From positions 94,777 through 158,776 of the forward strand of contig CAZQXK010000001.1 in NCBI GenBank assembly GCA_964597345.1: a stretch of 64,000 nucleotides of DNA, read 5' to 3'. The position numbers and the translations under genes are program-made. Source of the DNA: an uncultured Thermodesulfobacteriota bacterium. GTDB lineage: Bacteria; Desulfobacterota; Desulfarculia; JACQYL01. Shown piece after piece: positions 1 to 64,000 of the stretch. The stretch's first letter is position 1. Each line of letters begins with the position of its first letter. Below the pieces are notes generated by a model. It was not told where the DNA came from. It did not search any database and saw only the letters and a program-made list of their open reading frames with translations.

Positions 1-2
1 CC

Positions 3-161
3 TTGAACCATCTCAGGAACGATCATGAATTCCTGCTCAAGGGGGATGTATTCACCATGGACGTCATCGACACCTGGATCAATTACAAACTGAAAAACGA
101 AGTGACCCAGGTGGAGCTGCGACCCAATCCCTGGGAGTTCGCACTGTACTTCGACATCTGA
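3..161 (+). CDS. glnA: glutamine synthetase type I, 3' end (5'-truncated by window start)
   Basis: Frame-3 translation [52 protein letters not shown] aligns with the conserved GSI C-terminus of E. coli GlnA (...[46 protein letters not shown]). TGA at 159-161. glnE follows, consistent with a nitrogen-control neighbourhood. Confidence 0.75.
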
Positions 162-327
162 TCCGTTTCGGCGGAAACCGATGCATCCGGGGGAACGCTC
201 CGCTTCGGGGGTTCCCCCGTTGTTTGGAGGGAAGCCGGCGGTTGTGGTATGCTCGGGCTTTGCCGGAGAAATCGGATTCATACCGGTGGTTCGTTGGAGA
301 TATCGGCATGCCGAAGGATGGGGAGAC

Positions 328-3300
328 ATGAAACCTCTTGTGGAAGCACTGCGCGCCCTCTGCCCGGATGTGGAGCAAGCGTTTATCGCCGAGCATCTGG
401 CGCGTTTGGGAGACCGCTATTTCGAAAGCTTTTCCCGGGAACGGATAGCGGTTCACATTGCGGGACTCCATCGCCTGAGCGCCAGCCGTCCCGTGGAGGT
501 GATTCTGGAAGAGCGGGGGCCGGATCACGTGGATTGCACCGTGCTGGGGTTCGATTATCCGAGAGTGTTCTCGTTCCTGACGGGGATTCTGGCGGGCACC
601 GGATTCAATATCCTGTTCGGAGAGGTGTTCACCTACAGCCGCGGTGAGGCTCATGGAATGCGGGCGGCCGGGGACACGGAACTCCCGGAGGGTGAGCAGG
701 CGGAACCCCGAGTCCGCCGTCGCATCGTGGATCATTTCTCGGGCGTGGCGCCTGCGGCCCGGCAGTTCGAGTCCTGGGCCGCGGAATTCAAGGAACGCGT
801 GGAGGAAGTATTCCATCTGTTGGAGCAGGGAGATGACGAGTCGCTGAATCGAGCCGCCTCCCGAGTGAACGATCTGGTGATCAAGCGATTGGCCGCGCAC
901 AAGTTGGGAACGGATCGAGTGTTGTATCCCGTGTCTATCGAAATGGACAACGAAAGCGGACCAAACACGCGCATGAAGGTGGTCGGGCAGGATACGTTCG
1001 CTTTCCTGTACATGCTTACGAATGCGCTGTCGTTGCACAACCTGTCCATCGAACGGGTCCGAATCCGAACACCCCAGGGGCGGGTTGAAGACGAAATCGA
1101 GTTCGTGGACTCCCGGGGTCGTAAAATCGAAGATCCGGAAACCATCCGGCAGATCAAACTGTCCGTTCTGCTGACCAAGCAGTTCTCCTATTTTCTGGAG
1201 AAAGCTCCGGATCCGTACGCGGCCGTACGCCGTTTCCGGTTTTTGGTGGAAGACGTTCTGCGGCTGCCCAAGGAAGGACGATGGATGGACCTGTTGTCCA
1301 ATCCGGAAACGCTGAGGGACCTGGCGCGCGTCCTGGGGACCAGCGACGTGCTCTGGGAGGAATTCGTCCGGCTTCAGTACGAAACCTTGCTGCCCATGCT
1401 GGATTCCCAGGTGAACGGTCACCGGTTCAGCACGCCCCCGGAGAGCCTTGCCGAGAAGCTCCGTCGGAGTCTGGAAGGAGCGGAGGACTTCCAAGACCTG
1501 CACAACCGGCTGAACCGGTTCAAGGATCGGGAGATTTTTCTGATCGACCTGGACCACATTCTGGGCGGAATCGATTTCAGGACCCTGTCCAAAAGACTCA
1601 CGCGCTTGGCGGAGCTTGTGGTCAATGCCGCGGTGCAAGCCGTGTACGGGTATCTGGTGGAGCGATACGGTGTTCCCAGAAGCGTGGGGGACCTGGAAGG
1701 CCGTTTCGCGGTGCTGGGCTTGGGCAAGCTGGGGGGGGCGGCCCTGGGATATGCGTCGGATATCGAGATTCTGTTCGTCTACAGCGACAACGGGGCGACG
1801 GATGGAGACCGTTCCATATCGAATTCCGAGTTCTTCGATCGCCTGGTGCGTGAAGTCATTCGATTCATCGAATCGAAACGGCAGGGGATCTTTCGGATCG
1901 ATCTCCGCTTGAGGCCCTATGGAAGCGGAGGCCCTCTGGCGTGCAGCCTGGAAACGTTCTGCCGATACTACGGTAAGGACGGCCAGGCCCACTCGTATGA
2001 ACGCCTGGCATTGGTGCGCCTCCGTGCCATTGGAGGCGATGCGGAACTGGGGTCCCGAATCGAGCGATTGCGGGACGGAATGGTGTATGCGTCCCGGAGC
2101 ATCGATCCGGCCGAAATTCTGGATCTCCGGAAACGGCAATTTGCCGAAAAGGTGAAAGACCAGCGACTCAACGCCAAATTCAGCCCGGGAGGGCTCGTGG
2201 ATCTGGAATACGACGTTCAGATTCTCCAGGTGATCCACGGGCGGAACCTGCCCCGACTCAGGACTCCCCGCATCCATGAAGCCTTGTCCGCGCTGGAGGA
2301 GGGAGGGATCCTGTCCCCCTCGGAAGCGGAACGCCTCACCGCCGCCTATGACTTCCTGCGCAACCTGATCAATGGACTGCGGATGCTTCGGGGGTCCGCG
2401 GAGGATTTGTTTCTGCCGGACAAGGACTCGCTGGAGTTCGGCCATCTGGCCCGGCGCATGGGCTATCAGCGGGGACACGGGCTGGATGCGGCCCAACGGC
2501 TCTATCTCGACTTCGAGACGCACACCGCGGCCGTGCGGGCTTTCGTGGAGCAGCATTTCGGCAGGGATTCCCTTCCCGGCGGGGACACGGGCACCGTGGC
2601 GGACCTGGTTCTTTCCGAGGATATCTCGGAGACGGCCCGCCGGAAGATTCTGGCCGAGGCCGGGTTCCGGGATCCGGAAAGAGCCTACGTGAATCTCCGC
2701 TTTCTGGCCGGAACCGGAAGTTCCAGAACCGTCTTCGCCCGGTTGGCTGTGCTGGCCGCGGACATTCTGGCGGGAACTCCGGATCCCGACATGGCGTTGA
2801 ATAATTTGGAACGATTCATGCGCATGACGGCGGCCGCCGACTACCAGTACAACATGCTGCTGGCGCAGCCCATGCGATTGGAAATGATGTTGACCCTGTT
2901 CGCGGGAAGCCAATTTCTCTCGGATACGTTGATCCGCCATCCCGGTTTTCTGGACTGGCTCATTCTCCCGGAAAATCTGCACGGCGCCAAGGAGAGACCC
3001 GACCTGGAAGACGAACTGGGGGCGTTCCTGGAAGGCGGACCGGGGGAGACGGTGTGGCTGAACGAACTCAGAAGATTCCGCAGAAGAGAGATCCTGCGGA
3101 TCGGCGCCCGGGACATGTATCTGAATGTTCCCTGCCGTCGCATTACCCATGAATTGTCCTGCCTTGCGGAAGCCCTGACGGGCAAAGCCCTGGAGAAAGT
3201 GTGGCGCACCCTGCGGGAAGAAGGGAAGGAGTACGCGCAGGCGCCGGAACCGGAGAACCGCCTCTGCGTCTTCGCCATGGGCAAACTGGGAGGCGATGAA

Positions 3301-4137
3301 CTCAACTACAGCTCGGACATCGATCTGGTGGCCGCCTTCGATGACGGGCTTCCGGCGGGTTCCTCCGCCGCGAAGGCCCAGAGCCCCGACAAGGTCCTCT
3401 TCACCCGCGCCGTGGAACGGCTCCGGGCCGATTTATCCGTGCATACGGAAGCCGGCTATGTGTACCGGGTGGACTTGCGGTTAAGGCCTTACGGAACTGC
3501 GGGCGATCTGGTTCCCTCCCTGTCCGCGCTGATACGCTATTATGAGGAAAAGGCGTCCTTGTGGGAAATCCAGGCGTTGCTCAAAATGAGACCCGTGGCC
3601 GGAAACCTGGAACTGGGACGGGCCTTTCTCCATCGCATGCGACCGGTGATCCTCAAGCCGAGAATCGGGGATCACATTGTTCAGAATATCGAAAGGATGC
3701 GGGAACAAGGAGTCCGGAGGATCGTCCGGAGCGCCGCGCCTTCCACGGATGTGAAGGACGGGCTGGGGGGATTGAGGGACGTGGAGTTTCTGGTGCAGGG
3801 ACTTCAATTGCTGCATGGAGGGGAACACCCGGAGGTGGTCACGGGGAACACCCTGGCCGCCCTGGATGCATTCCGGGCCTCGGCGCTGTTACCCGGGCCC
3901 GTGGCGGAGCAACTGTCTCAGGATTATACCTTTCTCCGGAAAGTGGAGCATGCGCTTCAGTTGTTGGAGGACCGGCAGATCCACGCCATACCCTCCAAGC
4001 CCGCCGAACTTTCGGCTCTCGCCAAGCGGGTGCTGGGTGTCTCGGCGGATGCGGACACGTTTGTGTCGCGATTGGACGAATGCCTGGAGCGGGTGCGGCG
4101 CGCCTTTAAGGAATGGGCGGCGAACCCCGTGGGTTGA
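328..4137 (+). CDS. glnE: bifunctional glutamine synthetase adenylyltransferase/adenylyl-removing enzyme GlnE, with an unusually long N-terminal extension
   Basis: Two nucleotidyltransferase domains, each with a GxGxLGGxxLxYxSDIDL-type motif (GLGKLGGAALGYASDIEILFVY; AMGKLGGDELNYSSDIDLVAAF) and a DLRLRPYG motif (twice). ORF is open from 181. The ATG at 328 has a GGATGGGGAG Shine-Dalgarno-like sequence. Start at 181 not excluded. Confidence 0.85.
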   Translation: MKPLVEALRALCPDVEQAFIAEHLARLGDRYFESFSRERIAVHIAGLHRLSASRPVEVILEERGPDHVDCTVLGFDYPRVFSFLTGILAGTGFNILFGEVFTYSRGEAHGMRAAGDTELPEGEQAEPRVRRRIVDHFSGVAPAARQFESWAAEFKERVEEVFHLLEQGDDESLNRAASRVNDLVIKRLAAHKLGTDRVLYPVSIEMDNESGPNTRMKVVGQDTFAFLYMLTNALSLHNLSIERVRIRTPQGRVEDEIEFVDSRGRKIEDPETIRQIKLSVLLTKQFSYFLEKAPDPYAAVRRFRFLVEDVLRLPKEGRWMDLLSNPETLRDLARVLGTSDVLWEEFVRLQYETLLPMLDSQVNGHRFSTPPESLAEKLRRSLEGAEDFQDLHNRLNRFKDREIFLIDLDHILGGIDFRTLSKRLTRLAELVVNAAVQAVYGYLVERYGVPRSVGDLEGRFAVLGLGKLGGAALGYASDIEILFVYSDNGATDGDRSISNSEFFDRLVREVIRFIESKRQGIFRIDLRLRPYGSGGPLACSLETFCRYYGKDGQAHSYERLALVRLRAIGGDAELGSRIERLRDGMVYASRSIDPAEILDLRKRQFAEKVKDQRLNAKFSPGGLVDLEYDVQILQVIHGRNLPRLRTPRIHEALSALEEGGILSPSEAERLTAAYDFLRNLINGLRMLRGSAEDLFLPDKDSLEFGHLARRMGYQRGHGLDAAQRLYLDFETHTAAVRAFVEQHFGRDSLPGGDTGTVADLVLSEDISETARRKILAEAGFRDPERAYVNLRFLAGTGSSRTVFARLAVLAADILAGTPDPDMALNNLERFMRMTAAADYQYNMLLAQPMRLEMMLTLFAGSQFLSDTLIRHPGFLDWLILPENLHGAKERPDLEDELGAFLEGGPGETVWLNELRRFRRREILRIGARDMYLNVPCRRITHELSCLAEALTGKALEKVWRTLREEGKEYAQAPEPENRLCVFAMGKLGGDELNYSSDIDLVAAFDDGLPAGSSAAKAQSPDKVLFTRAVERLRADLSVHTEAGYVYRVDLRLRPYGTAGDLVPSLSALIRYYEEKASLWEIQALLKMRPVAGNLELGRAFLHRMRPVILKPRIGDHIVQNIERMREQGVRRIVRSAAPSTDVKDGLGGLRDVEFLVQGLQLLHGGEHPEVVTGNTLAALDAFRASALLPGPVAEQLSQDYTFLRKVEHALQLLEDRQIHAIPSKPAELSALAKRVLGVSADADTFVSRLDECLERVRRAFKEWAANPVG

Positions 4138-4259
4138 AGGTCCGCCGCTCTTCGCCTTCCGTTCGGGCGCCCTCGCCCACGCCTTATTTCAGCCGGTGCT
4201 GTTACCGGCCTGTTACGGAAAAACAGCGGAGAACAACGGAAGGAGCCGCCTTTCCGGAT

Positions 4260-5177
4260 TCAGGTCCACCGGATTCCCTGACGGGAGTTCCGGCGTTCCA
4301 GTTCGCGGAGGATCCCGTTTCGCGTGCCGGCTTTGTCCAGGGACCATTCGGGGGCGATCAGCTCCGCGGGGTCCGGGTCGCCGGACAGACGCTGAATCAC
4401 CGTGGACGGAGGAAGCATTTCCATAAAATCGACCACCCACCGTACATAGAGGTCCTGGGGAAGGGGATGGTATTCCCCTGAACGGTGCACCTCTTCCAGG
4501 GGAGTGTTCCGGACGACGTACAGGTGATGGAACTTGATTCCGTCGATGCCGCATCGGGCGCAAAAGCCGGCGGTGTGGAGCACGTGTTCGCGGGTTTCCC
4601 CCGGGAGACCCAGAATCACGTGGGCGCAGACCAGGAGTCCCCGTTGGCGGGTGAGACGCACGGCTTGGGAAAAATCCTCCACCTTGTGCCCCCGCCCGAT
4701 GGCGTTCAGAGTGTGATCCCAGGCGGACTGAAGACCGTACTCCATCCAGATCATCCGGTCGCGGCCCACTTCCCCGATGAGGTCCAGTACGCCCTCGTCG
4801 ACGCAGTCGGGACGGGTGCCGATGCACAATCCCACCACGTCCGGCTCGCTCAACGCCTGTTCGTAAAGGTCCCGCAGAACGGGAAGCGGGGCGTACGTAT
4901 TGGAGAAGGATTGGAAGTAGGCCAGAAACTTGACGGCCTTGTATCGCCTCCGTCCGAAGCGGATTCCCTCCCGCAGCTGCTCGCGGATGGAGGGTTGGTC
5001 TCGGTGTCTCCCGGTACCCGAGCCTCGGGCGTTACAGTAGGCGCAGCCATGGATGCCTTTGGTTCCGTCCCGATTGGGGCAGGTGAGCCCGGCGTCCAGG
5101 GGGACCTTCTGGACCCGGCATCCGAAACGGCTCCTCAGATACGTGTTCAGATCCAGGTACCGCGGGTCGGATTTCAT
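4260..5177 (-). CDS. TIGR01212-family radical SAM protein (YhcC-like)
   Basis: N-terminus MKSDPRYLDLNTYLRSRFGCRVQKVPLDAGLTCPNRDGTKGIHGCAYCN contains the CxxxxxxxxxxCxxC spacing typical of the TIGR01212 family. The start ATG overlaps the upstream stop (ATGA). Confidence 0.7.
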   Translation of the reverse strand: MKSDPRYLDLNTYLRSRFGCRVQKVPLDAGLTCPNRDGTKGIHGCAYCNARGSGTGRHRDQPSIREQLREGIRFGRRRYKAVKFLAYFQSFSNTYAPLPVLRDLYEQALSEPDVVGLCIGTRPDCVDEGVLDLIGEVGRDRMIWMEYGLQSAWDHTLNAIGRGHKVEDFSQAVRLTRQRGLLVCAHVILGLPGETREHVLHTAGFCARCGIDGIKFHHLYVVRNTPLEEVHRSGEYHPLPQDLYVRWVVDFMEMLPPSTVIQRLSGDPDPAELIAPEWSLDKAGTRNGILRELERRNSRQGIRWT

Positions 5178-6046
5178 GGCTCGACGGCGGGCTCCCCGGC
5201 CACCCTGCGGGCCAGTTCCAGAATGGTGTCCGCATAGGGTCCGCTGCGGTTGTAACACAGAAGCGCTTTTCGGCGTTCCGCCCTGTCCATGTCCTTCTTC
5301 CAGCCGCAGGCCGTCAGGATATGGGCCGCGCTGTGCAACGCATCTTCATGGGAGAACAGGTCCACTTTCCCGTCCCCGTCCCCGTCCTTGCCGTAACGCA
5401 GTACATTGGACGGAATGAACTGGGGAATGCCGATGGCTCCGGCCAGGGAGCCCTGGATATCGTGGGGGGTGGAGTTCACGGCCCGGGTATATCCGAGGAA
5501 CGCCACGAGTTCCTTATACGCCCAATCCGATTTCCGGGCGCAGAAGGATTGGAAGTCCTCGAAGGTGGTTTGTTCCCGTTCCTCCGGCTTGAGCTGGTCG
5601 AAGAGATCCTTCATGGTCTCGGGATGATGGGAGACGGACAGGCTGCTCAGGATGTTGAGCACATTGAACCGTCCCGTATACGTACCCAGGCGGGTTTCCA
5701 CCATGAAGAGCGCGGCCAGCAGAGCGGGGGGGACGTGCGTGCGCTTTTCGACGGCCTCCAGCGTCTCCCGGTGTCGATCCACATACTCTCTGCACAATTG
5801 GACCGATGAAGGTTCCAGAAACTGGTTGTAGTTGAGTCTGGATTCGCGGATGGTGAAGTAGCTCAGAACGGGTCTGGGCTCGAACCGCACCGACGGAGAC
5901 TCGTAAACGCCGCGGATGAATTCCTCCTCGAATCCCTCCTGGATCAAGCGGGCCTGCAGGTCGACGAATACGGACCCATAAACCCGGGTCTGTGCGGCAA
6001 AACCCAATGCCAGGAACATCATCGAGGCGGCGATTACTCGGTGCAC
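5174..6046 (-). CDS. lytic murein transglycosylase (MltB/SLT family), secreted
   Basis: N-terminal signal peptide (MHRVIAASMMFLALGFAAQT). Conserved lytic transglycosylase segments (ALLAALFMVETRLG, GAIGIPQFIPSN, DGDGDGKVDLFS). Confidence 0.7.
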   Translation of the reverse strand: MHRVIAASMMFLALGFAAQTRVYGSVFVDLQARLIQEGFEEEFIRGVYESPSVRFEPRPVLSYFTIRESRLNYNQFLEPSSVQLCREYVDRHRETLEAVEKRTHVPPALLAALFMVETRLGTYTGRFNVLNILSSLSVSHHPETMKDLFDQLKPEEREQTTFEDFQSFCARKSDWAYKELVAFLGYTRAVNSTPHDIQGSLAGAIGIPQFIPSNVLRYGKDGDGDGKVDLFSHEDALHSAAHILTACGWKKDMDRAERRKALLCYNRSGPYADTILELARRVAGEPAVEP

Positions 6047-6084
6047 GGCGGTTCTCCTTTCCGGAAGTCGGCGGTTTCCAACGC

Positions 6085-6849
6085 TTACAGGGTGATCGTC
6101 ATCAGGTCTTCGGCGGCGATTATCTCGCCGGCGAAACGGTCTCTACAAGATTGTACCACGTCCACCCGATCACAGGGAGGGTAGAAATGAGTCAACACGA
6201 GCCGGCGGGCCTGGGCCCGGGCGGCGATGTGCGCCGCCAGAGAAGGGGTCAGATGTCCCGGGATGCGCTGATCGTCGGGCATGGAGCAGTCCAGGAAGAA
6301 GACGTCCACGCCCCGGCCCAAATCCACCAGGGAGTCGCATACGTCCGTGTCGCCGCTGTAGGCCATGGTGCGGCCCTTGCTGTCCCGGAGCCGGAATCCC
6401 AAACTTTGGGGTGTATGATCCACGGGTACGGCATGCAACGTCAAGCCCGGCGTCAGGGTATGCCGGCCTCCGGCCTGCGGGAATTCGCGGATGCGGCAGG
6501 TCCCCTGAGCGGGCGCCACCCAGTCCCCGTACAAATCCCGGGCCCGTTGCAGCCAGGCCTCGAGTCCGGCGGGTCCCAGGATCTCGAAGGGTCGGTCCCG
6601 GCGGGGTTGAAGCGGGTTCCGGGAAGCGAACAGAAATGCGAGAAGATCCAAAGTATGATCCGGATGGAAATGGGTGTAACACAGGAAGTCCAATTGGTGG
6701 CAACCGACGCCGATCCGGGACAATTGGCGGAGGGTCCCGGGTCCCGAATCCAGGAGGATGAACCGGTTTTCCGCTTCCACGAGAATGCCCGGAGAAGCCC
6801 TCCGGATTGAAGGTATGCCGGTACCGGATCCCAGGATGGTGATGTTCAT
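6085..6849 (-). CDS. MBL-fold metallo-hydrolase (RNase Z / beta-lactamase-like)
   Basis: Metal-binding HxHxDH motif (THFHPDHTLD). Also ILGSGTG, DSGPGT, YSGDT, and a C-terminal LTHFY motif. Confidence 0.75.
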   Translation of the reverse strand: MNITILGSGTGIPSIRRASPGILVEAENRFILLDSGPGTLRQLSRIGVGCHQLDFLCYTHFHPDHTLDLLAFLFASRNPLQPRRDRPFEILGPAGLEAWLQRARDLYGDWVAPAQGTCRIREFPQAGGRHTLTPGLTLHAVPVDHTPQSLGFRLRDSKGRTMAYSGDTDVCDSLVDLGRGVDVFFLDCSMPDDQRIPGHLTPSLAAHIAARAQARRLVLTHFYPPCDRVDVVQSCRDRFAGEIIAAEDLMTITL

Positions 6850-6992
6850 GAACGCCGTCCGAACTTGGGGTTGCGTGAAGGATGGCCGCAGTCACCGTCC
6901 GAAGCGCCGTGTGTTTTCCATCCCCCGGGGGTCGCGGGTCTGCCTGACGCGCCGGTTCGCCGGCATCGGTTCTGTTGAAGGGCCGGTTCGCC

Positions 6993-7136
6993 GACAAACA
7001 GCTTTGCGGGCAGGCCGGTGAACAACGATGAGATGCCAGGAGCGCGAACCCTGAGGAATGAGGCGTACATAGAGAGTACGCCGCAATGACGAAGGGTGAT
7101 GCGCAACGCCGCGGATCGCGTTTTTCACCGGCCTGC
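6993..7136 (-). repeat. intergenic imperfect-palindromic repeat, copy 1 (about 145 bp family)
   Basis: Shares the core ...TTGCGGGCAGGCCGGTGAA(c/a)AACGATGAGATGC(a/c)AGG(c/a)GCGCGAA(t/c)CCTGAGGAATGAGGCGTACA...GTACGCCGCAATGACGAAGG(a/g)TGA(a/t)GCGCAAC(a/g)C(c/g)GC(a/g)GATCGCGTTTTTCA with the other copies. Coordinates approximate. Confidence 0.8.
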
Positions 7137-7535
7137 TATGCAAGCAGACCCTGGAAGGCGGCCCCAGGTTTATTGGAGGCGGACGATTTTCGGATAGGCC
7201 GGGGAAAAAAGGGGCGCCGAGGCGGTGGGTTTCATACCTGGTCGCTCTATTGTGCAGCCCAGAGTTGCAGCGGTACGCGGCTCGAAGCCCCGTAGTTCCT
7301 CGGTGCGGATCGTTGTTTCCACCGCCAGACGACGGTGCGTGGGGTTCGGTCTTCAGCTACGGACCAACGGCCGGGTTTCCGTGCGCGCTGCTTTGCGATG
7401 ATTGGGTGATGCATACGGGGGATAGGAGGAAACCGCATACCGATTGTGGGTCGCTTTCCGAGTCCAGGCGCCGATTCTATTGCAATCTATCGGATTTCCT
7501 TATATCGTGAAGTCATCCATGGGGAAGGGGGATCC

Positions 7536-7850
7536 ATGAAGAAGGCCGCTACTAAGGAAGATATCATTACGCGCGTCCTGAAAGAACGAGATCGGCTTGT
7601 TTTCTTGGGCGTCATCAGTATTGGATTGTTTGGGTCCTTCGTGCGGGGTGACCAGAAGCTCTCAAGTGATATTGACATTCTGGTGGAATTCAGGCCTGAA
7701 AAGCATACCTTCGATAATTTTATGGAAGTTTCGTTTCTTCTGGAAGCAATCCTGGAGCGCAAGGTGGAAGTGGTTACCCCGGAGGGGCTCAGTCCTCATA
7801 TCGGACCGCACATTCTCAAGGAGGTGGAGCGTGTCCTTCTCATCGGCTGA
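7536..7850 (+). CDS. nucleotidyltransferase-domain antitoxin (MntA-like, minimal NTase)
   Basis: LFGSFVRGDQKLSSDIDILVEF matches the GS...DxD minimal nucleotidyltransferase motif. GGGGAAGGGGGA ribosome-binding site before the ATG. Followed 14 nt later by a HepT/DUF86 partner. GC content is lower than flanking DNA. Confidence 0.75.
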   Translation: MKKAATKEDIITRVLKERDRLVFLGVISIGLFGSFVRGDQKLSSDIDILVEFRPEKHTFDNFMEVSFLLEAILERKVEVVTPEGLSPHIGPHILKEVERVLLIG

Positions 7851-7863
7851 GTAAATCCGCCAC

Positions 7864-8172
7864 ATGCTCGACGAGATAGAATTCATCCTGAGCCGGACTT
7901 TAGATACGGATTACGAATCGTTTGTCAGGGACGAGACCCTCAAGAGAGCCTTTGTCCGAGGTATGGAAATCATTGGGGAGGCTGCGAAGAAAGTTTCTGA
8001 AGATGTGAAAAGGATGCAACAGGATATTGAGTGGCGGAAGGTGTCCGGAATGCGGGACAGGCTGATTCACGACTATTTTGGTGTCGACTACAAGATTGTC
8101 TGGGACGTTGCCACAAACAAACTGCCTGAGCTTCGAATGAAGCTCAATGCCCTGATTGGCATGATGGATTAA
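7864..8172 (+). CDS. HepT-like (DUF86) RNase toxin, partner of the MntA-like NTase
   Basis: RDRLIHDYFGVDYKIVW contains the Rx4HxY HEPN motif characteristic of HepT/DUF86. Size and pairing typical of type VII-like MntA/HepT modules. Confidence 0.75.
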   Translation: MLDEIEFILSRTLDTDYESFVRDETLKRAFVRGMEIIGEAAKKVSEDVKRMQQDIEWRKVSGMRDRLIHDYFGVDYKIVWDVATNKLPELRMKLNALIGMMD

Positions 8173-8334
8173 TGCCGACCATCCGTTCAACCGAACGCGG
8201 AAACAGCGATTTTCTTTTGAATCAGTTCCTGACGGTGTGCGGCGTTGTGTTCGGTGCAGTCGAGAATGGGGTAACAGGGAAGGAGAGTATGTCTCCTACT
8301 GTTCTGTAAACGGGACCGTGGAGAGTCTATTTTC

Positions 8335-8562
8335 GTGAGTCGCGACATACACGAACCGCCTCATGTCCACATCGATCGTGACGTTTTTTCAGCCAAGTTT
8401 GGCTTAACTCGTTGGCCATGGAAAATGTCCTATAAAACACTTTCCAGCAGATCTACTCGTGCCAAAATAATCATACAAACAGTGAGTTATGAAAATGCGT
8501 GTAATGAGAAAAATTTGACTTCTGAAGGTCGTACAGGTTATTTTAAAATAACTTTTTACTGA
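8335..8562 (+). pseudogene. DUF4160-like gene remnant (only the N-terminal motif conserved)
   Basis: GTG-start ORF. HEPPHVHIDRDVFSAKFGL resembles the DUF4160 N-terminal PPHFHxxY signature. The rest is unrelated low-complexity sequence. Lies in the AT-rich island. Confidence 0.25.
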
Positions 8563-8615
8563 GGAGGAGTTCAAAACGACCGGGAATAGCCAGATGATTC
8601 TGGAGGGGGTAGTAT

Positions 8616-8873
8616 ATGAAAGAATTACAAGTCAGATGCCAAACTCAAGATGGTATGTTCAGAGATGAAAAGGTTGTTACAGTTCGAGGAGAATCCGGAG
8701 AAAGAAGTTTTTTTGTTGATAAATCGCAACTAAGTCAAAATTTTGTTAGGGCAGTCGTTTTGCAAGAAGAGGAGTCACGATCTTTTATAGCAATTCCTGG
8801 CATGCCGGCCGATAGCGTCCCTACAAGACTTTGGATAGATAAGCAAAATATAACTTCCAAAAAACAAGTATAA
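8616..8873 (+). CDS. hypothetical small protein (85 aa) in the low-GC island
   Basis: Strong GGAGGGGG Shine-Dalgarno sequence 7 nt upstream of the ATG. No recognisable family. Confidence 0.4.
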   Translation: MKELQVRCQTQDGMFRDEKVVTVRGESGERSFFVDKSQLSQNFVRAVVLQEEESRSFIAIPGMPADSVPTRLWIDKQNITSKKQV

Positions 8874-8897
8874 ACTACTTTTTTGGATTATAAGAGC

Positions 8898-9496
8898 ATG
8901 ATTCTATCTGATGTAGATATTCAAAAGGCAATAGAGAGTGGCAGTTTCAAAATAGAACCGCGTCCTATTTATCCTGATGATTACGATACAACCTCTGTAA
9001 ACCTTCATCTCCATGATGAATTTCTGTCCTGGGAGTTAGATGACATAAAAAAGCGCTTGGTAAATCATTTAGCATACATGTTGGATCCTTCGATTATAGG
9101 ACGTTTGCCGATATTGCTGCTAAGTTAAAGAAGGAAGTCGATTATGAAGGTGCCGTAATCCTGAATCCAGGACAATTTATTCTGGCACAAACAATGGAAA
9201 TAGTGGGCAATAAAGATCCAAGCTGTTGCTTGGCCGCTCGCGTAGAGGGACGGAGTAGTTTGGCCAGGATAGGGCTAATGGTTCATATGACCGCTCCAAC
9301 CATACACGCTGGATTTGAAGGAAAAGTTACCCTCGAATTATTCAATACCGGCCCTATACCTTTACGGATGTGCCCAGGCGACAGCATTTGTCAGTTGATA
9401 ATAGAAAAGGTTAGCAGTCCACCAGGTGGTTCGATGGATGGAACACAGTTCCAGGGTCAGCAATCTCCTCGTGGATGCACACCGTCACCTACATGA
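8898..9496 (+). pseudogene. dcd: dCTP deaminase (dcd/dUTPase-fold), interrupted by one frameshift near 9060-9110
   Basis: N-terminal half in frame 0 (MILSDVDIQKAIESGSFKIEPRP...) ends at TAA 9126-9128. C-terminal half continues in the -1 frame, open from 9050: ...FADIAAKLKKEVDYEGAVILNPGQFILAQTMEIVG...GRSSLARIGLMVHMTAPTIHAGFEGKVTLELFNTGPIPLRMCPGDSICQLI. It aligns with E. coli Dcd ([26 protein letters not shown]...[35 protein letters not shown]). Combined length is about 200 aa, equal to an intact Dcd. Confidence 0.6.
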
Positions 9497-9593
9497 GGTG
9501 TAACAAGGCAGGATGGGGTCATGGCACCCCTAATGGCGGTCGGATGGCGGCCTGCGCGTGCGCTTCCCGCAGCCTCCCGCTGGAAGAACAGGA

Positions 9594-10295
9594 ATGAAAT
9601 TGGATAAAGTCAAAGAAATAGCGCAGCGGCGAATATGGACGGAAATTTTTTTGGGGCACAATGCAAGTTCTATGTATTTGTCATTATCTGAACATGCCGA
9701 AAGATTGAATCAATCGGACTCAAAAATTGTGTTCGGGTTGATGCAGCGGCACGCTCTTGATTCGCTTATACTATCTATAGGCAAGATTTATGACAAACCT
9801 TCTATAAAATATCCAAATTATAGCATTCCAACGGCCATAGAATGTATTAAAAAAGAGATGTCAAAAATAAGCAATCAAGCCAGTACCAAGATAAATCTCA
9901 TACAATTCATTCAAAAGCATATTGATCCTGGCTTCAATGAAGCCAGTAAAACGGACTTAGATCGAGTTCCGGAAATAATCGTCAACTGGTTAGATAAGAA
10001 CTGCCCTCGGACCCCTAAACGTTGCGGCTCTCAACTTGACCATGACCTTGAAGCCGTGAAGGTTTTGCGGGATAAACGTGTGGCCCATTCGGAGGATCAT
10101 GATCTTCAAGGGTTAAGCACGACAGATCTTGACGGTCCTCTCCGTCTACTGGCATTTGCCGGAACGTTTGTTAACCTTATCGGATATGGGTTCTTTGGGT
10201 CCTGCTCGGAATGTTTCGCGGATCCTGCAATGTTTGCTCCAGACAAGAGCGAGGTTTGGCCTCAGATGCAAAAACTGCTGAAAATGGTCAAATAA
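9594..10295 (+). CDS. Rx4-6H HEPN-like protein (AbiU2-like?), in the low-GC island
   Basis: 234-aa low-GC ORF with an R-x5-H motif (RDKRVAHSEDHD) that fits the HEPN RNase signature. Family assignment from memory only. Confidence 0.45.
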   Translation: MKLDKVKEIAQRRIWTEIFLGHNASSMYLSLSEHAERLNQSDSKIVFGLMQRHALDSLILSIGKIYDKPSIKYPNYSIPTAIECIKKEMSKISNQASTKINLIQFIQKHIDPGFNEASKTDLDRVPEIIVNWLDKNCPRTPKRCGSQLDHDLEAVKVLRDKRVAHSEDHDLQGLSTTDLDGPLRLLAFAGTFVNLIGYGFFGSCSECFADPAMFAPDKSEVWPQMQKLLKMVK

Positions 10296-10471
10296 GGCCC
10301 ATCACCGATCTGCAGGAGTGCTGATGGCTTAGCATGCAATTCGCCGGGCAGTGTTCAAAACTGTGCCAATCCGTTTCCATCTCCCTCGCCTTGCTCATTC
10401 ACCCACACCCCCCAATACATCCTCCCCATGCCCTCCCAAATCTACCACCGGCGTCTCGTCCCCCATCCTCT

Positions 10472-11509
10472 CTATTCCGCTCCCACGGTCCGCGACCAGT
10501 CCCGGCGGACATAGTCCAGCAGGCGCTTCGCCCGATCGTAGTGGAGCTGGATGGAGTCCCAGCACGGCGTTCCCGACCGTTTCTGAAGAAGCAACCCGTC
10601 GTCGTCGAACCATCTGAGGAGCGCGCCGCCAAAGAAATACCCTCGATTCCGTAACGCGTCCACCGCCTGACCGATCCACGGGCAGGACGCCTTGAGCCAC
10701 ACCTGAATCACGAGCACGCCCTCGCTGAATAGCTTTTGCTCCGCCTCCCCGATCACCCGGGCCAGGTCCGCCCCCGTTTCGTGCACGGCCAACCGGGCCA
10801 CTTGCGCGAAGGCAAACACCTGCGTAGTCACGACCGTCTGGACATGGGGCGGCGCCGTTTCCCGGGAAACGACCCACTCCCGCTCGTCGTCCAGGTTTTC
10901 ATAGGCGAACCGGAGGGCTTCTTCGTACGCTTCGGGCGTATAGATCCGATGGGGCCGCGGCCGAAGCGTCCTGAAGTCCAGAAGCGTGGTCACCCTGCCC
11001 GGAGCGCTCTTTTCCTGCACGTAGGCCGCCGCGGGCATCAGATCCACCTCCACGGCGCGGGTGATCCACTTTTGTTTGGCCGTGGCCTTCTGGGCAAAGG
11101 GGTGGTTGCATACCGGCTCGCCGAAGATCACTTCCACTCCGAATCGGGGCGCGGCCGTTTCCTGCCCGTGAACTCCCATGGCGGTGAAAACACCGGCGCC
11201 TCCCCGGTAGGCGGGGTGCACCAATCCCGCCCCGGACTCGTAGATCCCGGTATAGGGCGCGCTGTGGAACAGGGCGTTGTGACCCACGATGTCCCCCTTG
11301 GGAGTCCGGACCACGCTGGAAATCACGCGGCCCGCCGCGTTTTCCTCGATGAGTCGGGCGGCGTCCAGGAAGGTCCGGATGGGGTAGCCTTCCCCGTACA
11401 CGGTGCGGAACAACCGCACCACGCCCTCGGCGTCTTCGGGGCGAAACAGATCCACTTCCCAGGATTGCCCCGGTTCGATATCCGTCTGATGTTTCCGGTC
11501 CGGATTCAT
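10472..11509 (-). CDS. GNAT-family acetyltransferase-like protein
   Basis: N-terminal region (FRPEDAEGVVRLFRTVYGEGYP...RVISSVVRTPKGDIVGHNALFH) resembles a GNAT fold. 345 aa, possibly two-domain. Confidence 0.45.
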   Translation of the reverse strand: MNPDRKHQTDIEPGQSWEVDLFRPEDAEGVVRLFRTVYGEGYPIRTFLDAARLIEENAAGRVISSVVRTPKGDIVGHNALFHSAPYTGIYESGAGLVHPAYRGGAGVFTAMGVHGQETAAPRFGVEVIFGEPVCNHPFAQKATAKQKWITRAVEVDLMPAAAYVQEKSAPGRVTTLLDFRTLRPRPHRIYTPEAYEEALRFAYENLDDEREWVVSRETAPPHVQTVVTTQVFAFAQVARLAVHETGADLARVIGEAEQKLFSEGVLVIQVWLKASCPWIGQAVDALRNRGYFFGGALLRWFDDDGLLLQKRSGTPCWDSIQLHYDRAKRLLDYVRRDWSRTVGAE

Positions 11510-11515
11510 GGGTGA

Positions 11516-12784
11516 TCATACTCCTTTCTTTTCGGCAAGCAGGGAGTCCGATGCGGCGACGTGCGCATTCCTCCCCGGATGGACTCTGTTCAACAGGACC
11601 AGTAGGACTACGGAGAAAAGGCTCAGCAGCGCGCATACGGAAAACAGCGCCGTGAATCCCGCATGAGCCACTAGAAATCCGCCCGCAAAGGGACCCAGGA
11701 AGAAACCGCCCTGGTACATCTGAAGCCCCAGGTTCACATTGAGCGCCCGAAACCGGGGAGGCGACACGTCGAACATGAGGGCGTTCAGCATGGGCATGAT
11801 GACCCCCCAACCCAGACCCAGAAACGCCCCCAGGAAAAAGAAGCCCGCGGGGGAGTCGACATGGGGCAGCACGGCGTATCCCACGGCGGCGGCGCCCATG
11901 GCCGCGGCGCACATGCGGGCTTTATCCCACCGGTCGAATTGCGATCCCAGCACCACCCGGACCCCGATTTCGCTCACGGAGGAGAGCGTGAAAAAGAAGC
12001 CCACCCCGGCCAGGCCGATGCTGTGGCCGAACCCGGCCAGAAAGTAGAACACCAGGGCATAGCCGCTGAAGAACAACAGCATGATCGAGAGGAGCAGGAG
12101 CACCTTGGGATCCTTGAGGTCCTGGGCGTACTCCCGCCGGGACAAGGCGCCATTCCAGGAAGGCGCCCGAGATCCGCGGGGTTCGCCGGAAGAAGACCCC
12201 ATCCGGGTGAAGGGGAACACAAAGAGCATGACGGCGGCGAAAACCAGGAGCACCCGGTCGTAGCCTCCGAGCCACGCGGTGAGAACCGGAAGGGCCGGAG
12301 GGACCACGGCGTACGGGAGCAACGTGACGATGGAAATGAGGCCGAAGGCCTGACCGCTCCGTTCCTGGGGGATGTGTTCCACCAGGAGGGTCATGAGCCC
12401 GGTGGCCAGGATCACGTGGGCCAGCCCGTGGATCGTGCGCAGCAGAAACATGGACCAGAACCCGTCCGCCAGGCCGTAGGAGGCCAGGCACAGCAGGGCC
12501 CCGGTGTTGCCCGCGGCGATCCACCGCGCCGCGTTCCCCGCGTGGAGCAGGGGACTGATCACCGGTCTCAGGACCAGCGCCACGCCGGAAAACACGCCCA
12601 TGAGCACGCCGAACCACCGGACATCGATATCCAGCGTGTGCAGGTAATCGTAGTATTGGAAGAACGCGGCGATATTGGCGAATGCGAGAAACACGGCTCC
12701 GTTCAGCGCCAGGAACCGCCGGTTCCAGAGGAAGCCTGCGTCGTTGCCGGATGCCGGGGTCTCCGGGGACTTCCGCCGGGTCAC
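11516..12784 (-). CDS. MFS transporter
   Basis: About 12 predicted TM helices. Hydrophobic repetitive architecture with conserved G/P-rich loops. Confidence 0.75.
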   Translation of the reverse strand: MTRRKSPETPASGNDAGFLWNRRFLALNGAVFLAFANIAAFFQYYDYLHTLDIDVRWFGVLMGVFSGVALVLRPVISPLLHAGNAARWIAAGNTGALLCLASYGLADGFWSMFLLRTIHGLAHVILATGLMTLLVEHIPQERSGQAFGLISIVTLLPYAVVPPALPVLTAWLGGYDRVLLVFAAVMLFVFPFTRMGSSSGEPRGSRAPSWNGALSRREYAQDLKDPKVLLLLSIMLLFFSGYALVFYFLAGFGHSIGLAGVGFFFTLSSVSEIGVRVVLGSQFDRWDKARMCAAAMGAAAVGYAVLPHVDSPAGFFFLGAFLGLGWGVIMPMLNALMFDVSPPRFRALNVNLGLQMYQGGFFLGPFAGGFLVAHAGFTALFSVCALLSLFSVVLLVLLNRVHPGRNAHVAASDSLLAEKKGV

Positions 12785-13641
12785 GATGCACCCCTCGCCG
12801 GGATACAGGCTTCAAGCCGCAGCACCAGGTTTCCCGCTACTTGGCGCCGGTACGCGGCGCCGGCCCGGAGATCGTCTATGGGCCGGACGGCGTTGCTGGC
12901 CTCCTCGGCGGCTTCCTCCAGCGCCCGGTGGGAGATGGGGTGCCCTTCCAGGCGGCGTTCCGCCTCCGGGGACGTGATTACCGTGGGTCCCACGCTGCCC
13001 CAGGCGAGCCGGGCTCTCTCGACGACGCCGGATTCGGAAACCTGAAGCACGGCGGCCATGCTCACCAGGGCGATGGCCAACGCGTTCCGTTGGCCCACTT
13101 TTTCGAAATACTGGAGGGTGCGGCGGGTGTCCATTTTCAGACGGACTCCGGCCACGATTTCGCCCGGGTTCAATACGGTGTTTCCCGGACCCCGGATGAA
13201 TTCCGGTACGGAAACCCGCCGGGAGCCTTGGCGGGTTCTCAATTCCAGTTCCGCATCCAGTACGGTCAGAGGAGGCAGGGTGTCGCCCGCCGGGGAAGCA
13301 GTGACCAGATTGCCTCCCAGAGTGCCCATATGTCGCACCGGCGGCGAACCCAGGACGCGCAGGGCCTGTTCCAGGACCGGAAAAAACCGCTTTACCGGGG
13401 AGGAAGCCAGGAGTCGGGAGTGGGAAACCCCGGACCCCACGAACAGCCGTGGACCCTCCTCCCGCAGGACTCGAAGCTCCTCGATCCGTTCCAGGCCGAT
13501 CAGGCTAGGAGAGGACGCGGGATCCCGGCGCAGGCGGACGAACAGGTCCGTTCCGCCGGCGAACACCCGGCCCTCAGGGTGTTCGTCCAGAACGTCCCAG
13601 AGTTCGTCCGGCGTTCGGGGGAGAAACACGGCCCGGATCAC
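12781..13641 (-). CDS. xanthine dehydrogenase/CO dehydrogenase family FAD-binding subunit (CoxM/XdhB-like)
   Basis: VFAGGTDLFV...MGTLGGNL FAD-binding motifs. GTG start overlapping the upstream stop (GTGA), fourfold overlap with the MFS start. About 287 aa, typical for CoxM. Confidence 0.75.
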   Translation of the reverse strand: MIRAVFLPRTPDELWDVLDEHPEGRVFAGGTDLFVRLRRDPASSPSLIGLERIEELRVLREEGPRLFVGSGVSHSRLLASSPVKRFFPVLEQALRVLGSPPVRHMGTLGGNLVTASPAGDTLPPLTVLDAELELRTRQGSRRVSVPEFIRGPGNTVLNPGEIVAGVRLKMDTRRTLQYFEKVGQRNALAIALVSMAAVLQVSESGVVERARLAWGSVGPTVITSPEAERRLEGHPISHRALEEAAEEASNAVRPIDDLRAGAAYRRQVAGNLVLRLEACIPARGAS

Positions 13642-14111
13642 CGCACGCCTCGCGGAATGCGGGCCGCCGCGTGCTCCACGGCGTCCACGATTTTCGCGTA
13701 CCCCGTGCAACGGCACAGGTTGCCGCTCAATCCCTCCCGGATATCCTCCCGGGTGGGTTCCGGGTTCCGGGCCAGGAGGTCCGCCGAAGCCAGCACCATT
13801 CCGGGCATGCAGTATCCGCATTGAACGGCCCCGCATTCGATGAAGGATTCCTGGATGGTTCGATAAGAAGAGTCCTCCTCCGCCCCTTCAATGGTGAGGA
13901 TTCGGCGTCCCTCCAGTTGAGCCGCGATCATGAGACAGGACAGCCGGCTTTCTCCATCCGCCAAGATGGTGCACGCCCCGCATTCCCCGGAACCGCAGCA
14001 TTCCTTGGTCCCCGTGAGTCCGAGATCTTCCCGCAGGAGATCCACCACGCGGCGGTCCGGCGGGGATTCCACAGTGATCCGCTTTCCGTTCAAAACAAAA
14101 GAGATCTTCAT
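13638..14111 (-). CDS. (2Fe-2S)-binding small subunit of a molybdenum hydroxylase (CoxS/XdhC-like)
   Basis: MKISFVLNGKRI...CGSGECGACTIL...CGYCMPGMV...NLCRCTGY carries both canonical [2Fe-2S] cysteine clusters. The longer ORF-track N-terminus reads through repeat copy 2 and is rejected. Confidence 0.8.
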   Translation of the reverse strand: MKISFVLNGKRITVESPPDRRVVDLLREDLGLTGTKECCGSGECGACTILADGESRLSCLMIAAQLEGRRILTIEGAEEDSSYRTIQESFIECGAVQCGYCMPGMVLASADLLARNPEPTREDIREGLSGNLCRCTGYAKIVDAVEHAAARIPRGVR

Positions 14112-14119
14112 AACATCCC

Positions 14120-14260
14120 GTTGAAAAACAGCATTTCGGACAGGCTGTTCCAAAACGATCAGATGCAAGGCGCGCGAATCCCGAGGAATGAAGCGTACAA
14201 CCCCTACGTTGCAATGACGCAGGATGAAGCGCAACACAGCAGATCGCTTTTTTCAACAGC
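14120..14260 (-). repeat. intergenic palindromic repeat, copy 2 (inside the Mo-hydroxylase operon, between L and S subunit genes)
   Basis: GTTGAAAAACAGC...GATGCAAGGCGCGCGAATCCCGAGGAATGAAGCGTACA...GTTGCAATGACGCAGGATGAAGCGCAAC...GATCGCTTTTTTCAAC. Confidence 0.8.
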
Positions 14261-16586
14261 CTGATGAGTTCTCCCGAAACTCGATTCGGTCCAGGGCGGA
14301 CAGCACCCGTTCCGGAGTCAGGGGTAATCGCCGGATGCGTATTCCGGCGGCGTCCGCCAGTGCGTTGGCCACGGCGGGCAACGGGGCGTTGATGGAGATC
14401 TCCCCCACCCCCTTGAGGCCGAAGGGCCCCGTCTCCTCATAGGTTTCCACCCGCCGGGATTCCATGTCCGGCGCGTCCTTGGCCGTGGGCAAAATGTACG
14501 TGGCGAAATTCAGGGTGCGGCCTTCTCCTTGGTCCACCACGTAGTCTTCATACAATGCGTATCCCAAACCCTGGACGATGCCTCCCTGGACCTGCTGGTC
14601 GTAGAGCTGGGGATTGATGACGCTTCCCGCGTCCGTGACCGCCAGGTATCGCACCACCTGAATGCGACCCGTGAGTTCGTCCACCTCGATGTACGCCAGG
14701 TGGGCCGCGTAGGAAAAAAGAAGGTGAGGCAGGCCGAAAACCGGGGAATTGCTTTCCATCCGGATGCGTTCCCGGCACGCGGGAGCCCGCCACTGATACG
14801 TGCATTCCCGCTGGGAAGGGGACATGGAGCGGGCTACCGAGGCCAGCGGCGCATCCCTTCCCGAAGGAAGATGGCGGACGATGCCCGGCAGCAAGTGAAA
14901 TTCCTCGGGCGAGGGAGCCATAATCATGAGGGCGGCCTGGTCCAGGATCCGCTTCTTGAGCAGACGGGCGGCTCCCGTCAGGGCCTGGGCGTAGGTGTAC
15001 GTGGTGCGGCTGGCTGCGGACGTACAGGAGGGAAGGGTGCGGTCCGTATCCGGAAGCACCAGGTCCAGGCGTTCCGCGTCCTGATTCAACAGGTGGCCCG
15101 CCACCTGAAGGCAGGTGGACGCGTTGCCTTGACCCATGTCCGGAACCCCGCAGGTAACCGTGATACGGCCTTCGGGGGTCAGGCGGATGAGCGCCTGGGC
15201 GAAGTCCGGAATGATCGGGCCGTACCCGGCGCCGTGGGCCGTACAGGCCAACCCCGCTCCGCGCTTCTTGAAAGGGGCCGCACCGTTCTTCCAGCCTTCC
15301 CGTTCCTTCCAGAGGGGATGCCGTTCCACTTGCTCCAAACATTCCAGCAGGCCCGTGGACTGGGTCAGCGTGACGCCCACGGGGTTGCGGTCGCCTTTCC
15401 GGACGGCGTTCCGCATCCGAAATCGCAGCGGGTCCACCTGAAGCCGGGCGGCCAACAGGTCCATGACCTGCTCGAGGGCCGCGGTGACCTGCGGCGCCCC
15501 GAATCCCCGGAAAGGACCGCCGGCCGGGTTGTTCGTGTACACGCACCGGCCGTGTATCCGGACATGGGGAATTCGGTAGGGACCGCCCGCGTGCTCCACG
15601 GCCAGCGCCAGGATTTCTCCTCCCAGGTGTTCATAAGGCCCGTTGTCCAGATCCAGGGAGCATTGAAGCGCATGCAGGAGGCCGTCGCTTCCGGCTCCCA
15701 GGCGGTATCGGACGCGGCCGCACAGGCGTTTCACCCCGGCCAGAAAGCTTTCTTCCCGGTCCCACCACATTTTCACGGGACGCCCTCCGGAATGCAGAAC
15801 GGCGAGACCCAGAAGGCACTGGACCGTGCACCCGTCTTTGCCTCCGAAAGCGCCCCCCAGGTAAGGAGCCACGATACGCACCCGATCCCTTTCCAGTCCC
15901 AGCGCTTCGGCCGCCTCGGTCCGATCGCGGAAGGGCGACTGGGTGGAGGCTACAATGACGATCCTTCCGTCCTCGTCCGCATAGGCCCAACCCGCTTCCG
16001 TTTCCAGGTAGGCATGTTCCTGTCGGGGTAATTCAAACTCGGCGTCCACCATGGTGACGGAGGGTTCCATGTCCTCCAGGCCGTTTCCCTTGCATACGGT
16101 GAGTTCGGCCAGGATGTTTCCCGAAGGATGATCCTCGTGGATCCGCGGAGCCCCCTCCGCCAGAGCCTCATCCACCGAAAACACCGGCGGCAGGGGTTCC
16201 AGCCGGACGCGCACGGCGTCCAGCCCCCGGGCCAAAGCCTCCCGGCTTTCCGCAAGGACCAACGCCAGGGCGTCGCCGCGTCGCCGCACCTTCCGGTCCA
16301 CCAGCACGGGTTGATCCTTGATCACGATGCCCTGCCGGTTGGAACCCTTCACGTCCCGGTGCGTCAACACCGCCGTCACGCCGGGGGCGGTCCGGGCCGA
16401 TTCCACCTCCAGCCCCAGCAGCAGGGCGTGCGATTCCTCGGACCGTTTGACTCCGGCCCACAGGAAATCGGAGCCGTAATAGTCCGCGGCGAAACGCTCC
16501 CGTCCGGTGATCTTGCTCCAGCCGTCCGCCCTCGGAAAGGGGACGCCGATCTGAAGCGGCCCGGCGGGGCGGTCAGTTCCGGCCAT
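14253..16586 (-). CDS. molybdopterin-binding large subunit of a xanthine dehydrogenase/aldehyde oxidase family enzyme (CoxL-like)
   Basis: About 777 aa. Ald_Xan_dh N-terminal and Mo-cofactor-binding C-terminal regions (GGAFGGK, GPFRGFGAPQ-type motifs). Start taken as MAGTDRPAG. Confidence 0.8.
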   Translation of the reverse strand: MAGTDRPAGPLQIGVPFPRADGWSKITGRERFAADYYGSDFLWAGVKRSEESHALLLGLEVESARTAPGVTAVLTHRDVKGSNRQGIVIKDQPVLVDRKVRRRGDALALVLAESREALARGLDAVRVRLEPLPPVFSVDEALAEGAPRIHEDHPSGNILAELTVCKGNGLEDMEPSVTMVDAEFELPRQEHAYLETEAGWAYADEDGRIVIVASTQSPFRDRTEAAEALGLERDRVRIVAPYLGGAFGGKDGCTVQCLLGLAVLHSGGRPVKMWWDREESFLAGVKRLCGRVRYRLGAGSDGLLHALQCSLDLDNGPYEHLGGEILALAVEHAGGPYRIPHVRIHGRCVYTNNPAGGPFRGFGAPQVTAALEQVMDLLAARLQVDPLRFRMRNAVRKGDRNPVGVTLTQSTGLLECLEQVERHPLWKEREGWKNGAAPFKKRGAGLACTAHGAGYGPIIPDFAQALIRLTPEGRITVTCGVPDMGQGNASTCLQVAGHLLNQDAERLDLVLPDTDRTLPSCTSAASRTTYTYAQALTGAARLLKKRILDQAALMIMAPSPEEFHLLPGIVRHLPSGRDAPLASVARSMSPSQRECTYQWRAPACRERIRMESNSPVFGLPHLLFSYAAHLAYIEVDELTGRIQVVRYLAVTDAGSVINPQLYDQQVQGGIVQGLGYALYEDYVVDQGEGRTLNFATYILPTAKDAPDMESRRVETYEETGPFGLKGVGEISINAPLPAVANALADAAGIRIRRLPLTPERVLSALDRIEFRENSSGC

Positions 16587-18582
16587 GCTCTCTCCTTTCG
16601 GATGGAAGCGGCGCCGCATCCGCCGGGGAACTCTCACGATCCCGGCCCTCTTCGCCGTAGTAGGTCAGGGCTAGCAGGGTGATGTCGTCCGCCTGTTCCG
16701 CGGCTCCCGCGAAAGCCCGCACCTCGTCCAGGATCCGGGCCGTTTTTTCCCTCAAGGGTTTTTCCCGGACGGCCGTCAATGCAGATTTCAGCCGCGCGTC
16801 CGTGAAGAGTTCCAGTCTCTCGTTCTGGGCTTCCGTCACGCCGTCCGTAAACAGAAAGAGCGTATCTCCCGGCTTCAAGGCGATGCTCCCGGTCTCGAAG
16901 CGCAGTCCTTCCATGGCTCCCAGGAGGGCCCCCGCCACCCGCGGCGGGACGGAGATCGCTCCGTGTCGGGGCAGAACCAGGGGAGGATTGTGCCCGCCGT
17001 TGGCGTATTCCACCCGGCCGGTTCTCAGGTCGATCATGCCCAGAAAAACCGTCACGAACATGCAGGATTCGTTCTCTACGGCCAATTCGTCGTTCACCCG
17101 GCGCAAGGTTTCCGCCGGTCCGGCGCCCCCCGCGGCCACGGCCTTGATCAGGGTTTTGGCTACGGCCATAAACAGGGACGCCGGCACCCCTTTTCCGGAA
17201 ACGTCCCCGATGGCGAAGCAGATCCGGTCCGCGTCCACCCGGTAGAAATCATAGAAGTCTCCGCCCACTTCCCGGGCGGGAACGATCACGGCGTGGATGT
17301 CGAATTGAGGCTCATCCGGGAAGGGGGGAAACAGCTTGGGCAGGATTCCCATCTGGATGTCCCGGGCGATATGGAGTTCGCTCTCGATGCGTTCTTTGGC
17401 GCGGGTGGTTTCGGTAAGCCGGCGTATGTGTTCCTTGAGGGCGCGGGTCATATGTTCGAAGGCCCGGGTCAGGCGCCCGATTTCATCCCCGGATCGCACC
17501 CGTGGCAGCGGGGCGTCGAGATTTCCGGCGGCGATGTCCACCGTGCTCCGGGCCAGCGCCCTCAAGGGTTTTGTGGTGGAATGGGCCGCGAGGTACACGA
17601 TGCCCAGGAGCGCCAGGAACCCTCCCGCCCCCAGAAAGAGCACATTCCGCGTCAGGCGGGATGCGCCTTCCATGAGTTCTTCTTCCGGAAGAAACACACC
17701 GAGAGACCAGCCGCCGAATCCCAGGGGAGCAAAGGCAAGCCATCCTTCTTCTTCCGTGACGATGCTTTTCCACCGGACAAATCCGCTTTCACCGCGCACC
17801 ATGGCGCGCCCCACGGTCCGGATACGGGTGTCGCCCAGCATTTCGGCGACGCCGAACAACGTCTCGTTCATGACCAAGTCCCGCCGGGGATGGGTAATCA
17901 GGGTTCCGTTTCCGGAAAGCAGAAACCCATACCCGGTTTTCTCGACCCGTATGGAAGACACTACATCCTGCAACCAGTCCAGGGCGATGTCGGCGGTGAC
18001 GATGCCGGCGAAACGGCGTTGCCCCTGGTCGGTTCGGTGGAAGGGGACGGAGTATGTAGCCATCAAGGTATCGCCTCCCCCTTCGTCGAAATACGGCTCG
18101 CTCCATACGGGCTGTTCCAGGTGTTTAGGAATCTGGTACCAATCCGTTTCGGGGTAGTGGTAGGTATCGCAGTCCAGAAACATCGTATGGACTCCGTCCG
18201 AGCCTCGGTAGGCATAGGGTGCAAAGCAGTCGGGTGTCCCGGCGAAGGCGTGGGGTTCCAAGGCGACGGCGGAACCGAACAGGTTCGGATGGTCCGTGAC
18301 CACGCCTTGCACCAGCCGCGGCAGGTCGTCCGGCTCCAGGGAGAAGCGTTCCAGCAGGCCGCTCATGGTTTGAACCACGGTCTCCACCGTCGAAAGCATC
18401 ATGCCTATCCGATTCGAGGTGGATTGAGTCAGAAGGCTCGCGTTGGCCTGGACACTCTCGAGAACAATTCCTCGAGATATTTCGTAATTGTTGGCCAAGA
18501 CCAGGAAAAACACCAGGAAGCTGCCTGCAAACAGAAGCAGGAAAAGCTTGAAGGCGACGCCCCGGTTTCTAATCCCTTTCAC
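16573..18582 (-). CDS. sensor phosphatase: TM + Cache-like periplasmic domain + HAMP + PP2C/SpoIIE domain (RsbU-like)
   Basis: N-terminal TM helix, about 280-aa extracytoplasmic segment, second TM, HAMP (EIGRLTRAFEHMTRAL). C-terminal SpoIIE motifs (GDVSGKGVPASLFMA, DLRTGRVEYANGGHNPP, FTDGVTEA). Confidence 0.75.
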   Translation of the reverse strand: MKGIRNRGVAFKLFLLLFAGSFLVFFLVLANNYEISRGIVLESVQANASLLTQSTSNRIGMMLSTVETVVQTMSGLLERFSLEPDDLPRLVQGVVTDHPNLFGSAVALEPHAFAGTPDCFAPYAYRGSDGVHTMFLDCDTYHYPETDWYQIPKHLEQPVWSEPYFDEGGGDTLMATYSVPFHRTDQGQRRFAGIVTADIALDWLQDVVSSIRVEKTGYGFLLSGNGTLITHPRRDLVMNETLFGVAEMLGDTRIRTVGRAMVRGESGFVRWKSIVTEEEGWLAFAPLGFGGWSLGVFLPEEELMEGASRLTRNVLFLGAGGFLALLGIVYLAAHSTTKPLRALARSTVDIAAGNLDAPLPRVRSGDEIGRLTRAFEHMTRALKEHIRRLTETTRAKERIESELHIARDIQMGILPKLFPPFPDEPQFDIHAVIVPAREVGGDFYDFYRVDADRICFAIGDVSGKGVPASLFMAVAKTLIKAVAAGGAGPAETLRRVNDELAVENESCMFVTVFLGMIDLRTGRVEYANGGHNPPLVLPRHGAISVPPRVAGALLGAMEGLRFETGSIALKPGDTLFLFTDGVTEAQNERLELFTDARLKSALTAVREKPLREKTARILDEVRAFAGAAEQADDITLLALTYYGEEGRDRESSPADAAPLPSERREHGRN

Positions 18583-19549
18583 AGAAGCTCCGGTGGAAGA
18601 CCGAGTATTCGGGTGCGCGGCGAATCAGGCCTTCTTCGGTCATCACGGAAGTCACGCGTTCGAAATCCTCCTGGGAGAGACGCCCCAGCGCGTCGAAATT
18701 TCCATCGGGAGCCATGAGTTCCAGAATGCGCGAAAGCATCCAGCTCTGGTGAACCCGACTGGCCGGAATATGGGCCCGTTTCATGTATGCGAGGACGATG
18801 TCCAAAGACTCCTCGCGATGGGCGAACGCGTAGCGCCAACCTTCCAGGGACGCGCGAACGAACGCCCTGCACAGGAGAGGGTGTTCGTAAAGCATCTTCT
18901 CTGTGGTGTAGATTCCGTCTTCCGGGAAGTTCAATCCGTACTCATGAAAGAAGAAGGTCGTGAGTTCATCGGGGTTCAGGCCGGAGTTCAGGAGGGTATG
19001 GTATTCGTTGTACCACATGGCCGAAGCCGCATGGACCCCGTCCTTTAGGAACAGGTTGATGGTGGAGGATTGGGGCGCGACATGAACCGAGATCCCGCGC
19101 CTTCGGAAAAACGCATTGGGTTGGATCTGGAAGAGGGGGCCCCACAGGCTCACCTTCCGGCCGTTCAGATCCGCGGGCGTCCAGATGCCCGACGCCTTCT
19201 TGGCCACAAGCATAAGAGCGGACCGCTGGATCATTTGGGCGATGTTTACGATGTCGTGGCCTTCGGAACGAAGCTGGATGCCCCGGGAAAGCCACAGGGT
19301 GGCGAACTGCGATTCCCCCGCGAGCAGGGAACGGTCGGATGGGTGCTTGGGTCCGCCCGTGGACAGGGTCACATCGAGACCTTCACGGGCATAGAAGCCT
19401 TTTTCGTAAGCCGTGTAGTATCCCGCGAACTGCGCCTGAGGCGCCCATTGGGGCAGAAACGACACGGTTACCGTGGATTCCTCCTGCGCGTGTACGGTTC
19501 CCGCCCACAGGAAAAGGAACACCGGAAGCAGCGTGATGAAAAGACGCAT
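18569..19549 (-). CDS. ABC transporter substrate-binding protein, NMT1/THI5-like (nitrate/sulfonate/bicarbonate family)
   Basis: Signal peptide (MRLFITLLPVFLFLWAGTVHA) and periplasmic-binding-protein fold features (QWAPQAQFAGYYTAYEKGFY). Confidence 0.6.
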   Translation of the reverse strand: MRLFITLLPVFLFLWAGTVHAQEESTVTVSFLPQWAPQAQFAGYYTAYEKGFYAREGLDVTLSTGGPKHPSDRSLLAGESQFATLWLSRGIQLRSEGHDIVNIAQMIQRSALMLVAKKASGIWTPADLNGRKVSLWGPLFQIQPNAFFRRRGISVHVAPQSSTINLFLKDGVHAASAMWYNEYHTLLNSGLNPDELTTFFFHEYGLNFPEDGIYTTEKMLYEHPLLCRAFVRASLEGWRYAFAHREESLDIVLAYMKRAHIPASRVHQSWMLSRILELMAPDGNFDALGRLSQEDFERVTSVMTEEGLIRRAPEYSVFHRSFCERD

Positions 19550-19969
19550 TCATCCTCCGGAGACGCCGGAAAATTCCAGGGTCAAGAAGTTCCGGTCGCC
19601 GGATCTTCGATACGTGACGCGGTCCGCCGTGTTCCGGATGAACAGGATGCCCAGGCCTCCCGGTTTCCGGTCCGACAGGGGCGCGGACACATCGGGAGCG
19701 GCAACGGCCAGGGGATCGAAAGGGATCCCGTGGTCCTCGAAACGGAGGATGCAGAGCCCTTCGCCGGTGACATCCACGGCCACCGCCACATCCCCGGGAG
19801 TCTCCGGATAGGCATGGAGGAAGATGTTCACCAGGACTTCTTCCGTCGCGAGTTCCACCTGCGCTCTTCGGGATTCCGGAAAGCGGCGCTTCGTTATGTG
19901 GTCGGATACGAATTGCACCAGGTCTCTCAGCTGATCCATTCGGGCGGGAGTGCGTTTTTCCGGCATCAT
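19550..19969 (-). CDS. anti-sigma regulatory factor / serine-protein kinase (RsbW/SpoIIAB-like, HATPase_c_2)
   Basis: MMPEKRTPARMDQLRDL... with HATPase_c motifs (GGLGILFIRNTADRV). The N-terminal extension in the ORF track is repeat-derived and is removed. Confidence 0.6.
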   Translation of the reverse strand: MMPEKRTPARMDQLRDLVQFVSDHITKRRFPESRRAQVELATEEVLVNIFLHAYPETPGDVAVAVDVTGEGLCILRFEDHGIPFDPLAVAAPDVSAPLSDRKPGGLGILFIRNTADRVTYRRSGDRNFLTLEFSGVSGG

Positions 19970-20003
19970 GTATCCACGTGGGACCGAACCCGGTGTGGTG
20001 TTA

Positions 20004-20166
20004 TCAGGCCGTTGAAAAACGCGATCCGCCGTGTTGCTCTTCATCCTTGGTTATTGCGGCGTACGGGGTTGTACGCCTCATTCCTCAGGATTCGCCCCAC
20101 GCCTTCGGCGTGGCTTGCATCTCACCGTTTTGCACCGGCCTGCCCGTAATACGGTTTATCAATTGT
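20004..20166 (+). repeat. intergenic palindromic repeat, copy 3 (between the RsbV-like and RsbW-like genes)
   Basis: GTTGAAAAACGCGATCCGCCGTGTTGCTCTTCATCCTTGGTTATTGCGGCGTACGGGGTTGTACGCCTCATTCCTCAGGATTCGC...GGCCTGCCCGTAATACGGTTTATCAATTG. Confidence 0.8.
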
Positions 20167-20255
20167 TATGGGAAGAAGCCGGATCGAGCCATGCGCAACC
20201 CCGCCGGCGCCGAAAAGGTTCCGCCCGGCGGGCGGGGATTCCATGCCGCCGCATG

Positions 20256-20582
20256 TCAGTCCGGACCGGCATCCACGGAATCATGAATGGAAATGATGGA
20301 GGCGAAACCGGACAGGTCGAAGACCTCCTTGACGGCTCCTCTCAGCGAGGCGATGAACAGGCTTCCGTTTACGGCTTTCAGTTTCTTGGCCGTGGTGAGA
20401 ATGACCCTCAGCCCGGCGCTGCTGATGTAGTCGAGACGGGAGAAATCCATGGCGAAATCCCGTCGCCCCTCGCCGATCCATTGGCTCATGTGCTTTTCAA
20501 AGTCCGGCGCGGTAACGGCGTCCATGCGTCCCGTCACCGTGACGACATGGGTCCGGTCCCGCGTTTCAACGGATATTTCCAT
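20256..20582 (-). CDS. STAS-domain anti-sigma-factor antagonist (RsbV/SpoIIAA-like)
   Basis: MEISVETRDRTHVVTVTGRMDAVTAPDFEKHM...DFSRLDYISSAGLRVIL contains the phosphorylatable Ser in the DYISSAGL context. GGGAG ribosome-binding site before the M5 ATG. Confidence 0.7.
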   Translation of the reverse strand: MEISVETRDRTHVVTVTGRMDAVTAPDFEKHMSQWIGEGRRDFAMDFSRLDYISSAGLRVILTTAKKLKAVNGSLFIASLRGAVKEVFDLSGFASIISIHDSVDAGPD

Positions 20583-20840
20583 GGGAACTCCCATCGGTTC
20601 GGTTTCGGAGATGCGTGTTTCAGGATGCGGAACGCTCCTTGTGAACTATCGTCCGGGGCGGAAAAAACTTTACAGCTTCCATGGCGGAGTGGGGCGGATC
20701 TCCCGTCGGGCGAATCCGGCGCGAAAGCCGCATGCGGCGCGGACGGGCCGCGACGCGCGGGCGGTAAGGACGAAAGGCCGCATACGGCGTCCGTCCCTGC
20801 TCTGCTGACGGATTCTTGCTACTCAGTGCGCCGACAACCC

Positions 20841-20985
20841 GCTGATAAACATTGTTTCGAGCAGGCTGATCAAGAAGGATGATAGGCAAGGCGCACGAAT
20901 CCGGAGGAATGAGGCGTACAACCGCTACGCCGCAATGACCAAGGATGAAGTGTAACGCAGCAGATCGCGTTTTTGATCCGCCTGC
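20841..20985 (-). repeat. intergenic palindromic repeat, copy 4
   Basis: GCTGATAAACATTG...GATAGGCAAGGCGCACGAATCCGGAGGAATGAGGCGTACAACCGCTACGCCGCAATGACCAAGGATGAAGTGTAACGCAGCAGATCGCGTTTTTGATCCGCCTGC. Confidence 0.8.
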
Positions 20986-21401
20986 TAAAGCTCGAACGTA
21001 CCCTTGAAGTACGTGTTCTTAACCGATCTCGCCTTGGTTTCGGCCCACTCCTGCAGCCCCATTTTGCGGATCAGACAGAGGTTGAACACCTTGGTGTTGT
21101 GGGGGACCTCCGCGGCCCGGTCCGCGTAAGGATGCAGATGATCGCACGGGAAATCGGCGCATTCGCTGCACAGAGACAGGCCCTTGCCGGAAATGCAGCG
21201 GAATACCTTGCAGGGCTGTTCCATGTTCATGAACTCGATGCACCCTCCTTCGTCCCGGCAGCCTCTGCACACGGCTTTTTCAAAGGGAATGTCCAATCGC
21301 GCGGCGATCTTGGTCCTCAAGGATTCGTTTTCGCGAGCCTGAAACATGGCGCAATTGAAACAATCCAAACCGCAGGGTGCGGTCATATGGGCGTAATCCA
21401 T
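20985..21401 (-). CDS. DUF3795-like cysteine-rich protein (paralogue 1)
   Basis: MDYAHMTAPCGLDCFNCAMF...CRGCRDEGGC...CSECADFPCDHL shows the multi-CxxC pattern. Paralogous to 23292-23768 (APCGLYCGVCAI...CRGC...CAQC...CHQCAEFPC). Confidence 0.5.
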   Translation of the reverse strand: MDYAHMTAPCGLDCFNCAMFQARENESLRTKIAARLDIPFEKAVCRGCRDEGGCIEFMNMEQPCKVFRCISGKGLSLCSECADFPCDHLHPYADRAAEVPHNTKVFNLCLIRKMGLQEWAETKARSVKNTYFKGTFEL

Positions 21402-21757
21402 GAGTGTCTCCCGTTGATGATGTTTGTGAAAAGTTCCCACCGGTTTTGAAGCGCCGGGATTCCTGCCGTCCCTTGACACGTTGGGAGTGGCCGCAGATCC
21501 TCCATAGCCGGCTCGAACACGCACGGGGAGGACAGGACGCTGCGCTCTCCATGACGGAACACAGACGGTCGGGCGAAGCCGTGAATCCGATTTCAGAGGG
21601 GCGGTTCCGAGCGCATCGCCGCAATGCGGGGTTCCCGGTGGCGGAGTATAGCTCTCCGCGCCATGCTGTCATCGGATATCATATTCCGTTTTCGGAGTCA
21701 TCCCTTCGGAACGGTAAGGAGTTCTTCCGGTTATGGTCGGGTACTTGGGGCTTTCCG

Positions 21758-21905
21758 TTATCAGGCCGTCGAAAAACGCGATCCGCCGTGTTGCGCTTCA
21801 TCCTTCGTCATTGCGGCGTACGGGTTGTACGCCTTACTCCTCAAGATTCGCGCGCCTTGCATTTCATCGTTTTTCACCCGCCTGCCCGAAATACGGTTTG
21901 GCGAT
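21758..21905 (+). repeat. intergenic palindromic repeat, copy 5
   Basis: TCAGGCCGTCGAAAAACGCGATCCGCCGTGTTGCGCTTCATCCTTCGTCATTGCGGCGTACGGGTTGTACGCCTTACTCCTCAAGATTCGCGCGCCTTGCATTTCATCGTTTTTCACCCGCCTGCCCGAAATACGGTTTGGCGATG. Confidence 0.85.
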
Positions 21906-22073
21906 GTTATCCGACGCGGGGTGGTGGAGGATCCTGACGCGCCTGTGGTTCGCGGAAGGCCCGGTATCTTGCTGCGGGCGTGGTCGCCGATGCCGCTTTT
22001 CCATGGGCCCGCCGTACCGCTTTGTCTTCTCAAGTGGGGACGGAGTTTGTTAGGATGACCCTGTGGGCAGGCG

Positions 22074-22212
22074 GGTGATAAACGCGATCTGCGGCGTTGG
22101 ACTTCATCCTTCGTCGTTGCGGCGTACTGTAGTACGCCTCATTCCTCAGGATTCGCGCGCCTTGCATCTCATCGTTTTTCACCCGCCTGCCCGCAATACG
22201 GCTTGTCAACGG
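22074..22212 (+). repeat. intergenic palindromic repeat, copy 6 (tandem with copy 5, about 170 bp apart)
   Basis: GGTGATAAACGCGATCTGCGGCGTTGGACTTCATCCTTCGTCGTTGCGGCGTACTGTAGTACGCCTCATTCCTCAGGATTCGCGCGCCTTGCATCTCATCGTTTTTCACCCGCCTGCCCGCAATACGGCTTGTCAACGG. Confidence 0.85.
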
Positions 22213-22258
22213 GCTGGTAGCGTGCTCCGGAACTTTGGGTCTGCAAAAGGAGTGTTTC

Positions 22259-23212
22259 ATGATCCGAATTGTGGGTGGAACGGTTTTTTTCTTTTCCGTG
22301 TTCCTGTTGATCGCTTCGAGCACGGGAGTCACGGCGGGGTTCGCGGCGCCTGGTGAGACCGACGAGGCCGGCGTGCTGGGAACGGCTCAATTCACACCAA
22401 CCGCCTCGGAGGTGATCCCGGCGGGAAAGGAACCTCAAGCGGGCGACGTCTGGGTCGAGGATAGTACTCTTATGGAGTTCGTATGGATTCCCGGGGGATG
22501 CTTTCAAATGGGGAGTCCGGAGGACGAAGAGGGCCGGAAGTGGGACGAGGGCCCCGTACACGAAGTCTGCGTGGACGGTTTCTGGATGGGCCGATATGAA
22601 GTAACGAACGCACAGTACCGATTGTTTGCCTCCCATCATGATTCGGGGGAATGGAGGGGGCATTCGCTGAATTGGGACGACCAGCCTGCGGTCAACGTTT
22701 CCTGGGAGGATGCCCGGGCCTTCGCCCGCTGGATGGGGGAGGTTCACAACGGGACGGTTACATTCCGCTTGCCTACGGAGGCCGAATGGGAATATGCCTG
22801 CCGGGCCGGGACCCAAACGGCCCGCCATTGGGGAGAGGATCCCGACGAAGCATGCGGGTATGCCAACACCCACGACCGGTCCATGAAGGAAGCCCTGGAT
22901 TTCTTCTGGCCTCACCATGACTGCGACGACGGGTATGTGCTCACGGCGCCGGTGGGCCGATTCCGGCCCAACCCCTTCGGATTGTACGACATGTTGGGGA
23001 ACGTCTACGAGTGGTGCCGGGATCGGTATATGGGGGACGCGTATTCACGGCGCGAACGGTTCAATCCCGTGGTGGAGGAGGGTATCCAGCGGGTGATCCG
23101 CGGGGGGAGTTTCCGGGACGGCCCCAAGCAGGTCCGATGCGCCGCCCGTGACAGAAATCCGGAAAATGATCGGAAAGCGCTTGTGGGTTTCCGCCTGGTC
23201 CGTAATCCGTGA
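22259..23212 (+). CDS. formylglycine-generating-enzyme (FGE/SUMF1) family protein, secreted or membrane-anchored
   Basis: N-terminal hydrophobic segment (MIRIVGGTVFFFSVFLLIASSTG). FGE-sulfatase domain motifs (RLPTEAEWEYACRAG, YDMLGNVYEWC, RGGSF). Confidence 0.75.
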   Translation: MIRIVGGTVFFFSVFLLIASSTGVTAGFAAPGETDEAGVLGTAQFTPTASEVIPAGKEPQAGDVWVEDSTLMEFVWIPGGCFQMGSPEDEEGRKWDEGPVHEVCVDGFWMGRYEVTNAQYRLFASHHDSGEWRGHSLNWDDQPAVNVSWEDARAFARWMGEVHNGTVTFRLPTEAEWEYACRAGTQTARHWGEDPDEACGYANTHDRSMKEALDFFWPHHDCDDGYVLTAPVGRFRPNPFGLYDMLGNVYEWCRDRYMGDAYSRRERFNPVVEEGIQRVIRGGSFRDGPKQVRCAARDRNPENDRKALVGFRLVRNP

Positions 23213-23291
23213 ACCGGGTTGTACCCGCTCGGCGCAGGCCGATTCCCAGTGCGGGTCCGTGCGGGTTCGGACCGGGTCTCTTGCCGGTTTG

Positions 23292-23768
23292 TCAGCCGTC
23301 CAGATCCAATTCCGTTTTGCACCGGTTGCACCGCCGGACTCCTCGAAACACCTTGTGGCCGCACTGAGGGCAGAGGTATCGGGCTTCCTCGTCGCGCACC
23401 CATTGTTCCGCGCCCACGTTCCTCCAGTGGGGAACGGCGCGAAGGATGACCCGTTTTCCCACTTCCATGGGAAAGGTATCGATGAGGGTGCAGGGAAACT
23501 CGGCGCACTGATGGCAGCCCTGGTAGCCTCTGGCCTGCGTGCAGTCGCGGATATCGCATTGAGCGCAATACAGGAAGCGTGTATCGGAGAGGCATCCCCG
23601 GCATCGGATGTCGTTGGCGGACAACCGGTCGCTGTCGGGCAGTTTTCCCTGGTAGACGTCCACGAGGCGTTCCTTCAACTTCCGGTTGTCGTCCCGGTCC
23701 GCGTACCATATGGCGCACACGCCGCAGTAGAGTCCGCAAGGGGCCAAATGATGGGGATTCATGGTCAT
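23292..23768 (-). CDS. DUF3795-like cysteine-rich protein (paralogue 2)
   Basis: MTMNPHHLAPCGLYCGVCAIW...CRGCLSDTRFLYCAQCDIRDCTQARGYQGCHQCAEFPC...CPQCGHKVFRGVRRCNRC. Confidence 0.55.
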   Translation of the reverse strand: MTMNPHHLAPCGLYCGVCAIWYADRDDNRKLKERLVDVYQGKLPDSDRLSANDIRCRGCLSDTRFLYCAQCDIRDCTQARGYQGCHQCAEFPCTLIDTFPMEVGKRVILRAVPHWRNVGAEQWVRDEEARYLCPQCGHKVFRGVRRCNRCKTELDLDG

Positions 23769-23885
23769 GAGTCGTCTCCCGGCCTCCGGAGGTGTTCGTC
23801 GTCGGCCGCTGAAAGGTTCCGCCCGCCGTGGGATTCCGGGACATGAAGATGAGTCGCCGGCGTGTCGGTTCTCTCCGGATCGCTG

Positions 23886-24791
23886 TCAGTCGTGCATGAT
23901 ACGAAACAGGGGATGGTCGTCCGTCCGAGGCTGGACTCGATCCAGACGAGCCTGATAGGCCAGCAGGGCATCCGTGGATGCGCATGCCGGGTAGACCCAG
24001 GGGGCGTTGGCGAGTGATCCGTACAGCAGAAAGTCGGCGCCGCAACACAGGGGCAGACCGAGCACCGCCGAACCCGCCGCCGCGAACGGCAAAGCTCCTT
24101 TCTCCCGGATTCCCCACTGGTACAGCGAATTGGCCGGGGCGCATCCCGCCGGCAGGCCGAGAGCGTTCTTCACCTCCCAAATGCTCCGGGCGGCCCATCC
24201 CACCCCGGCCACCCCCAGCACTCCGACGTCCACGAGGACTTGTTCCACCCCGGCCCGTTGGGCTGCGGGGAGCAGCTTTTCACGGAGCAACGCCAGCACG
24301 CCCTGGGGTTTCATGGCCCTGGGGCTGAAGGCCAATACGACGGCGGTCTTGACGCCCGATTCGCGAATACACGCCAGTTCTTCTTCGGTGAAGTCCTCGG
24401 CGATGGAATTGTAAATCAGCCGGGAAGCGGTTTCCGAGCCGGCAAACCTCCGGAGAATCGCCATGCGGACCCCGGGGTCCGGGGAATCCACCAGCATGGG
24501 GGCGTCCGTATGGTCGGCCACGAATTCGAGATACCGGATCAGAGCCTCCCGGGTTTCCCCGATTACATCGATGATCCGGGGGTTACCGCTCCATTGGGAC
24601 CATGCGGCTTCCCGGTCCAGCAGTTCCCGGGCCGCCGCCGCGTCGAACAATCCCCGTTCCGGGTCGGACACGATGCGGTGGCCGCGGAAGAACAAGCTCC
24701 CGACGAGGGCCGTGGGGTATTCTCCGATACGTCCTCCCAGGGTGACCTTCCCCACTCGCACCAACTTCTGTTCCGCGTGGAATTCAGGCAT
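23886..24791 (-). CDS. MtrH-like (pterin-binding) methyltransferase, probable methylcorrinoid:tetrahydrofolate/H4MPT methyltransferase
   Basis: MPEFHAEQKLVRVGKVTLGGRIGEYPTALVGSLFF aligns with the MtrH N-terminus ([34 protein letters not shown]). Start overlaps the upstream URO-D stop by 8 nt. Confidence 0.7.
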   Translation of the reverse strand: MPEFHAEQKLVRVGKVTLGGRIGEYPTALVGSLFFRGHRIVSDPERGLFDAAAARELLDREAAWSQWSGNPRIIDVIGETREALIRYLEFVADHTDAPMLVDSPDPGVRMAILRRFAGSETASRLIYNSIAEDFTEEELACIRESGVKTAVVLAFSPRAMKPQGVLALLREKLLPAAQRAGVEQVLVDVGVLGVAGVGWAARSIWEVKNALGLPAGCAPANSLYQWGIREKGALPFAAAGSAVLGLPLCCGADFLLYGSLANAPWVYPACASTDALLAYQARLDRVQPRTDDHPLFRIMHD

Positions 24792-25902
24792 CCAGCGTCT
24801 CCCTTTTTTCCCTGAGAAATTCCGCAAAGGATTCTCTTTGGGTAACCCGCACCGGGATGGTGTCCAAATGGTCCGGAATGGGAAGACGGCCCAGGGTTCG
24901 GCATGCGGCCACCGCCGCGTGGACATGCTCCGGCGGGGTGTCCACGGGGATTTGATTGAGATACAGGATGAGTCGTCCGTCCCGCCCCATGCCGTCGATG
25001 TAGTTCCGGATGCGTTCGACGACGGCGTCCGCCGGGCCGTCCATAATCAGGGCTGCATCCACGCCTGCGGTGACGGTGACGTCGTGCTTCCGGGCGAAGG
25101 CTTTCACGCGTTCCGGGCCCAACAAATTCAGGTCGGGATCCAGGACACTCAGGAATATGGGACAGGTTTGGAGCTTCTGGGTCATGTATCGTTCCGGATC
25201 GTGGCTCTTGGATTCCCCCCATTGGCCGAGCGTGACCACGGCGCCTCCCACGAGTTCCCTCAGGCGTTGGGTGTAAGGAAGAACGAATTCGTCGAACAGG
25301 TCCAGGCTCACATTGGGTGGTGACGCCCAGGCATCGGCCCCGAAAGCGGCTTGATCGGGCCGGCCGATCTCCTCCCGCATGGCCCGGATGTAAGGAGCGA
25401 GCACCTGCTCGCACAGAAATTCCAGGAGCCTGTGGGCGAAAGCGGGATCCGTTTTCATGTCCTTCACGAAAGGCACATATCCGCGGATGTTAAGGGCCAG
25501 GCTGAAAGGAGCGCAGAAATATACCCGGGCGGGCCGTCCGGTACGTTCCATGTACAGGCGGTTGATGCGATGGATATAGGGCATACGCCCGGATCGATGG
25601 GGATCCGGAATACGCAGGCGGTCCAAATCGGCCGGCTCGCGGATGAGCGGCTGCCGGCGGTCGATGTCCGGCATGGCGTAATCCGTGTAAATCATCTTCT
25701 GGCCCAAGGCTTCCGCCTCGATGTTGTACATGTCCCAGGAATCGTTGGGGGCGTCGAAACCGTAATATTCCGTGACCAGAAACTGGACTTGCGTGAACAA
25801 GTCCGAATCCGTGTAAAAGCGGCGAAAAGGAACTTCGGCCAGGCGGGCGGAATGATCGTGGCACTGGGCGGCAATGCGGATGCGCTGCGGTTTCGCGGTC
25901 AT
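24784..25902 (-). CDS. uroporphyrinogen-decarboxylase (URO-D) family methyltransferase (MtaA/MT-I-like)
   Basis: URO-D/MtaA-family length (372 aa) and fold signatures. ATGA overlap with the corrinoid protein gene upstream. Confidence 0.65.
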   Translation of the reverse strand: MTAKPQRIRIAAQCHDHSARLAEVPFRRFYTDSDLFTQVQFLVTEYYGFDAPNDSWDMYNIEAEALGQKMIYTDYAMPDIDRRQPLIREPADLDRLRIPDPHRSGRMPYIHRINRLYMERTGRPARVYFCAPFSLALNIRGYVPFVKDMKTDPAFAHRLLEFLCEQVLAPYIRAMREEIGRPDQAAFGADAWASPPNVSLDLFDEFVLPYTQRLRELVGGAVVTLGQWGESKSHDPERYMTQKLQTCPIFLSVLDPDLNLLGPERVKAFARKHDVTVTAGVDAALIMDGPADAVVERIRNYIDGMGRDGRLILYLNQIPVDTPPEHVHAAVAACRTLGRLPIPDHLDTIPVRVTQRESFAEFLREKRETLDA

Positions 25903-26543
25903 TCTTTTCCCCCTCTTATCCAGGCTTCGGCAATGCGTACGGCTGCAAAGGCGTCTTCCCCGTAAGCGTCGGCCCCCGCCTCGGATGCAAACTTCGAGGT
26001 CACGGGAATGCCCCCGACCATGATGCGCATCCGGGGTCGCAATTGCTGTTCGTCGACGAGTCGGATGATCTTAGGAATGCTTCGCATGGTAGTGGACATA
26101 TACGCCCCGATGCCCAGGACGTCCGGTTCGAGTTCCATCGCCTTTTCGATAAACACGTGATCCGGTACATCCACCCCCAGATCCGTCACCTGGAACCCTG
26201 CGCCCACCAACATGGCCGCCACGATGTTCTTCCCCAAGTCGTGCAGGTCTCCTTGGACGGTTCCCAGCAGCACCCTTCCTGTTTCGCTTTGGGCGTCTTC
26301 CGAAAGTCGGGATCTTAATTGGGCGGTCACTTCGTTGAATGCCTCGGAACTCATGACGACTTCCGGGAGAAAGTATCGCCCCCGGTTCCACAGGTTTCCC
26401 ACCTCCCGGATGGCGGGCAGGGCGGCGTTGTGGAGTATGTCGGCGGCCGGAGTCGCATCCCCCACGGCCCGGCGGGTCTTTTCTCCCGCTCCGAGGATGT
26501 CTCCGTCGATGATGGCCTCTTTGATTTCCTCAATGATGGACAT
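25899..26543 (-). CDS. cobalamin-binding corrinoid protein (MtbC/MtmC/OdmA-like)
   Basis: B12-binding DxHxxG motif (GTVQGDLHDLGKNIV) followed by a Rossmann-like B12-binding domain (GFQVTDLGVDVP...GIGAYMSTTM), after an N-terminal helical cap. Confidence 0.8.
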   Translation of the reverse strand: MSIIEEIKEAIIDGDILGAGEKTRRAVGDATPAADILHNAALPAIREVGNLWNRGRYFLPEVVMSSEAFNEVTAQLRSRLSEDAQSETGRVLLGTVQGDLHDLGKNIVAAMLVGAGFQVTDLGVDVPDHVFIEKAMELEPDVLGIGAYMSTTMRSIPKIIRLVDEQQLRPRMRIMVGGIPVTSKFASEAGADAYGEDAFAAVRIAEAWIRGGKE

Positions 26544-26854
26544 GTGGACCCTTTCCGGAAGCAGTGAAGCATGATTCGGATCCGTTCTCCTCTTCGGGAG
26601 GAAGATCGGGCCGACAGGGTTTCAGGATGGACTCCGCTTTTCGTGCCAGATTTTGCCCGATTTGTAAACCCCGCGTTGCAGGCGGCGGGCTTTCGTGCGT
26701 GCATGCATGCGAATCACGAAAAGGCAGGGAGACGAAACAGGGCGTGATGCAGTACAATAAGACAGTCGGTCCGGTACGGACGCGGAGAGAAGCGCACCGC
26801 GATGGGTCTACCGTGAATGGAGGCAGGATGTTTGCCGGAAAGGGGGGGACGCAC

Positions 26855-27838
26855 ATGAACGAGTACAGGAGAGTTTCGGAGTCATGGGGCGCCCGGGTGA
26901 AGGGCGCCGTGCTGGGACACGCCCTGGGGGATGCGTTGGGTATGCCTGTGGAGTTTGTTCCCAAACAGATTCTTCGATCCGATCCGGTGACGGGCATGCG
27001 GGGATTCGGGATGTTTCACCAGCCTCCGGGCACATGGTCCGACAATACCTCTCTCATGCTGTGCCTTTTGGAGACGCTTGTCGAGAAATGGGATCCGGAT
27101 CGATTGGCCGAGCGTCTTGTCTCCTGGCTGAATGAAGGCGTGTGGACCCCGCACGGCGTTGTTTTCGATGTGGGCGCTACCACCATGCGCGCCTTGTCCC
27201 GGATGCGGGAAGGCGCACGGCCTCTTCAGGCGGGTGAGCCCCATGAGAAGAGCAATCAGAACGGATCGCTGAAACGGGTTCTTCCGGTGGCGTTTCTGGA
27301 TCGATTATCCGATGAAGAGGCGGCGGATCTGGCGGATCAGGTGTCCTGTCTGACGCACCGGCATCCTCGGGCCCGAATGGCGTGCGGGTTGATGGTGCTC
27401 TTATGCAGGCGCCTCCTCCGGGGGGATTCGCCGGCGCAGGCGTATCGGGACGCGGTGGCCGCGGCGGATCCCATCTACGACAGAGCGCCGTATGCGGAGG
27501 AAAGATCCCATTTTGCGCGGTTTCTCGACGGGAAACTCGGGGAAATCGAGGAGCGCGGCATACGCTCCACGAATTACGTGGTGCATACGCTGGAGGCGTC
27601 CGTGTGGTGCATGCTTCAAACGGAGTCCTTCCGTGATGCCGTGCTGAAAGCGGTGAACCTGGGAAACGATACGGATTCCACGGGTTCGCTGACCGGAGGG
27701 TTGGCTGGTGCGACGTATGGATACTCCGCGCTCCCGACTTCCTGGCTGGAAGTCCTGGCCCGCAGGGAAGACCTGGAGGAACTGGTGGAGCGGTTCATTA
27801 GGGCTCGGAACGGAGGTGGGGACGAGGCGGCATCGTGA
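26855..27838 (+). CDS. ADP-ribosylglycohydrolase family protein (DraG-like)
   Basis: GAVLGHALGDALGMPVEF...DNTSLMLC...DTDSTGSLTGGLAGATYG are metal-binding ADP-ribosylglycohydrolase signatures. GGGGGGAC ribosome-binding site before the ATG. Confidence 0.75.
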   Translation: MNEYRRVSESWGARVKGAVLGHALGDALGMPVEFVPKQILRSDPVTGMRGFGMFHQPPGTWSDNTSLMLCLLETLVEKWDPDRLAERLVSWLNEGVWTPHGVVFDVGATTMRALSRMREGARPLQAGEPHEKSNQNGSLKRVLPVAFLDRLSDEEAADLADQVSCLTHRHPRARMACGLMVLLCRRLLRGDSPAQAYRDAVAAADPIYDRAPYAEERSHFARFLDGKLGEIEERGIRSTNYVVHTLEASVWCMLQTESFRDAVLKAVNLGNDTDSTGSLTGGLAGATYGYSALPTSWLEVLARREDLEELVERFIRARNGGGDEAAS

Positions 27839-27975
27839 CGGTGAAGGCGCCTGTCGGGCATTAAGCCGATGAGATGCGATGGATGCCCGGGGTGGGCTGG
27901 ATGGCTCCCCGGGGTTTTTGGGGTGGTATATAAAACGCTTGTTTGATGTGAACGTTCGGCCAAAAGGAGGCCTCC

Positions 27976-28062
27976 ATGACTCCGGTCCGCCCACGCGCCC
28001 TGAAAGACCGGTTCCGAAAAGGCCGGTACACGAAGGAAAGAGACGAGGATCACGATCCCTGA
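27976..28062 (+). CDS. candidate small basic protein (28 aa)
   Basis: ATG preceded at 6 nt by a perfect AAGGAGG ribosome-binding site. Product MTPVRPRALKDRFRKGRYTKERDEDHDP. No homology inference possible. Confidence 0.25.
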   Translation: MTPVRPRALKDRFRKGRYTKERDEDHDP

Positions 28063-28114
28063 TGAGGTAGGCCGGCGCCGCATAACCCGGAGGGGCGGGT
28101 TTTCCGGCAGGCCG

Positions 28115-28658
28115 CTATCGTGCGTGTTCGAAGGCGGACACCATGCCTTCATATTTCTTGTGGATCATCATCCGATCGAATTCCCACATCTCGCTGAGCA
28201 TGGATTCCTTCTCGGACTCGGTGAAAGCGTCCATGCATGGAAGGAAGAAGTGCTTATCTTCCTTGAAAATGTGTTTGGGATAAAACTCGATCAGCTTGTG
28301 GAGCATCTCTACGATATCTTTGCCGGCTTCCGGAATGCCTTCAAGGTGCCGCTTTTGGGCCTCTACCAGAGATTGAACCAACCTGCGCCCGACCCGGTGC
28401 TCTTCGATGAGTTGGTCCATGATGGCCGCCAAGTCATGCCCGAGAGGTTTCAGAGCCAAGTCTCTGAACAGGATGTCTTCTTCTTTGCCGTGATGGCACT
28501 GGTCCGCGTAGGTGCGGATGAAATCCACCGCGGAATCCAGGAACACGTGGTCAGGCGTTGCGCCCGCCGTCATGTTCCGTATCTCCCGGTCCATGAGAGC
28601 GATCATGCGTTCGATCAATCGGTGTTCATGCATGAGGGGTCCGATGGGCCACATCATG
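28115..28658 (-). CDS. hemerythrin-like metal-binding domain protein
   Basis: MMWPIGPLMHEHRLIERMIALM...HHGKEEDILF...HIFKEDKHFF has multiple H/E iron ligands in hemerythrin spacing. AAAGGAG ribosome-binding site. The upstream ORF-track extension lies in repeat copy 7 and is rejected. Confidence 0.7.
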
Positions 28659-28685
28659 ATCTCCTTTCTAACAGCCCGTTGATAC

Positions 28686-28846
28686 CCCGTATTTCGGGCG
28701 GACTGATGGAAAGCGCTGAAATAGACGCCGAACCTCGGCGCGGCGAATCCTGAGGAATGAGGCGTAAGTACGCCACACCGCCATGACGAGAGGGGAAGTG
28801 TCACGCCGTTGGCGTCACCGCAGATCGCGCTTTTCAACAGCCTGCA
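28686..28846 (-). repeat. intergenic palindromic repeat, copy 7 (degenerate left arm)
   Basis: ...CGGCGAATCCTGAGGAATGAGGCGTAAGTACGCCACACCGCCATGACGAGAGGGGAAGTGTCACGCCGTTGGCGTCACCGCAGATCGCGCTTTTCAACAGCCTGC. Confidence 0.7.
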
Positions 28847-28939
28847 AAGGACTCCCGGGTCATGTACGGTAGGTCGCCGTCCTCGTGCGTTCTCTACCGA
28901 CGAACCCGGGATTGTCAAAGGAGAGGCAGGCTCGAAGAG

Positions 28940-29434
28940 TTACCGCTGTTCCTCCTGAAAGCGGGCAAGAATGCCGGCATAGCTTTCTTCGAGGTCCGTC
29001 ATGGCGCCGTCCATGGCGGTCTTTAAATCCGCCCACGTCATTTCGGAGGCCTCACGAAGCTGCGCCAGCCCGCCCTCTGCGGCTTCCTTCTTTTCCTGAA
29101 GTTGGCTCAACTGCTCCTCAAACTCCTGCCGGGTTTCCTCTTCCAGAGATTCGGAAAATTCCTTCAGATCGTTCGTCAGTTCGTTGAATTCGGCAAGGCG
29201 CTCCTCCATGCGCGCGAGCAGCATCCCTTTTTGTTCCTCCGTGTATTCGGAAACCGCTTCCATGGTTTCCTGAAGGTCTTCTTTCATCTCCTCTTCCGTT
29301 ACGGGAAGCTGGGGAGTTTCCGCTGGTGCAACCGTTACTTCGGGAGGTTTGGGTTCTTCCTGCTTACGTTCACAGGCCGTCCATACGGTTACCAGAAACG
29401 CGATCGCCAGAACATGGCACAGTACCCGAATCAT
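28940..29434 (-). CDS. acidic coiled-coil lipoprotein (hypothetical)
   Basis: Signal peptide with lipobox (LAIAFLVTVWTAC). AAGGAG ribosome-binding site. E/K/Q-rich helical remainder. Confidence 0.5.
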   Translation of the reverse strand: MIRVLCHVLAIAFLVTVWTACERKQEEPKPPEVTVAPAETPQLPVTEEEMKEDLQETMEAVSEYTEEQKGMLLARMEERLAEFNELTNDLKEFSESLEEETRQEFEEQLSQLQEKKEAAEGGLAQLREASEMTWADLKTAMDGAMTDLEESYAGILARFQEEQR

Positions 29435-29708
29435 TACGGAATCTCCTTTTCGGTCTAAATCCGATTAGGTAAGTGTGAAGAAAATGGTAAAACGACTTCC
29501 ATCCCTGAGCAAAGGGATGAACATCACTCATCGGGTTTGTAATGTAATCTGACGTACACTGTCAAGTACCCAAAAATTCACAGACGCGCCGCCTGCCATC
29601 ACCAAAAACTCGCAAAGGGGTCACGCAAACGGAACGGAACCTATCTATGGAGATGCGTGCATTGTTGATCTAGAAAGGGACTTTTACGGAATCGCGGGTT
29701 GGAAGAGG

Positions 29709-31058
29709 GTGTACGGCAGTCCAGTGGAGAAGCACGGAGAAGATTGTTGTATGCGTGGATTGGGAATTCCTGGAGGTTTCTCTGAATGGGTATATCGCCG
29801 GATTCCCGGGCAACTTGTCATCCAGCTTACGGACCGGTGTAACGGCGCCTGTCCCCAGTGTGGGATGCGTGTCGGCGGGAAATATCCGAGATGCACGCTG
29901 TCCGTGGATGAAGGGAAACGCATCCTGGATGAAGCTGCAAGGCGGGGAGTTCGGGTCGTTTCTTTTACAGGGGGAGAGCCTCTCCTGGTTCTTCGAGAAC
30001 TCATTTCCTTGATTCGCCATGCCGGGCGCTTGGGCATTCCGTACATCCGCACCGGCACCAACGGGTTCGTGTTCATGAATTCGGAGCATCCCGGGTTTGA
30101 AACCCGAATCCAACGTATCGGGGAAGCACTCGCCGATACTCCCCTGAGGAATTTCTGGATCAGTCTGGATTCTTCGGTTCCCGGGATCCATGAACAGATG
30201 AGGGGCTTTCCCGGAATTATCCGAGGGATGGAAAAGGCTCTGAAGATTTTCCACGACCATGGGATCTACCCTTCGGCCAACTTGGGTATAAACCGCAACA
30301 TGGCGGGTGAGAAAACGGCGTCGGTCGGAATACCATGGCGGCCGGAAGACGGCGAGAGGCCAAGACGTTTCTATGAGCGTTATCGGGAAGCGTTCCGCCG
30401 GTTTTACCGATTTGTCATCCAATTGGGGTTTACCATGGTGAGCAGCTGTTATCCCATGAGCATGGAAGAATACGATGAGGGTGAGAAAAGGCTTGCCGTC
30501 TATGCGGCCGCTTCCACCGATTCAATCGTACGGTACACTCGATGGGAGAAGGCGCTGCTGTTCAAGGCCCTGCTGGAAACGGCGCCGGAATACCGGCCCC
30601 ACATCCGGGTGTTCTCTCCCTTGAGTTCCCTGCATGCCTTGTACAGACAGTACGCATACGGGAGAGAGCCCTATCCCTGTCTTGGAGGAAAAGCGTTCTT
30701 CTTCATTTCGGCGCGAGACGGTGACACCTACCCCTGCGGCTTTCGAGGTTCGGATAATCTGGGCAAATTCCAGGATGTCCCCTGGGGCTCTCTTAAGGAT
30801 TCCCCGCGATGTTCCCGCTGCGATTGGGAGTGTTTTCGGGACCCGTCGGAATTTATGGGCCTCCCGCTGGAACTTCTGACCGATCCTCTTTCTTTGTTAA
30901 AAAACTGGGGACGGAGATCGGTGTGCTTTCGCCTTTGGATTCGTGACCTGATGTATAGTCGCGCCTGCGACTTCTTCAACGGCCGAAAAGCGCCGAATTT
31001 GGATCGAATGCGCCGATTTACAACGGCGAAAGAGGAAAACGAAAAAACGGATGGGTGA
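29709..31058 (+). CDS. radical SAM protein with C-terminal SPASM-like Cys-rich domain
   Basis: CNGACPQC radical SAM cluster motif followed by a SAM-binding GGEPLL. C-terminal cysteines (CLGGKAFFFISARDGDTYPCGF...CSRCDWEC) resemble a SPASM/twitch domain. True start may be the internal M at 29751. Confidence 0.65.
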   Translation: MYGSPVEKHGEDCCMRGLGIPGGFSEWVYRRIPGQLVIQLTDRCNGACPQCGMRVGGKYPRCTLSVDEGKRILDEAARRGVRVVSFTGGEPLLVLRELISLIRHAGRLGIPYIRTGTNGFVFMNSEHPGFETRIQRIGEALADTPLRNFWISLDSSVPGIHEQMRGFPGIIRGMEKALKIFHDHGIYPSANLGINRNMAGEKTASVGIPWRPEDGERPRRFYERYREAFRRFYRFVIQLGFTMVSSCYPMSMEEYDEGEKRLAVYAAASTDSIVRYTRWEKALLFKALLETAPEYRPHIRVFSPLSSLHALYRQYAYGREPYPCLGGKAFFFISARDGDTYPCGFRGSDNLGKFQDVPWGSLKDSPRCSRCDWECFRDPSEFMGLPLELLTDPLSLLKNWGRRSVCFRLWIRDLMYSRACDFFNGRKAPNLDRMRRFTTAKEENEKTDG

Positions 31059-31194
31059 TCGAGCGGTCCGCGGTTGAAATTCCCCAACACACGAACTCCG
31101 GCTTGCCGCTTTGAGAACCCCGTTGAACTCTCCGAGTACCTCATCCGCCTGTCCGTTGAATGGGACGGCCCCCCGAGGGAGTCTGCAGGGTTCG

Positions 31195-32496
31195 TTAAAG
31201 CAGACGGGCGCCCATCTCGGCCACCTTGGAACGTTCCCCTTTGACCAATGTCACGTGCCCGGCAAGGTCGCTTTCCTTGAACTTTTCGACCAGATAACAC
31301 AAACCGTTGCTGGAAGCGTCTAGATAAGGGTGATCGATCTGATCGGGGTCGCCGGTAAAGACAATCTTACTGCCATCTCCAACGCGAGTGACCAACGTCT
31401 TGATCATGTTGGGGGAAAGGTTCTGAGCCTCATCGCATAGAATGAATTGGCCGGGAATGCTCCGCCCGCGGATGTACGTCAACGCTTCCATCTCCACCAG
31501 ACCCCTTCTCATGAAATCGTCCAGAATGCCTAACGGTTCGTGGCATCCGTGAAACAGGTATTCCAAATTGTCGTAGATCGGCTGCATCCATGGCCGAAGT
31601 TTCTCTTCTTTGGACCCCGGCAAGTATCCGAGATCATTTCCCATAGGGATCACCGGCCGGGTGATCAACAAACGGGAGTAGACGCGTTTTTCCAGGACCT
31701 TTTCGAGACCTGCGGCCAAGGCGAACAGCGTCTTGCCGGTTCCCGCGGGGCCGACCAGGGTGACAATTTTGACGGAATCGTCCAAGAGCAGGTCCAGAGC
31801 AAACTTCTGTTCCTTGTTTCGAGGGCTGATACCCCAAGCGGAAGATCGTTCCGGAGACAACAAGAGAAGCCTCTGGTCGGCATATCGACCGAGGGCGGAC
31901 TGGGAGGGGTTTGTCATGTTTTTGAGCACTATGAACGTGTGTGGGTAGAGATGTGGCTCCGAGTTCCAGGGAATCTCGTGGTGTTCGAACAGGGCGTTCA
32001 TCCGTTCTCGATCCAGGAGGTGTTCGGTAACGCCCGCGTACAAACGGTCCGGGTCCACCTTGTCTGCACGGAAGTCCTCGGCCTGAATACCCAGAACGTC
32101 GGCTTTGATACGGAGGTTCAGGTCCTTTGTAACCACAATGATGGGGTGTGGATGTTCCTGCTTCAGATTACAGGCCACGGCCAGGATACGATTGTCGCTT
32201 TTTGAGGGATCAAGACCCTTTGGGAAAGAAACGACCTCCTGATGATTCAGTTCCACCCGCAGGAGGCCTCCTGAAGGAAGGCGGACGCCTTCGGAAAGCC
32301 GCCCTGAGGAACGCAGGTCGTCCAGGTGGCGGGATACCATTCGGGCGTGGCGTCCGATTTCATCCTGCTTCCTTTTGCAGTTATCGATTTCTTCGACAAC
32401 TGCAAAAGGAAGCACTATGAGGTTATCTGAAAAGGCAAACAGCGCACCGGGATTGTGAAGCAATACGTTGGTATCCAGAACATACGTTTTGGGCAT
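31195..32496 (-). CDS. PIN-domain + PhoH-like ATPase (YlaK family)
   Basis: N-terminal PIN (MPKTYVLDTNVLLHNP) and C-terminal PhoH Walker A (LVGPAGTGKTLFALAAG). Confidence 0.8.
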   Translation of the reverse strand: MPKTYVLDTNVLLHNPGALFAFSDNLIVLPFAVVEEIDNCKRKQDEIGRHARMVSRHLDDLRSSGRLSEGVRLPSGGLLRVELNHQEVVSFPKGLDPSKSDNRILAVACNLKQEHPHPIIVVTKDLNLRIKADVLGIQAEDFRADKVDPDRLYAGVTEHLLDRERMNALFEHHEIPWNSEPHLYPHTFIVLKNMTNPSQSALGRYADQRLLLLSPERSSAWGISPRNKEQKFALDLLLDDSVKIVTLVGPAGTGKTLFALAAGLEKVLEKRVYSRLLITRPVIPMGNDLGYLPGSKEEKLRPWMQPIYDNLEYLFHGCHEPLGILDDFMRRGLVEMEALTYIRGRSIPGQFILCDEAQNLSPNMIKTLVTRVGDGSKIVFTGDPDQIDHPYLDASSNGLCYLVEKFKESDLAGHVTLVKGERSKVAEMGARLL

Positions 32497-32531
32497 CTGG
32501 CGTGCTCTCCCTGTTCGGCGGAAAAGCGGAG

Positions 32532-34994
32532 TCACACGGCGGAGGAAAAGCCGTGCATGTCCTTGGCGTGCGGCGCCGTGTTTTCATAGTACATTTTCCA
32601 GGTTTCATTGAAGGCGTGTTCAAAGGAGCGGTCTTCCATATAGGCGCGGGCCATGCTTCCCATCCTGCGGAGCATGTCCGGATCACGAATCAGGGAATCT
32701 ATGGCTTCCCTCATGCTGCGGACGTCATGAGCGGAAACCACAAGACCCGTACGACGGGGGATCAGGTTTTCCTGGGGTCCTCCGAGATCCGTCACCACTA
32801 CGGGCAGACCCGAGGCTTGAGCTTCCAGCACGACATTTCCGAATGTATCCGTGCTGCTCGGGAAAACAAACAAATCGCAAGACGCATACAGTTTTGCCAA
32901 TGCTTCCCCCGCCAGGTATCCTGTAAAGCAATGAGGCGTACCCTCCAGTTTCTCCTGCAACAGGCTTTGATAGGGTCCTTCCCCGGCCAAAAGGAGAGAT
33001 ACGCGATTCCCGGAATCCAGGAGGCTTTTGAATACGGACACGAGCAAGTCCAGGTCCTTTTCCTTGGATATCCTCCCCACGTACAACAGTTTGAAGCTTT
33101 CCAGGTCCGTGTAGCGGCGGATGAATTGGTCATCCCGCTTGTCCGGGTGGAAACGAACGATATCGATACCCCGAGGGAACAGGCGTATCTTTTCGGGAGC
33201 GATGCCCTTGTCCGCGAGTTCCCGGCCGGTGCTTTGAGAAGGTACGTATATGGCATCCAGTTGGTCGTAGTACCAGATGACGTACTTCCACATGAGTTCT
33301 TCCAGAGAATGGTCACGCGTCAAGTACGCCGTGTATTGGGGAAGTGAGGTATGGTACGTGCCGCTGATGGGGAGCTTGAGGATCTTGGAGACGGCCAGTC
33401 CGGCCAGCCCGACCGGTCCCGGGGTCGCCGTACTGATATGGGTGAAACCCTGAACGTGACAGAATTGCAGGATATCCAGGAAAGGGGGACAGAACAGCTT
33501 CAGGAGGGGGTATTCGGGCAGATCGTACATTCCGATGGGCCTGAAATTGCGTACCCCCGGGGAGTCAAGAGATGGATCCGCGCTGCACGTGATTACGGTG
33601 AACTGTTTATGGGTTTTTCGCGCCAACGCGAGTTGCTGTTGAAGGGTCAGCGCGACTCCATTGACTTCGTAATAGGTGTCCGTGAAGTGCGCCACGTTCA
33701 TGGGCCGTATGTTTTCTCGTACAGGAGAAGAGTGCACCCCGAAACGTTCGGCCATGGTATGAGCCATCCGACGATCCCCGGCGAACAGGGAAAAGGACAC
33801 GAAGTACGGTGAAAGCAGCACGAATAAAGCACCGGCGGAGCTTGCGGACTGCAAGAGGTTAAGCAGGTTCCCTCCCGAGATCTGTCGGATCAGGTTCTCG
33901 CCGAAATGCAACAGCACGCGGTTCGATACCCTGTTCACGAATTCAAACCATGTCGATTCCGGCTCTTCTTGTTCCTGGTACCCCCAGCGGATGATACGGC
34001 GAAGCTCGGGGTCGTCTTGAATGAGCCTCTGGCCCTCCCGGCGCAACAGATGTTGAACACTGGAAGTATGGTGCGGTTCCTCGAAGTGTTTTCGAGGTTT
34101 CCAGAGCCCATAGATCTTGGACCATACGCCGCTGCGGCCCGGAGAATCTTCTTGAACCAGGAATCGGTCCAGAAACCGTAGAAACAGGTCTCTGTGCAGA
34201 TGTTTGGAGAGGTGAAATCGCTGCTTGTAGAATTGGTACGCAATGCTGTACAAATTATGGGACATTCGCAAGGGAGATGAAGGTTCTCCGTGGATTTGCG
34301 CAGTGCCTGATTGGACACCCAGGAGAAAGTCATTCAGGTCTCGAGCTCCGGGAACTTCCGTGTAGACGCGAGCCACATCCAGAGAACTGTGATCGTCGGA
34401 TCCTCCCACGAGATGTTTCATCCACGGTTCCGGAAATGCAGGCTCCAGACGATGCTTTTCGGCCAGTTTCTCGATGTGCGATGGTGTCAATGTACGAAGA
34501 ATGACATCCAGAACCTGGTTCAATAACGCCTCTCGCGCACCGTTGAGTTCAAAAGTCTTGAATAGAAGCAGGAAACGTTCAAAGTGATGAACGGTCAACC
34601 GTTCATTAATCGAGTAGAGAGGATGCGCAAGAGCGTGAACTATATTCTGAGATTGGAGATAAGTTACAAGATCTAAAATATTGTGGCGTAATTTTTGGAT
34701 CTCTGGCACGTGGTCTTCGCGGATGTCGTAGATAAGTACATGCGCTTTACATTGATCCTCGGGAAAGTATGTCGTGGTCTCCATGCTTAAGAAAGTGTCG
34801 GGCAAATGAGCGATTTCTAATGCCCCGGCTATGGTGTTGTGATCCGTTATGGTTAGCAGAGACATGCCTCTTTCCCTGGCGCGTTTCACAATACGCTTGG
34901 GTTCCGTGAAGCTTTCCGGGCAACCTAGTTTCTGAAGCACCCATGAGTTCGGCCTCTTGGAGAACTTGGAATGAACATGAAGATCCGCTTTCAT
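32532..34994 (-). CDS. fusion protein: N-terminal PHP-family phosphoesterase domain + C-terminal GT4 (group 1) glycosyltransferase
   Basis: MKADLHVHSKFS...ITDHNTIAG...HPLY are PHP metal-binding motifs. C-terminal retaining GT4 signature (EGFGNVVLEAQASGLPVVVTDLGG). 820 aa. Confidence 0.75.
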   Translation of the reverse strand: MKADLHVHSKFSKRPNSWVLQKLGCPESFTEPKRIVKRARERGMSLLTITDHNTIAGALEIAHLPDTFLSMETTTYFPEDQCKAHVLIYDIREDHVPEIQKLRHNILDLVTYLQSQNIVHALAHPLYSINERLTVHHFERFLLLFKTFELNGAREALLNQVLDVILRTLTPSHIEKLAEKHRLEPAFPEPWMKHLVGGSDDHSSLDVARVYTEVPGARDLNDFLLGVQSGTAQIHGEPSSPLRMSHNLYSIAYQFYKQRFHLSKHLHRDLFLRFLDRFLVQEDSPGRSGVWSKIYGLWKPRKHFEEPHHTSSVQHLLRREGQRLIQDDPELRRIIRWGYQEQEEPESTWFEFVNRVSNRVLLHFGENLIRQISGGNLLNLLQSASSAGALFVLLSPYFVSFSLFAGDRRMAHTMAERFGVHSSPVRENIRPMNVAHFTDTYYEVNGVALTLQQQLALARKTHKQFTVITCSADPSLDSPGVRNFRPIGMYDLPEYPLLKLFCPPFLDILQFCHVQGFTHISTATPGPVGLAGLAVSKILKLPISGTYHTSLPQYTAYLTRDHSLEELMWKYVIWYYDQLDAIYVPSQSTGRELADKGIAPEKIRLFPRGIDIVRFHPDKRDDQFIRRYTDLESFKLLYVGRISKEKDLDLLVSVFKSLLDSGNRVSLLLAGEGPYQSLLQEKLEGTPHCFTGYLAGEALAKLYASCDLFVFPSSTDTFGNVVLEAQASGLPVVVTDLGGPQENLIPRRTGLVVSAHDVRSMREAIDSLIRDPDMLRRMGSMARAYMEDRSFEHAFNETWKMYYENTAPHAKDMHGFSSAV

Positions 34995-35330
34995 GATATA
35001 GCTCCTGTGATTGAATAGCCTTGATACGAATGATTTGGATTTGTCCGGGGAAGGCTGCAGATTCCGGCCGGGAATTTCTGTTCAGTGGTCAGAGGATTGG
35101 ATTCTATAGAGTTATTGTATTTATGGATAATTAATAAGTAGTTTAGGTGACATAAATTATGTAGAAGTATAAGATTAGTTGTCTTAGAATAAGTGTAATA
35201 GAAATATATATGTGCTGTAGCGCTATTGATGTGCTTTGTCGGTATTATTAGCAACATATAGGAATTATAAGTCCACATAAATGGATAAAAGGTGTCTGCT
35301 TGAAACTATTGACCGGCTATATGCTATGAA
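34995..35330. promoter_or_regulatory. about 335-bp strongly AT-rich divergent intergenic region (likely promoter/curved DNA) upstream of the PHP-GT4 gene, preceding a further about 300-nt GC-normal leader before the CysS-like gene
   Basis: Local GC about 30% against about 62% genome background. Runs of A/T tracts (TATTTATGGATAATTAATAAGTAGTTTAGG...). Confidence 0.4.
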
Positions 35331-35626
35331 TGTATCATTCGGCGTATTCATGTTGCCCTATCGATAGGCAAAACCCTGCGTATATTCGGACGAATCGTTT
35401 GACGAAAGTATTTCGATTTTCAGAAATCATGGTAACGAACCGATTTCGTTTCGCCGGCCTTCCGGTACGCCTTAATCCCCGGAACTTCCGGCGGGGCCTC
35501 GACCGTGAACGGGTGGAGGGACGCGGACTTGACAGCGAAAGAAGGCCGGAACATAAAGGAAAGACTCGGACCGGCGAACGGTTTGGCCACGATCGGTGAC
35601 GGCGGATCGGGAAGGAGGCGGAATTC

Positions 35627-36889
35627 GTGGAGAAGCGTTCAGAAAGACCATTCAACCTGCATCTTACCAATACCATGAGTCGCAAGAAAGAGCCGTTTCG
35701 TCCCCGGCAGGACGTGGTGAAGATGTTCACCTGCGGGCCGTCCGTGTATCGGAAACCGCATGTGGGCAACTATCGTACCTTCCTGTTTGAGGACGTTCTT
35801 CAGAGATACCTGGAATACCTTGGGTTTCGCGTGGATCGGGTGATCAATTTCACGGATGTGGAGGATAAATCCCTGGCGGAGGCCATGACGCAGGGGATTG
35901 CCCTGAGAAACGTGACTCACCCTATGGAAAGGGAATTTTTCGAGGACTCCAAAAGGCTTTCCATCAAATTGCCCGAAGTGATTCCTCGCGCCTCCGACTG
36001 CGTCGAAGAGGCGGTGGAACTCATTCAAAGACTACTGAAGGAGGGGAATGCCTATTGGTATGGACCGGACGTCTTTTTCGATCCCCTAACCTTTCCCGGA
36101 TTCGGCAAACTGTTCCGGCTGGATATGAGCCGATGGCCCAAGGAAAAACGGCGCTACCGAAAAGATACGTATCCGGGAGAGCGTTGGAACCTGGGCGATT
36201 TTATCTTGTGGCACGGCTACAGGGAGGAATCCCCGGTCTATTGGGAAACCGATATCGGCAGAGGCCGGCCCGCATGGAACATCCAGGACCCGGCCATCAT
36301 AGCCAAACACCTGGGATATGAGGTCGACATTTGTTGCGGAGGCGCGGACAATCTGTACCGTCACCATGATTACACCATAGCGGTTATGGAAAGCCTTTCG
36401 AAAAAGGATCTGGCCCGGTATTGGCTGCACGGGCAGCACCTCCTGGTGGATGGGACGAAAATGTCCAAGAGCAAAGGGAACATCGTATACCTGGAGGAGC
36501 TGATCCGGCAGGGGATAACCCCCGCGCAGGCGCGCTTTTTCTTGATTTACGGTCATTATGGAAAACGGATGAGCCTCACTATGCCCGATGTCCGGAATGC
36601 GGCCGGTCGGTTGGATGCCTTCCAGGAGAGACTGCGTGTTTTACTGGGAGATGTGAAATCGACGTCGGCGCCCCGGGAGCCTTCGGCCAGAGAGGAAGAG
36701 CTTCTGCGAGCGTTCGAAGAATCCATGAACGACGACTTGAACGTGGAGAACGCCTTTGACGCCGTGGATCATCGCGTGTGCAGGCTCCTTTCCCTCAAGG
36801 AGTCCGGAGAGTTGGACGGGCGTGATTCGGCCTCCATCCGTCGTGCCTTGGCCCGAATCAATTCCGTGCTGCAGGTGTTGTCTTTATAG
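35627..36889 (+). CDS. cysteinyl-tRNA-synthetase paralogue (class I, KMSKS present, HIGH degenerated to HVGN, C-terminal anticodon-binding extension absent): MshC-like cysteine ligase candidate
   Basis: Aligns with E. coli CysS along the catalytic domain (LHLTNTMSRKKEPFRP / LKIFNTLTRQKEEFKP; CGPSVYRKPHVGNYRTF / CGITVYDLCHIGHGRTF; KMSKSKGN). Only about 138 aa after KMSKS (420 aa total against 461). WNIQDPA replaces WHIECSA, which carries the Zn-ligand Cys in E. coli. AGGAGG ribosome-binding site before the GTG start. Confidence 0.7.
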   Translation: MEKRSERPFNLHLTNTMSRKKEPFRPRQDVVKMFTCGPSVYRKPHVGNYRTFLFEDVLQRYLEYLGFRVDRVINFTDVEDKSLAEAMTQGIALRNVTHPMEREFFEDSKRLSIKLPEVIPRASDCVEEAVELIQRLLKEGNAYWYGPDVFFDPLTFPGFGKLFRLDMSRWPKEKRRYRKDTYPGERWNLGDFILWHGYREESPVYWETDIGRGRPAWNIQDPAIIAKHLGYEVDICCGGADNLYRHHDYTIAVMESLSKKDLARYWLHGQHLLVDGTKMSKSKGNIVYLEELIRQGITPAQARFFLIYGHYGKRMSLTMPDVRNAAGRLDAFQERLRVLLGDVKSTSAPREPSAREEELLRAFEESMNDDLNVENAFDAVDHRVCRLLSLKESGELDGRDSASIRRALARINSVLQVLSL

Positions 36890-36995
36890 GCGCTCTGCCC
36901 CTTCGGGAATCGGTCCGCTTTCTCCGGGCGCACGGTTTTCGAAACGCTTCATGCCCGCCGGATTCGGGCGCCCGCTTGAGCAGTGAGGATCCTTC

Positions 36996-39257
36996 ATGCG
37001 CCTTCGATGGCTTCCCTGGAAATTCATACTTCGTCAGGCCGCCCGAGCCCACGGGTTCCTGGATCCTTTGCGGATCTTTTCACAGCTCACGAAGTTCGCG
37101 CAACCTTCGGAAGTAGCGGCTCCCGTGGAGTTGATCCGGGCCGGGCTCGTCTTCCACGCACGGGGTCTGCTCAACACCAAAGCCATTCAGAATAACCTGG
37201 ACTGGATATGGCCCTTCTGGGTGCGCCGCCAGTTTGATCCCCGGGATCGAGCCTTTGTCCCGAGGGCTTTTTCCATCACACATGTAAATCTGACCAACAG
37301 AAATTGGACCGCCGTCGGGGTTCCGGATGTTCCGGTATTTCCTTTGGTGGATCCTCGAGGACTCGTGACGCCGTTCTTTGATGGTTGGTCTCTGGATTCC
37401 TGGATCGTGTCCCCGGCGGATGGGATGCTGGTTCCTTCCCAGTTGCATGACCTGGAGCAAACCCTTCAGTATGATGCGGGTCGACTGGCCGTTTGTACGC
37501 GGTGTCGCACGAAGGAATTTCAATTGGAGTCCGTCGTGGAAACGGAAATACGCGGCAACAGGCCCTATTGCAGAGTACGGTACGGCATCCGGGCGGAAGG
37601 TCTTCGTGGAGCCTGGTTTGCCCTGGCAGTGCGGCCTTATAATCCCGAAGGGGTCAGTTTTGTACATCACATCTCCGCGTCGCCCGATGGGAGGGCGTGG
37701 ACCGTGAACCATATTCCATGCATGCAGTTGGAGCCCGCCATGAAGCGTCATGTGTGCTCCACCTACAAACAGGGTGATGTCTTTCTGAGACTGCTGGAGC
37801 ACCGGGAACGTCTCGAAACGGAGTGCCATGTGGGCATGGCGTCCGGAGCGGCCCTGTACGAACTGCCGCCCCAGGGCTCCTTGGATGTCCAGGTCCGTGT
37901 GGACTTGTGTGCGGACCCTCAGACGAAGATCCCCGTTTCAACGAGAAGGGCGAACCGGAGCTGGAAGGAGGCCCTGGAAGGGATATGCGCGTTGACGGTT
38001 CCGGATCATCGAATGCGGTTTTTGTACGAGGCGGCGGTTCGGTTTATGATTCTTCATACTCCTCTGGACGTGTATCCGGGACCCTTCACGTACAAAAGGT
38101 TCTGGTTTCGGGATGCGGTTCTAATCCTCCATGCGTTGCTTTGCGTCGGTGCGCATGAACGGGTGGAGCGGGCCGTGAACCGGTTTCCCCGGCGACAGAG
38201 CGTGGCCGGCTACTTCCATTCCCAGGAAGGAGAGTGGGACTCCAATGGGCAGGTGCTCTGGTTCATGCGCAGGTTCTGCGAAGTGACCGGGCGTCCGTGC
38301 CCCACGGAATGGTTTAAGGCCTTGAAAAAAGGGGCTGCGTGGATTCTCCGCAAGAGGCTTCCGGCGGATTCGGAAGAACTCCATGCGGGGCTTCTTCCGG
38401 CGGGTTTCAGTGCGGAGCATTTCGGGAACAACGATTACTATTATTGGGATGACTATTGGGCTGTTGCCGGGTTGCGGTCTGCGGCCGCCGTCTGCGAAGA
38501 GGAAGGAAATGAACGGGAGGCGATGCGATTCCAGAAGGAGGCGGATCGGTTCATGGAAAGTGTGGAGAGATCTTTGGAACGCTCCAAGACGATTCGGCGC
38601 CACGAGGGCATCCCGGCATCTCCCTATCGCAGAATGGATTCGGGGGCCGTGGGCTCTATGGTGGCGAGCTACCCCCTCCAGTTGTTGCCCGCGGAAGAGC
38701 CGAGGCTTCTGAGTACCATCGAATATCTGCTGGAGCACTGCTTCGTCTCCGATGCATTTTTTCAGGACATGATTCATTCGGGAATGAACGTATATCTTTC
38801 GCTGCACTGCGCCCAAGTGCTTTTGAGGGCCGGAGATCCGCGATTCTATCCCATCGTGATGCGGGTGGTCGAATTGGCCTCCCCCACGGGGCAATGGCCC
38901 GAGGCCATTCACCCGCAAACGTTGGGTGGCTGCATGGGAGACGGCCAACATATGTGGGCCGCGGCGGAATGGGTCATGATGATGCGTAACCTGTTCGTGC
39001 GGGAGGAAGATCGGAAGTTGGTTCTGCTTCAAGGAATTCCGGAATCCTGGTGGAGGGCGGGGCAACTCATGGAGATCGGACCGGTGCACACCCGTTTTGG
39101 CTCACTGCACCTGAAAGTTCAACCCGGTTCGGAGGGTTTCCAAGCCTCTTGGGAGGCTTCCTGGCATTCTCCTCCCGAAGCAATGGAAATTTGTTGCATG
39201 GATGGAAAGAAGCTTTCTTTGCCGGGATTGAACCAGGGGAGTGTCTCCGTCGCTTAG
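36996..39257 (+). CDS. large six-hairpin-type glycoside hydrolase-like protein (GH63/GDE-like?), function unknown
   Basis: 753-aa soluble protein. Weak recognition only (aromatic/acidic-rich C-terminal half, e.g. GDGQHMWAAAEW). Ribosome-binding site before the ATG at 36996. Confidence 0.35.
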   Translation: MRLRWLPWKFILRQAARAHGFLDPLRIFSQLTKFAQPSEVAAPVELIRAGLVFHARGLLNTKAIQNNLDWIWPFWVRRQFDPRDRAFVPRAFSITHVNLTNRNWTAVGVPDVPVFPLVDPRGLVTPFFDGWSLDSWIVSPADGMLVPSQLHDLEQTLQYDAGRLAVCTRCRTKEFQLESVVETEIRGNRPYCRVRYGIRAEGLRGAWFALAVRPYNPEGVSFVHHISASPDGRAWTVNHIPCMQLEPAMKRHVCSTYKQGDVFLRLLEHRERLETECHVGMASGAALYELPPQGSLDVQVRVDLCADPQTKIPVSTRRANRSWKEALEGICALTVPDHRMRFLYEAAVRFMILHTPLDVYPGPFTYKRFWFRDAVLILHALLCVGAHERVERAVNRFPRRQSVAGYFHSQEGEWDSNGQVLWFMRRFCEVTGRPCPTEWFKALKKGAAWILRKRLPADSEELHAGLLPAGFSAEHFGNNDYYYWDDYWAVAGLRSAAAVCEEEGNEREAMRFQKEADRFMESVERSLERSKTIRRHEGIPASPYRRMDSGAVGSMVASYPLQLLPAEEPRLLSTIEYLLEHCFVSDAFFQDMIHSGMNVYLSLHCAQVLLRAGDPRFYPIVMRVVELASPTGQWPEAIHPQTLGGCMGDGQHMWAAAEWVMMMRNLFVREEDRKLVLLQGIPESWWRAGQLMEIGPVHTRFGSLHLKVQPGSEGFQASWEASWHSPPEAMEICCMDGKKLSLPGLNQGSVSVA

Positions 39258-39263
39258 CCGCCC

Positions 39264-39447
39264 GTTGATAACCGTATTGCGGGCAGGCCGGTACAAAAGA
39301 TGAGATGCAAGCCAGGCCCTCGACCACGCCGCCGGCGTGGCGAATCCTGAGGAACGCGCCGTACTACAACAGTACGCCGCAATGACGAAGGAGGAAGCGT
39401 CGCGCCGAGGGCGTGAAAGCAGATCGCATTTTTAAACGGCCTGTTGA
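39264..39447 (-). repeat. intergenic palindromic repeat, copy 8 (about 35-bp internal insertion)
   Basis: GTTGATAACCGTATTGCGGGCAGGCCGGTACAAAAGATGAGATGCAAGCC...GCGAATCCTGAGGAACGCGCCGTACTACAACAGTACGCCGCAATGACGAAGGAGGAAGCGTCGCGCC...GCAGATCGCATTTTTAAACGGCCTG. Confidence 0.8.
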
Positions 39448-39544
39448 CCAGCCGATCGTTCGAGAGCGGGTACACCGGGAGAGGGGCGCAAGATGCCGCC
39501 GGTTTCTTCCCTGGAGCCCTGTTTGCTCGCGACAGGAGGCCGGC

Positions 39545-40855
39545 ATGAAGATCATGATGTTCACCAATACGTTTACGCCTCACGTAGGCGGAGTGGCCCG
39601 CTCCGTGGAGCGGTTTTCCGAGGAATTTCGCGAACTGGGTCACTCCGTGGTAGTGGTGGCTCCGGAATTTGAAGACCAGCCGGAACTCGATCGGAACGTC
39701 ATCCGAGTCCCCGCCATTCAGAAATTCCACGGAGGCGACTTCTCGGTGAGCCTCCCGTTGGTTACGCTGGAAAAACTGCTCCAACACACGCGCAGACCCG
39801 ATATCATCCATTCCCACCATCCATATCTTCTCGGAGACACGGCACTGCGGCTGAGCGCCAAGATCGGAGTTCCGGTGGTATTCACCCACCACACCATGTA
39901 CGAGCAGTATACCCATTACGTGCCGGGGGACTCACCGGCCATGAAGCGGTTCGTAGTCGAACTGGCTACACGATACGCCAATATGTGTTCCCGTGTCATT
40001 GCCCCCAGTGAAAGCGTAAGAACCGTGTTGAGGGGTCGAGGAGTAGATGCTCCCATTGCGATTATTCCCACGGGAGTGGACGTGGACCGTTTTGCCGCGG
40101 GGGACGGGGAAAGGGTGCGGTTACGATACGGTATACCTCGTGGAGCCTTCGTCGTGGGCTATCTCGGTCGCCTCGCTCCTGAAAAGAACCTGGATTTTTT
40201 GGCTCGAGCCGTGGCTCACTTCCTGAGGTTGCGCGCCGATGCCCGGTTTCTCGTGGGAGGATACGGTCCGTCCTCGAAACACATTCAAACGGCATGCGCG
40301 AAAGAAGGCGTTCTGCATCGCGTGCATTTTGCGGGACGTCTAAAGGGTGGAGATGTGGTGGATGCGTATCATGCCATGGATGTGTTCGCCTTCGCGTCCA
40401 AAACGGAAACCCAGGGTATGGTTTTGGCGGAAGCCATGGCGGCGGGGATACCCGTCGTGGCTCTGGATGCTCCCGGCGTACGGGAAGTGGTGCAAAGCGG
40501 TCGGACCGGCGTCTTGTTGCGCTCGGAGGGCCTGAAGGAGTTCCGTGATGCGCTGGGATGGGTGGAAGAATGCCTTGCGCGGAATCCGAAAGCTTTCAAA
40601 AAGGCCTGTGTGGATACGGCGCGGTCCTTTTCCATGCGGAACTGTGCTCTTGCCGCAATAGCCTTGTATCATGAGGCCATCAGCCGGGGCGCCGCCGAAA
40701 GGCCGTTCGACATGAGCCGTTGGGAGTCCTTGTTGCGTTCCCTCCGGAGAGAATGGGAATTGTGGAACAGCCGGTTGTTGTCTCTGGCCGATGCCCTGCT
40801 GAGCGACGAGGCGCGTCTCGGTGAGGATGAGGAGCAACGGGAGGATGATTCGTGA
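39545..40855 (+). CDS. GT4 (group 1) glycosyltransferase
   Basis: Two-Rossmann GT-B layout. C-terminal EX7E-type motif region (TETQGMVLAEAMAAGIPVVALDAPGVREVV). Confidence 0.75.
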   Translation: MKIMMFTNTFTPHVGGVARSVERFSEEFRELGHSVVVVAPEFEDQPELDRNVIRVPAIQKFHGGDFSVSLPLVTLEKLLQHTRRPDIIHSHHPYLLGDTALRLSAKIGVPVVFTHHTMYEQYTHYVPGDSPAMKRFVVELATRYANMCSRVIAPSESVRTVLRGRGVDAPIAIIPTGVDVDRFAAGDGERVRLRYGIPRGAFVVGYLGRLAPEKNLDFLARAVAHFLRLRADARFLVGGYGPSSKHIQTACAKEGVLHRVHFAGRLKGGDVVDAYHAMDVFAFASKTETQGMVLAEAMAAGIPVVALDAPGVREVVQSGRTGVLLRSEGLKEFRDALGWVEECLARNPKAFKKACVDTARSFSMRNCALAAIALYHEAISRGAAERPFDMSRWESLLRSLRREWELWNSRLLSLADALLSDEARLGEDEEQREDDS

Positions 40856-40885
40856 TACGCCGCGAGAGCCTCCTCTTACCAACCC

Positions 40886-40975
40886 GTTGAAAAAGCGTAT
40901 TTCGCGCAGGCCGGCGAAAAACGCGATCTGCCGTCACGCCGACGGCGTCAGTGTGCATGCCGGTTTTCAACCGGC
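40886..40975. repeat. degenerate, shortened copy 9 of the palindromic repeat
   Basis: GTTGAAAAAGCGTATTTCGCGCAGGCCGGCGAAAAACGCGATCTGCCGTCACGCCGACGGCGTCAG...GGTTTTCAACCGGCC retains both terminal motifs but lacks most of the arms. Confidence 0.5.
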
Positions 40976-40978
40976 CCG

Positions 40979-41926
40979 TTAAGGGTGTTGTTCCAAATAG
41001 CACAGCAGCCGCCGATACAGGCGTTCCGTGTCTTCTTTACGGCACAATTCGGAGCCCGGAGTCATGACGGCGGCGGAACCGGCGGCAAGGCCGTAACATG
41101 CGGCCTCGTGCACGGAAGCTCCCCGGGCCAAGTGGAAGACGATACCGGCCACCATACTGTCGCCAGCGCCCACCTTGCTCCGAATGGGAACGGTGGGGGC
41201 CCGCAATCGCCGCACGCCTTCGTTCGAAGCCAGGATGATTCCAGCGGCTCCCAGGGAGACCACCACCACTTCGGTACTCCCGCGATTCACCAGTTCCAGG
41301 GCGGCTCGTTCCTGATCCGTCTCCTCGGAAAGCGGATCTCCCACGAGTTCCTTCAGTTCTCTCAGGTTCGGTTTGATCAGGAACACCGCCTCCCGAAGTG
41401 TTTCACCGAAGGCTTTCCCCGAGGTGTCCAGTACGACCCGAATTCCCTTGCTTCGAATCCCGCGTACGGCTTGCGCATAGAAATCCGCCGGCGCGTTGCG
41501 GGGGAGACTTCCGCTCAGCACCAGGATCCCCCCGTGCTGAAGATTCTTGGGAAGCAGGTCCAGGCAGGCCTTCCACTCGGCCTCCTGAAGCACCGGCCCC
41601 GGAGTTCCGAAACGAAATTGCCGCTCGCTGGATCGTTCGAACACGATGAAGTTTTCACGGGTCCAGCTCTCCGTTGGCACGGATGCCCGGCTAATGCGCT
41701 CCTCGTCCAGAAGCGCCCCGAGAATTCCGCCGGTGGGACCACCTGTGGGGTAAAGGGCCATGGATTCGCCGCCGAGCTTGCGGATGGCCCTGGACACATT
41801 GATGCCGCCCCCTCCGGGCTCGTAAACGGCTTCGTCACAACGCAATTTCCGTTCAGCCACCACCTGGTCGATGGCCGTATTAATGTCCACGGCCGGGTTC
41901 ATGGTGAGCGTCACTATGGTTTCCAT
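40979..41926 (-). CDS. PfkB-family carbohydrate kinase (1-phosphofructokinase/tagatose-6-phosphate kinase-like)
   Basis: DTSGKAF...PNLRELKEL...GAGDSMVAGIV (PfkB signature 2). Confidence 0.8.
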   Translation of the reverse strand: METIVTLTMNPAVDINTAIDQVVAERKLRCDEAVYEPGGGGINVSRAIRKLGGESMALYPTGGPTGGILGALLDEERISRASVPTESWTRENFIVFERSSERQFRFGTPGPVLQEAEWKACLDLLPKNLQHGGILVLSGSLPRNAPADFYAQAVRGIRSKGIRVVLDTSGKAFGETLREAVFLIKPNLRELKELVGDPLSEETDQERAALELVNRGSTEVVVVSLGAAGIILASNEGVRRLRAPTVPIRSKVGAGDSMVAGIVFHLARGASVHEAACYGLAAGSAAVMTPGSELCRKEDTERLYRRLLCYLEQHP

Positions 41927-42348
41927 CCTGCCCTACCCCTTTCTCAAACGGAGATTCCGGTCCCCATTCAGGGGCGGATCCCCATCTCCTGTTCACTCTG
42001 GGCGATCCGAAGAGATCCTGTCACGGGTATATGAATCCGCTTCCGCCCATGATACGGGATGGGAGTCCGCAAGGCAAACGCCCCTGGGGTCCGCCTAAAA
42101 GAACACACAAACGATCATGCACTCCGCCGGAAGGAACGCGGCGGGACCCTGCGAAGAAACTCTTATGCAATGCGCATGGGTTTTCAAAGGGCGGTTGCGG
42201 GATTATAATAAAAAAGATCATAGTCGGCCGCAGAGGCGCTGAGCTGGAAGCCGCCCGGGCCAATCTATCGGGCGCGAGGCGTGTGCGGTGCGGAGCGGCC
42301 ACTGGAACTCGATCAACCCAATCCATTTTGAATGAGAGGAGGATTCCC

Positions 42349-42795
42349 ATGGATCTTACCACTAGAAAGAGACGGCCTTCGTGGATGACTCCCTTCGGCG
42401 GTGAGGGATGGGGCGATGCCTGGATGGACCGTTTGTGGCCGGAATGGGCTCGCTGGCAGGGTGGAGAAGTACGGGTGAATATGAACGTCTCCGAAAAAGA
42501 AGGAAAGTATGTCCTGAATGCCGAATTACCCGGTATCGATAAGGACAATCTCTCCATTTCCATCGATAACAATGTGGTCACCATTACCGGCAAGAAGGAA
42601 GAAAGTAAAGAAGAGCAGGGTGCGACGTTCTATCTGAAAGAATCCACGTACGGGGCGTTTTCCCGGTCGATACGGCTGCCTTCCGAAGTGGATGAAGACA
42701 AGGTCGAGGCGTCTTTCAAAGACGGGGTCCTGAAGTTGATCATGCCTCACAAAGAAGAGCAGAAAAAGCGCCGCATAGAAATCAAAGCGGAGTGA
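42349..42795 (+). CDS. Hsp20/alpha-crystallin family small heat-shock protein
   Basis: Alpha-crystallin domain (VNMNVSEKEGKYVLNAELPGIDKDNLSISIDNNVVTITGKK...AFSRSIRLP...ASFKDGVLKLIMPH). GAGAGGAGG ribosome-binding site. Confidence 0.8.
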   Translation: MDLTTRKRRPSWMTPFGGEGWGDAWMDRLWPEWARWQGGEVRVNMNVSEKEGKYVLNAELPGIDKDNLSISIDNNVVTITGKKEESKEEQGATFYLKESTYGAFSRSIRLPSEVDEDKVEASFKDGVLKLIMPHKEEQKKRRIEIKAE

Positions 42796-42992
42796 TTGAA
42801 AACCGGGTTATGCAAGGGCGCGGAGGCGGGAAGAGCCTCCGCGCCCTACGAAGTGCGCCTTTTGGGCGTGAACGCGCGTCCAAGCGAATTGGAAAGATGG
42901 CGCCCGCCGGGGGAAAGGGAAAAGCAGCCTCAGGGCGATGCCTCCCTGCGTCAGCGCCTTTGGCGGTAAGAAGGGTTGAGACGCCGGAGTGC

Positions 42993-44156
42993 TCAGGCTT
43001 TGGGGTTTTCCGGTTCCAGAATATGTTTCACTTCGATGAATCGGAGCAGGCCCGTTTTGGTCAGAATGCCGGCCATTTTACCGTGTTCCATGATGACGAG
43101 CAGACCGGCGCCGGTCTGGGTCATCCGCTTGAGAGAATCCGCCAGCGAATCTTCGGGCCTTGCCTGTGCGGCCGTATCCGCGGTTTTCATGATGTCCCGA
43201 ACGTAGGTGGTTTCGCGCCGCTCCACAGGGATGTCCTTGACCTGGCCGATGGAGACGACACCCCGGAAGACGCCCCCCTCCATTACGGGAAACGCATGGT
43301 ACCCGAACTTCAGGAAATAGTCCTCCGCCAATTCCTTCAGTGAGAGGCCGGGAGAGACCGTGACGGGATTCCGGAGCATGATTTCCCGAACCTGGATCCC
43401 CTCCAGCGCCTGACGAACGATCAGTTCCTGATACCCGCCCCGGGCGATGCCTCTCAAAAACATCCCGATGAAAAACAGCCAGAGACCTCCCACCAAGTTT
43501 CCCATAAAAAACTGGAATCCTCCCAGAATCATCAAAGTCAGAGCAAATCCCTTTCCGACGTCCGATGCGATGCGCGTGGCCCGGGTCAAGGACCCGCTCT
43601 TAAGCCAGACGGCGGCTCTGAGAATGCGGCCGCCGTCCAGTGGAAAGCCGGGGACGAGATTGAACACCCCCAGGGCCACGTTGATCCAGGTCAGGTACAC
43701 CAGCACCTCCACCGCAATGGGGGGAATCACTCCCTGGACCACGAGTCGGATCACCCAGAAGAGGAACGCGATGGCGAAACTGGTGGCGGGACCCACGGCG
43801 GCGATGAAAATCTCGGTCTTGGGATCCTTGGCCTCCTGGGAGATCTTGGAGATTCCTCCGAACAGGAACAGGCGGATCTCATGGATTCCTATACCCGAGA
43901 GCAGTGCGGCGACGGAATGGGCCAGCTCATGGACCAGGATGGACCCGAAAAACAACAACGTGGCCAAAAAGCCGGCCGTCCAGTACACGTGTGCAGGCTC
44001 ATCCGGGAATTTCCGCGGAAAGTACCCGGCGGACAAACCCAGGATGACGATGGCAAAGATGATGAACCACGATAAATCCAATGAGATTTGAATCCCGAAG
44101 ATCTTGAACAGCCGGATTCCGTTGTCGGGCCGATTCTTTTCGGTTGTCGGATCCAT
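42993..44156 (-). CDS. site-2 protease (M50) family metalloprotease with tandem CBS domains
   Basis: HELAH zinc motif within a polytopic membrane region. LDG motif. C-terminal CBS pair. Confidence 0.8.
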   Translation of the reverse strand: MDPTTEKNRPDNGIRLFKIFGIQISLDLSWFIIFAIVILGLSAGYFPRKFPDEPAHVYWTAGFLATLLFFGSILVHELAHSVAALLSGIGIHEIRLFLFGGISKISQEAKDPKTEIFIAAVGPATSFAIAFLFWVIRLVVQGVIPPIAVEVLVYLTWINVALGVFNLVPGFPLDGGRILRAAVWLKSGSLTRATRIASDVGKGFALTLMILGGFQFFMGNLVGGLWLFFIGMFLRGIARGGYQELIVRQALEGIQVREIMLRNPVTVSPGLSLKELAEDYFLKFGYHAFPVMEGGVFRGVVSIGQVKDIPVERRETTYVRDIMKTADTAAQARPEDSLADSLKRMTQTGAGLLVIMEHGKMAGILTKTGLLRFIEVKHILEPENPKA

Positions 44157-44901
44157 TCAGAACTCCTGCGGTATAAGGGCGTCGTAGGCTTGGCGGCCAA
44201 AAGAAAGCCGTTTGAATAAACTATACTCTTCCACCCGGAAACGGGTGTTTCGGGTGCATGCAAGGACAACGAGACCCCGGCGTCCGGATTCCACCAACGG
44301 CATTCGGGATGCCGATATTGCCGGGCGCGGAAACATTCCCCCGGGACGATGCGGCGCGAACGTCACATGATTCCGGGAAATTAACCTTCTTCGCGTATGA
44401 TGAAACGCTCTTGAGTGTGGGGTCAAGGGAAAAAACCACGTCCGTTCTTGCATCGCCCGTAGGGAAATGAGCAATCGCCGGCCTGCTAAAGGACTCCGAA
44501 AGAGAGGCCCCGTGATCCCTGGGCCATACAGTGTAGAGGATTGCTTCTTGCCGGGGAATATCTTATAGAATTCCGGTAACCGTCCGTGAGCCGTCTATCC
44601 GGAATTCGGGAACCCCGTGCGGTCCATAACGTGGAACCGGGAACACGAAACCCGGCTCCGGTATTGAGTTGCAACCGATTCACACGCTGTTCTTTATATA
44701 GGTTTCACTAGAGACGATCCGCGCTGCAGCGCCCCATCCTGCATCGTCATGGCGCATTCCGGATGCCGCTTGTTCCTCAGGATGGGCGTCCGGCCTCTCG
44801 TGGTTGTGTATCGACCTGCCGGCGGATCCGGCTTTCACCGGGCTCCAGGCGTCCGGGACCTGTGTGTGGTATTCGGAAGGTGAGGATTCGGGGGAACGGG
44901 C

Positions 44902-45558
44902 ATGAGTGAGAAGAAGAGCATTCTCATCGTGGAAGATCATACGATCATCCGGGAAGGGCTCCGGCAGATCCTGGCGAGAGTGCCGTCCTACGAAGTCGTG
45001 GCGGAAGCTTCCGACGGGCTGGAAGCCGTCCGATGCGTGGATCAGATGGAGCCGGATCTGGTGCTCATGGATCTTTCCATGCCTCGGATGAACGGGTTGC
45101 AGGCTACGCGGGAGATCAAGTCCCGGCACCCGCGCACCAAGGTGCTTATTCTGACCGTGCACAAGACCGAGGAACACGTACTGGAGGCGTTTAAATCAGG
45201 GGCCGACGGCTTTGTTCTGAAGTACGCCACCAAAGATGAATTGCTGCTGGCCCTGGAAAGCGTGTTCAACGGGGAGACCTTCATCAGCCCCATGATCAGC
45301 GGCAAGGTCATTGAAGGATACCTGGGAGGCGTGCAGGCGGTGAAGGAGACGTCCTCGTGGGATACGTTGACGCCCCGCGAACGCCAGGTACTGAAGCTGA
45401 TCGCCGAGGGACACACGAACAAGGAAATCGCGGATTACCTGTTCCTGAGCGTAAAGACCGTGGAAACCCATCGCTCCAACATCATGCGGAAGCTCGACCT
45501 GCATAACGCTTCGGAACTCACCGCCTATGCCATGAAGCGCGGGTTGGTGGATCTTTGA
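44902..45558 (+). CDS. NarL/FixJ-family response regulator (REC + LuxR-type HTH)
   Basis: ILIVEDH...DLVLMDLSMP...K motif receiver. C-terminal LTPRERQVLKLIAEGHTNKEIADYLFLSVKTVETHRSNIMRKL. Confidence 0.85.
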   Translation: MSEKKSILIVEDHTIIREGLRQILARVPSYEVVAEASDGLEAVRCVDQMEPDLVLMDLSMPRMNGLQATREIKSRHPRTKVLILTVHKTEEHVLEAFKSGADGFVLKYATKDELLLALESVFNGETFISPMISGKVIEGYLGGVQAVKETSSWDTLTPRERQVLKLIAEGHTNKEIADYLFLSVKTVETHRSNIMRKLDLHNASELTAYAMKRGLVDL

Positions 45559-45561
45559 CGG

Positions 45562-45705
45562 ACCGTTGAAAAACGGGATCTGCGTCGTTGGGCTTCATCC
45601 TTCGTCATTGCCGCGTACTGGTTGTACGCCTCATTCGTCAAAATTCGCCCGCCTTGCATCTCTTCATTTTACACCGGCCTGCCCGCAACACTGTTTATCG
45701 ACAGG
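45562..45705 (+). repeat. intergenic palindromic repeat, copy 10
   Basis: GTTGAAAAACGGGATCTGCGTCGTTGGGCTTCATCCTTCGTCATTGCCGCGTACTGGTTGTACGCCTCATTCGTCAAAATTCGCCCGCCTTGCATCTCTTCATTTTACACCGGCCTGCCCGCAACACTGTTTATCGACAGG. Confidence 0.85.
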
Positions 45706-45826
45706 TTGTCAAGAAACCACGTCCGAAGTCCCGCCCACTCCCAACGGAGTTTCCCGAACCCGTCGGTGGACGCCGTCGGAGCACCGTTCTCCGCGGCGCG
45801 TTCATGTCCGCTCAGACGGGACATGC

Positions 45827-47064
45827 TTACAGTTCAATACGGTCGCCCGCTCCATAGAGCACGGCGAGCATCAGGGTCAGGTACTCGCGCAGGTGCCTCG
45901 TCAGGAGGAAGTTCTCGCGGACGAATTGCTTCGCCTTGCTTCCCATTTCTTCCAGTTTGTCCCGGTGTTTCAAGAGATACCGGATGCGGAGGGCCGCACC
46001 CTCCGGAGTGCTTGCCAGGAATCCCGTGTGGTGATTGATCACCTGCAACCGGATTCCCCCGGTGTTGCCTCCGATGACGGGTTTTCCCTTCCACATGGCT
46101 TCGGTGACGGTGAGTCCGAAGCCTTCCCGGATGGATTTCTGGAGCACAATGTCGGAAGCCCGTTGGAGGGCATTGACCGTCACGTGGGCATCCGGCGGCA
46201 GTAGGAGCAGGTGAATGTCGGGATCGTCTCCGGCGGCGGCTTTGACCTCACGGAAGACTTCTTCTCCTTCGGGATCGTCGGAAGCTCCTCCCCCCGCCAG
46301 CACCAATTGGGCGGGTACGTATTCCTTGATCAGGCGGTAAGCCTGTACGACGCCCAAGGGATCCTTGAACCGGTCGAAGCGGGAAATCTGCGTGAGAATG
46401 GGACGATCGGGATCCAATTTCCACTGGGTGTACGCCGCGTCCATTTCGTTCGGTTGCAGGTCCCGGTTCTTGTCACTCAGTGGGTCGATGCTGGGAGCGA
46501 TGAGGTACAATGGATGCGGCAAAGGTTGGGCAAACGCGGACAAAGACCAGATGCTCGCGTCGTATTCGATCACAAACCGGCGCAGATATTTCCACACCTG
46601 CCGGTACGGGCGACTCACGTCGATGTGGCAACGCCAGATCCATTTGCCTTTCCGTTTGGGAAAGTGGGAAAGCAGCGGGGCGGGTTGGGGATCGTGGATG
46701 AACACCATGTCCGCCTGTTCGAGACATTCGCCGAGCCGCCCGGCGTTTTCACGGACGGTGCTTTCATAGACGTCCAGGAGATGTGCGGGAATATCCACCA
46801 CGTTTCCCTGAAGCGCGTTGTGGAAGTTTTTGGTGCACTGATAGAACTCCGCTTCACCCGTAATGATTTCCCATACCGCGCGAAGGCCGAGTTCCTCCTT
46901 GAGGGGGATGAGACGGTGCAGGATTTCCGCCACGCCGCCCCCTTCACGGGTGGAGTTGATATGCACCACCTTCTTGCCTTCCAACGGCTTGGCCAGCTGC
47001 CTCAGGTGTTCGATGACCGCTTTTCCGACAATTTCCGCGTATTGCTCCAGCAGAGTGGTCATTA
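45827..47064 (-). CDS. treT: trehalose synthase TreT-like GT4 glycosyltransferase (nucleotide-sugar:glucose trehalose-forming)
   Basis: N-terminus MTTLLEQYAEIVGKAVIEHLRQLAKPLEGKKVVHINSTREGGGVAEIL and FHNALQGN match the TreT family pattern. GT4 C-terminal domain. Start overlaps the upstream stop. Confidence 0.6.
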
Positions 47065-47718
47065 CGGAATGCCTTTCTGATTGAATGCCCGGATGATGCC
47101 TTCGAGGTCCCGCCGCATCTCCGAAAGCGAAGTGAAATAGGGATCCAGCGCCGCTATACGCTTGGCCAGGGGCGCGTATTCCTCTCCAAGTCCCATGAGC
47201 CATTCGCTGAAATCGTTGTTGCCGTGCTCGGTTCTTCTCCGAGCGTCGATGAAATGGTAGAAAATGCTTCCCAGGGACATCCGGCCTATAAACTCGGACA
47301 GGTCGCCGGGATGGGTAATCTGTACGGCGGTATCCAGCACCACGATCTGGGAGCGAATGAAATGAAAGCGCTGACTCGCACGCATCCAGCCCAGGATTTC
47401 ACTTTCATCCAGAACTTCCTCGATCACCTCCACCAATTCGTGTCGGAGATCCTCCAGATCCGGATATTCCGTGGGATCGATGATTCCCAGGCGCTCGGCC
47501 AGGCGCGCTTCATGCAAGCCGTGCCATGCCCAGGAGGCGAAATCGTTCTGGTATTCCGGATCGTCGAACCGCGGTTCCAGCAGCCCGCCCCAGAAATGGT
47601 AATAAATGCACCCCGGATGGGTGCTTTCCAATCGATCCCTCAATTCACGCAGGGTTTGCGCGCGTTCCCCCGTGGCTACGGCAATGAGGGCGCAGTCTTT
47701 GATAGCGAAAGGTTCCAT
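47062..47718 (-). CDS. conserved hypothetical protein co-transcribed with treT (DUF5752-like?)
   Basis: 218-aa soluble ORF, translationally coupled to treT (TAATGA). Family recollection uncertain. Confidence 0.4.
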   Translation of the reverse strand: MEPFAIKDCALIAVATGERAQTLRELRDRLESTHPGCIYYHFWGGLLEPRFDDPEYQNDFASWAWHGLHEARLAERLGIIDPTEYPDLEDLRHELVEVIEEVLDESEILGWMRASQRFHFIRSQIVVLDTAVQITHPGDLSEFIGRMSLGSIFYHFIDARRRTEHGNNDFSEWLMGLGEEYAPLAKRIAALDPYFTSLSEMRRDLEGIIRAFNQKGIP

Positions 47719-47891
47719 AACGGACTCCCGGGATGGGTCATGGGTTTGCCCGGTTCAACCCGAAGGCGCGGGTGTTCCTGTGGAGTTCGAGGTTCTTTTC
47801 TGAAATTCGGGGACAGGCGGCGTCGGATCGGTCCCTTGCTGTTGAGAATTCCTTGCGTCTCATTCAACCTCCGGAAACCCCATCGGCCATC

Positions 47892-50684
47892 CTATTCGCT
47901 GAGCAGCAACGCTACCGGAAAGTGCGTCAGCACATCCGAGACCGGTAACGGGTGTTTGTGGAGCACGATCCGACCCGTGATCGCATCCCGCCATCGGCTG
48001 GGTGGGCCTCCGGATAAAACCAGCTCCGTGTCTTCCCAAACACGGGGACCCAAAGGAAAGTCGCCGGACTCCACCAATGCCGTGCAGAACCGGGGCGCCG
48101 CCGTGACGGCCATTTCTCCTCCGTAGTTTCGGGCGAAGGCGATAATGTGCCCCGCTTTTGCTCCCTGAGCCTCGATGGGAAGATAGGCCCCTTGGAGAAA
48201 CAGCTCTGGCCTCTCGCGGCGCGCCGACAGGACCCGGTGGATCAGGAACATCTTGATTCGCCCATCGTCCGGATGCGCGAGCACCGTTTCGATGAGTTCG
48301 AGGAGATCCGTTTCAGCGCCGCGCATCAGTTCCTTCAAGTGGCGCCGGCGGAGTTCAAAATCCACGGGCCTGCGATTGTCCGGATCCACGAGGCTCAAAT
48401 CCCACAATTCAGTGCCCTGGTACACATCAGGAATCCCCGGGCACGTGGATTTGAGAAGCGTCTGGGAAAGGGAGTTCAACATGCCGTAAAAGGAGATCTT
48501 GGCCTGAAACGGCTGGAATTCCTTCAAAAAAGGGTTGTCTTCCCGTTCATCGAGGAGCTTGTCCAAAAAATTCAAGAAGGCCTGTTCGTATTCGGAATCC
48601 GGTTTCAGCCAGGCGGTGTGTACCTTGGCTTCCCGCACGGCCTTGATGACATATTCCTTCATGCGCTCCACGAATTCGCGAGAGGCCTTCCCTTCCAGAG
48701 GATAGGCCCCCAACAGATTCTGGTAGAAGGCATACTCGTCGTTGCGATCCGGAGCCTTGGCCCCGTGGACCGTCTTCTTTTTCCGTGCGGCGAATGCGCC
48801 CCATTTCTTGAGCTGCTGGCTCCACTCCGAAGGGATCTCAGACAACACATGAATTCGAGCCCGCACATCCTCGCTTCGCTTGGTATCGTGCGTGGAGGTG
48901 GCATTCATGGTGTAAGGCCACTGTTCCAAACGGCCTATGTTGAATTGGTGAAAACGTTCCAAAGAAATCCCAAAAACACCGGGATTTCCGCCCACATCGT
49001 TGAGCGAGAGAAGTCTGTTATAGCAATAAAGTAGTGTATCTTCGAAAGACTTGGCCATTAACGGCCCCGTGAATTGCTGGAACCGCATGGCGAAGTGGAG
49101 CCATTTGTTCTTTTCATCATCAGAAAAGTATTCTCCGAATGTCAAAGTAAGGAACTTTTCCAGGAAATCCAATTCATAGAGCAATGCTGCGTTATTTTCC
49201 ATGGCCTTTTGCACGGCCTTCTTAATAATTTCCTTGTCCTGTTCAGGAGAGTGTGCGGCGTTGATGTAGGTTCTATATACCGGGAAATGGCACATGAGTT
49301 CGACAATGGCGCTCTTGAGTCCCTGGAGGGTTATATCGCTGCCGTGACGGTAGCGTCCGGAAATGCCTTTGAGCAGTGTCGCCAGATCATCCACGTCTCC
49401 CGCCATTTCTTTGCGAACGATCAGACGTTTCTTTTCATATACCAGGTGGGGAAAGGAAAGAGGATGGGGAGTGAAGCGGGCGTAGACGCCGGTAAACCGC
49501 TTTTCATTTCGCGAATGACAAAACACGCCGTTTACGTGATTCAGAAAATCGTAACCCGTGGTGCCTTGCACGGGCCAGAACTCCGGCAGACGCTCTTCTT
49601 GTTCCAGAATCTTTTCAACAACCAGGTACGCGTCCCCAATCCGGCTCCTCAAGCGTTTCAGGTAGCTCGAGGGATCATAAAGACCGTCGATGTGATCGAT
49701 TCGCACACCCGTGATTCGACCGGAGTCGATGAGATCCAGAAGCAGACCGTGGACGTGCTTGAACACCTCGTCGTTCTCGATCCGCAAGCAAATCAATTCG
49801 TTGATGTTGAAAAAACGCCGGTAGTTGATCTCTTCCGTGGCCACTTTCCAGAAAGACAAACGGAAATGCTGCTCGGCCAATAGATTCTCGAGATGCAGAA
49901 AACTCTCCGGGTCTCCTTTTTCTCCATTTATAGTCCGTATGTTTCTGTCCAGATGATCCCTTATAGTGAGATTATTGGCGTATAATTCGTAAAGAAGTCT
50001 TTTAATAAACTGAATTTGCGTATATCTTTCATCCACTTCATCATGGGTCGATATAGTCTTTAAGACATATAATATTCCAAGAAATTTAATAAAGTCGGGG
50101 TGAGTATCGCCTATTATTCGCTTCAGGCGATTGATATCGAATGTTAATACGTCCAAATACGATTCCAGCCTTAGTGGGAACATGAGCTGGTAATAGTTGA
50201 ACCTCATTCCATACTGGTCATACTTAAGCTGTATTTCCTGGTCCTCGAGACACTCGCCGTAAAAACGTCCCAGAAATGGCGCCAGGAGGCGTTGTCCGGG
50301 TTCGTGGTACGGAAGGGTCCATTCGATATCGAAAAACTCATAATATTTGGAATATGGACCGTTCTCGAGGATATCCATAAGGATCGTATTGTCGTGGTCG
50401 TAGGCCATGTGATTGGGAACGAAGTCCTGAATCCATCCCAATCGCAGTTCCGCGGCTTTCCGAAGCAACTCCTGGAACTCCTCGGCGGTTCCGAGTTCCG
50501 GGTTCAGCTGAAGGGGGTCCACCACGTCATACCCGTGGGTGCTGCCCTTCCGGGCTCTAAAGACGGGGGATGCGTAAACATCGGAGACGCCCAGATCGGA
50601 CAAATAGTCCAGGACGGCCCATGCCTGCCGGAACCCGAAAGACGGTCCGAACTGGAGTCTGTAGATGCCGGTGGGTATTTTCAT
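47892..50684 (-). CDS. treY: malto-oligosyltrehalose synthase (TreY), GH13 family
   Basis: MKIPTGIYRLQFGPSFGFRQAWAVLDYLSDLGVSDVYASPVF...GSTHGYDVVD is the canonical TreY N-terminus. About 930 aa. 1-nt overlap with the upstream gene. Confidence 0.85.
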   Translation of the reverse strand: MKIPTGIYRLQFGPSFGFRQAWAVLDYLSDLGVSDVYASPVFRARKGSTHGYDVVDPLQLNPELGTAEEFQELLRKAAELRLGWIQDFVPNHMAYDHDNTILMDILENGPYSKYYEFFDIEWTLPYHEPGQRLLAPFLGRFYGECLEDQEIQLKYDQYGMRFNYYQLMFPLRLESYLDVLTFDINRLKRIIGDTHPDFIKFLGILYVLKTISTHDEVDERYTQIQFIKRLLYELYANNLTIRDHLDRNIRTINGEKGDPESFLHLENLLAEQHFRLSFWKVATEEINYRRFFNINELICLRIENDEVFKHVHGLLLDLIDSGRITGVRIDHIDGLYDPSSYLKRLRSRIGDAYLVVEKILEQEERLPEFWPVQGTTGYDFLNHVNGVFCHSRNEKRFTGVYARFTPHPLSFPHLVYEKKRLIVRKEMAGDVDDLATLLKGISGRYRHGSDITLQGLKSAIVELMCHFPVYRTYINAAHSPEQDKEIIKKAVQKAMENNAALLYELDFLEKFLTLTFGEYFSDDEKNKWLHFAMRFQQFTGPLMAKSFEDTLLYCYNRLLSLNDVGGNPGVFGISLERFHQFNIGRLEQWPYTMNATSTHDTKRSEDVRARIHVLSEIPSEWSQQLKKWGAFAARKKKTVHGAKAPDRNDEYAFYQNLLGAYPLEGKASREFVERMKEYVIKAVREAKVHTAWLKPDSEYEQAFLNFLDKLLDEREDNPFLKEFQPFQAKISFYGMLNSLSQTLLKSTCPGIPDVYQGTELWDLSLVDPDNRRPVDFELRRRHLKELMRGAETDLLELIETVLAHPDDGRIKMFLIHRVLSARRERPELFLQGAYLPIEAQGAKAGHIIAFARNYGGEMAVTAAPRFCTALVESGDFPLGPRVWEDTELVLSGGPPSRWRDAITGRIVLHKHPLPVSDVLTHFPVALLLSE

Positions 50685-53113
50685 CACAGTACCTTTATGC
50701 GGAGATGGCCGCCGATTCTCCGAAATGTCTCGACCCATGCCTCGGCTCCGGCATCCCCGTTGGCGGCTTTTCCGGAAACTGCAGGATAGGCGTCGCCGGT
50801 CATGAGAAAATACAGGTTCTGGGCCTTCCAGAGGTTTATCGGGAGATCCAAAGGGGCCAGTAGAACAAAAACCTGCTCCAGCCGTCTCAGGGATTCCGTG
50901 TCCTGGAGATGTTGGGAGGCCCGGGTCAGCAAATCGGTGATGCGGCACTCCACCAGATAGGTCAGCGGATCCCGTTCCACGGAGATATTCCACCTTCGAA
51001 CATCCGCCATGGTCTTCTGCAGGCGTTCGGTATCCGTATCGGGTTCTTCGAAGATATTTCGCAGATCCATGTTCAGCACGAATTCGGTGGTCACGGCCAG
51101 GGGTTTCGGTAATGTGGACTGGATTTCATTGAAGAAATTGATAACCATATAATTGTTCTCCACAAAACGGCGGAAGGAAAATTCGATTTCGTCCGTGGCG
51201 TTTCGGAGGATTTCTTTCAAGACCTTGGTCTGTTCATCCTTGAACAGGTGCCACAACGTGAAACTGTGGCTCCCGAAATGCTTGTCCATAAGGCGCACGA
51301 TTTCCAAAGTATCGCCCAAACGGAACGCGCTTTTGATTTCTTCCTGCATGGTGTGAAAAAAGTCCGGATCCGTGTCCGCGCGTACGCAACAGCTCACATT
51401 ATGATCTCCCAGGTGAAGAGCCGTGAAGGTGACGCCCCCCTCCTCCCAGGTGATATCCGACACGATCCGGCTGCGCCCGACGGCCAGCTTGAGTGCGCCC
51501 GCCTCAAACCGTTCATAGGATTCGTTCCGGACGGAATAGCAGTAGGAGCCGATATCTTCCAGATGTTCTTCGAAGAGGGACGAAATGGCGTAATGGGCCC
51601 CCACGCGGTCCAGATCAATGCCGGAGGGCTTCACGAACCGCTGGTACACGTCCTTTCCGTTCCGGAATTCCGACAGATTGCTCGGTGCGTGCTGGAGCAT
51701 ATCCGTGAACGCGGGCTCCAGGGCCTCGCCGTTTTCCTGTTCCGCCAATTGAATGGCTCTGGCCGCATATTTCAGGACCTGGGTGGTTTCAAGGCCGGAG
51801 ATTTCATCAAAAAACCAGCCGCAACTGGTGTACATGAGCATGGCGTGACGCTGCATCTCCAGGAGGCGCAGGACCCGGATCTTTTCTTCAGCGGAAAGAT
51901 TCCGGGCGCTGTGTCTGGCCATGAACGCATCGATGTTTCGTGGTGAACGATCCAGGATCACGTCGATATAGTCGTTGCGGGCCTCCCAGGGGTTTTTCAG
52001 GAACCCCGAGGCCCGTTCTTCGAAAAGGGGGATCAGGCGGTCCCGCAGATTGTCTAGAGCATCCCGCAGAGGCCTGCGCCATTCCTGGCGCCACCCGGGG
52101 CGCATGCCGCTGTTGCATCCGCAGTTTCCACGCCAGCGTTCCACGCCGTGGATACAACTCCACGAGGAATTGCTGTGGATTTCCACTTCATGCGTCGGGG
52201 GATGTCGCTCCAGGTACTCGCCGTATATCGTGATCCTGGCCAGCTGGTGGGATTCGATGAAATGGAGGCAATAGGAGAGAGCCATTTCCCCTTGTCGGTG
52301 ATGATGCCCGTAGGTTTCTCCGTCCGTGGCGATATGAACCATACGCGGCCGGTCATTGTCGGCGGGCAACGCGCTCATGAGTCGATGGGCGAAGGCTTCG
52401 CCGTTTTCAAGAATTCCGCCGAAGGCGGTATCCTGGGATATAGGACCGTCGTAAAAGAAGAGGGCGATGCTGCGGCCGGACGGTAAACGGCAGCGGTACG
52501 GCATGGTGGGATCGATGCGGCCGCCCTGTACGTCCCACCAGGGGTCCCGGCCGTGCAGGGGACGGACCCGCATGGCCTGGCGAGGCGCCAGGATGGTGAA
52601 GGCGATGCCCTGCTCGGCCAGAATACTCAGGGTCTCCAAATCCACAGCCGTTTCGGCCAGCCACATGCCCTCGGGGGAACGTCCGAATCGTTTCTGGAAA
52701 TCCCGAATTCCCCACAGCACCTGGGTGTACTTGTCCTTTCCGTTGGCCAAGGGCATGATCATATGATTGTACACTTGCGCCAACGCGGCGCCATGCCCCG
52801 AAAACCGTTCCTGGCTCAGGTTATCGGCCTCCTGAATGGATTCGTACACGTCGCGGTGATGCGCTTCCATCCAGGACAGCAGCGTGGGGCCGAAGTTGAA
52901 ACTGATCCGGGTGTAGTTATTGATGATATCGATAATACGCCGCTCGTCGTCCAGTATGCGGGACGCCGTGTTGGGTGCGTAACATTCCATGGTGATCCGC
53001 TCGTTCCAGTCGTGATAGGGCGAAGCGGAATCTTGAAGTTCGACCGCTTCCAGCCACGGATTTTCCCGAGGGGGCTGATAAAAATGCCCATGAATGCAGA
53101 CGTACCGTTCCAT
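50684..53113 (-). CDS. GH57-family glycoside hydrolase with C-terminal DUF3536-like region (alpha-amylase/branching/4-alpha-glucanotransferase-like)
   Basis: MERYVCIHGHFYQPPRENPW is the GH57 N-terminal signature. ...HIATDGETYGHH catalytic region. An alternative earlier start exists. Confidence 0.7.
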   Translation of the reverse strand: MERYVCIHGHFYQPPRENPWLEAVELQDSASPYHDWNERITMECYAPNTASRILDDERRIIDIINNYTRISFNFGPTLLSWMEAHHRDVYESIQEADNLSQERFSGHGAALAQVYNHMIMPLANGKDKYTQVLWGIRDFQKRFGRSPEGMWLAETAVDLETLSILAEQGIAFTILAPRQAMRVRPLHGRDPWWDVQGGRIDPTMPYRCRLPSGRSIALFFYDGPISQDTAFGGILENGEAFAHRLMSALPADNDRPRMVHIATDGETYGHHHRQGEMALSYCLHFIESHQLARITIYGEYLERHPPTHEVEIHSNSSWSCIHGVERWRGNCGCNSGMRPGWRQEWRRPLRDALDNLRDRLIPLFEERASGFLKNPWEARNDYIDVILDRSPRNIDAFMARHSARNLSAEEKIRVLRLLEMQRHAMLMYTSCGWFFDEISGLETTQVLKYAARAIQLAEQENGEALEPAFTDMLQHAPSNLSEFRNGKDVYQRFVKPSGIDLDRVGAHYAISSLFEEHLEDIGSYCYSVRNESYERFEAGALKLAVGRSRIVSDITWEEGGVTFTALHLGDHNVSCCVRADTDPDFFHTMQEEIKSAFRLGDTLEIVRLMDKHFGSHSFTLWHLFKDEQTKVLKEILRNATDEIEFSFRRFVENNYMVINFFNEIQSTLPKPLAVTTEFVLNMDLRNIFEEPDTDTERLQKTMADVRRWNISVERDPLTYLVECRITDLLTRASQHLQDTESLRRLEQVFVLLAPLDLPINLWKAQNLYFLMTGDAYPAVSGKAANGDAGAEAWVETFRRIGGHLRIKVL

Positions 53114-53114
53114 A

Positions 53115-54949
53115 TCAAACCTCCGATGCGTACAGTGCCAAGCTCCATGCCCCCGGGGTGACTTCGTTTCCATCCCACAATCGTTCCGGCAGCCGAGTAC
53201 CGGGACCACCCCAGGTTTCCGCGGAGGAATCCAGAATTTTACGCCACTCCCCATCGGGAAGGGACACGAGGAACGGGACCGGTGTGTCGTTGAAGTTGAA
53301 AAGAATGAAACTCTGAGCGCCCGCTCGATACCATCGGCGTAATGTAAGTATTCGTTCCACTTCGTACGTTGTTACCTCAATAGCGTGTTTGTCGGGATGT
53401 TGCAAGGCGGGCAGGGTCTTTCGGATTCGAATGAGTTCTTTATAGAAGCGAAACAGCATTCCATGTTTTCCTTGATCACGGAGGCGCAGGTTCAGCCGGG
53501 ATTTCCGCATAGTGTCGGGATCTTGTGGATCTGGCGGCGTATCATGCCAGTTGAAGGCCTGGAATTCCTGCCTGCGGCCTTTCCGGACCGCGGCCACGAG
53601 ATCCGCATCGGAGTGATCCACAAAATACAGGAAAGGGGCTTCTTCTCCGTATTCCTCGCCCATGAACAGCAACGGGACGAAGGGAGACAACAGAAGGGCC
53701 CCCGCGGCCAGCTTCAACGCTTCAAACGGAACCAGCAGGGAAAGCCGTTCCCCGAGCATCCGGTTACCCACCTGATCGTGATTCTGAATACACACGACGA
53801 ACTGCCGGCCCGGCCGATCCAGGGAGGAACGTCCGTGGCGGCGGCGGCGATAGGCGGAGTAATCCCATGAATACACGAAACCTTCGGAATAGGCCTTGCC
53901 GAGATGTTCCATTTTCCCGAAGTCCAGATAATACCCGGAGGTCTCTCCGGTCAGCAACGTGTGGACGGCATGGTGGAAATCGTCGCTCCACTGGGCGTCC
54001 AGTCCGAACCCGCCGACTTCTCTGGGCCGCAGGATTCGGGGGTCGTTCAGATCGCTTTCCGCGATCAGAAGCCAGGACTTGTTTTCGGCCCGGGAGACTT
54101 CGGACACTTTTTCGGCCAACTCCTCCAGAAAGGGTTTAGCACTGGAATCGAAGATGCCGTGAACGGCGTCGAGTCGCAACGCGTCCACGTGGTAACGGCG
54201 GAACCAATGCAGGGCGTTCTCGATGAAGAAATTCCGGACATGATCCGAAAGAGGACCGTCGAAATTGAGGGCTTCCCCCCAGGGCGTCCGGTACGTCTCG
54301 GTAAAGTAGGGACCGAATTCCCTGAGGTAGTTCCCTTCAGGACCCAAGTGGTTGTATACGACATCCAGAATTACGGCGAGGTCGAGCGCATGGCATGCGT
54401 TGACAAGACGTTTGAGACCCGAGGGACCTCCGTATGAGTCTTGAACGGCGAAAGGATACACGCCGTCGTAACCCCAGTTTCGTATGCCTGGGAACTGAGC
54501 CACCGGCATGAGTTCCACGGAGTTAACCCCCAGTTCTCTCAGCTCCTCGAGGTGGTCGATCACGGCGTCGAACGTACCTTCTGGGGTGAAGGTCCCCACA
54601 TGCAATTCGTAGGCGATCATGTGGTCCAGGGAGGAGATCCCCTTCCAATGGCCGTCCGTCCAGTGGAATTCAGCATGATCCACCACCCGGGATTCCCGGT
54701 GCACGCCGTAGGGCTGTTCATGGGAAGCGGGATCCGGCCGTTCCCCTTCGTCGTCCAGTACGTACCGGTATGTGGCCCCGGGAAAGACGTTATCCAGTAG
54801 AATCCGCCAGTACCCCTTTGGATCCCGGTTCATGGGCGCCCTGCGCGCTTCCGGTTCCAGGATCTTGAGAGTAACATTCCGGCAGGAAGGCGCCCATACG
54901 GTGAATTGACAATTTCCCTTTCCAAAATAGTCGGTTCCGATGTTCATGC
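53115..54949 (-). CDS. treZ: malto-oligosyltrehalose trehalohydrolase (TreZ), GH13 with N-terminal CBM48
   Basis: FTVWAPS...YELHVGTFT...GYDGVY...DVVYNH...LRLDAVH...GFGLDAQWSDDFHH...QNHDQVGNR GH13/TreZ motifs. Confidence 0.8.
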
Positions 54950-55110
54950 GTAGGTTCCCATTCGGTAGCCGGTTCCGTCGCACAAAGACGCCGCACTGAC
55001 CGCGCACGTGCTTCGACGTCGACCCACCGGTTTGTTGAGCAATTGCGTAAGGCATTCCCAAAAGCGAAGATTCAAGGCGTATCCACGGGCTCTGCCCCAC
55101 GGCGCGTTCA

Positions 55111-56832
55111 TCAAGGTCGTTTCAACAGATTTTTAAGGTCAGCCAGGCATCGTGTGTTGATGACGTCGCCGGGTTCGAGCCACCCCCGCCTCGCCTGAAA
55201 TACGCCGAATCGCATAAACTCCAGATCCGTGATGCTGTGCGCATCCGTGGAAACCGCCACCTTGACTCCCATTTGTTTCGCAAGCCGGCAGTGGCTATCC
55301 GTAAGATCCAGCCGATCCGGATGGCTGTTGAGTTCCATGAAGCAGCCGCGTTTCCGGGCGGCCTCCAGAAGGAACTCCATATCCACGTCGTAGGGATCGC
55401 GTTCGTTGATGAGGCGTCCTGTGGGATGAGCCAGGATGCGGAAATACGGGTTGTCCATGGCTCGCACGATCCGTTCCGTTTGCTTTTCTCGAGACAGGTT
55501 GAAGTGGTAATGAACGGCGCACACCGTAAGATCCAATTCCCGCAGAATGTCGTCGGGCAAGTCCAGGGAGCCGTCTTCCAGGATGTCCACCTCAACAGCC
55601 TTGAGCAGTGTGAATCCATTCAATGTTCCGTTCAATCGGTCAATCCGGTCCATGACCGCCGCCAGCCGCCGGGCGTCCAATCCCCGCGCCACGGCCACGC
55701 GCCGGGAATGCTCCGTAACGGCCATGTACTCGTATCCCAGTCTTTGGGCGGCCTCCGCCATTTCCTCCAGGGTATGGCGGCCGTCCGTCTCCCGAGTGTG
55801 AATATGCAAATCTCCCCGCAAATCCTCAAGCCGGATGAGTTCAGGCAAGCATCTCTGTTGGGCCGCTTCGATCTCTCCCGTGTCTTCACGCAGCTCCGGC
55901 TCGATGAACGGGAGACCCACACGGCCGTATACGTCCTCCTCCGTGGTTCCACCAATACGCCGTTCCCCTTGGAACACTCCGTATTCGTTGATCTTCAGGT
56001 TTTTCTTCTGCCCGAGTTTCCGTACGGCGATGTTATGAGCCTTGGAGCCCGTAAAATAATGGAGCGCGGCGCCGTAGCTCTCCTCGGGGACGGTACGGAC
56101 ATCCACCTGGATGCCGCAACGCAACACTACCGTGGATCGTGTTTCGCCGTGGGACACCACTTCGGCCACATCTTCGTACCCCACAAATCGGTTCATCACA
56201 TCGGCGGAATGGGTGGCAATAACCAGAATATCCAGGTCTCCCACGGTTTCCTTTCTGCGGCGGTAGCTTCCCGCAACCTGGACGCGCTGCACTCCGAAAA
56301 CCTGCTCGAGGCGGGTGGTAAGGGCCGAAGCCAGGTCTTGGGCTTCCACGAGCTTGGTTCGGCTTTCCCGCGACTTCAGCCGTTCGATTTCCTGGAGGAT
56401 CTTTTGTTCCAGCTTCACGCCGAACCCTTTAAGACGTTGGATTTTTCCGGAAGCGGCGGCTTCCCTCACATCCGTTGCGGTGCGGATGCCCAGTTCGTCG
56501 TGGAGCGTCTTGACCCGTTTGGGACCGAGGCCCGCGACATGCATGAGGGCCCGTAGCTCCGGAGAAGTCCGCTCCCGGATGTCCTCCAACTGGGCCAGGG
56601 TCCCGGTTCGTACGATTTCCTGGATCTTCTCCGCCAGATCTCTGCCGATGCCGGGAAGTTCCTCGAGATCTTCCCCTCGCCGGACCATGTCCGCCACGGA
56701 CGGGGCGAGATCCCCCAGGAATCGGGCCGCGTTCCGGTACGCCCGGACCCGGAACGGATTCGCCCCCTCGATTTCCAGAAGGTCCGCCGTTTCGTCGAAC
56801 AATTCGGCTACGGTCCTATTGGTGACGGCCAT
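55111..56832 (-). CDS. polX: DNA polymerase X family protein with C-terminal PHP 3'-5' exonuclease/phosphoesterase domain
   Basis: N-terminal HhH/pol beta-like (GIGRDLAEKI...GVGPKRV...GSYRRRKETVGDLDILV). C-terminal PHP (GDLHIHT...HS...AHP...DAH). Confidence 0.85.
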   Translation of the reverse strand: MAVTNRTVAELFDETADLLEIEGANPFRVRAYRNAARFLGDLAPSVADMVRRGEDLEELPGIGRDLAEKIQEIVRTGTLAQLEDIRERTSPELRALMHVAGLGPKRVKTLHDELGIRTATDVREAAASGKIQRLKGFGVKLEQKILQEIERLKSRESRTKLVEAQDLASALTTRLEQVFGVQRVQVAGSYRRRKETVGDLDILVIATHSADVMNRFVGYEDVAEVVSHGETRSTVVLRCGIQVDVRTVPEESYGAALHYFTGSKAHNIAVRKLGQKKNLKINEYGVFQGERRIGGTTEEDVYGRVGLPFIEPELREDTGEIEAAQQRCLPELIRLEDLRGDLHIHTRETDGRHTLEEMAEAAQRLGYEYMAVTEHSRRVAVARGLDARRLAAVMDRIDRLNGTLNGFTLLKAVEVDILEDGSLDLPDDILRELDLTVCAVHYHFNLSREKQTERIVRAMDNPYFRILAHPTGRLINERDPYDVDMEFLLEAARKRGCFMELNSHPDRLDLTDSHCRLAKQMGVKVAVSTDAHSITDLEFMRFGVFQARRGWLEPGDVINTRCLADLKNLLKRP

Positions 56833-57571
56833 AGATCGTTTCCCTCAACATCCGGGTCAGGCGTAGGGCATCCCGCGCGGCGTATCCTGCCTGGTCGTTG
56901 TCGAAATAACAGAAAATCTCCTTTCCGGCTCCGGCCCAGTCCAGAATCTTTCGGGTCCAAACCTCAAGCCCGGAATCGCCGTATTCTCCCTGATAGGCGG
57001 TACCGGGTCCATGAAGCCGGATATAGACGAAATCGGCTGTGACCACATCCGGAGCCATTCTGCCGTCCAGTTCATAGATACAAAAGGAAAGGCTGCGTGT
57101 TTTCAGTATCTCATACACGGAAGGATGAAACCAGGAGCCGTCACGAAATTCGAACGCAAAGCGGAACCCTTCCGGGAGCGCCTCGACGAAGGTCGCGAGC
57201 CGATCCCGATTGAGAGACCAGTGGGGCGGAAGTTGCAGTAAAACGGGCCCCAACCTGGGTTTCAACAGCTCGATGCGGCTTAAGAATGGATGCAGCGTAT
57301 TCCGGGGATCCTTGAGTTTCTTCATGTGGGTGATATATCGGCCGGCTTTGACGCAGAAGATGAATCCCCCGGATACCGCTTCCCGCCAGCCGCTCAGGGT
57401 GTCGGCGGAAGGCAGGCGATAAAACGAATGGTTGATTTCCACGGTATGGAAGCGAGCGGAGTAATACGATAGAAAGTCGGCGCGGGCCATGGAATTCGGA
57501 TAGAAAGGCCCCTTCCAGTGATCGTAATGCCATCCCGAGGTACCGACGTGAACCCGGTCTTGAAGATCCAT
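56816..57571 (-). CDS. DUF72 family protein
   Basis: VGTSGWHYDHWKGPFYP...FHTVEINHSFYR are canonical DUF72 opening motifs. Confidence 0.75.
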   Translation of the reverse strand: MDLQDRVHVGTSGWHYDHWKGPFYPNSMARADFLSYYSARFHTVEINHSFYRLPSADTLSGWREAVSGGFIFCVKAGRYITHMKKLKDPRNTLHPFLSRIELLKPRLGPVLLQLPPHWSLNRDRLATFVEALPEGFRFAFEFRDGSWFHPSVYEILKTRSLSFCIYELDGRMAPDVVTADFVYIRLHGPGTAYQGEYGDSGLEVWTRKILDWAGAGKEIFCYFDNDQAGYAARDALRLTRMLRETIYGRHQ

Positions 57572-57650
57572 GTTTCGCCCGAATCCGTTGTCCCGCCCAC
57601 ACCAAACCCAGCATCTCCGGACCCATCGCCGCGAGGTCGTTCCCTGGCGG

Positions 57651-57735
57651 GCTTATGAAAGACGGAATCCACCGTGTTGCGCTTCACTCTTTGCGTCGGC
57701 GATTCGTACGTAATCCTGTCTTTCCACCGGCTGCC
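57651..57735 (+). repeat. partial (half) copy 11 of the palindromic repeat
   Basis: ...GACGGAATCCACCGTGTTGCGCTTCACTCTTTGCGTCGGCGATTCGTACG... matches the left arm only. Confidence 0.5.
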
Positions 57736-58149
57736 ATGGGTCCCAGCGTAATTCCAACTTAGCATGCCGATGGAGTCATGACAAACAGAAGGTCTGACAG
57801 TCCGTCAATAAACAGCATTGCAGGCAGGGCCGTCCATGAACACCGTGTGCGATGGGACCCTTATAGGCCACACTCGCAGGCCCTCGCCGGCTCCACACTC
57901 CGTCGCCCCCGAAAGACCCTCCGGCAACCCTTTTTCCCCTCGAAACGAAGGACCCCTCTTCGATTCCACGGAATCTCTTCACAATGGTCACACTCCCGAA
58001 ACCCTTAATTCGGACAGTTACGGTATAGGAAAGCCGTTGGGCCGGGGAGCGATTCATGCTCCCATCCAGTGGAAGTCCGCGTTTCCGGGGAAAAGGGTGG
58101 CTGGAAGAAGCGGTCGGACTCGAACATTCCCACGGAATACAGCTTGGAT

Positions 58150-60585
58150 ATGGGAGGGAGAACGCATTTGGAGCATCATCGGTCGTTGGCGCACCTTCTT
58201 CGCATTGCTTCGGGGAACGGGCGGATTCTTTCGATGCCGTTTTCAGGCGAGGATGTGACTGCGGGGGGGGAAGATGAAATGCAGGCGGCGGTGGAAGGAG
58301 ACCGGGCGGCGGTGGATCTTTCCTGCGCCATCGAATCCTCCGGTTTTTTCCGGAACCTGGTCAAGAGGCATCGTCGGGGAGAGATGCCCAAATGCGCCAT
58401 AACGGATCTGGAGGAATTCCTCAACAACAACCCGTCCCAAGTCTGGGAAAACAGTTGGGTGCGTTTTCCCGCCGGCGTCCTGAGCCGTTTCGCGGAAGAG
58501 ACGTTTCGGGAGGACCTGGCGGCCGACAAGCGAACCCCGCATGGTGGATCACGAAGAGACGCAGAGCAATTCGTGTTTCAACGAAATCAGGAAACCTGGT
58601 ACCGGCTTCCCGTAAGCTACCTCATGAAACTCGCCCTGGCGGAGCTTGTGGGTTGTGATCCCGGGATGCCCGTTCTAGTCCGGCAAACGGCCCGGACCGT
58701 CATGGCCCATTTCGTCAACGACAACACATCGCCCGAAACGGTTTCATTTTACGTGGCGCCGTTCCGGGCGGCGGAAGGTTTAGGCCGTGGGTTGGCTCGG
58801 GAGGCGGCCGAGCGGTATCTCTTGAGTCAGTTGCTCGTTCAGTACGCCGCCATACGATTCCGTCTCAGCGAAAACGGACAGACTCCCCTAGTCTACTATG
58901 CTCCTTTACCTCCCTTGAGGCAGAAGCGCCTCAATGAGTTGATCTCGGACAGCTTCTATCGTGAGTTGTTCATGAGCCCGTGCCTGAGCGGGTGGGATCG
59001 GGGCGAGGAAAAACACAGGTATATGCATTTGTGTCATATGGTGCTGAGCCGAAGTCAGTTGAACGCCGTAGCCAAGTTGCGGGAAGCCGGGATCATCACC
59101 AGCAATTTGGTAGTGTTGCCCAATATCTCCAACGTAAGCCTGGCCAACAACGGAACGCACATCAGTTTAGGAAGCCGGATGTTGGGAGCCCTGCTGTCCG
59201 ATCCTTCTTCCGGGTTTACGAGCCGGCATGAGAAGTACTTTGGGGACCTTGCCATCAAAATCATGGAGCATTTTGTCCCTCTGTTCGTCGGAACGTATAC
59301 GGCGGCCCCCTTTCGGTTGGCTTTCGAGGATTTTCATCCGGAGCGCGTCCTGGGATTTCTTCCTCATGAGTTGGATTATACGCATGTGCGCATGATCTGG
59401 CGTCGATGGCGGAAGAAGGCGTCCATAAGCGTCCTGGGAAGACCGCTTACCCCCTTCGGCCCTCCGGTGCTGGACCGTTGGGTGAGCCGGATTTTGGGCC
59501 TCACAGGGGACTGGGTGGCGGACTTCCGTTTGATGGACTACCTGGTGTGTCTGTTAAGTACGGACCGGTGTCCCGCATTGAATGGCGAGGTCGGGAATCA
59601 GGAGCGTTTGAAAAAGGATCTTTCGGATCAGGGCGTTTTCGATACGCAGATGGCCATGTATCTCCTTGTTCGCCAACGACTGTTTGCCGAGAAAGGGTTT
59701 TCGGGGTTTGAAGGCAGGTACTACAGTTCCTTTGTTTCTTTCTTCGAGGATTTGGGAAGAGCGGTTGAAATGCAGGCTATACTAACGGCCTTGTGCTTCA
59801 AGTATATGGTCTCTGGACGCGTCTCCCATGCCTTGATTCCGGACGCGCCCTGGGTGGAAAGCGAACGAAGGCAAGTGGTTTTCGGCACCGCCGTCGGCAT
59901 TCCTACTTTCTTTGTACGCAAGAACACGGGAAATCTGTTTCTGAAACGCATCATCGGAAAAACGCCTCAAGTGCGTTCCAGCACGCGGTATCCAGGCGCT
60001 TGGAGAGTGCGCAACCTGGAGTACCGGAAGGCCCTGGTGGACCTCCTCGACGAGGAAGCATCCGATTTGGCGGAGACTTTCGGGATTCAAGAAGGGTTTC
60101 AAGACCTGAGGCGACGTCTGGAGCGTCCCCATGAATACTCGGTAGCGGGAAGAATCACCCAACACATTCTGGAGGAGTTGAACGTCCGGGATCCGTTGGA
60201 CAGCTCTGCCGCCGAATTCAATCAAGCCGCGGAGCGAGTGTATCGGGAAATCCTCCGAAGAACACACCTTCGGGAAGCCTTTGAATTTTTCAAATCGGAT
60301 GTTCGAAAGTTGCAGGCGTCTCAATTCACCGGCGGCTCGTCTTTACGGGAGACACTCCGACATATTCTGGGTGAGCGGGACGGCGTCCGGATGGTGGAGG
60401 ATGCTGTACGGGTCGTCGAAGAAGGAAGGTGTCCGGAAGCGGATTTAGCCCGACTGATTCAATTACTGCTCCTGGCGGTTCATATGCACGCATCAAGGAC
60501 TAAGCGATGGAGAGAGGACTTCCTTGGAGGCAGATCGAGTGAAACATCAGTATATCGAGAGGAACTCCAACTCCGTACGGGATGA
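58150..60585 (+). CDS. large conserved hypothetical protein (about 812 aa), upstream of psd. Start uncertain (ORF open from 58069)
   Basis: Long uninterrupted ORF with codon usage typical of the window. No motif recognised. Confidence 0.5.
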   Translation: MGGRTHLEHHRSLAHLLRIASGNGRILSMPFSGEDVTAGGEDEMQAAVEGDRAAVDLSCAIESSGFFRNLVKRHRRGEMPKCAITDLEEFLNNNPSQVWENSWVRFPAGVLSRFAEETFREDLAADKRTPHGGSRRDAEQFVFQRNQETWYRLPVSYLMKLALAELVGCDPGMPVLVRQTARTVMAHFVNDNTSPETVSFYVAPFRAAEGLGRGLAREAAERYLLSQLLVQYAAIRFRLSENGQTPLVYYAPLPPLRQKRLNELISDSFYRELFMSPCLSGWDRGEEKHRYMHLCHMVLSRSQLNAVAKLREAGIITSNLVVLPNISNVSLANNGTHISLGSRMLGALLSDPSSGFTSRHEKYFGDLAIKIMEHFVPLFVGTYTAAPFRLAFEDFHPERVLGFLPHELDYTHVRMIWRRWRKKASISVLGRPLTPFGPPVLDRWVSRILGLTGDWVADFRLMDYLVCLLSTDRCPALNGEVGNQERLKKDLSDQGVFDTQMAMYLLVRQRLFAEKGFSGFEGRYYSSFVSFFEDLGRAVEMQAILTALCFKYMVSGRVSHALIPDAPWVESERRQVVFGTAVGIPTFFVRKNTGNLFLKRIIGKTPQVRSSTRYPGAWRVRNLEYRKALVDLLDEEASDLAETFGIQEGFQDLRRRLERPHEYSVAGRITQHILEELNVRDPLDSSAAEFNQAAERVYREILRRTHLREAFEFFKSDVRKLQASQFTGGSSLRETLRHILGERDGVRMVEDAVRVVEEGRCPEADLARLIQLLLLAVHMHASRTKRWREDFLGGRSSETSVYREELQLRTG

Positions 60586-60604
60586 ACGCCTTTTCGGAGA
60601 CGGA

Positions 60605-61561
60605 ATGGTTCGACTACTCTACTCCGGCCGGTTCGAAGACACGCATTTTGTCATGAAGGCGCTTTCCGGGGTACGGATGACCCGCTTGCTGGCCCTGCTC
60701 AATTTTGATTCGACCCTGACGACCCGGTTCACGGGGAGCCGCAGGTTCATGGAAGGGTTGGGGGTGAATTGCGAGGAATGTCTGGAAAGCGTGCGTACCC
60801 TGAACACGGCCAGAAAAATCTTCGAGCGGAAGATCCGCTATTGGGAATGTCGTCCCATGGCGCCGGATGCCGAGCACGTGACGGCCCCCGCGGACTCGCG
60901 TCTCTTGTTCGGTTCCTTTAGGGAAACCTCGCTGGTGTATGTGAAAGAGAAATTCTTCGACGTGGGGGAACTGGTCGGAGCGGATAATCCTCTTTGGGTG
61001 GACGCGTTCAATGCAGGTGATTTTGCCGTATTCCGACTGACCCCGGATAAGTACCACTACACGCACACCCCGGTGGCGGGCCGAGTATTGGATGTATATG
61101 AACTTCCGGGAGGATACCATTCCTGCAATCCGGGCGCCGTGCTCTCCTCCGTCCGGCCGTTTTCGAAAAACCGGCGTCTGGTGACCGTTTTGGACACGGA
61201 TGTGGCGGCGGGGACGTGCGTGGGTCTCGTGGCCATGGTGGAAATCGTTGCTTTGATGGTCGGAGGCATCCAGCAATGCTACAGTCCGACCCGGTATGAC
61301 ATGCCCCGAACGGTAAGACCCGGCATGTTCCTGCAAAAGGGATGCCCCAGGAGCCTGTTTCGGCCTGGTTCAAGTACGGTGGTGGTGCTGTTTCAGCCCG
61401 GCCGGATGGAATTCTGCGAAGATCTTCGATCCAACCGGCGTGCCGCCCACGTCTCCAGTCGGTTCAGTCTGGGGCTGGGGGAACCTCTGGTGGAAACCGA
61501 AGTACGGGTGCGCTCTACTATCGGAAGGGCGATACGGATGGGGGATAAGCGTGAGCAATGA
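60605..61561 (+). CDS. psd: phosphatidylserine decarboxylase proenzyme
   Basis: FRLTPDKYHYTHTPVAGRVLDVYELPGGYHSCNPGAVL / E. coli Psd [41 protein letters not shown]. Pyruvoyl-forming cleavage motif GSST(V) (KGCPRSLFRPGSSTVVVLF / KGQEMGRFKLGSTVINLF). Alternative ATG at 60524 would overlap the upstream gene by 62 nt. Confidence 0.8.
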   Translation: MVRLLYSGRFEDTHFVMKALSGVRMTRLLALLNFDSTLTTRFTGSRRFMEGLGVNCEECLESVRTLNTARKIFERKIRYWECRPMAPDAEHVTAPADSRLLFGSFRETSLVYVKEKFFDVGELVGADNPLWVDAFNAGDFAVFRLTPDKYHYTHTPVAGRVLDVYELPGGYHSCNPGAVLSSVRPFSKNRRLVTVLDTDVAAGTCVGLVAMVEIVALMVGGIQQCYSPTRYDMPRTVRPGMFLQKGCPRSLFRPGSSTVVVLFQPGRMEFCEDLRSNRRAAHVSSRFSLGLGEPLVETEVRVRSTIGRAIRMGDKREQ

Positions 61562-62591
61562 GGGATTTGTTCTCACCTTGGCGGTGTTGTTTGCGGTGGT
61601 TCTCCCCGTGGGGTTCCGGATGTTGCCCCGGGAGCGCTGGCAGATTCTGGCCTCCATCCCGATAAGGAAAGAGACCGGGGAACACTGGCACGGGATCAAT
61701 GTAACCTTTTACGGTGTTTTGACCGCCACGGCGTGCACGGGGGCTTCCGGGTTGTTTGTCCTGATGACCGCTGCGTGCGGGATCCAAGCCCGTGAAGTGA
61801 TCTGGTTTCTCATTCCGCTGCTGGCGGTCTGCATACCTTCATCCCGTTGGGTGGCCCGTATGGTGGAGGGCAAAGGGGATACGTTCACCGTCCAGGGGGC
61901 CATACTGACGGGTACGATCCTGGCTCCCCTGCTTTTTCTCGGGCTGGATCATGCCGCGGGACTTGCATTACCCGTAATTCCCCTTCTATCCGCGGCTTCC
62001 GTATCCCTGGTTATGGGAGAGGGACTGGGACGTCTGGCGTGCATCAGTTATGGATGCTGCTATGGGAAGCCCCTGAGCGCCTTTTCTCTCCCGTTAAGGA
62101 AGGTCCTTCGCCCTCTTGGGTGCACCTTCTACGGGAAGCGGAAGAAGATCGCTTATGAAGGGCGTCTGGAGGGAGAGAAAGTCGTGGCCGTTCAGGCGAT
62201 CACTTCGGTCTTATACGTCTGCACGGCCCTGGCTACGCTGTACCTCTTCCTGGAAGGCCGGTTTCTTCTCTCCTGGGTCGTGGCCGTGTTCGTATCCCAG
62301 GTTTGGAGACTCTTTTGCGAATTTCTCAGGGCTGATTACCGTGGGGAAGGGCGCTTTTCGGGGTACCAGATCATGGCGCTTTTTTTGTGCGCCGCAACGT
62401 GTGCGGCGGCCGCGCTTCTTCCTAACGAAAGTTACGGAAACCCCGTGGCGGCGTTCGGGCTTCGCACTCTGTTCAGCTTGGGACCGCTGATAGCTCTCCA
62501 GGGGCTCTGGGTCCTGGTGCTGTTGTACACGGGGTTAAGCCGGGCGACCTTTTCGGGGCTGACGTTCCATGTGCGTCCCGATCGGACGTGA
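61551..62591 (+). CDS. polytopic membrane protein, prolipoprotein diacylglyceryl transferase (Lgt)-like
   Basis: GTG start overlapping the psd stop (GTGAGCAATGA). Seven or more TM helices. GRLACISYGCCYGKP resembles the Lgt signature G-R-x-[GA]-N-x-x-N-x-E/C-x-x-G region. Assignment tentative. Confidence 0.4.
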   Translation: MSNEGFVLTLAVLFAVVLPVGFRMLPRERWQILASIPIRKETGEHWHGINVTFYGVLTATACTGASGLFVLMTAACGIQAREVIWFLIPLLAVCIPSSRWVARMVEGKGDTFTVQGAILTGTILAPLLFLGLDHAAGLALPVIPLLSAASVSLVMGEGLGRLACISYGCCYGKPLSAFSLPLRKVLRPLGCTFYGKRKKIAYEGRLEGEKVVAVQAITSVLYVCTALATLYLFLEGRFLLSWVVAVFVSQVWRLFCEFLRADYRGEGRFSGYQIMALFLCAATCAAAALLPNESYGNPVAAFGLRTLFSLGPLIALQGLWVLVLLYTGLSRATFSGLTFHVRPDRT

Positions 62592-62717
62592 TGTAAGGGG
62601 TGGTGCGTCGGCACGGGCGCAGGGTCCTGCAGGTCTCCAGGAACGCCGGCTGCGCGCCTGAGCCCGCGGAAGGCGGAAAGACATTCGAAGGAAAAAGGGA
62701 TCGCCGGTGGTGAGATA

Positions 62718-64000
62718 TCAATGCTCTGGGAAGGACAGGACTCTCCGTAAGGTATTGGCGAGCTGTTCCATGGAATACGGTTTTGCCAGGGATGCGCGGA
62801 ACCCGTAATCCTCGAAATGGTCCATAAGCGGGTCCGTGGCATATCCGCTGCACACGACGGCCCGCACCTCGGGGTCCAATTCCAGTAAATGCCGCAATGT
62901 GTCTTCTCCCCCCATGCCCCCAGTCACCGTGAGGTCCAGGATCACTGCATCAAAAGGGCGGCCCTCGATGCGGGCTTTCCGAAACAGATCAACGGCTTCT
63001 TCGCCGTTGCGGGCGGCAACGGCTTCAAATCCCAAGCGGGCCAGCATTTCGACCAGAAGGTGGCGGAGCATTTCCTCATCGTCCATGCAGAGGAGGCGCT
63101 TTTTCCACAGCTCCGTCTTTGGAAGAAGGCACGGATCGGATACCGGGCGGGGAAGGGCGGCGGGAAGGAACAATGCGAGTTCGGTGCCTGTTCCCACCCT
63201 TGATTCTACATGAATGGTTCCGCCATGCTTCTTGATCACGGAGTAAGCCATGGCGAGCCCCAAACCCAGACCCTTTACGCTCCCCCGTTCGTGGGTGGAA
63301 AAATACGGGTCGAAAATCCTGGACAGATGCTCCTCCGGTATCCCCACTCCACGATCCCGGATGGATATCCTCACGTAGTCATGATGTTTCGAGGCGACGC
63401 CGGTCAACGAATCTCTCTGTTCCCCGCTGAGGTTTTCCGCTTTCACGTGAATGGTACCGCCCATGGGCATGGACTGTCGTGCATTCTTGGTGATTTCATA
63501 CAGGACTTGGACCATCTGCCCCCAATCCACTTCGACGGGCCGGAGATCCGGGTCGAAGGAGAACTCGCTCCGTATGTCGGAGTCCGACAGAGCCATGGCC
63601 ACAGAGTCCTCGATCAACTTACGGGTGAGAACCGGTCGTCGTACCGGAGCCCCTCCCGTGGCGAATGTGATGAATTTCCGGGTAAGGTCTCGGGCCTTGT
63701 GCACGGCCTGCTCGGCCCCACTCAGCATCCGGAGCACTTGTGGGTCGTGGTTCAAAGAGAGGCGGGCCACTTCCACATTCCCCAGGATGATGGACAAGAG
63801 ATTGTTGAAGTCGTGCGCGATGCCTCCCGCCAGGGTCCCCACGGCCTCCAGCTTTCGGGTGTTGGCGAGCTGACGCTCCATGTTTCTTTGGAAGGTTATG
63901 TCGCGGACCATGACCAGCAACCGATCCACACCCCCGATACGCGCCTTTCTCAGGCTGAGTTCCACCCAGATGATATGTCCTTCGCGGTTCCGCAGAGTCC
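62718..64000 (-). CDS. hybrid sensor histidine kinase/response regulator (PAS-HisKA-HATPase-REC), 5'-truncated by window end
   Basis: H-box (GGIAHDFNNLL), N/G boxes (RDRGVGIP, GLGLGL) and C-terminal receiver (LLCMDDEEMLRHL...DLTVTGGMGGED). The reading frame is still open at position 64000 (upstream sequence reads ...HIIWVELSLRKA). Confidence 0.75.
   Translation of the reverse strand, partial: TLRNREGHIIWVELSLRKARIGGVDRLLVMVRDITFQRNMERQLANTRKLEAVGTLAGGIAHDFNNLLSIILGNVEVARLSLNHDPQVLRMLSGAEQAVHKARDLTRKFITFATGGAPVRRPVLTRKLIEDSVAMALSDSDIRSEFSFDPDLRPVEVDWGQMVQVLYEITKNARQSMPMGGTIHVKAENLSGEQRDSLTGVASKHHDYVRISIRDRGVGIPEEHLSRIFDPYFSTHERGSVKGLGLGLAMAYSVIKKHGGTIHVESRVGTGTELALFLPAALPRPVSDPCLLPKTELWKKRLLCMDDEEMLRHLLVEMLARLGFEAVAARNGEEAVDLFRKARIEGRPFDAVILDLTVTGGMGGEDTLRHLLELDPEVRAVVCSGYATDPLMDHFEDYGFRASLAKPYSMEQLANTLRRVLSFPEH

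Follow-up and report, generated by a model that had tools for sequence, protein, structure and literature searches.

Canonical Lgt acts at the periplasmic face of the membrane, whereas phosphatidylserine decarboxylase (PSD) and a soluble ATP-dependent ligase belong to the cytoplasmic face. Genomic pairing of psd with pssA is common but not universal. Among the closest described systems, the three-gene operon gpgSDF of Pseudomonas aeruginosa, which is responsible for glucosaminyl-phosphatidylglycerol, was described only in 2025 (PMC12713373). Streptomyces coelicolor GlnA4 is a gamma-glutamylethanolamide synthetase of GS fold that glutamylates ethanolamine (PMC9397018). For E. coli PSD, roles have been assigned to Asp90, His144, His147 and the phosphate contacts, and the position of Tyr137 is occupied by arginine in 15% of PSDs (PMC7952604). 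Here we compare these systems with a three-gene cassette located near the end of the window, the whole stretch of 64,000 nucleotides that was analysed, from an uncultured Thermodesulfobacteriota bacterium. All three cassette proteins belong to well-studied enzyme superfamilies.

Gene layout and conservation

ORF analysis places three co-directional genes in 58150-62591, encoding a predicted GCL-fold ligase, a PSD-like protein and an Lgt-like protein (Table 1). All statements of the first-pass annotation about the sequence of this interval hold, including the overlap of the psd stop by a downstream GTG start. Both the TGA stop and the GTG start lie within GTGAGCAATGA, the junction of an 11 nt overlap (61551-61561). 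The ligase and PSD-like genes also overlap, by 47 nt (60539-60585), a feature absent from that annotation. The large ORF ends at 60585 and has candidate starts at GTG 58069 (838 aa), ATG 58150 (811 aa, the start used previously), TTG 58168 (805 aa, the JGI call) and ATG 58234 (783 aa, NCBI twin P0001). In ligase homologues about 47 poorly conserved residues precede LPFSxxDxTAG, the first of the conserved motifs, which makes it plausible that translation begins upstream of 58234.

Table 1. Coordinates of genes and motifs in the window
Feature	Position	Strand	Description
Predicted GCL-fold ligase gene	58150..60585	+	Soluble protein of about 783-811 aa; family outside Pfam/NCBIfam
GGEDEMQ	58264..58284	+	Ligase family motif GSExELQ, first beta-strand (model strand 8-15)
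LANNGTHISLGS	59140..59175	+	Most conserved ligase motif; model strand 308-314
GFEGR	59704..59718	+	Ligase; G491, E493 and R495 invariant; model strand 491-496
PSD-like gene	60539..61561	+	GTG start, 340 aa, database twin P0241; alternative start TTG 60524
PADSR	60887..60901	+	P117, A118 and D119 invariant; D119 equivalent to E. coli PSD Asp90
YHYTHTP	61052..61072	+	H173 and H176 equivalent to E. coli His144 and His147 (alignment)
GSST	61367..61378	+	Predicted autocleavage/pyruvoyl-forming motif, G277-S278-S279-T280
Lgt-like gene	61551..62591	+	GTG start; 346 aa, polytopic (about 7 TM), TM-like windows
GRLACISYGCCYGK	62028..62069	+	Lgt signature region; aligned to GRIGCFLNGCCFGK of canonical Lgt
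WRLFCEFLRADYRG	62304..62345	+	Lgt-like R253 and E257 equivalent to E. coli Lgt R239 and E243 (hhalign)
PHP-like + GT4 glycosyltransferase gene	32532..34994	-	820 aa; possible accessory gene elsewhere in the window

In 76/76 loci the ligase gene is followed immediately by the PSD-like gene. The Lgt-like gene is found in the neighbourhood in 68/71 loci, and 63/71 have it directly adjacent. Because this order recurs in so many independent loci of several phyla, the arrangement cannot be attributed to chance. Conservation of the gene neighbourhood, put forward in the first pass as a check, is thus confirmed, and the three genes form one conserved unit. Carriers comprise at least 589 species genomes and include Geobacterales, Syntrophales, Syntrophobacterales, Desulfobacterales, Brocadiales, Nitrospinae and Blastocatellia. 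Geobacter pickeringii and Trichlorobacter thiogenes are carriers in culture. Clustering of flanking ORFs yielded no further gene as conserved as those of the cassette, and flanks differ between loci. Lipid-related genes recur beside or inside the cassette. Full-length orthologues of the window's GT4 glycosyltransferase (42-49% identity) occur there in 22/83 loci, and in L024, L031 and L035 they separate the PSD-like gene from the Lgt-like one. The best NCBIfam match of this GT4 is GlcNAc-phosphatidylglycerol synthase (131.9 bits, below cut-off). A Zn-dependent phospholipase C and DUF2062 genes are also recurrent.

No pssA adjoins the PSD-like gene here or appears among the recurrent gene clusters of 83 related loci, and neither pssA, a second psd nor lgt was found among the 30 larger window ORFs scanned (about 1-47 kb), which agrees with the earlier remark that this psd is separated from its normal partner. 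PADLOC defence-system models matched none of the three cassette proteins. The literature searched contains no account of the cassette, as the first pass had supposed in calling the module undescribed.

The PSD-like protein

The PSD-like protein is a predicted PSD-family pyruvoyl decarboxylase of a separate subfamily. It matches Pfam PS_Dcarbxylase (PF02666) at 125.6 bits against a gathering threshold of 22 (E 2.6e-36), aligns with E. coli PSD (7cnw/6l06, E 1e-10) and has 3991 homologues. Its scores are far below the cut-offs of all NCBIfam psd equivalogs (115.6 against 371, 77.9 against 111.75, 71.3 against 307 and 48.1 against 285), and it is therefore placed in a separate subfamily; the Geobacter pickeringii copy likewise falls below them. 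Its initial recognition as psd from GSST and alignment is supported by the PF02666 match and by the retention of catalytic and phosphate-contact residues. G277, S279 and T280 of GSST are invariant among 28 subfamily members. R166, just upstream of YHYTHTP, is equivalent to the phosphate-binding Tyr137 of E. coli and is invariant in the subfamily, and the E. coli phosphate contacts Ser166 and Val167 map to S195 (at least 90% conserved) and the invariant C196. The layout of the N-terminal region is that usual for PSDs.

These residues bear on whether the cassette could instead serve a soluble small-molecule pathway leading to a thiol, a polyamine-like compound or a cofactor, with the Lgt-like protein as anchor or exporter only. 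The ligase would then make a gamma-glutamyl amide and the PSD-like enzyme would decarboxylate a free amino acid, as PsiD does. PSD-family members acting on free tryptophan exist (PMC11929908), the family has been linked in a review to the making of agmatine by fungi (PMC12904898), and both GCL and YbdK use soluble substrates. Such a pathway is nonetheless very unlikely given the retained N-terminal PSD region and phosphate-contact residues, a conserved polytopic Lgt-family partner with invariant lipid-binding arginines, and recurrent neighbours that are lipid enzymes.

The Lgt-like protein

The Lgt-like protein (twin P0121, 100% identity over 100% of its length) is, as judged from its sequence, an Lgt-superfamily paralogue and not a canonical or housekeeping lgt product. 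It passes Pfam LGT marginally (27.8 bits, gathering threshold 24.9), some members of its family having no precomputed LGT match, and reaches only 34.2 bits against an NCBIfam Lgt cut-off of 334; hhalign aligns it with canonical Lgt at a probability of 91%. Within the signature, G160, R161, A163, C164, I165, S166, G168, C169, C170, Y171 and G172 are invariant, as are the family consensus motifs GRLACISxGCCYGK and WRxxSExLR. The equivalents of R143 and G154 are kept, with Y/F instead of N at the N149 equivalent. Around WRLFCEFLRADYRG the invariant residues are W252, R253, E257, R260, D262, R264 and G265. We take R143, R239 and E243 to be the E. coli Lgt numbering and R143 and R239 to be the phosphate-binding arginines; by alignment, the Lgt-like protein keeps the phospholipid-binding arginines of Lgt. 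Pfam LGT, hhalign and the invariant signature residues all bear out the earlier view of the downstream protein as Lgt-like. The GCCYG-type signature on which that view was based is not special to it, however, since GRIGCFLNGCCFGK is present in the canonical Lgt of Ca. Wunengus.

The cassette copies of loci L001 and L002 score 19.7 bits or find no match against a cut-off of 118.9, whereas the separate 282-aa Lgt of L002 (Ca. Wunengus) passes TIGR00544 with 153.2 bits against the same value. On Ca. Wunengus contigs L002 and L003 this canonical lgt lies 2 kb upstream of the cassette. The first pass had considered that the downstream gene might be the only lgt of its genome, but in Ca. Wunengus the cassette occurs together with a separate TIGR00544-passing lgt. 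The most improbable of the alternatives is mere co-location, with no joint function, of an ordinary psd of housekeeping type, a spare lgt and a gamma-glutamylcysteine ligase unrelated to them. It would explain why source databases label the genes phosphatidylserine decarboxylase and prolipoprotein diacylglyceryl transferase and why the catalytic residues of both products are intact. It does not sit easily with adjacency of 76/76 and 63/71 across distant phyla while flanks vary, with PSD-like and Lgt-like scores far under equivalog cut-offs, with the coexisting canonical lgt or with overlapping reading frames.

The ligase

The product of the large ORF is predicted to have the glutamate-cysteine ligase/carboxylate-amine ligase fold (GCL/YbdK/PafA). 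Structural comparison of the model identifies the GS/GCL catalytic fold, with nearest relatives at 9-13% identity, while the C-terminal helical domain of about 280 aa found no structural match. The ligase matched no Pfam or NCBIfam profile at E up to 0.1, none of 42 family members matched the GCL, GCS2 or Pup_ligase profiles at E up to 10, and a search of PDB sequences with the ligase-family profile gave no match. The first-pass description of a large protein with no recognisable motif therefore stands insofar as no profile library names it, which also means it is not a known family by profile search, but is superseded by the predicted fold. The family is 54-61% identical between phyla and ranks among the better conserved proteins of carrier organisms.

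GGEDEMQ probably corresponds to the GxExE motif of GCL/YbdK/PafA, with E13 and E15, invariant in alignment A1 and at least 90% conserved in A3, as the proposed metal-binding glutamates. N306, G307 and H309 of LANNGTHISLGS form invariant columns, and H309 may be a metal-binding His like that of the 'G-x-H-x-H/S-x-G/S' strand of GS/GCL. E493-x-R495 would represent the E-x-R metal/ATP-phosphate motif of the superfamily. E13/E15, E72, H309 and E493-x-R495 are all invariant or nearly so and lie on predicted strands. Membership of PafA/Dop (PDB 4bjr, 9cku), defined by fold together with Pup/proteasome gene context, was rejected: these proteins score lower structurally than GCL/YbdK, and the ligase loci lack Pup, proteasome and Mpa genes and belong to different taxa. 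A PafA-like activity could in principle serve protein or peptide lipidation, by linking a carboxylate of a protein, at its C-terminus or on a Glu side chain, with the amine of the PE that the PSD-like enzyme produces, or by modifying a dedicated lipoprotein whose Cys had been diacylglycerylated by the Lgt-like enzyme. We regard this as distinctly unlikely.

Proposed pathway and its significance

From the observed gene structure, family and fold membership, and conservation of residues and cassette, we infer the substrates and step order of a pathway in which the three genes, as one operon, would build a modified membrane-lipid head group. We favour this reading tentatively. The idea of a lipid head-group module goes back to the first-pass annotation and is partly supported. 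The likely chemistry is revised, as the fold of the ligase points to decarboxylation and ATP-dependent amide ligation rather than acyl or diacylglyceryl transfer and decarboxylation. In the first step, the conserved residues suggest that the PSD-like protein would cleave itself at GSST to generate a pyruvoyl group and decarboxylate a lipid head group of phosphoserine type, be it PS or something closely analogous, giving a lipid-bound primary amine of PE type. The soluble ligase, judging from its fold and conserved metal/ATP motifs, would then activate the carboxylate of an amino acid at the expense of ATP, with the gamma-carboxylate of glutamate as the likeliest choice by analogy with GCL, YbdK and PafA, and form an amide on the lipid amine, yielding an N-aminoacyl (gamma-glutamyl-type) aminophospholipid. 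In the third and least certain step the Lgt-like protein may transfer diacylglyceryl from phosphatidylglycerol to a head-group nucleophile, or alternatively handle or translocate the product within the membrane.

Cassette conservation, overlapping frames, kept PSD and Lgt residues and recurrent lipid-gene neighbours argue for head-group modification, as do the precedents of GlnA4 (PMC9397018) and gpgSDF (PMC12713373). Against it, the Lgt-like protein has no necessary role in the model, a periplasmic Lgt is set against a cytoplasmic PSD and ligase, the identity of the carboxylate is drawn from structural relatives of 9-13% identity, and free amino acids can be PSD-family substrates (PsiD, PMC11929908). 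Lipids of the proposed kind are not known from carrier organisms in the literature searched.

Alternatively, the three proteins might build a phosphorus-free thioether amino-lipid on cysteine, which we consider unlikely. The Lgt-like enzyme would attach diacylglyceryl from phosphatidylglycerol to free cysteine (or gamma-Glu-Cys) through the thiol, S-diacylglyceryl-cysteine, a structural analogue of PS, would be decarboxylated by the PSD-like enzyme, and the GCL-like ligase would gamma-glutamylate the amine of cysteine or cysteamine. Canonical GCL, which uses Glu and Cys, and canonical Lgt, which uses a Cys thiol and PG, have cysteine as their sole common substrate, Cys substituted at S resembles Ser substituted at O so that each enzyme would keep its family chemistry, and the phospholipase C and lipid-type GT4 of some cassettes fit remodelling of phospholipid to non-phospholipid. 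Yet the PSD-like protein conserves PS/PE phosphate contacts (R166, S195 and the C196 backbone) where such a lipid has no phosphate, no lipid of this kind is known to have been reported, and among the three genes linkage is loosest for the Lgt-like one (63/71 adjacent).

It is possible, if rather doubtful, that the cassette makes an undescribed class of membrane lipid, which would be an N-(gamma-glutamyl) aminophospholipid or else a diacylglyceryl-cysteine/cysteamine lipid with a thioether link. No enzyme of the GCL/GS superfamily is known to us to have a membrane lipid as substrate, so that the ligase would set a precedent, and the Lgt-like protein might do likewise for the Lgt family by using an acceptor other than a protein. 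Such a lipid would occur widely among anaerobic bacteria of sediments, including Geobacter, syntrophs, anammox bacteria and sulfate reducers. The ligase-PSD-Lgt combination is absent from the literature searched, and the ligase family of about 800 aa lacks any profile model. Some carriers are anaerobes of environmental importance: Geobacter as metal reducers, Smithella and Syntrophobacter as syntrophs, together with anammox bacteria and sulfate reducers. Environmental markers can come from the lipids of anaerobes of this sort, and a new head group would alter the reading of lipid profiles and of membrane charge in carriers. The cassette also counsels caution over automatic annotation, as its genes receive the names "phosphatidylserine decarboxylase" and "prolipoprotein diacylglyceryl transferase" despite failed equivalog thresholds.

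Comparison with known systems

The ligase shares its predicted fold with GCL/YbdK (GCS2; PDB 1tt4, 1v4g, 3nzt) but is about twice the size of YbdK, with large insertions and the C-terminal helical domain, and unlike GCL/YbdK it is always found beside a PSD-family gene. The PSD-like protein has PF02666, GS(S/T), the Asp90/His144/His147 equivalents and the phosphate-contact positions in common with E. coli Psd (NCBIfam PRK00723 type). It differs from bacterial Psd in a longer alpha-chain with an invariant SRFSxGFGxPLVET and in having the ligase gene, not pssA, as partner. With Lgt (TIGR00544, PF01790) the Lgt-like protein shares a polytopic architecture, the GR...G..YG signature, WR..SE.LR and the R143/G154/R239/E243 equivalents. 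It is about 65 residues longer, has a different N-terminus and F/Y at the N149 equivalent, and scores 0-34 bits against Lgt equivalogs where the canonical Lgt of one carrier genome passes.

Like the cassette in our model, gpgSDF equips a phospholipid head group with a further, charged group and includes as third gene a membrane protein whose role is unproven (PMC12713373). Expression in E. coli combined with lipidomics was the route by which gpgSDF was solved. GpgS is also the protein that the GT4 accompanying the cassette in 22 loci resembles most. The enzyme families differ, gpgSDF combining glycosylation and deacetylation where decarboxylation and amide ligation are proposed here. GlnA4 is of the GS type I fold family, acts on soluble free ethanolamine in a catabolic role and has no PSD or Lgt partner; it is nevertheless a ligase of the GS/GCL superfamily with the very chemistry proposed for the cassette ligase.

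Results

Three consecutive ORFs make up the cassette (Table), encoding in order a large protein with a predicted glutamate-cysteine-ligase (GCL) fold, hereafter the ligase, a PSD-like decarboxylase (psd) and an Lgt-like protein. The first-pass annotation had described this layout, and its three ORFs, the GSST of psd, the GTGAGCAATGA junction shared by psd and the Lgt-like gene and the GRLACISYGCCYGK segment of the latter are all confirmed. Either candidate start of psd lies upstream of the ligase stop, and the two genes therefore overlap by at least 47 nt. The ligase has four candidate start codons. Public gene calls for an identical protein use the TTG and the more downstream ATG. In homologues the first conserved motif is preceded by about 47 variable residues, which makes a start 5' of 58234 plausible. 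An unusually long gap precedes the ligase gene. It holds no credible Rfam match to a riboswitch or other RNA element and no sigma-70-like promoter match, and shuffled sequence has promoter-like and terminator-like sites at least as often.

Coordinates of the cassette, of other genes in the window and of neighbours at related loci (L numbers) from other genomes
Feature	Position	Strand	Remarks
HEPN AbiU2-like gene	9558-10295	+	
820-aa GT4 orthologue	32532-34994	-	weak PHP-like N-terminal region, C-terminal GT4 domain
CysRS-like gene	35627-36889	+	420 aa, divergent from the 820-aa GT4 gene
ORF	36996-39257	+	753 aa
GT4 gene	39413-40855	+	
ORF	40985-42034	+	349 aa
TreT-like trehalose gene	45827-47203	-	
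TreZ-like trehalose gene	53115-55100	-	judged from sequence alone
Gap upstream of ligase gene	57572-58233		about 660 nt
Three consecutive ORFs	58069-62591	+	
Ligase ORF	to 60585	+	candidate starts GTG 58069, ATG 58150 (first-pass annotation, 811 aa), TTG 58168, ATG 58234 (783 aa)
psd	60539 or 60524 to 61561	+	GTG 60539 (340-aa database twin P0241) or TTG 60524; from ORF and database twin
GSST of psd	61367-61378	+	
GTGAGCAATGA	61551-61561	+	holds psd stop codon and GTG start of Lgt-like gene
Lgt-like gene	GTG within GTGAGCAATGA to 62591	+	start confirmed by 346-aa database twin P0121
GRLACISYGCCYGK of Lgt-like gene	62028-62069	+	
Canonical lgt, then panD (Ca. Wunengus)	L002:4995-6202	-	
DUF2062 and phospholipase C genes	L005:10940-11887; L008:10328-10843		
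DksA/TraR zinc-finger gene	L023:10578-10931		
~720-aa protein gene	L001:1209-3365; L031:9274-11481; L035:7503-9701; L043:9292-11457		

A census that scanned one genome per species for the ligase found it in at least 589 genomes, and 80 loci were kept, from Geobacterales, Desulfuromonadales, Syntrophales, Syntrophobacterales, Desulfobacterales, Desulfomonile, Ca. Brocadia, Nitrospinae and Blastocatellia. The ligase gene is followed directly by the PSD-like gene in every locus with room for it (76/76), and the Lgt-like gene is present in 68 of 71 loci and directly adjacent in 63 of the 71. Clustering of all flanking ORFs brought out no other gene conserved to a comparable degree, and the search for further conserved partners yielded only genes restricted to certain lineages, namely those for a GT4, a 720-aa secreted protein, DUF2062, phospholipase C and a DksA-like zinc finger.

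The first-pass annotation had found no recognisable motif in the large protein. This holds for profile libraries, as Pfam, NCBIfam and PADLOC contain no model that matches it, but not for the fold. More than 2890 close homologues (54-61% identity) are all unnamed or "hypothetical", and when 1.84 billion cluster representatives were searched exhaustively with an HMM, all 887 matches were to the same family or its fragments, none of them linking it to a named family. Comparison of 42 family members with GCL, GCS2 and Pup-ligase models gave no match at E values up to 10, a search of PDB sequences with the family profile found nothing, and the protein has no transmembrane segment. A first AlphaFold model, built from 38 close homologues, was poor over residues 266-500 (pLDDT 72.5); a second, from a more diverse alignment, reached pLDDT 92.2 and pTM 0.93. 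In structural comparison the model scores highest against YbdK (1tt4; 17.1, 326 of 354 residues aligned), followed by GshA (3nzt, 16.9; 1v4g, 16.4), GshAB (3ln7, 15.8), PafA (4bjr, 15.2), Dop (9cku, 14.8), the eukaryotic GCLs (12-13) and glutamine synthetases (about 8.5), and Foldseek ranks GshAB and GshA top. The C-terminal ~280 residues are helical and have no structural match. Invariant or nearly invariant residues, namely E13/E15 in GSExELQ of the first strand, E72 in WENSW, H309 in LANNGTHISLGS and E493-x-R495 in GFEGR, would occupy the Mg2+ and ATP binding positions of the superfamily. The most fitting description of the protein is a predicted new family of ATP-dependent carboxylate-amine ligases. 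PafA is among its structural relatives, and we consider it quite unlikely that the cassette is a PafA-like protein lipidation system.

The psd product matches Pfam PS_Dcarbxylase (E 2.6e-36) and falls below every NCBIfam psd equivalog cut-off (top score 115.6 bits vs 371). A search of 5.8 billion proteins returned 3991 relatives, the best 120 of which form a tight group of 330-345 residues at 53-61% identity. Aligned to E. coli PSD (7cnw/6l06) and within a 28-member subfamily alignment, the protein has an invariant PAD (Asp90 equivalent), together with YHYxH (His144 and His147 equivalents) and PGSST. In PSD, the phosphate of bound PE touches Tyr137, Ser166 and the Val167 backbone, and Tyr137 is replaced by Arg in 15% of PSDs (Cho et al., PMC7952604). 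The phosphate-contact positions here are R166 and C196, both invariant in the subfamily, and S195, at least 90% conserved. With catalytic and phosphate-contact residues kept, the sequence therefore suggests an active pyruvoyl decarboxylase in which recognition of a phosphoserine-type head group persists. The enzyme belongs to a subfamily of its own, whose longer alpha-chain has an invariant SRFSxGFGxPLVET motif. Synthesis of a cysteine-based thioether lipid would give all three enzymes canonical chemistry; it is at odds with the retained phosphate contacts, and we judge it unlikely. A soluble metabolite pathway has a precedent in PsiD (PMC11929908) and appears decidedly improbable. A 506-aa metagenomic PSD "fusion" (P0242) proved to be an internal tandem duplication of ~170 residues rather than a domain fusion; misassembly or a recent duplication event is its probable origin.

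The Lgt-like protein has ~7 hydrophobic segments, passes Pfam LGT marginally (27.8 bits vs 24.9) and scores 34 bits against the NCBIfam Lgt equivalog cut-off of 334; its 1133 relatives span 345-354 residues at 39-50% identity. In profile comparison with canonical Lgt (probability 91%) and in a 32-member alignment, the family keeps without exception the arginine and glycine of the signature GRLACISxGCCYGK, as well as the WRxxSExLR motif; we take these positions to be R143, G154, R239 and E243 of E. coli Lgt. In Ca. Wunengus (Brocadiales) a separate 282-aa lgt, 2 kb from the cassette, passes TIGR00544 (153 bits vs 118.9) and the cassette copy has no match, so the cassette protein is a paralogue and not the housekeeping lgt. 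The three cysteines of GRLACISxGCCYG were ruled out as a new catalytic feature because this canonical Lgt carries GRIGCFLNGCCFGK. The separate lgt is followed immediately by panD, another pyruvoyl-dependent decarboxylase. Geobacter genomes presumably carry a canonical psd/pssA pair; a scan of the 30 larger ORFs within the first 47 kb of our window found no pssA, second psd or lgt. That housekeeping genes are merely co-located in the cassette seems to us highly improbable.

Lineage-specific additions to the cassette have membrane lipids as their recurring theme. An ~820-aa PHP-like and GT4 protein occurs in 22 of 83 loci, from four orders or phyla, and in Trichlorobacter its gene is placed between those for the PSD-like and Lgt-like proteins. 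Among NCBIfam models it comes closest to the GlcNAc-phosphatidylglycerol synthase GpgS (131.9 bits, below the cut-off of 480). Given full-length orthologues beside or inside the cassette, it is a possible fourth component, with its gene 23 kb from the cassette in the window. In Geobacter-type loci (L005, L008 and 10 to 11 more) the Lgt-like gene is followed directly by genes for a DUF2062 membrane protein and a Zn-dependent phospholipase C. In Smithella/Syntrophales-type loci (L041, L045, L054, L059, L065, L072, L079, L081) a DksA/TraR-type zinc finger of ~117-137 aa, which may be a dedicated regulator, lies between the PSD-like and Lgt-like genes; in L023, whose copy was scanned against Pfam, it comes shortly after the Lgt-like gene. 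A ~720-aa protein (L001, L031, L035, L043) that begins with a signal-like segment and matches no Pfam or NCBIfam family is encoded inside the cassette in Trichlorobacter and has no homologue in the window.

Elsewhere in the window, the CysRS-like protein fails the cut-offs for cysS (282 vs 340) and the mycothiol ligase MshC (189 vs 485); it may act as a ligase that adds cysteine and not as a tRNA synthetase. The second GT4 has alpha-monoglucosyl-diacylglycerol synthase as its top match (144.7 bits, below cut-off), and neither flanking ORF belongs to a Pfam or NCBIfam family. Together with the 820-aa GT4 gene, these genes look like a glycolipid or thiol-glycoside cluster. The trehalose and HEPN AbiU2-like genes are, as far as seen, unconnected with the cassette.

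Discussion

The invariable pair in the cassette joins a decarboxylase family that yields a primary amine to a ligase family that consumes an amine and a carboxylate. We infer the function of the cassette from folds, motifs and gene neighbourhood only, and the simplest reading, which we hold tentatively, is a two-step modification of a lipid head group. The PSD-like enzyme would turn PS or a close analogue into a PE-type amine lipid, to whose amine the ligase, with ATP, would couple an amino-acid carboxylate, by analogy with GCL, YbdK and PafA the gamma-carboxylate of glutamate. A precedent for such amide ligation is the GS-fold GlnA4 of Streptomyces, which makes gamma-glutamylethanolamide (PMC9397018). 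The weak point of this two-step model is the part of the Lgt-like protein, which, with Lgt lipid-binding residues kept, may transfer diacylglyceryl to a head-group nucleophile or handle the product in the membrane.

Each cassette protein belongs to a known superfamily and fails the orthologue-level test of its characterised family, and full-text literature searches found no paper on this gene combination. We classify the cassette as a putative operon for lipid head-group modification, assembled from new subfamilies, one of them without a profile model. Conceptually it comes nearest to gpgSDF, a three-gene operon for a phospholipid head group that was not identified until 2025, through E. coli expression and lipidomics (PMC12713373).
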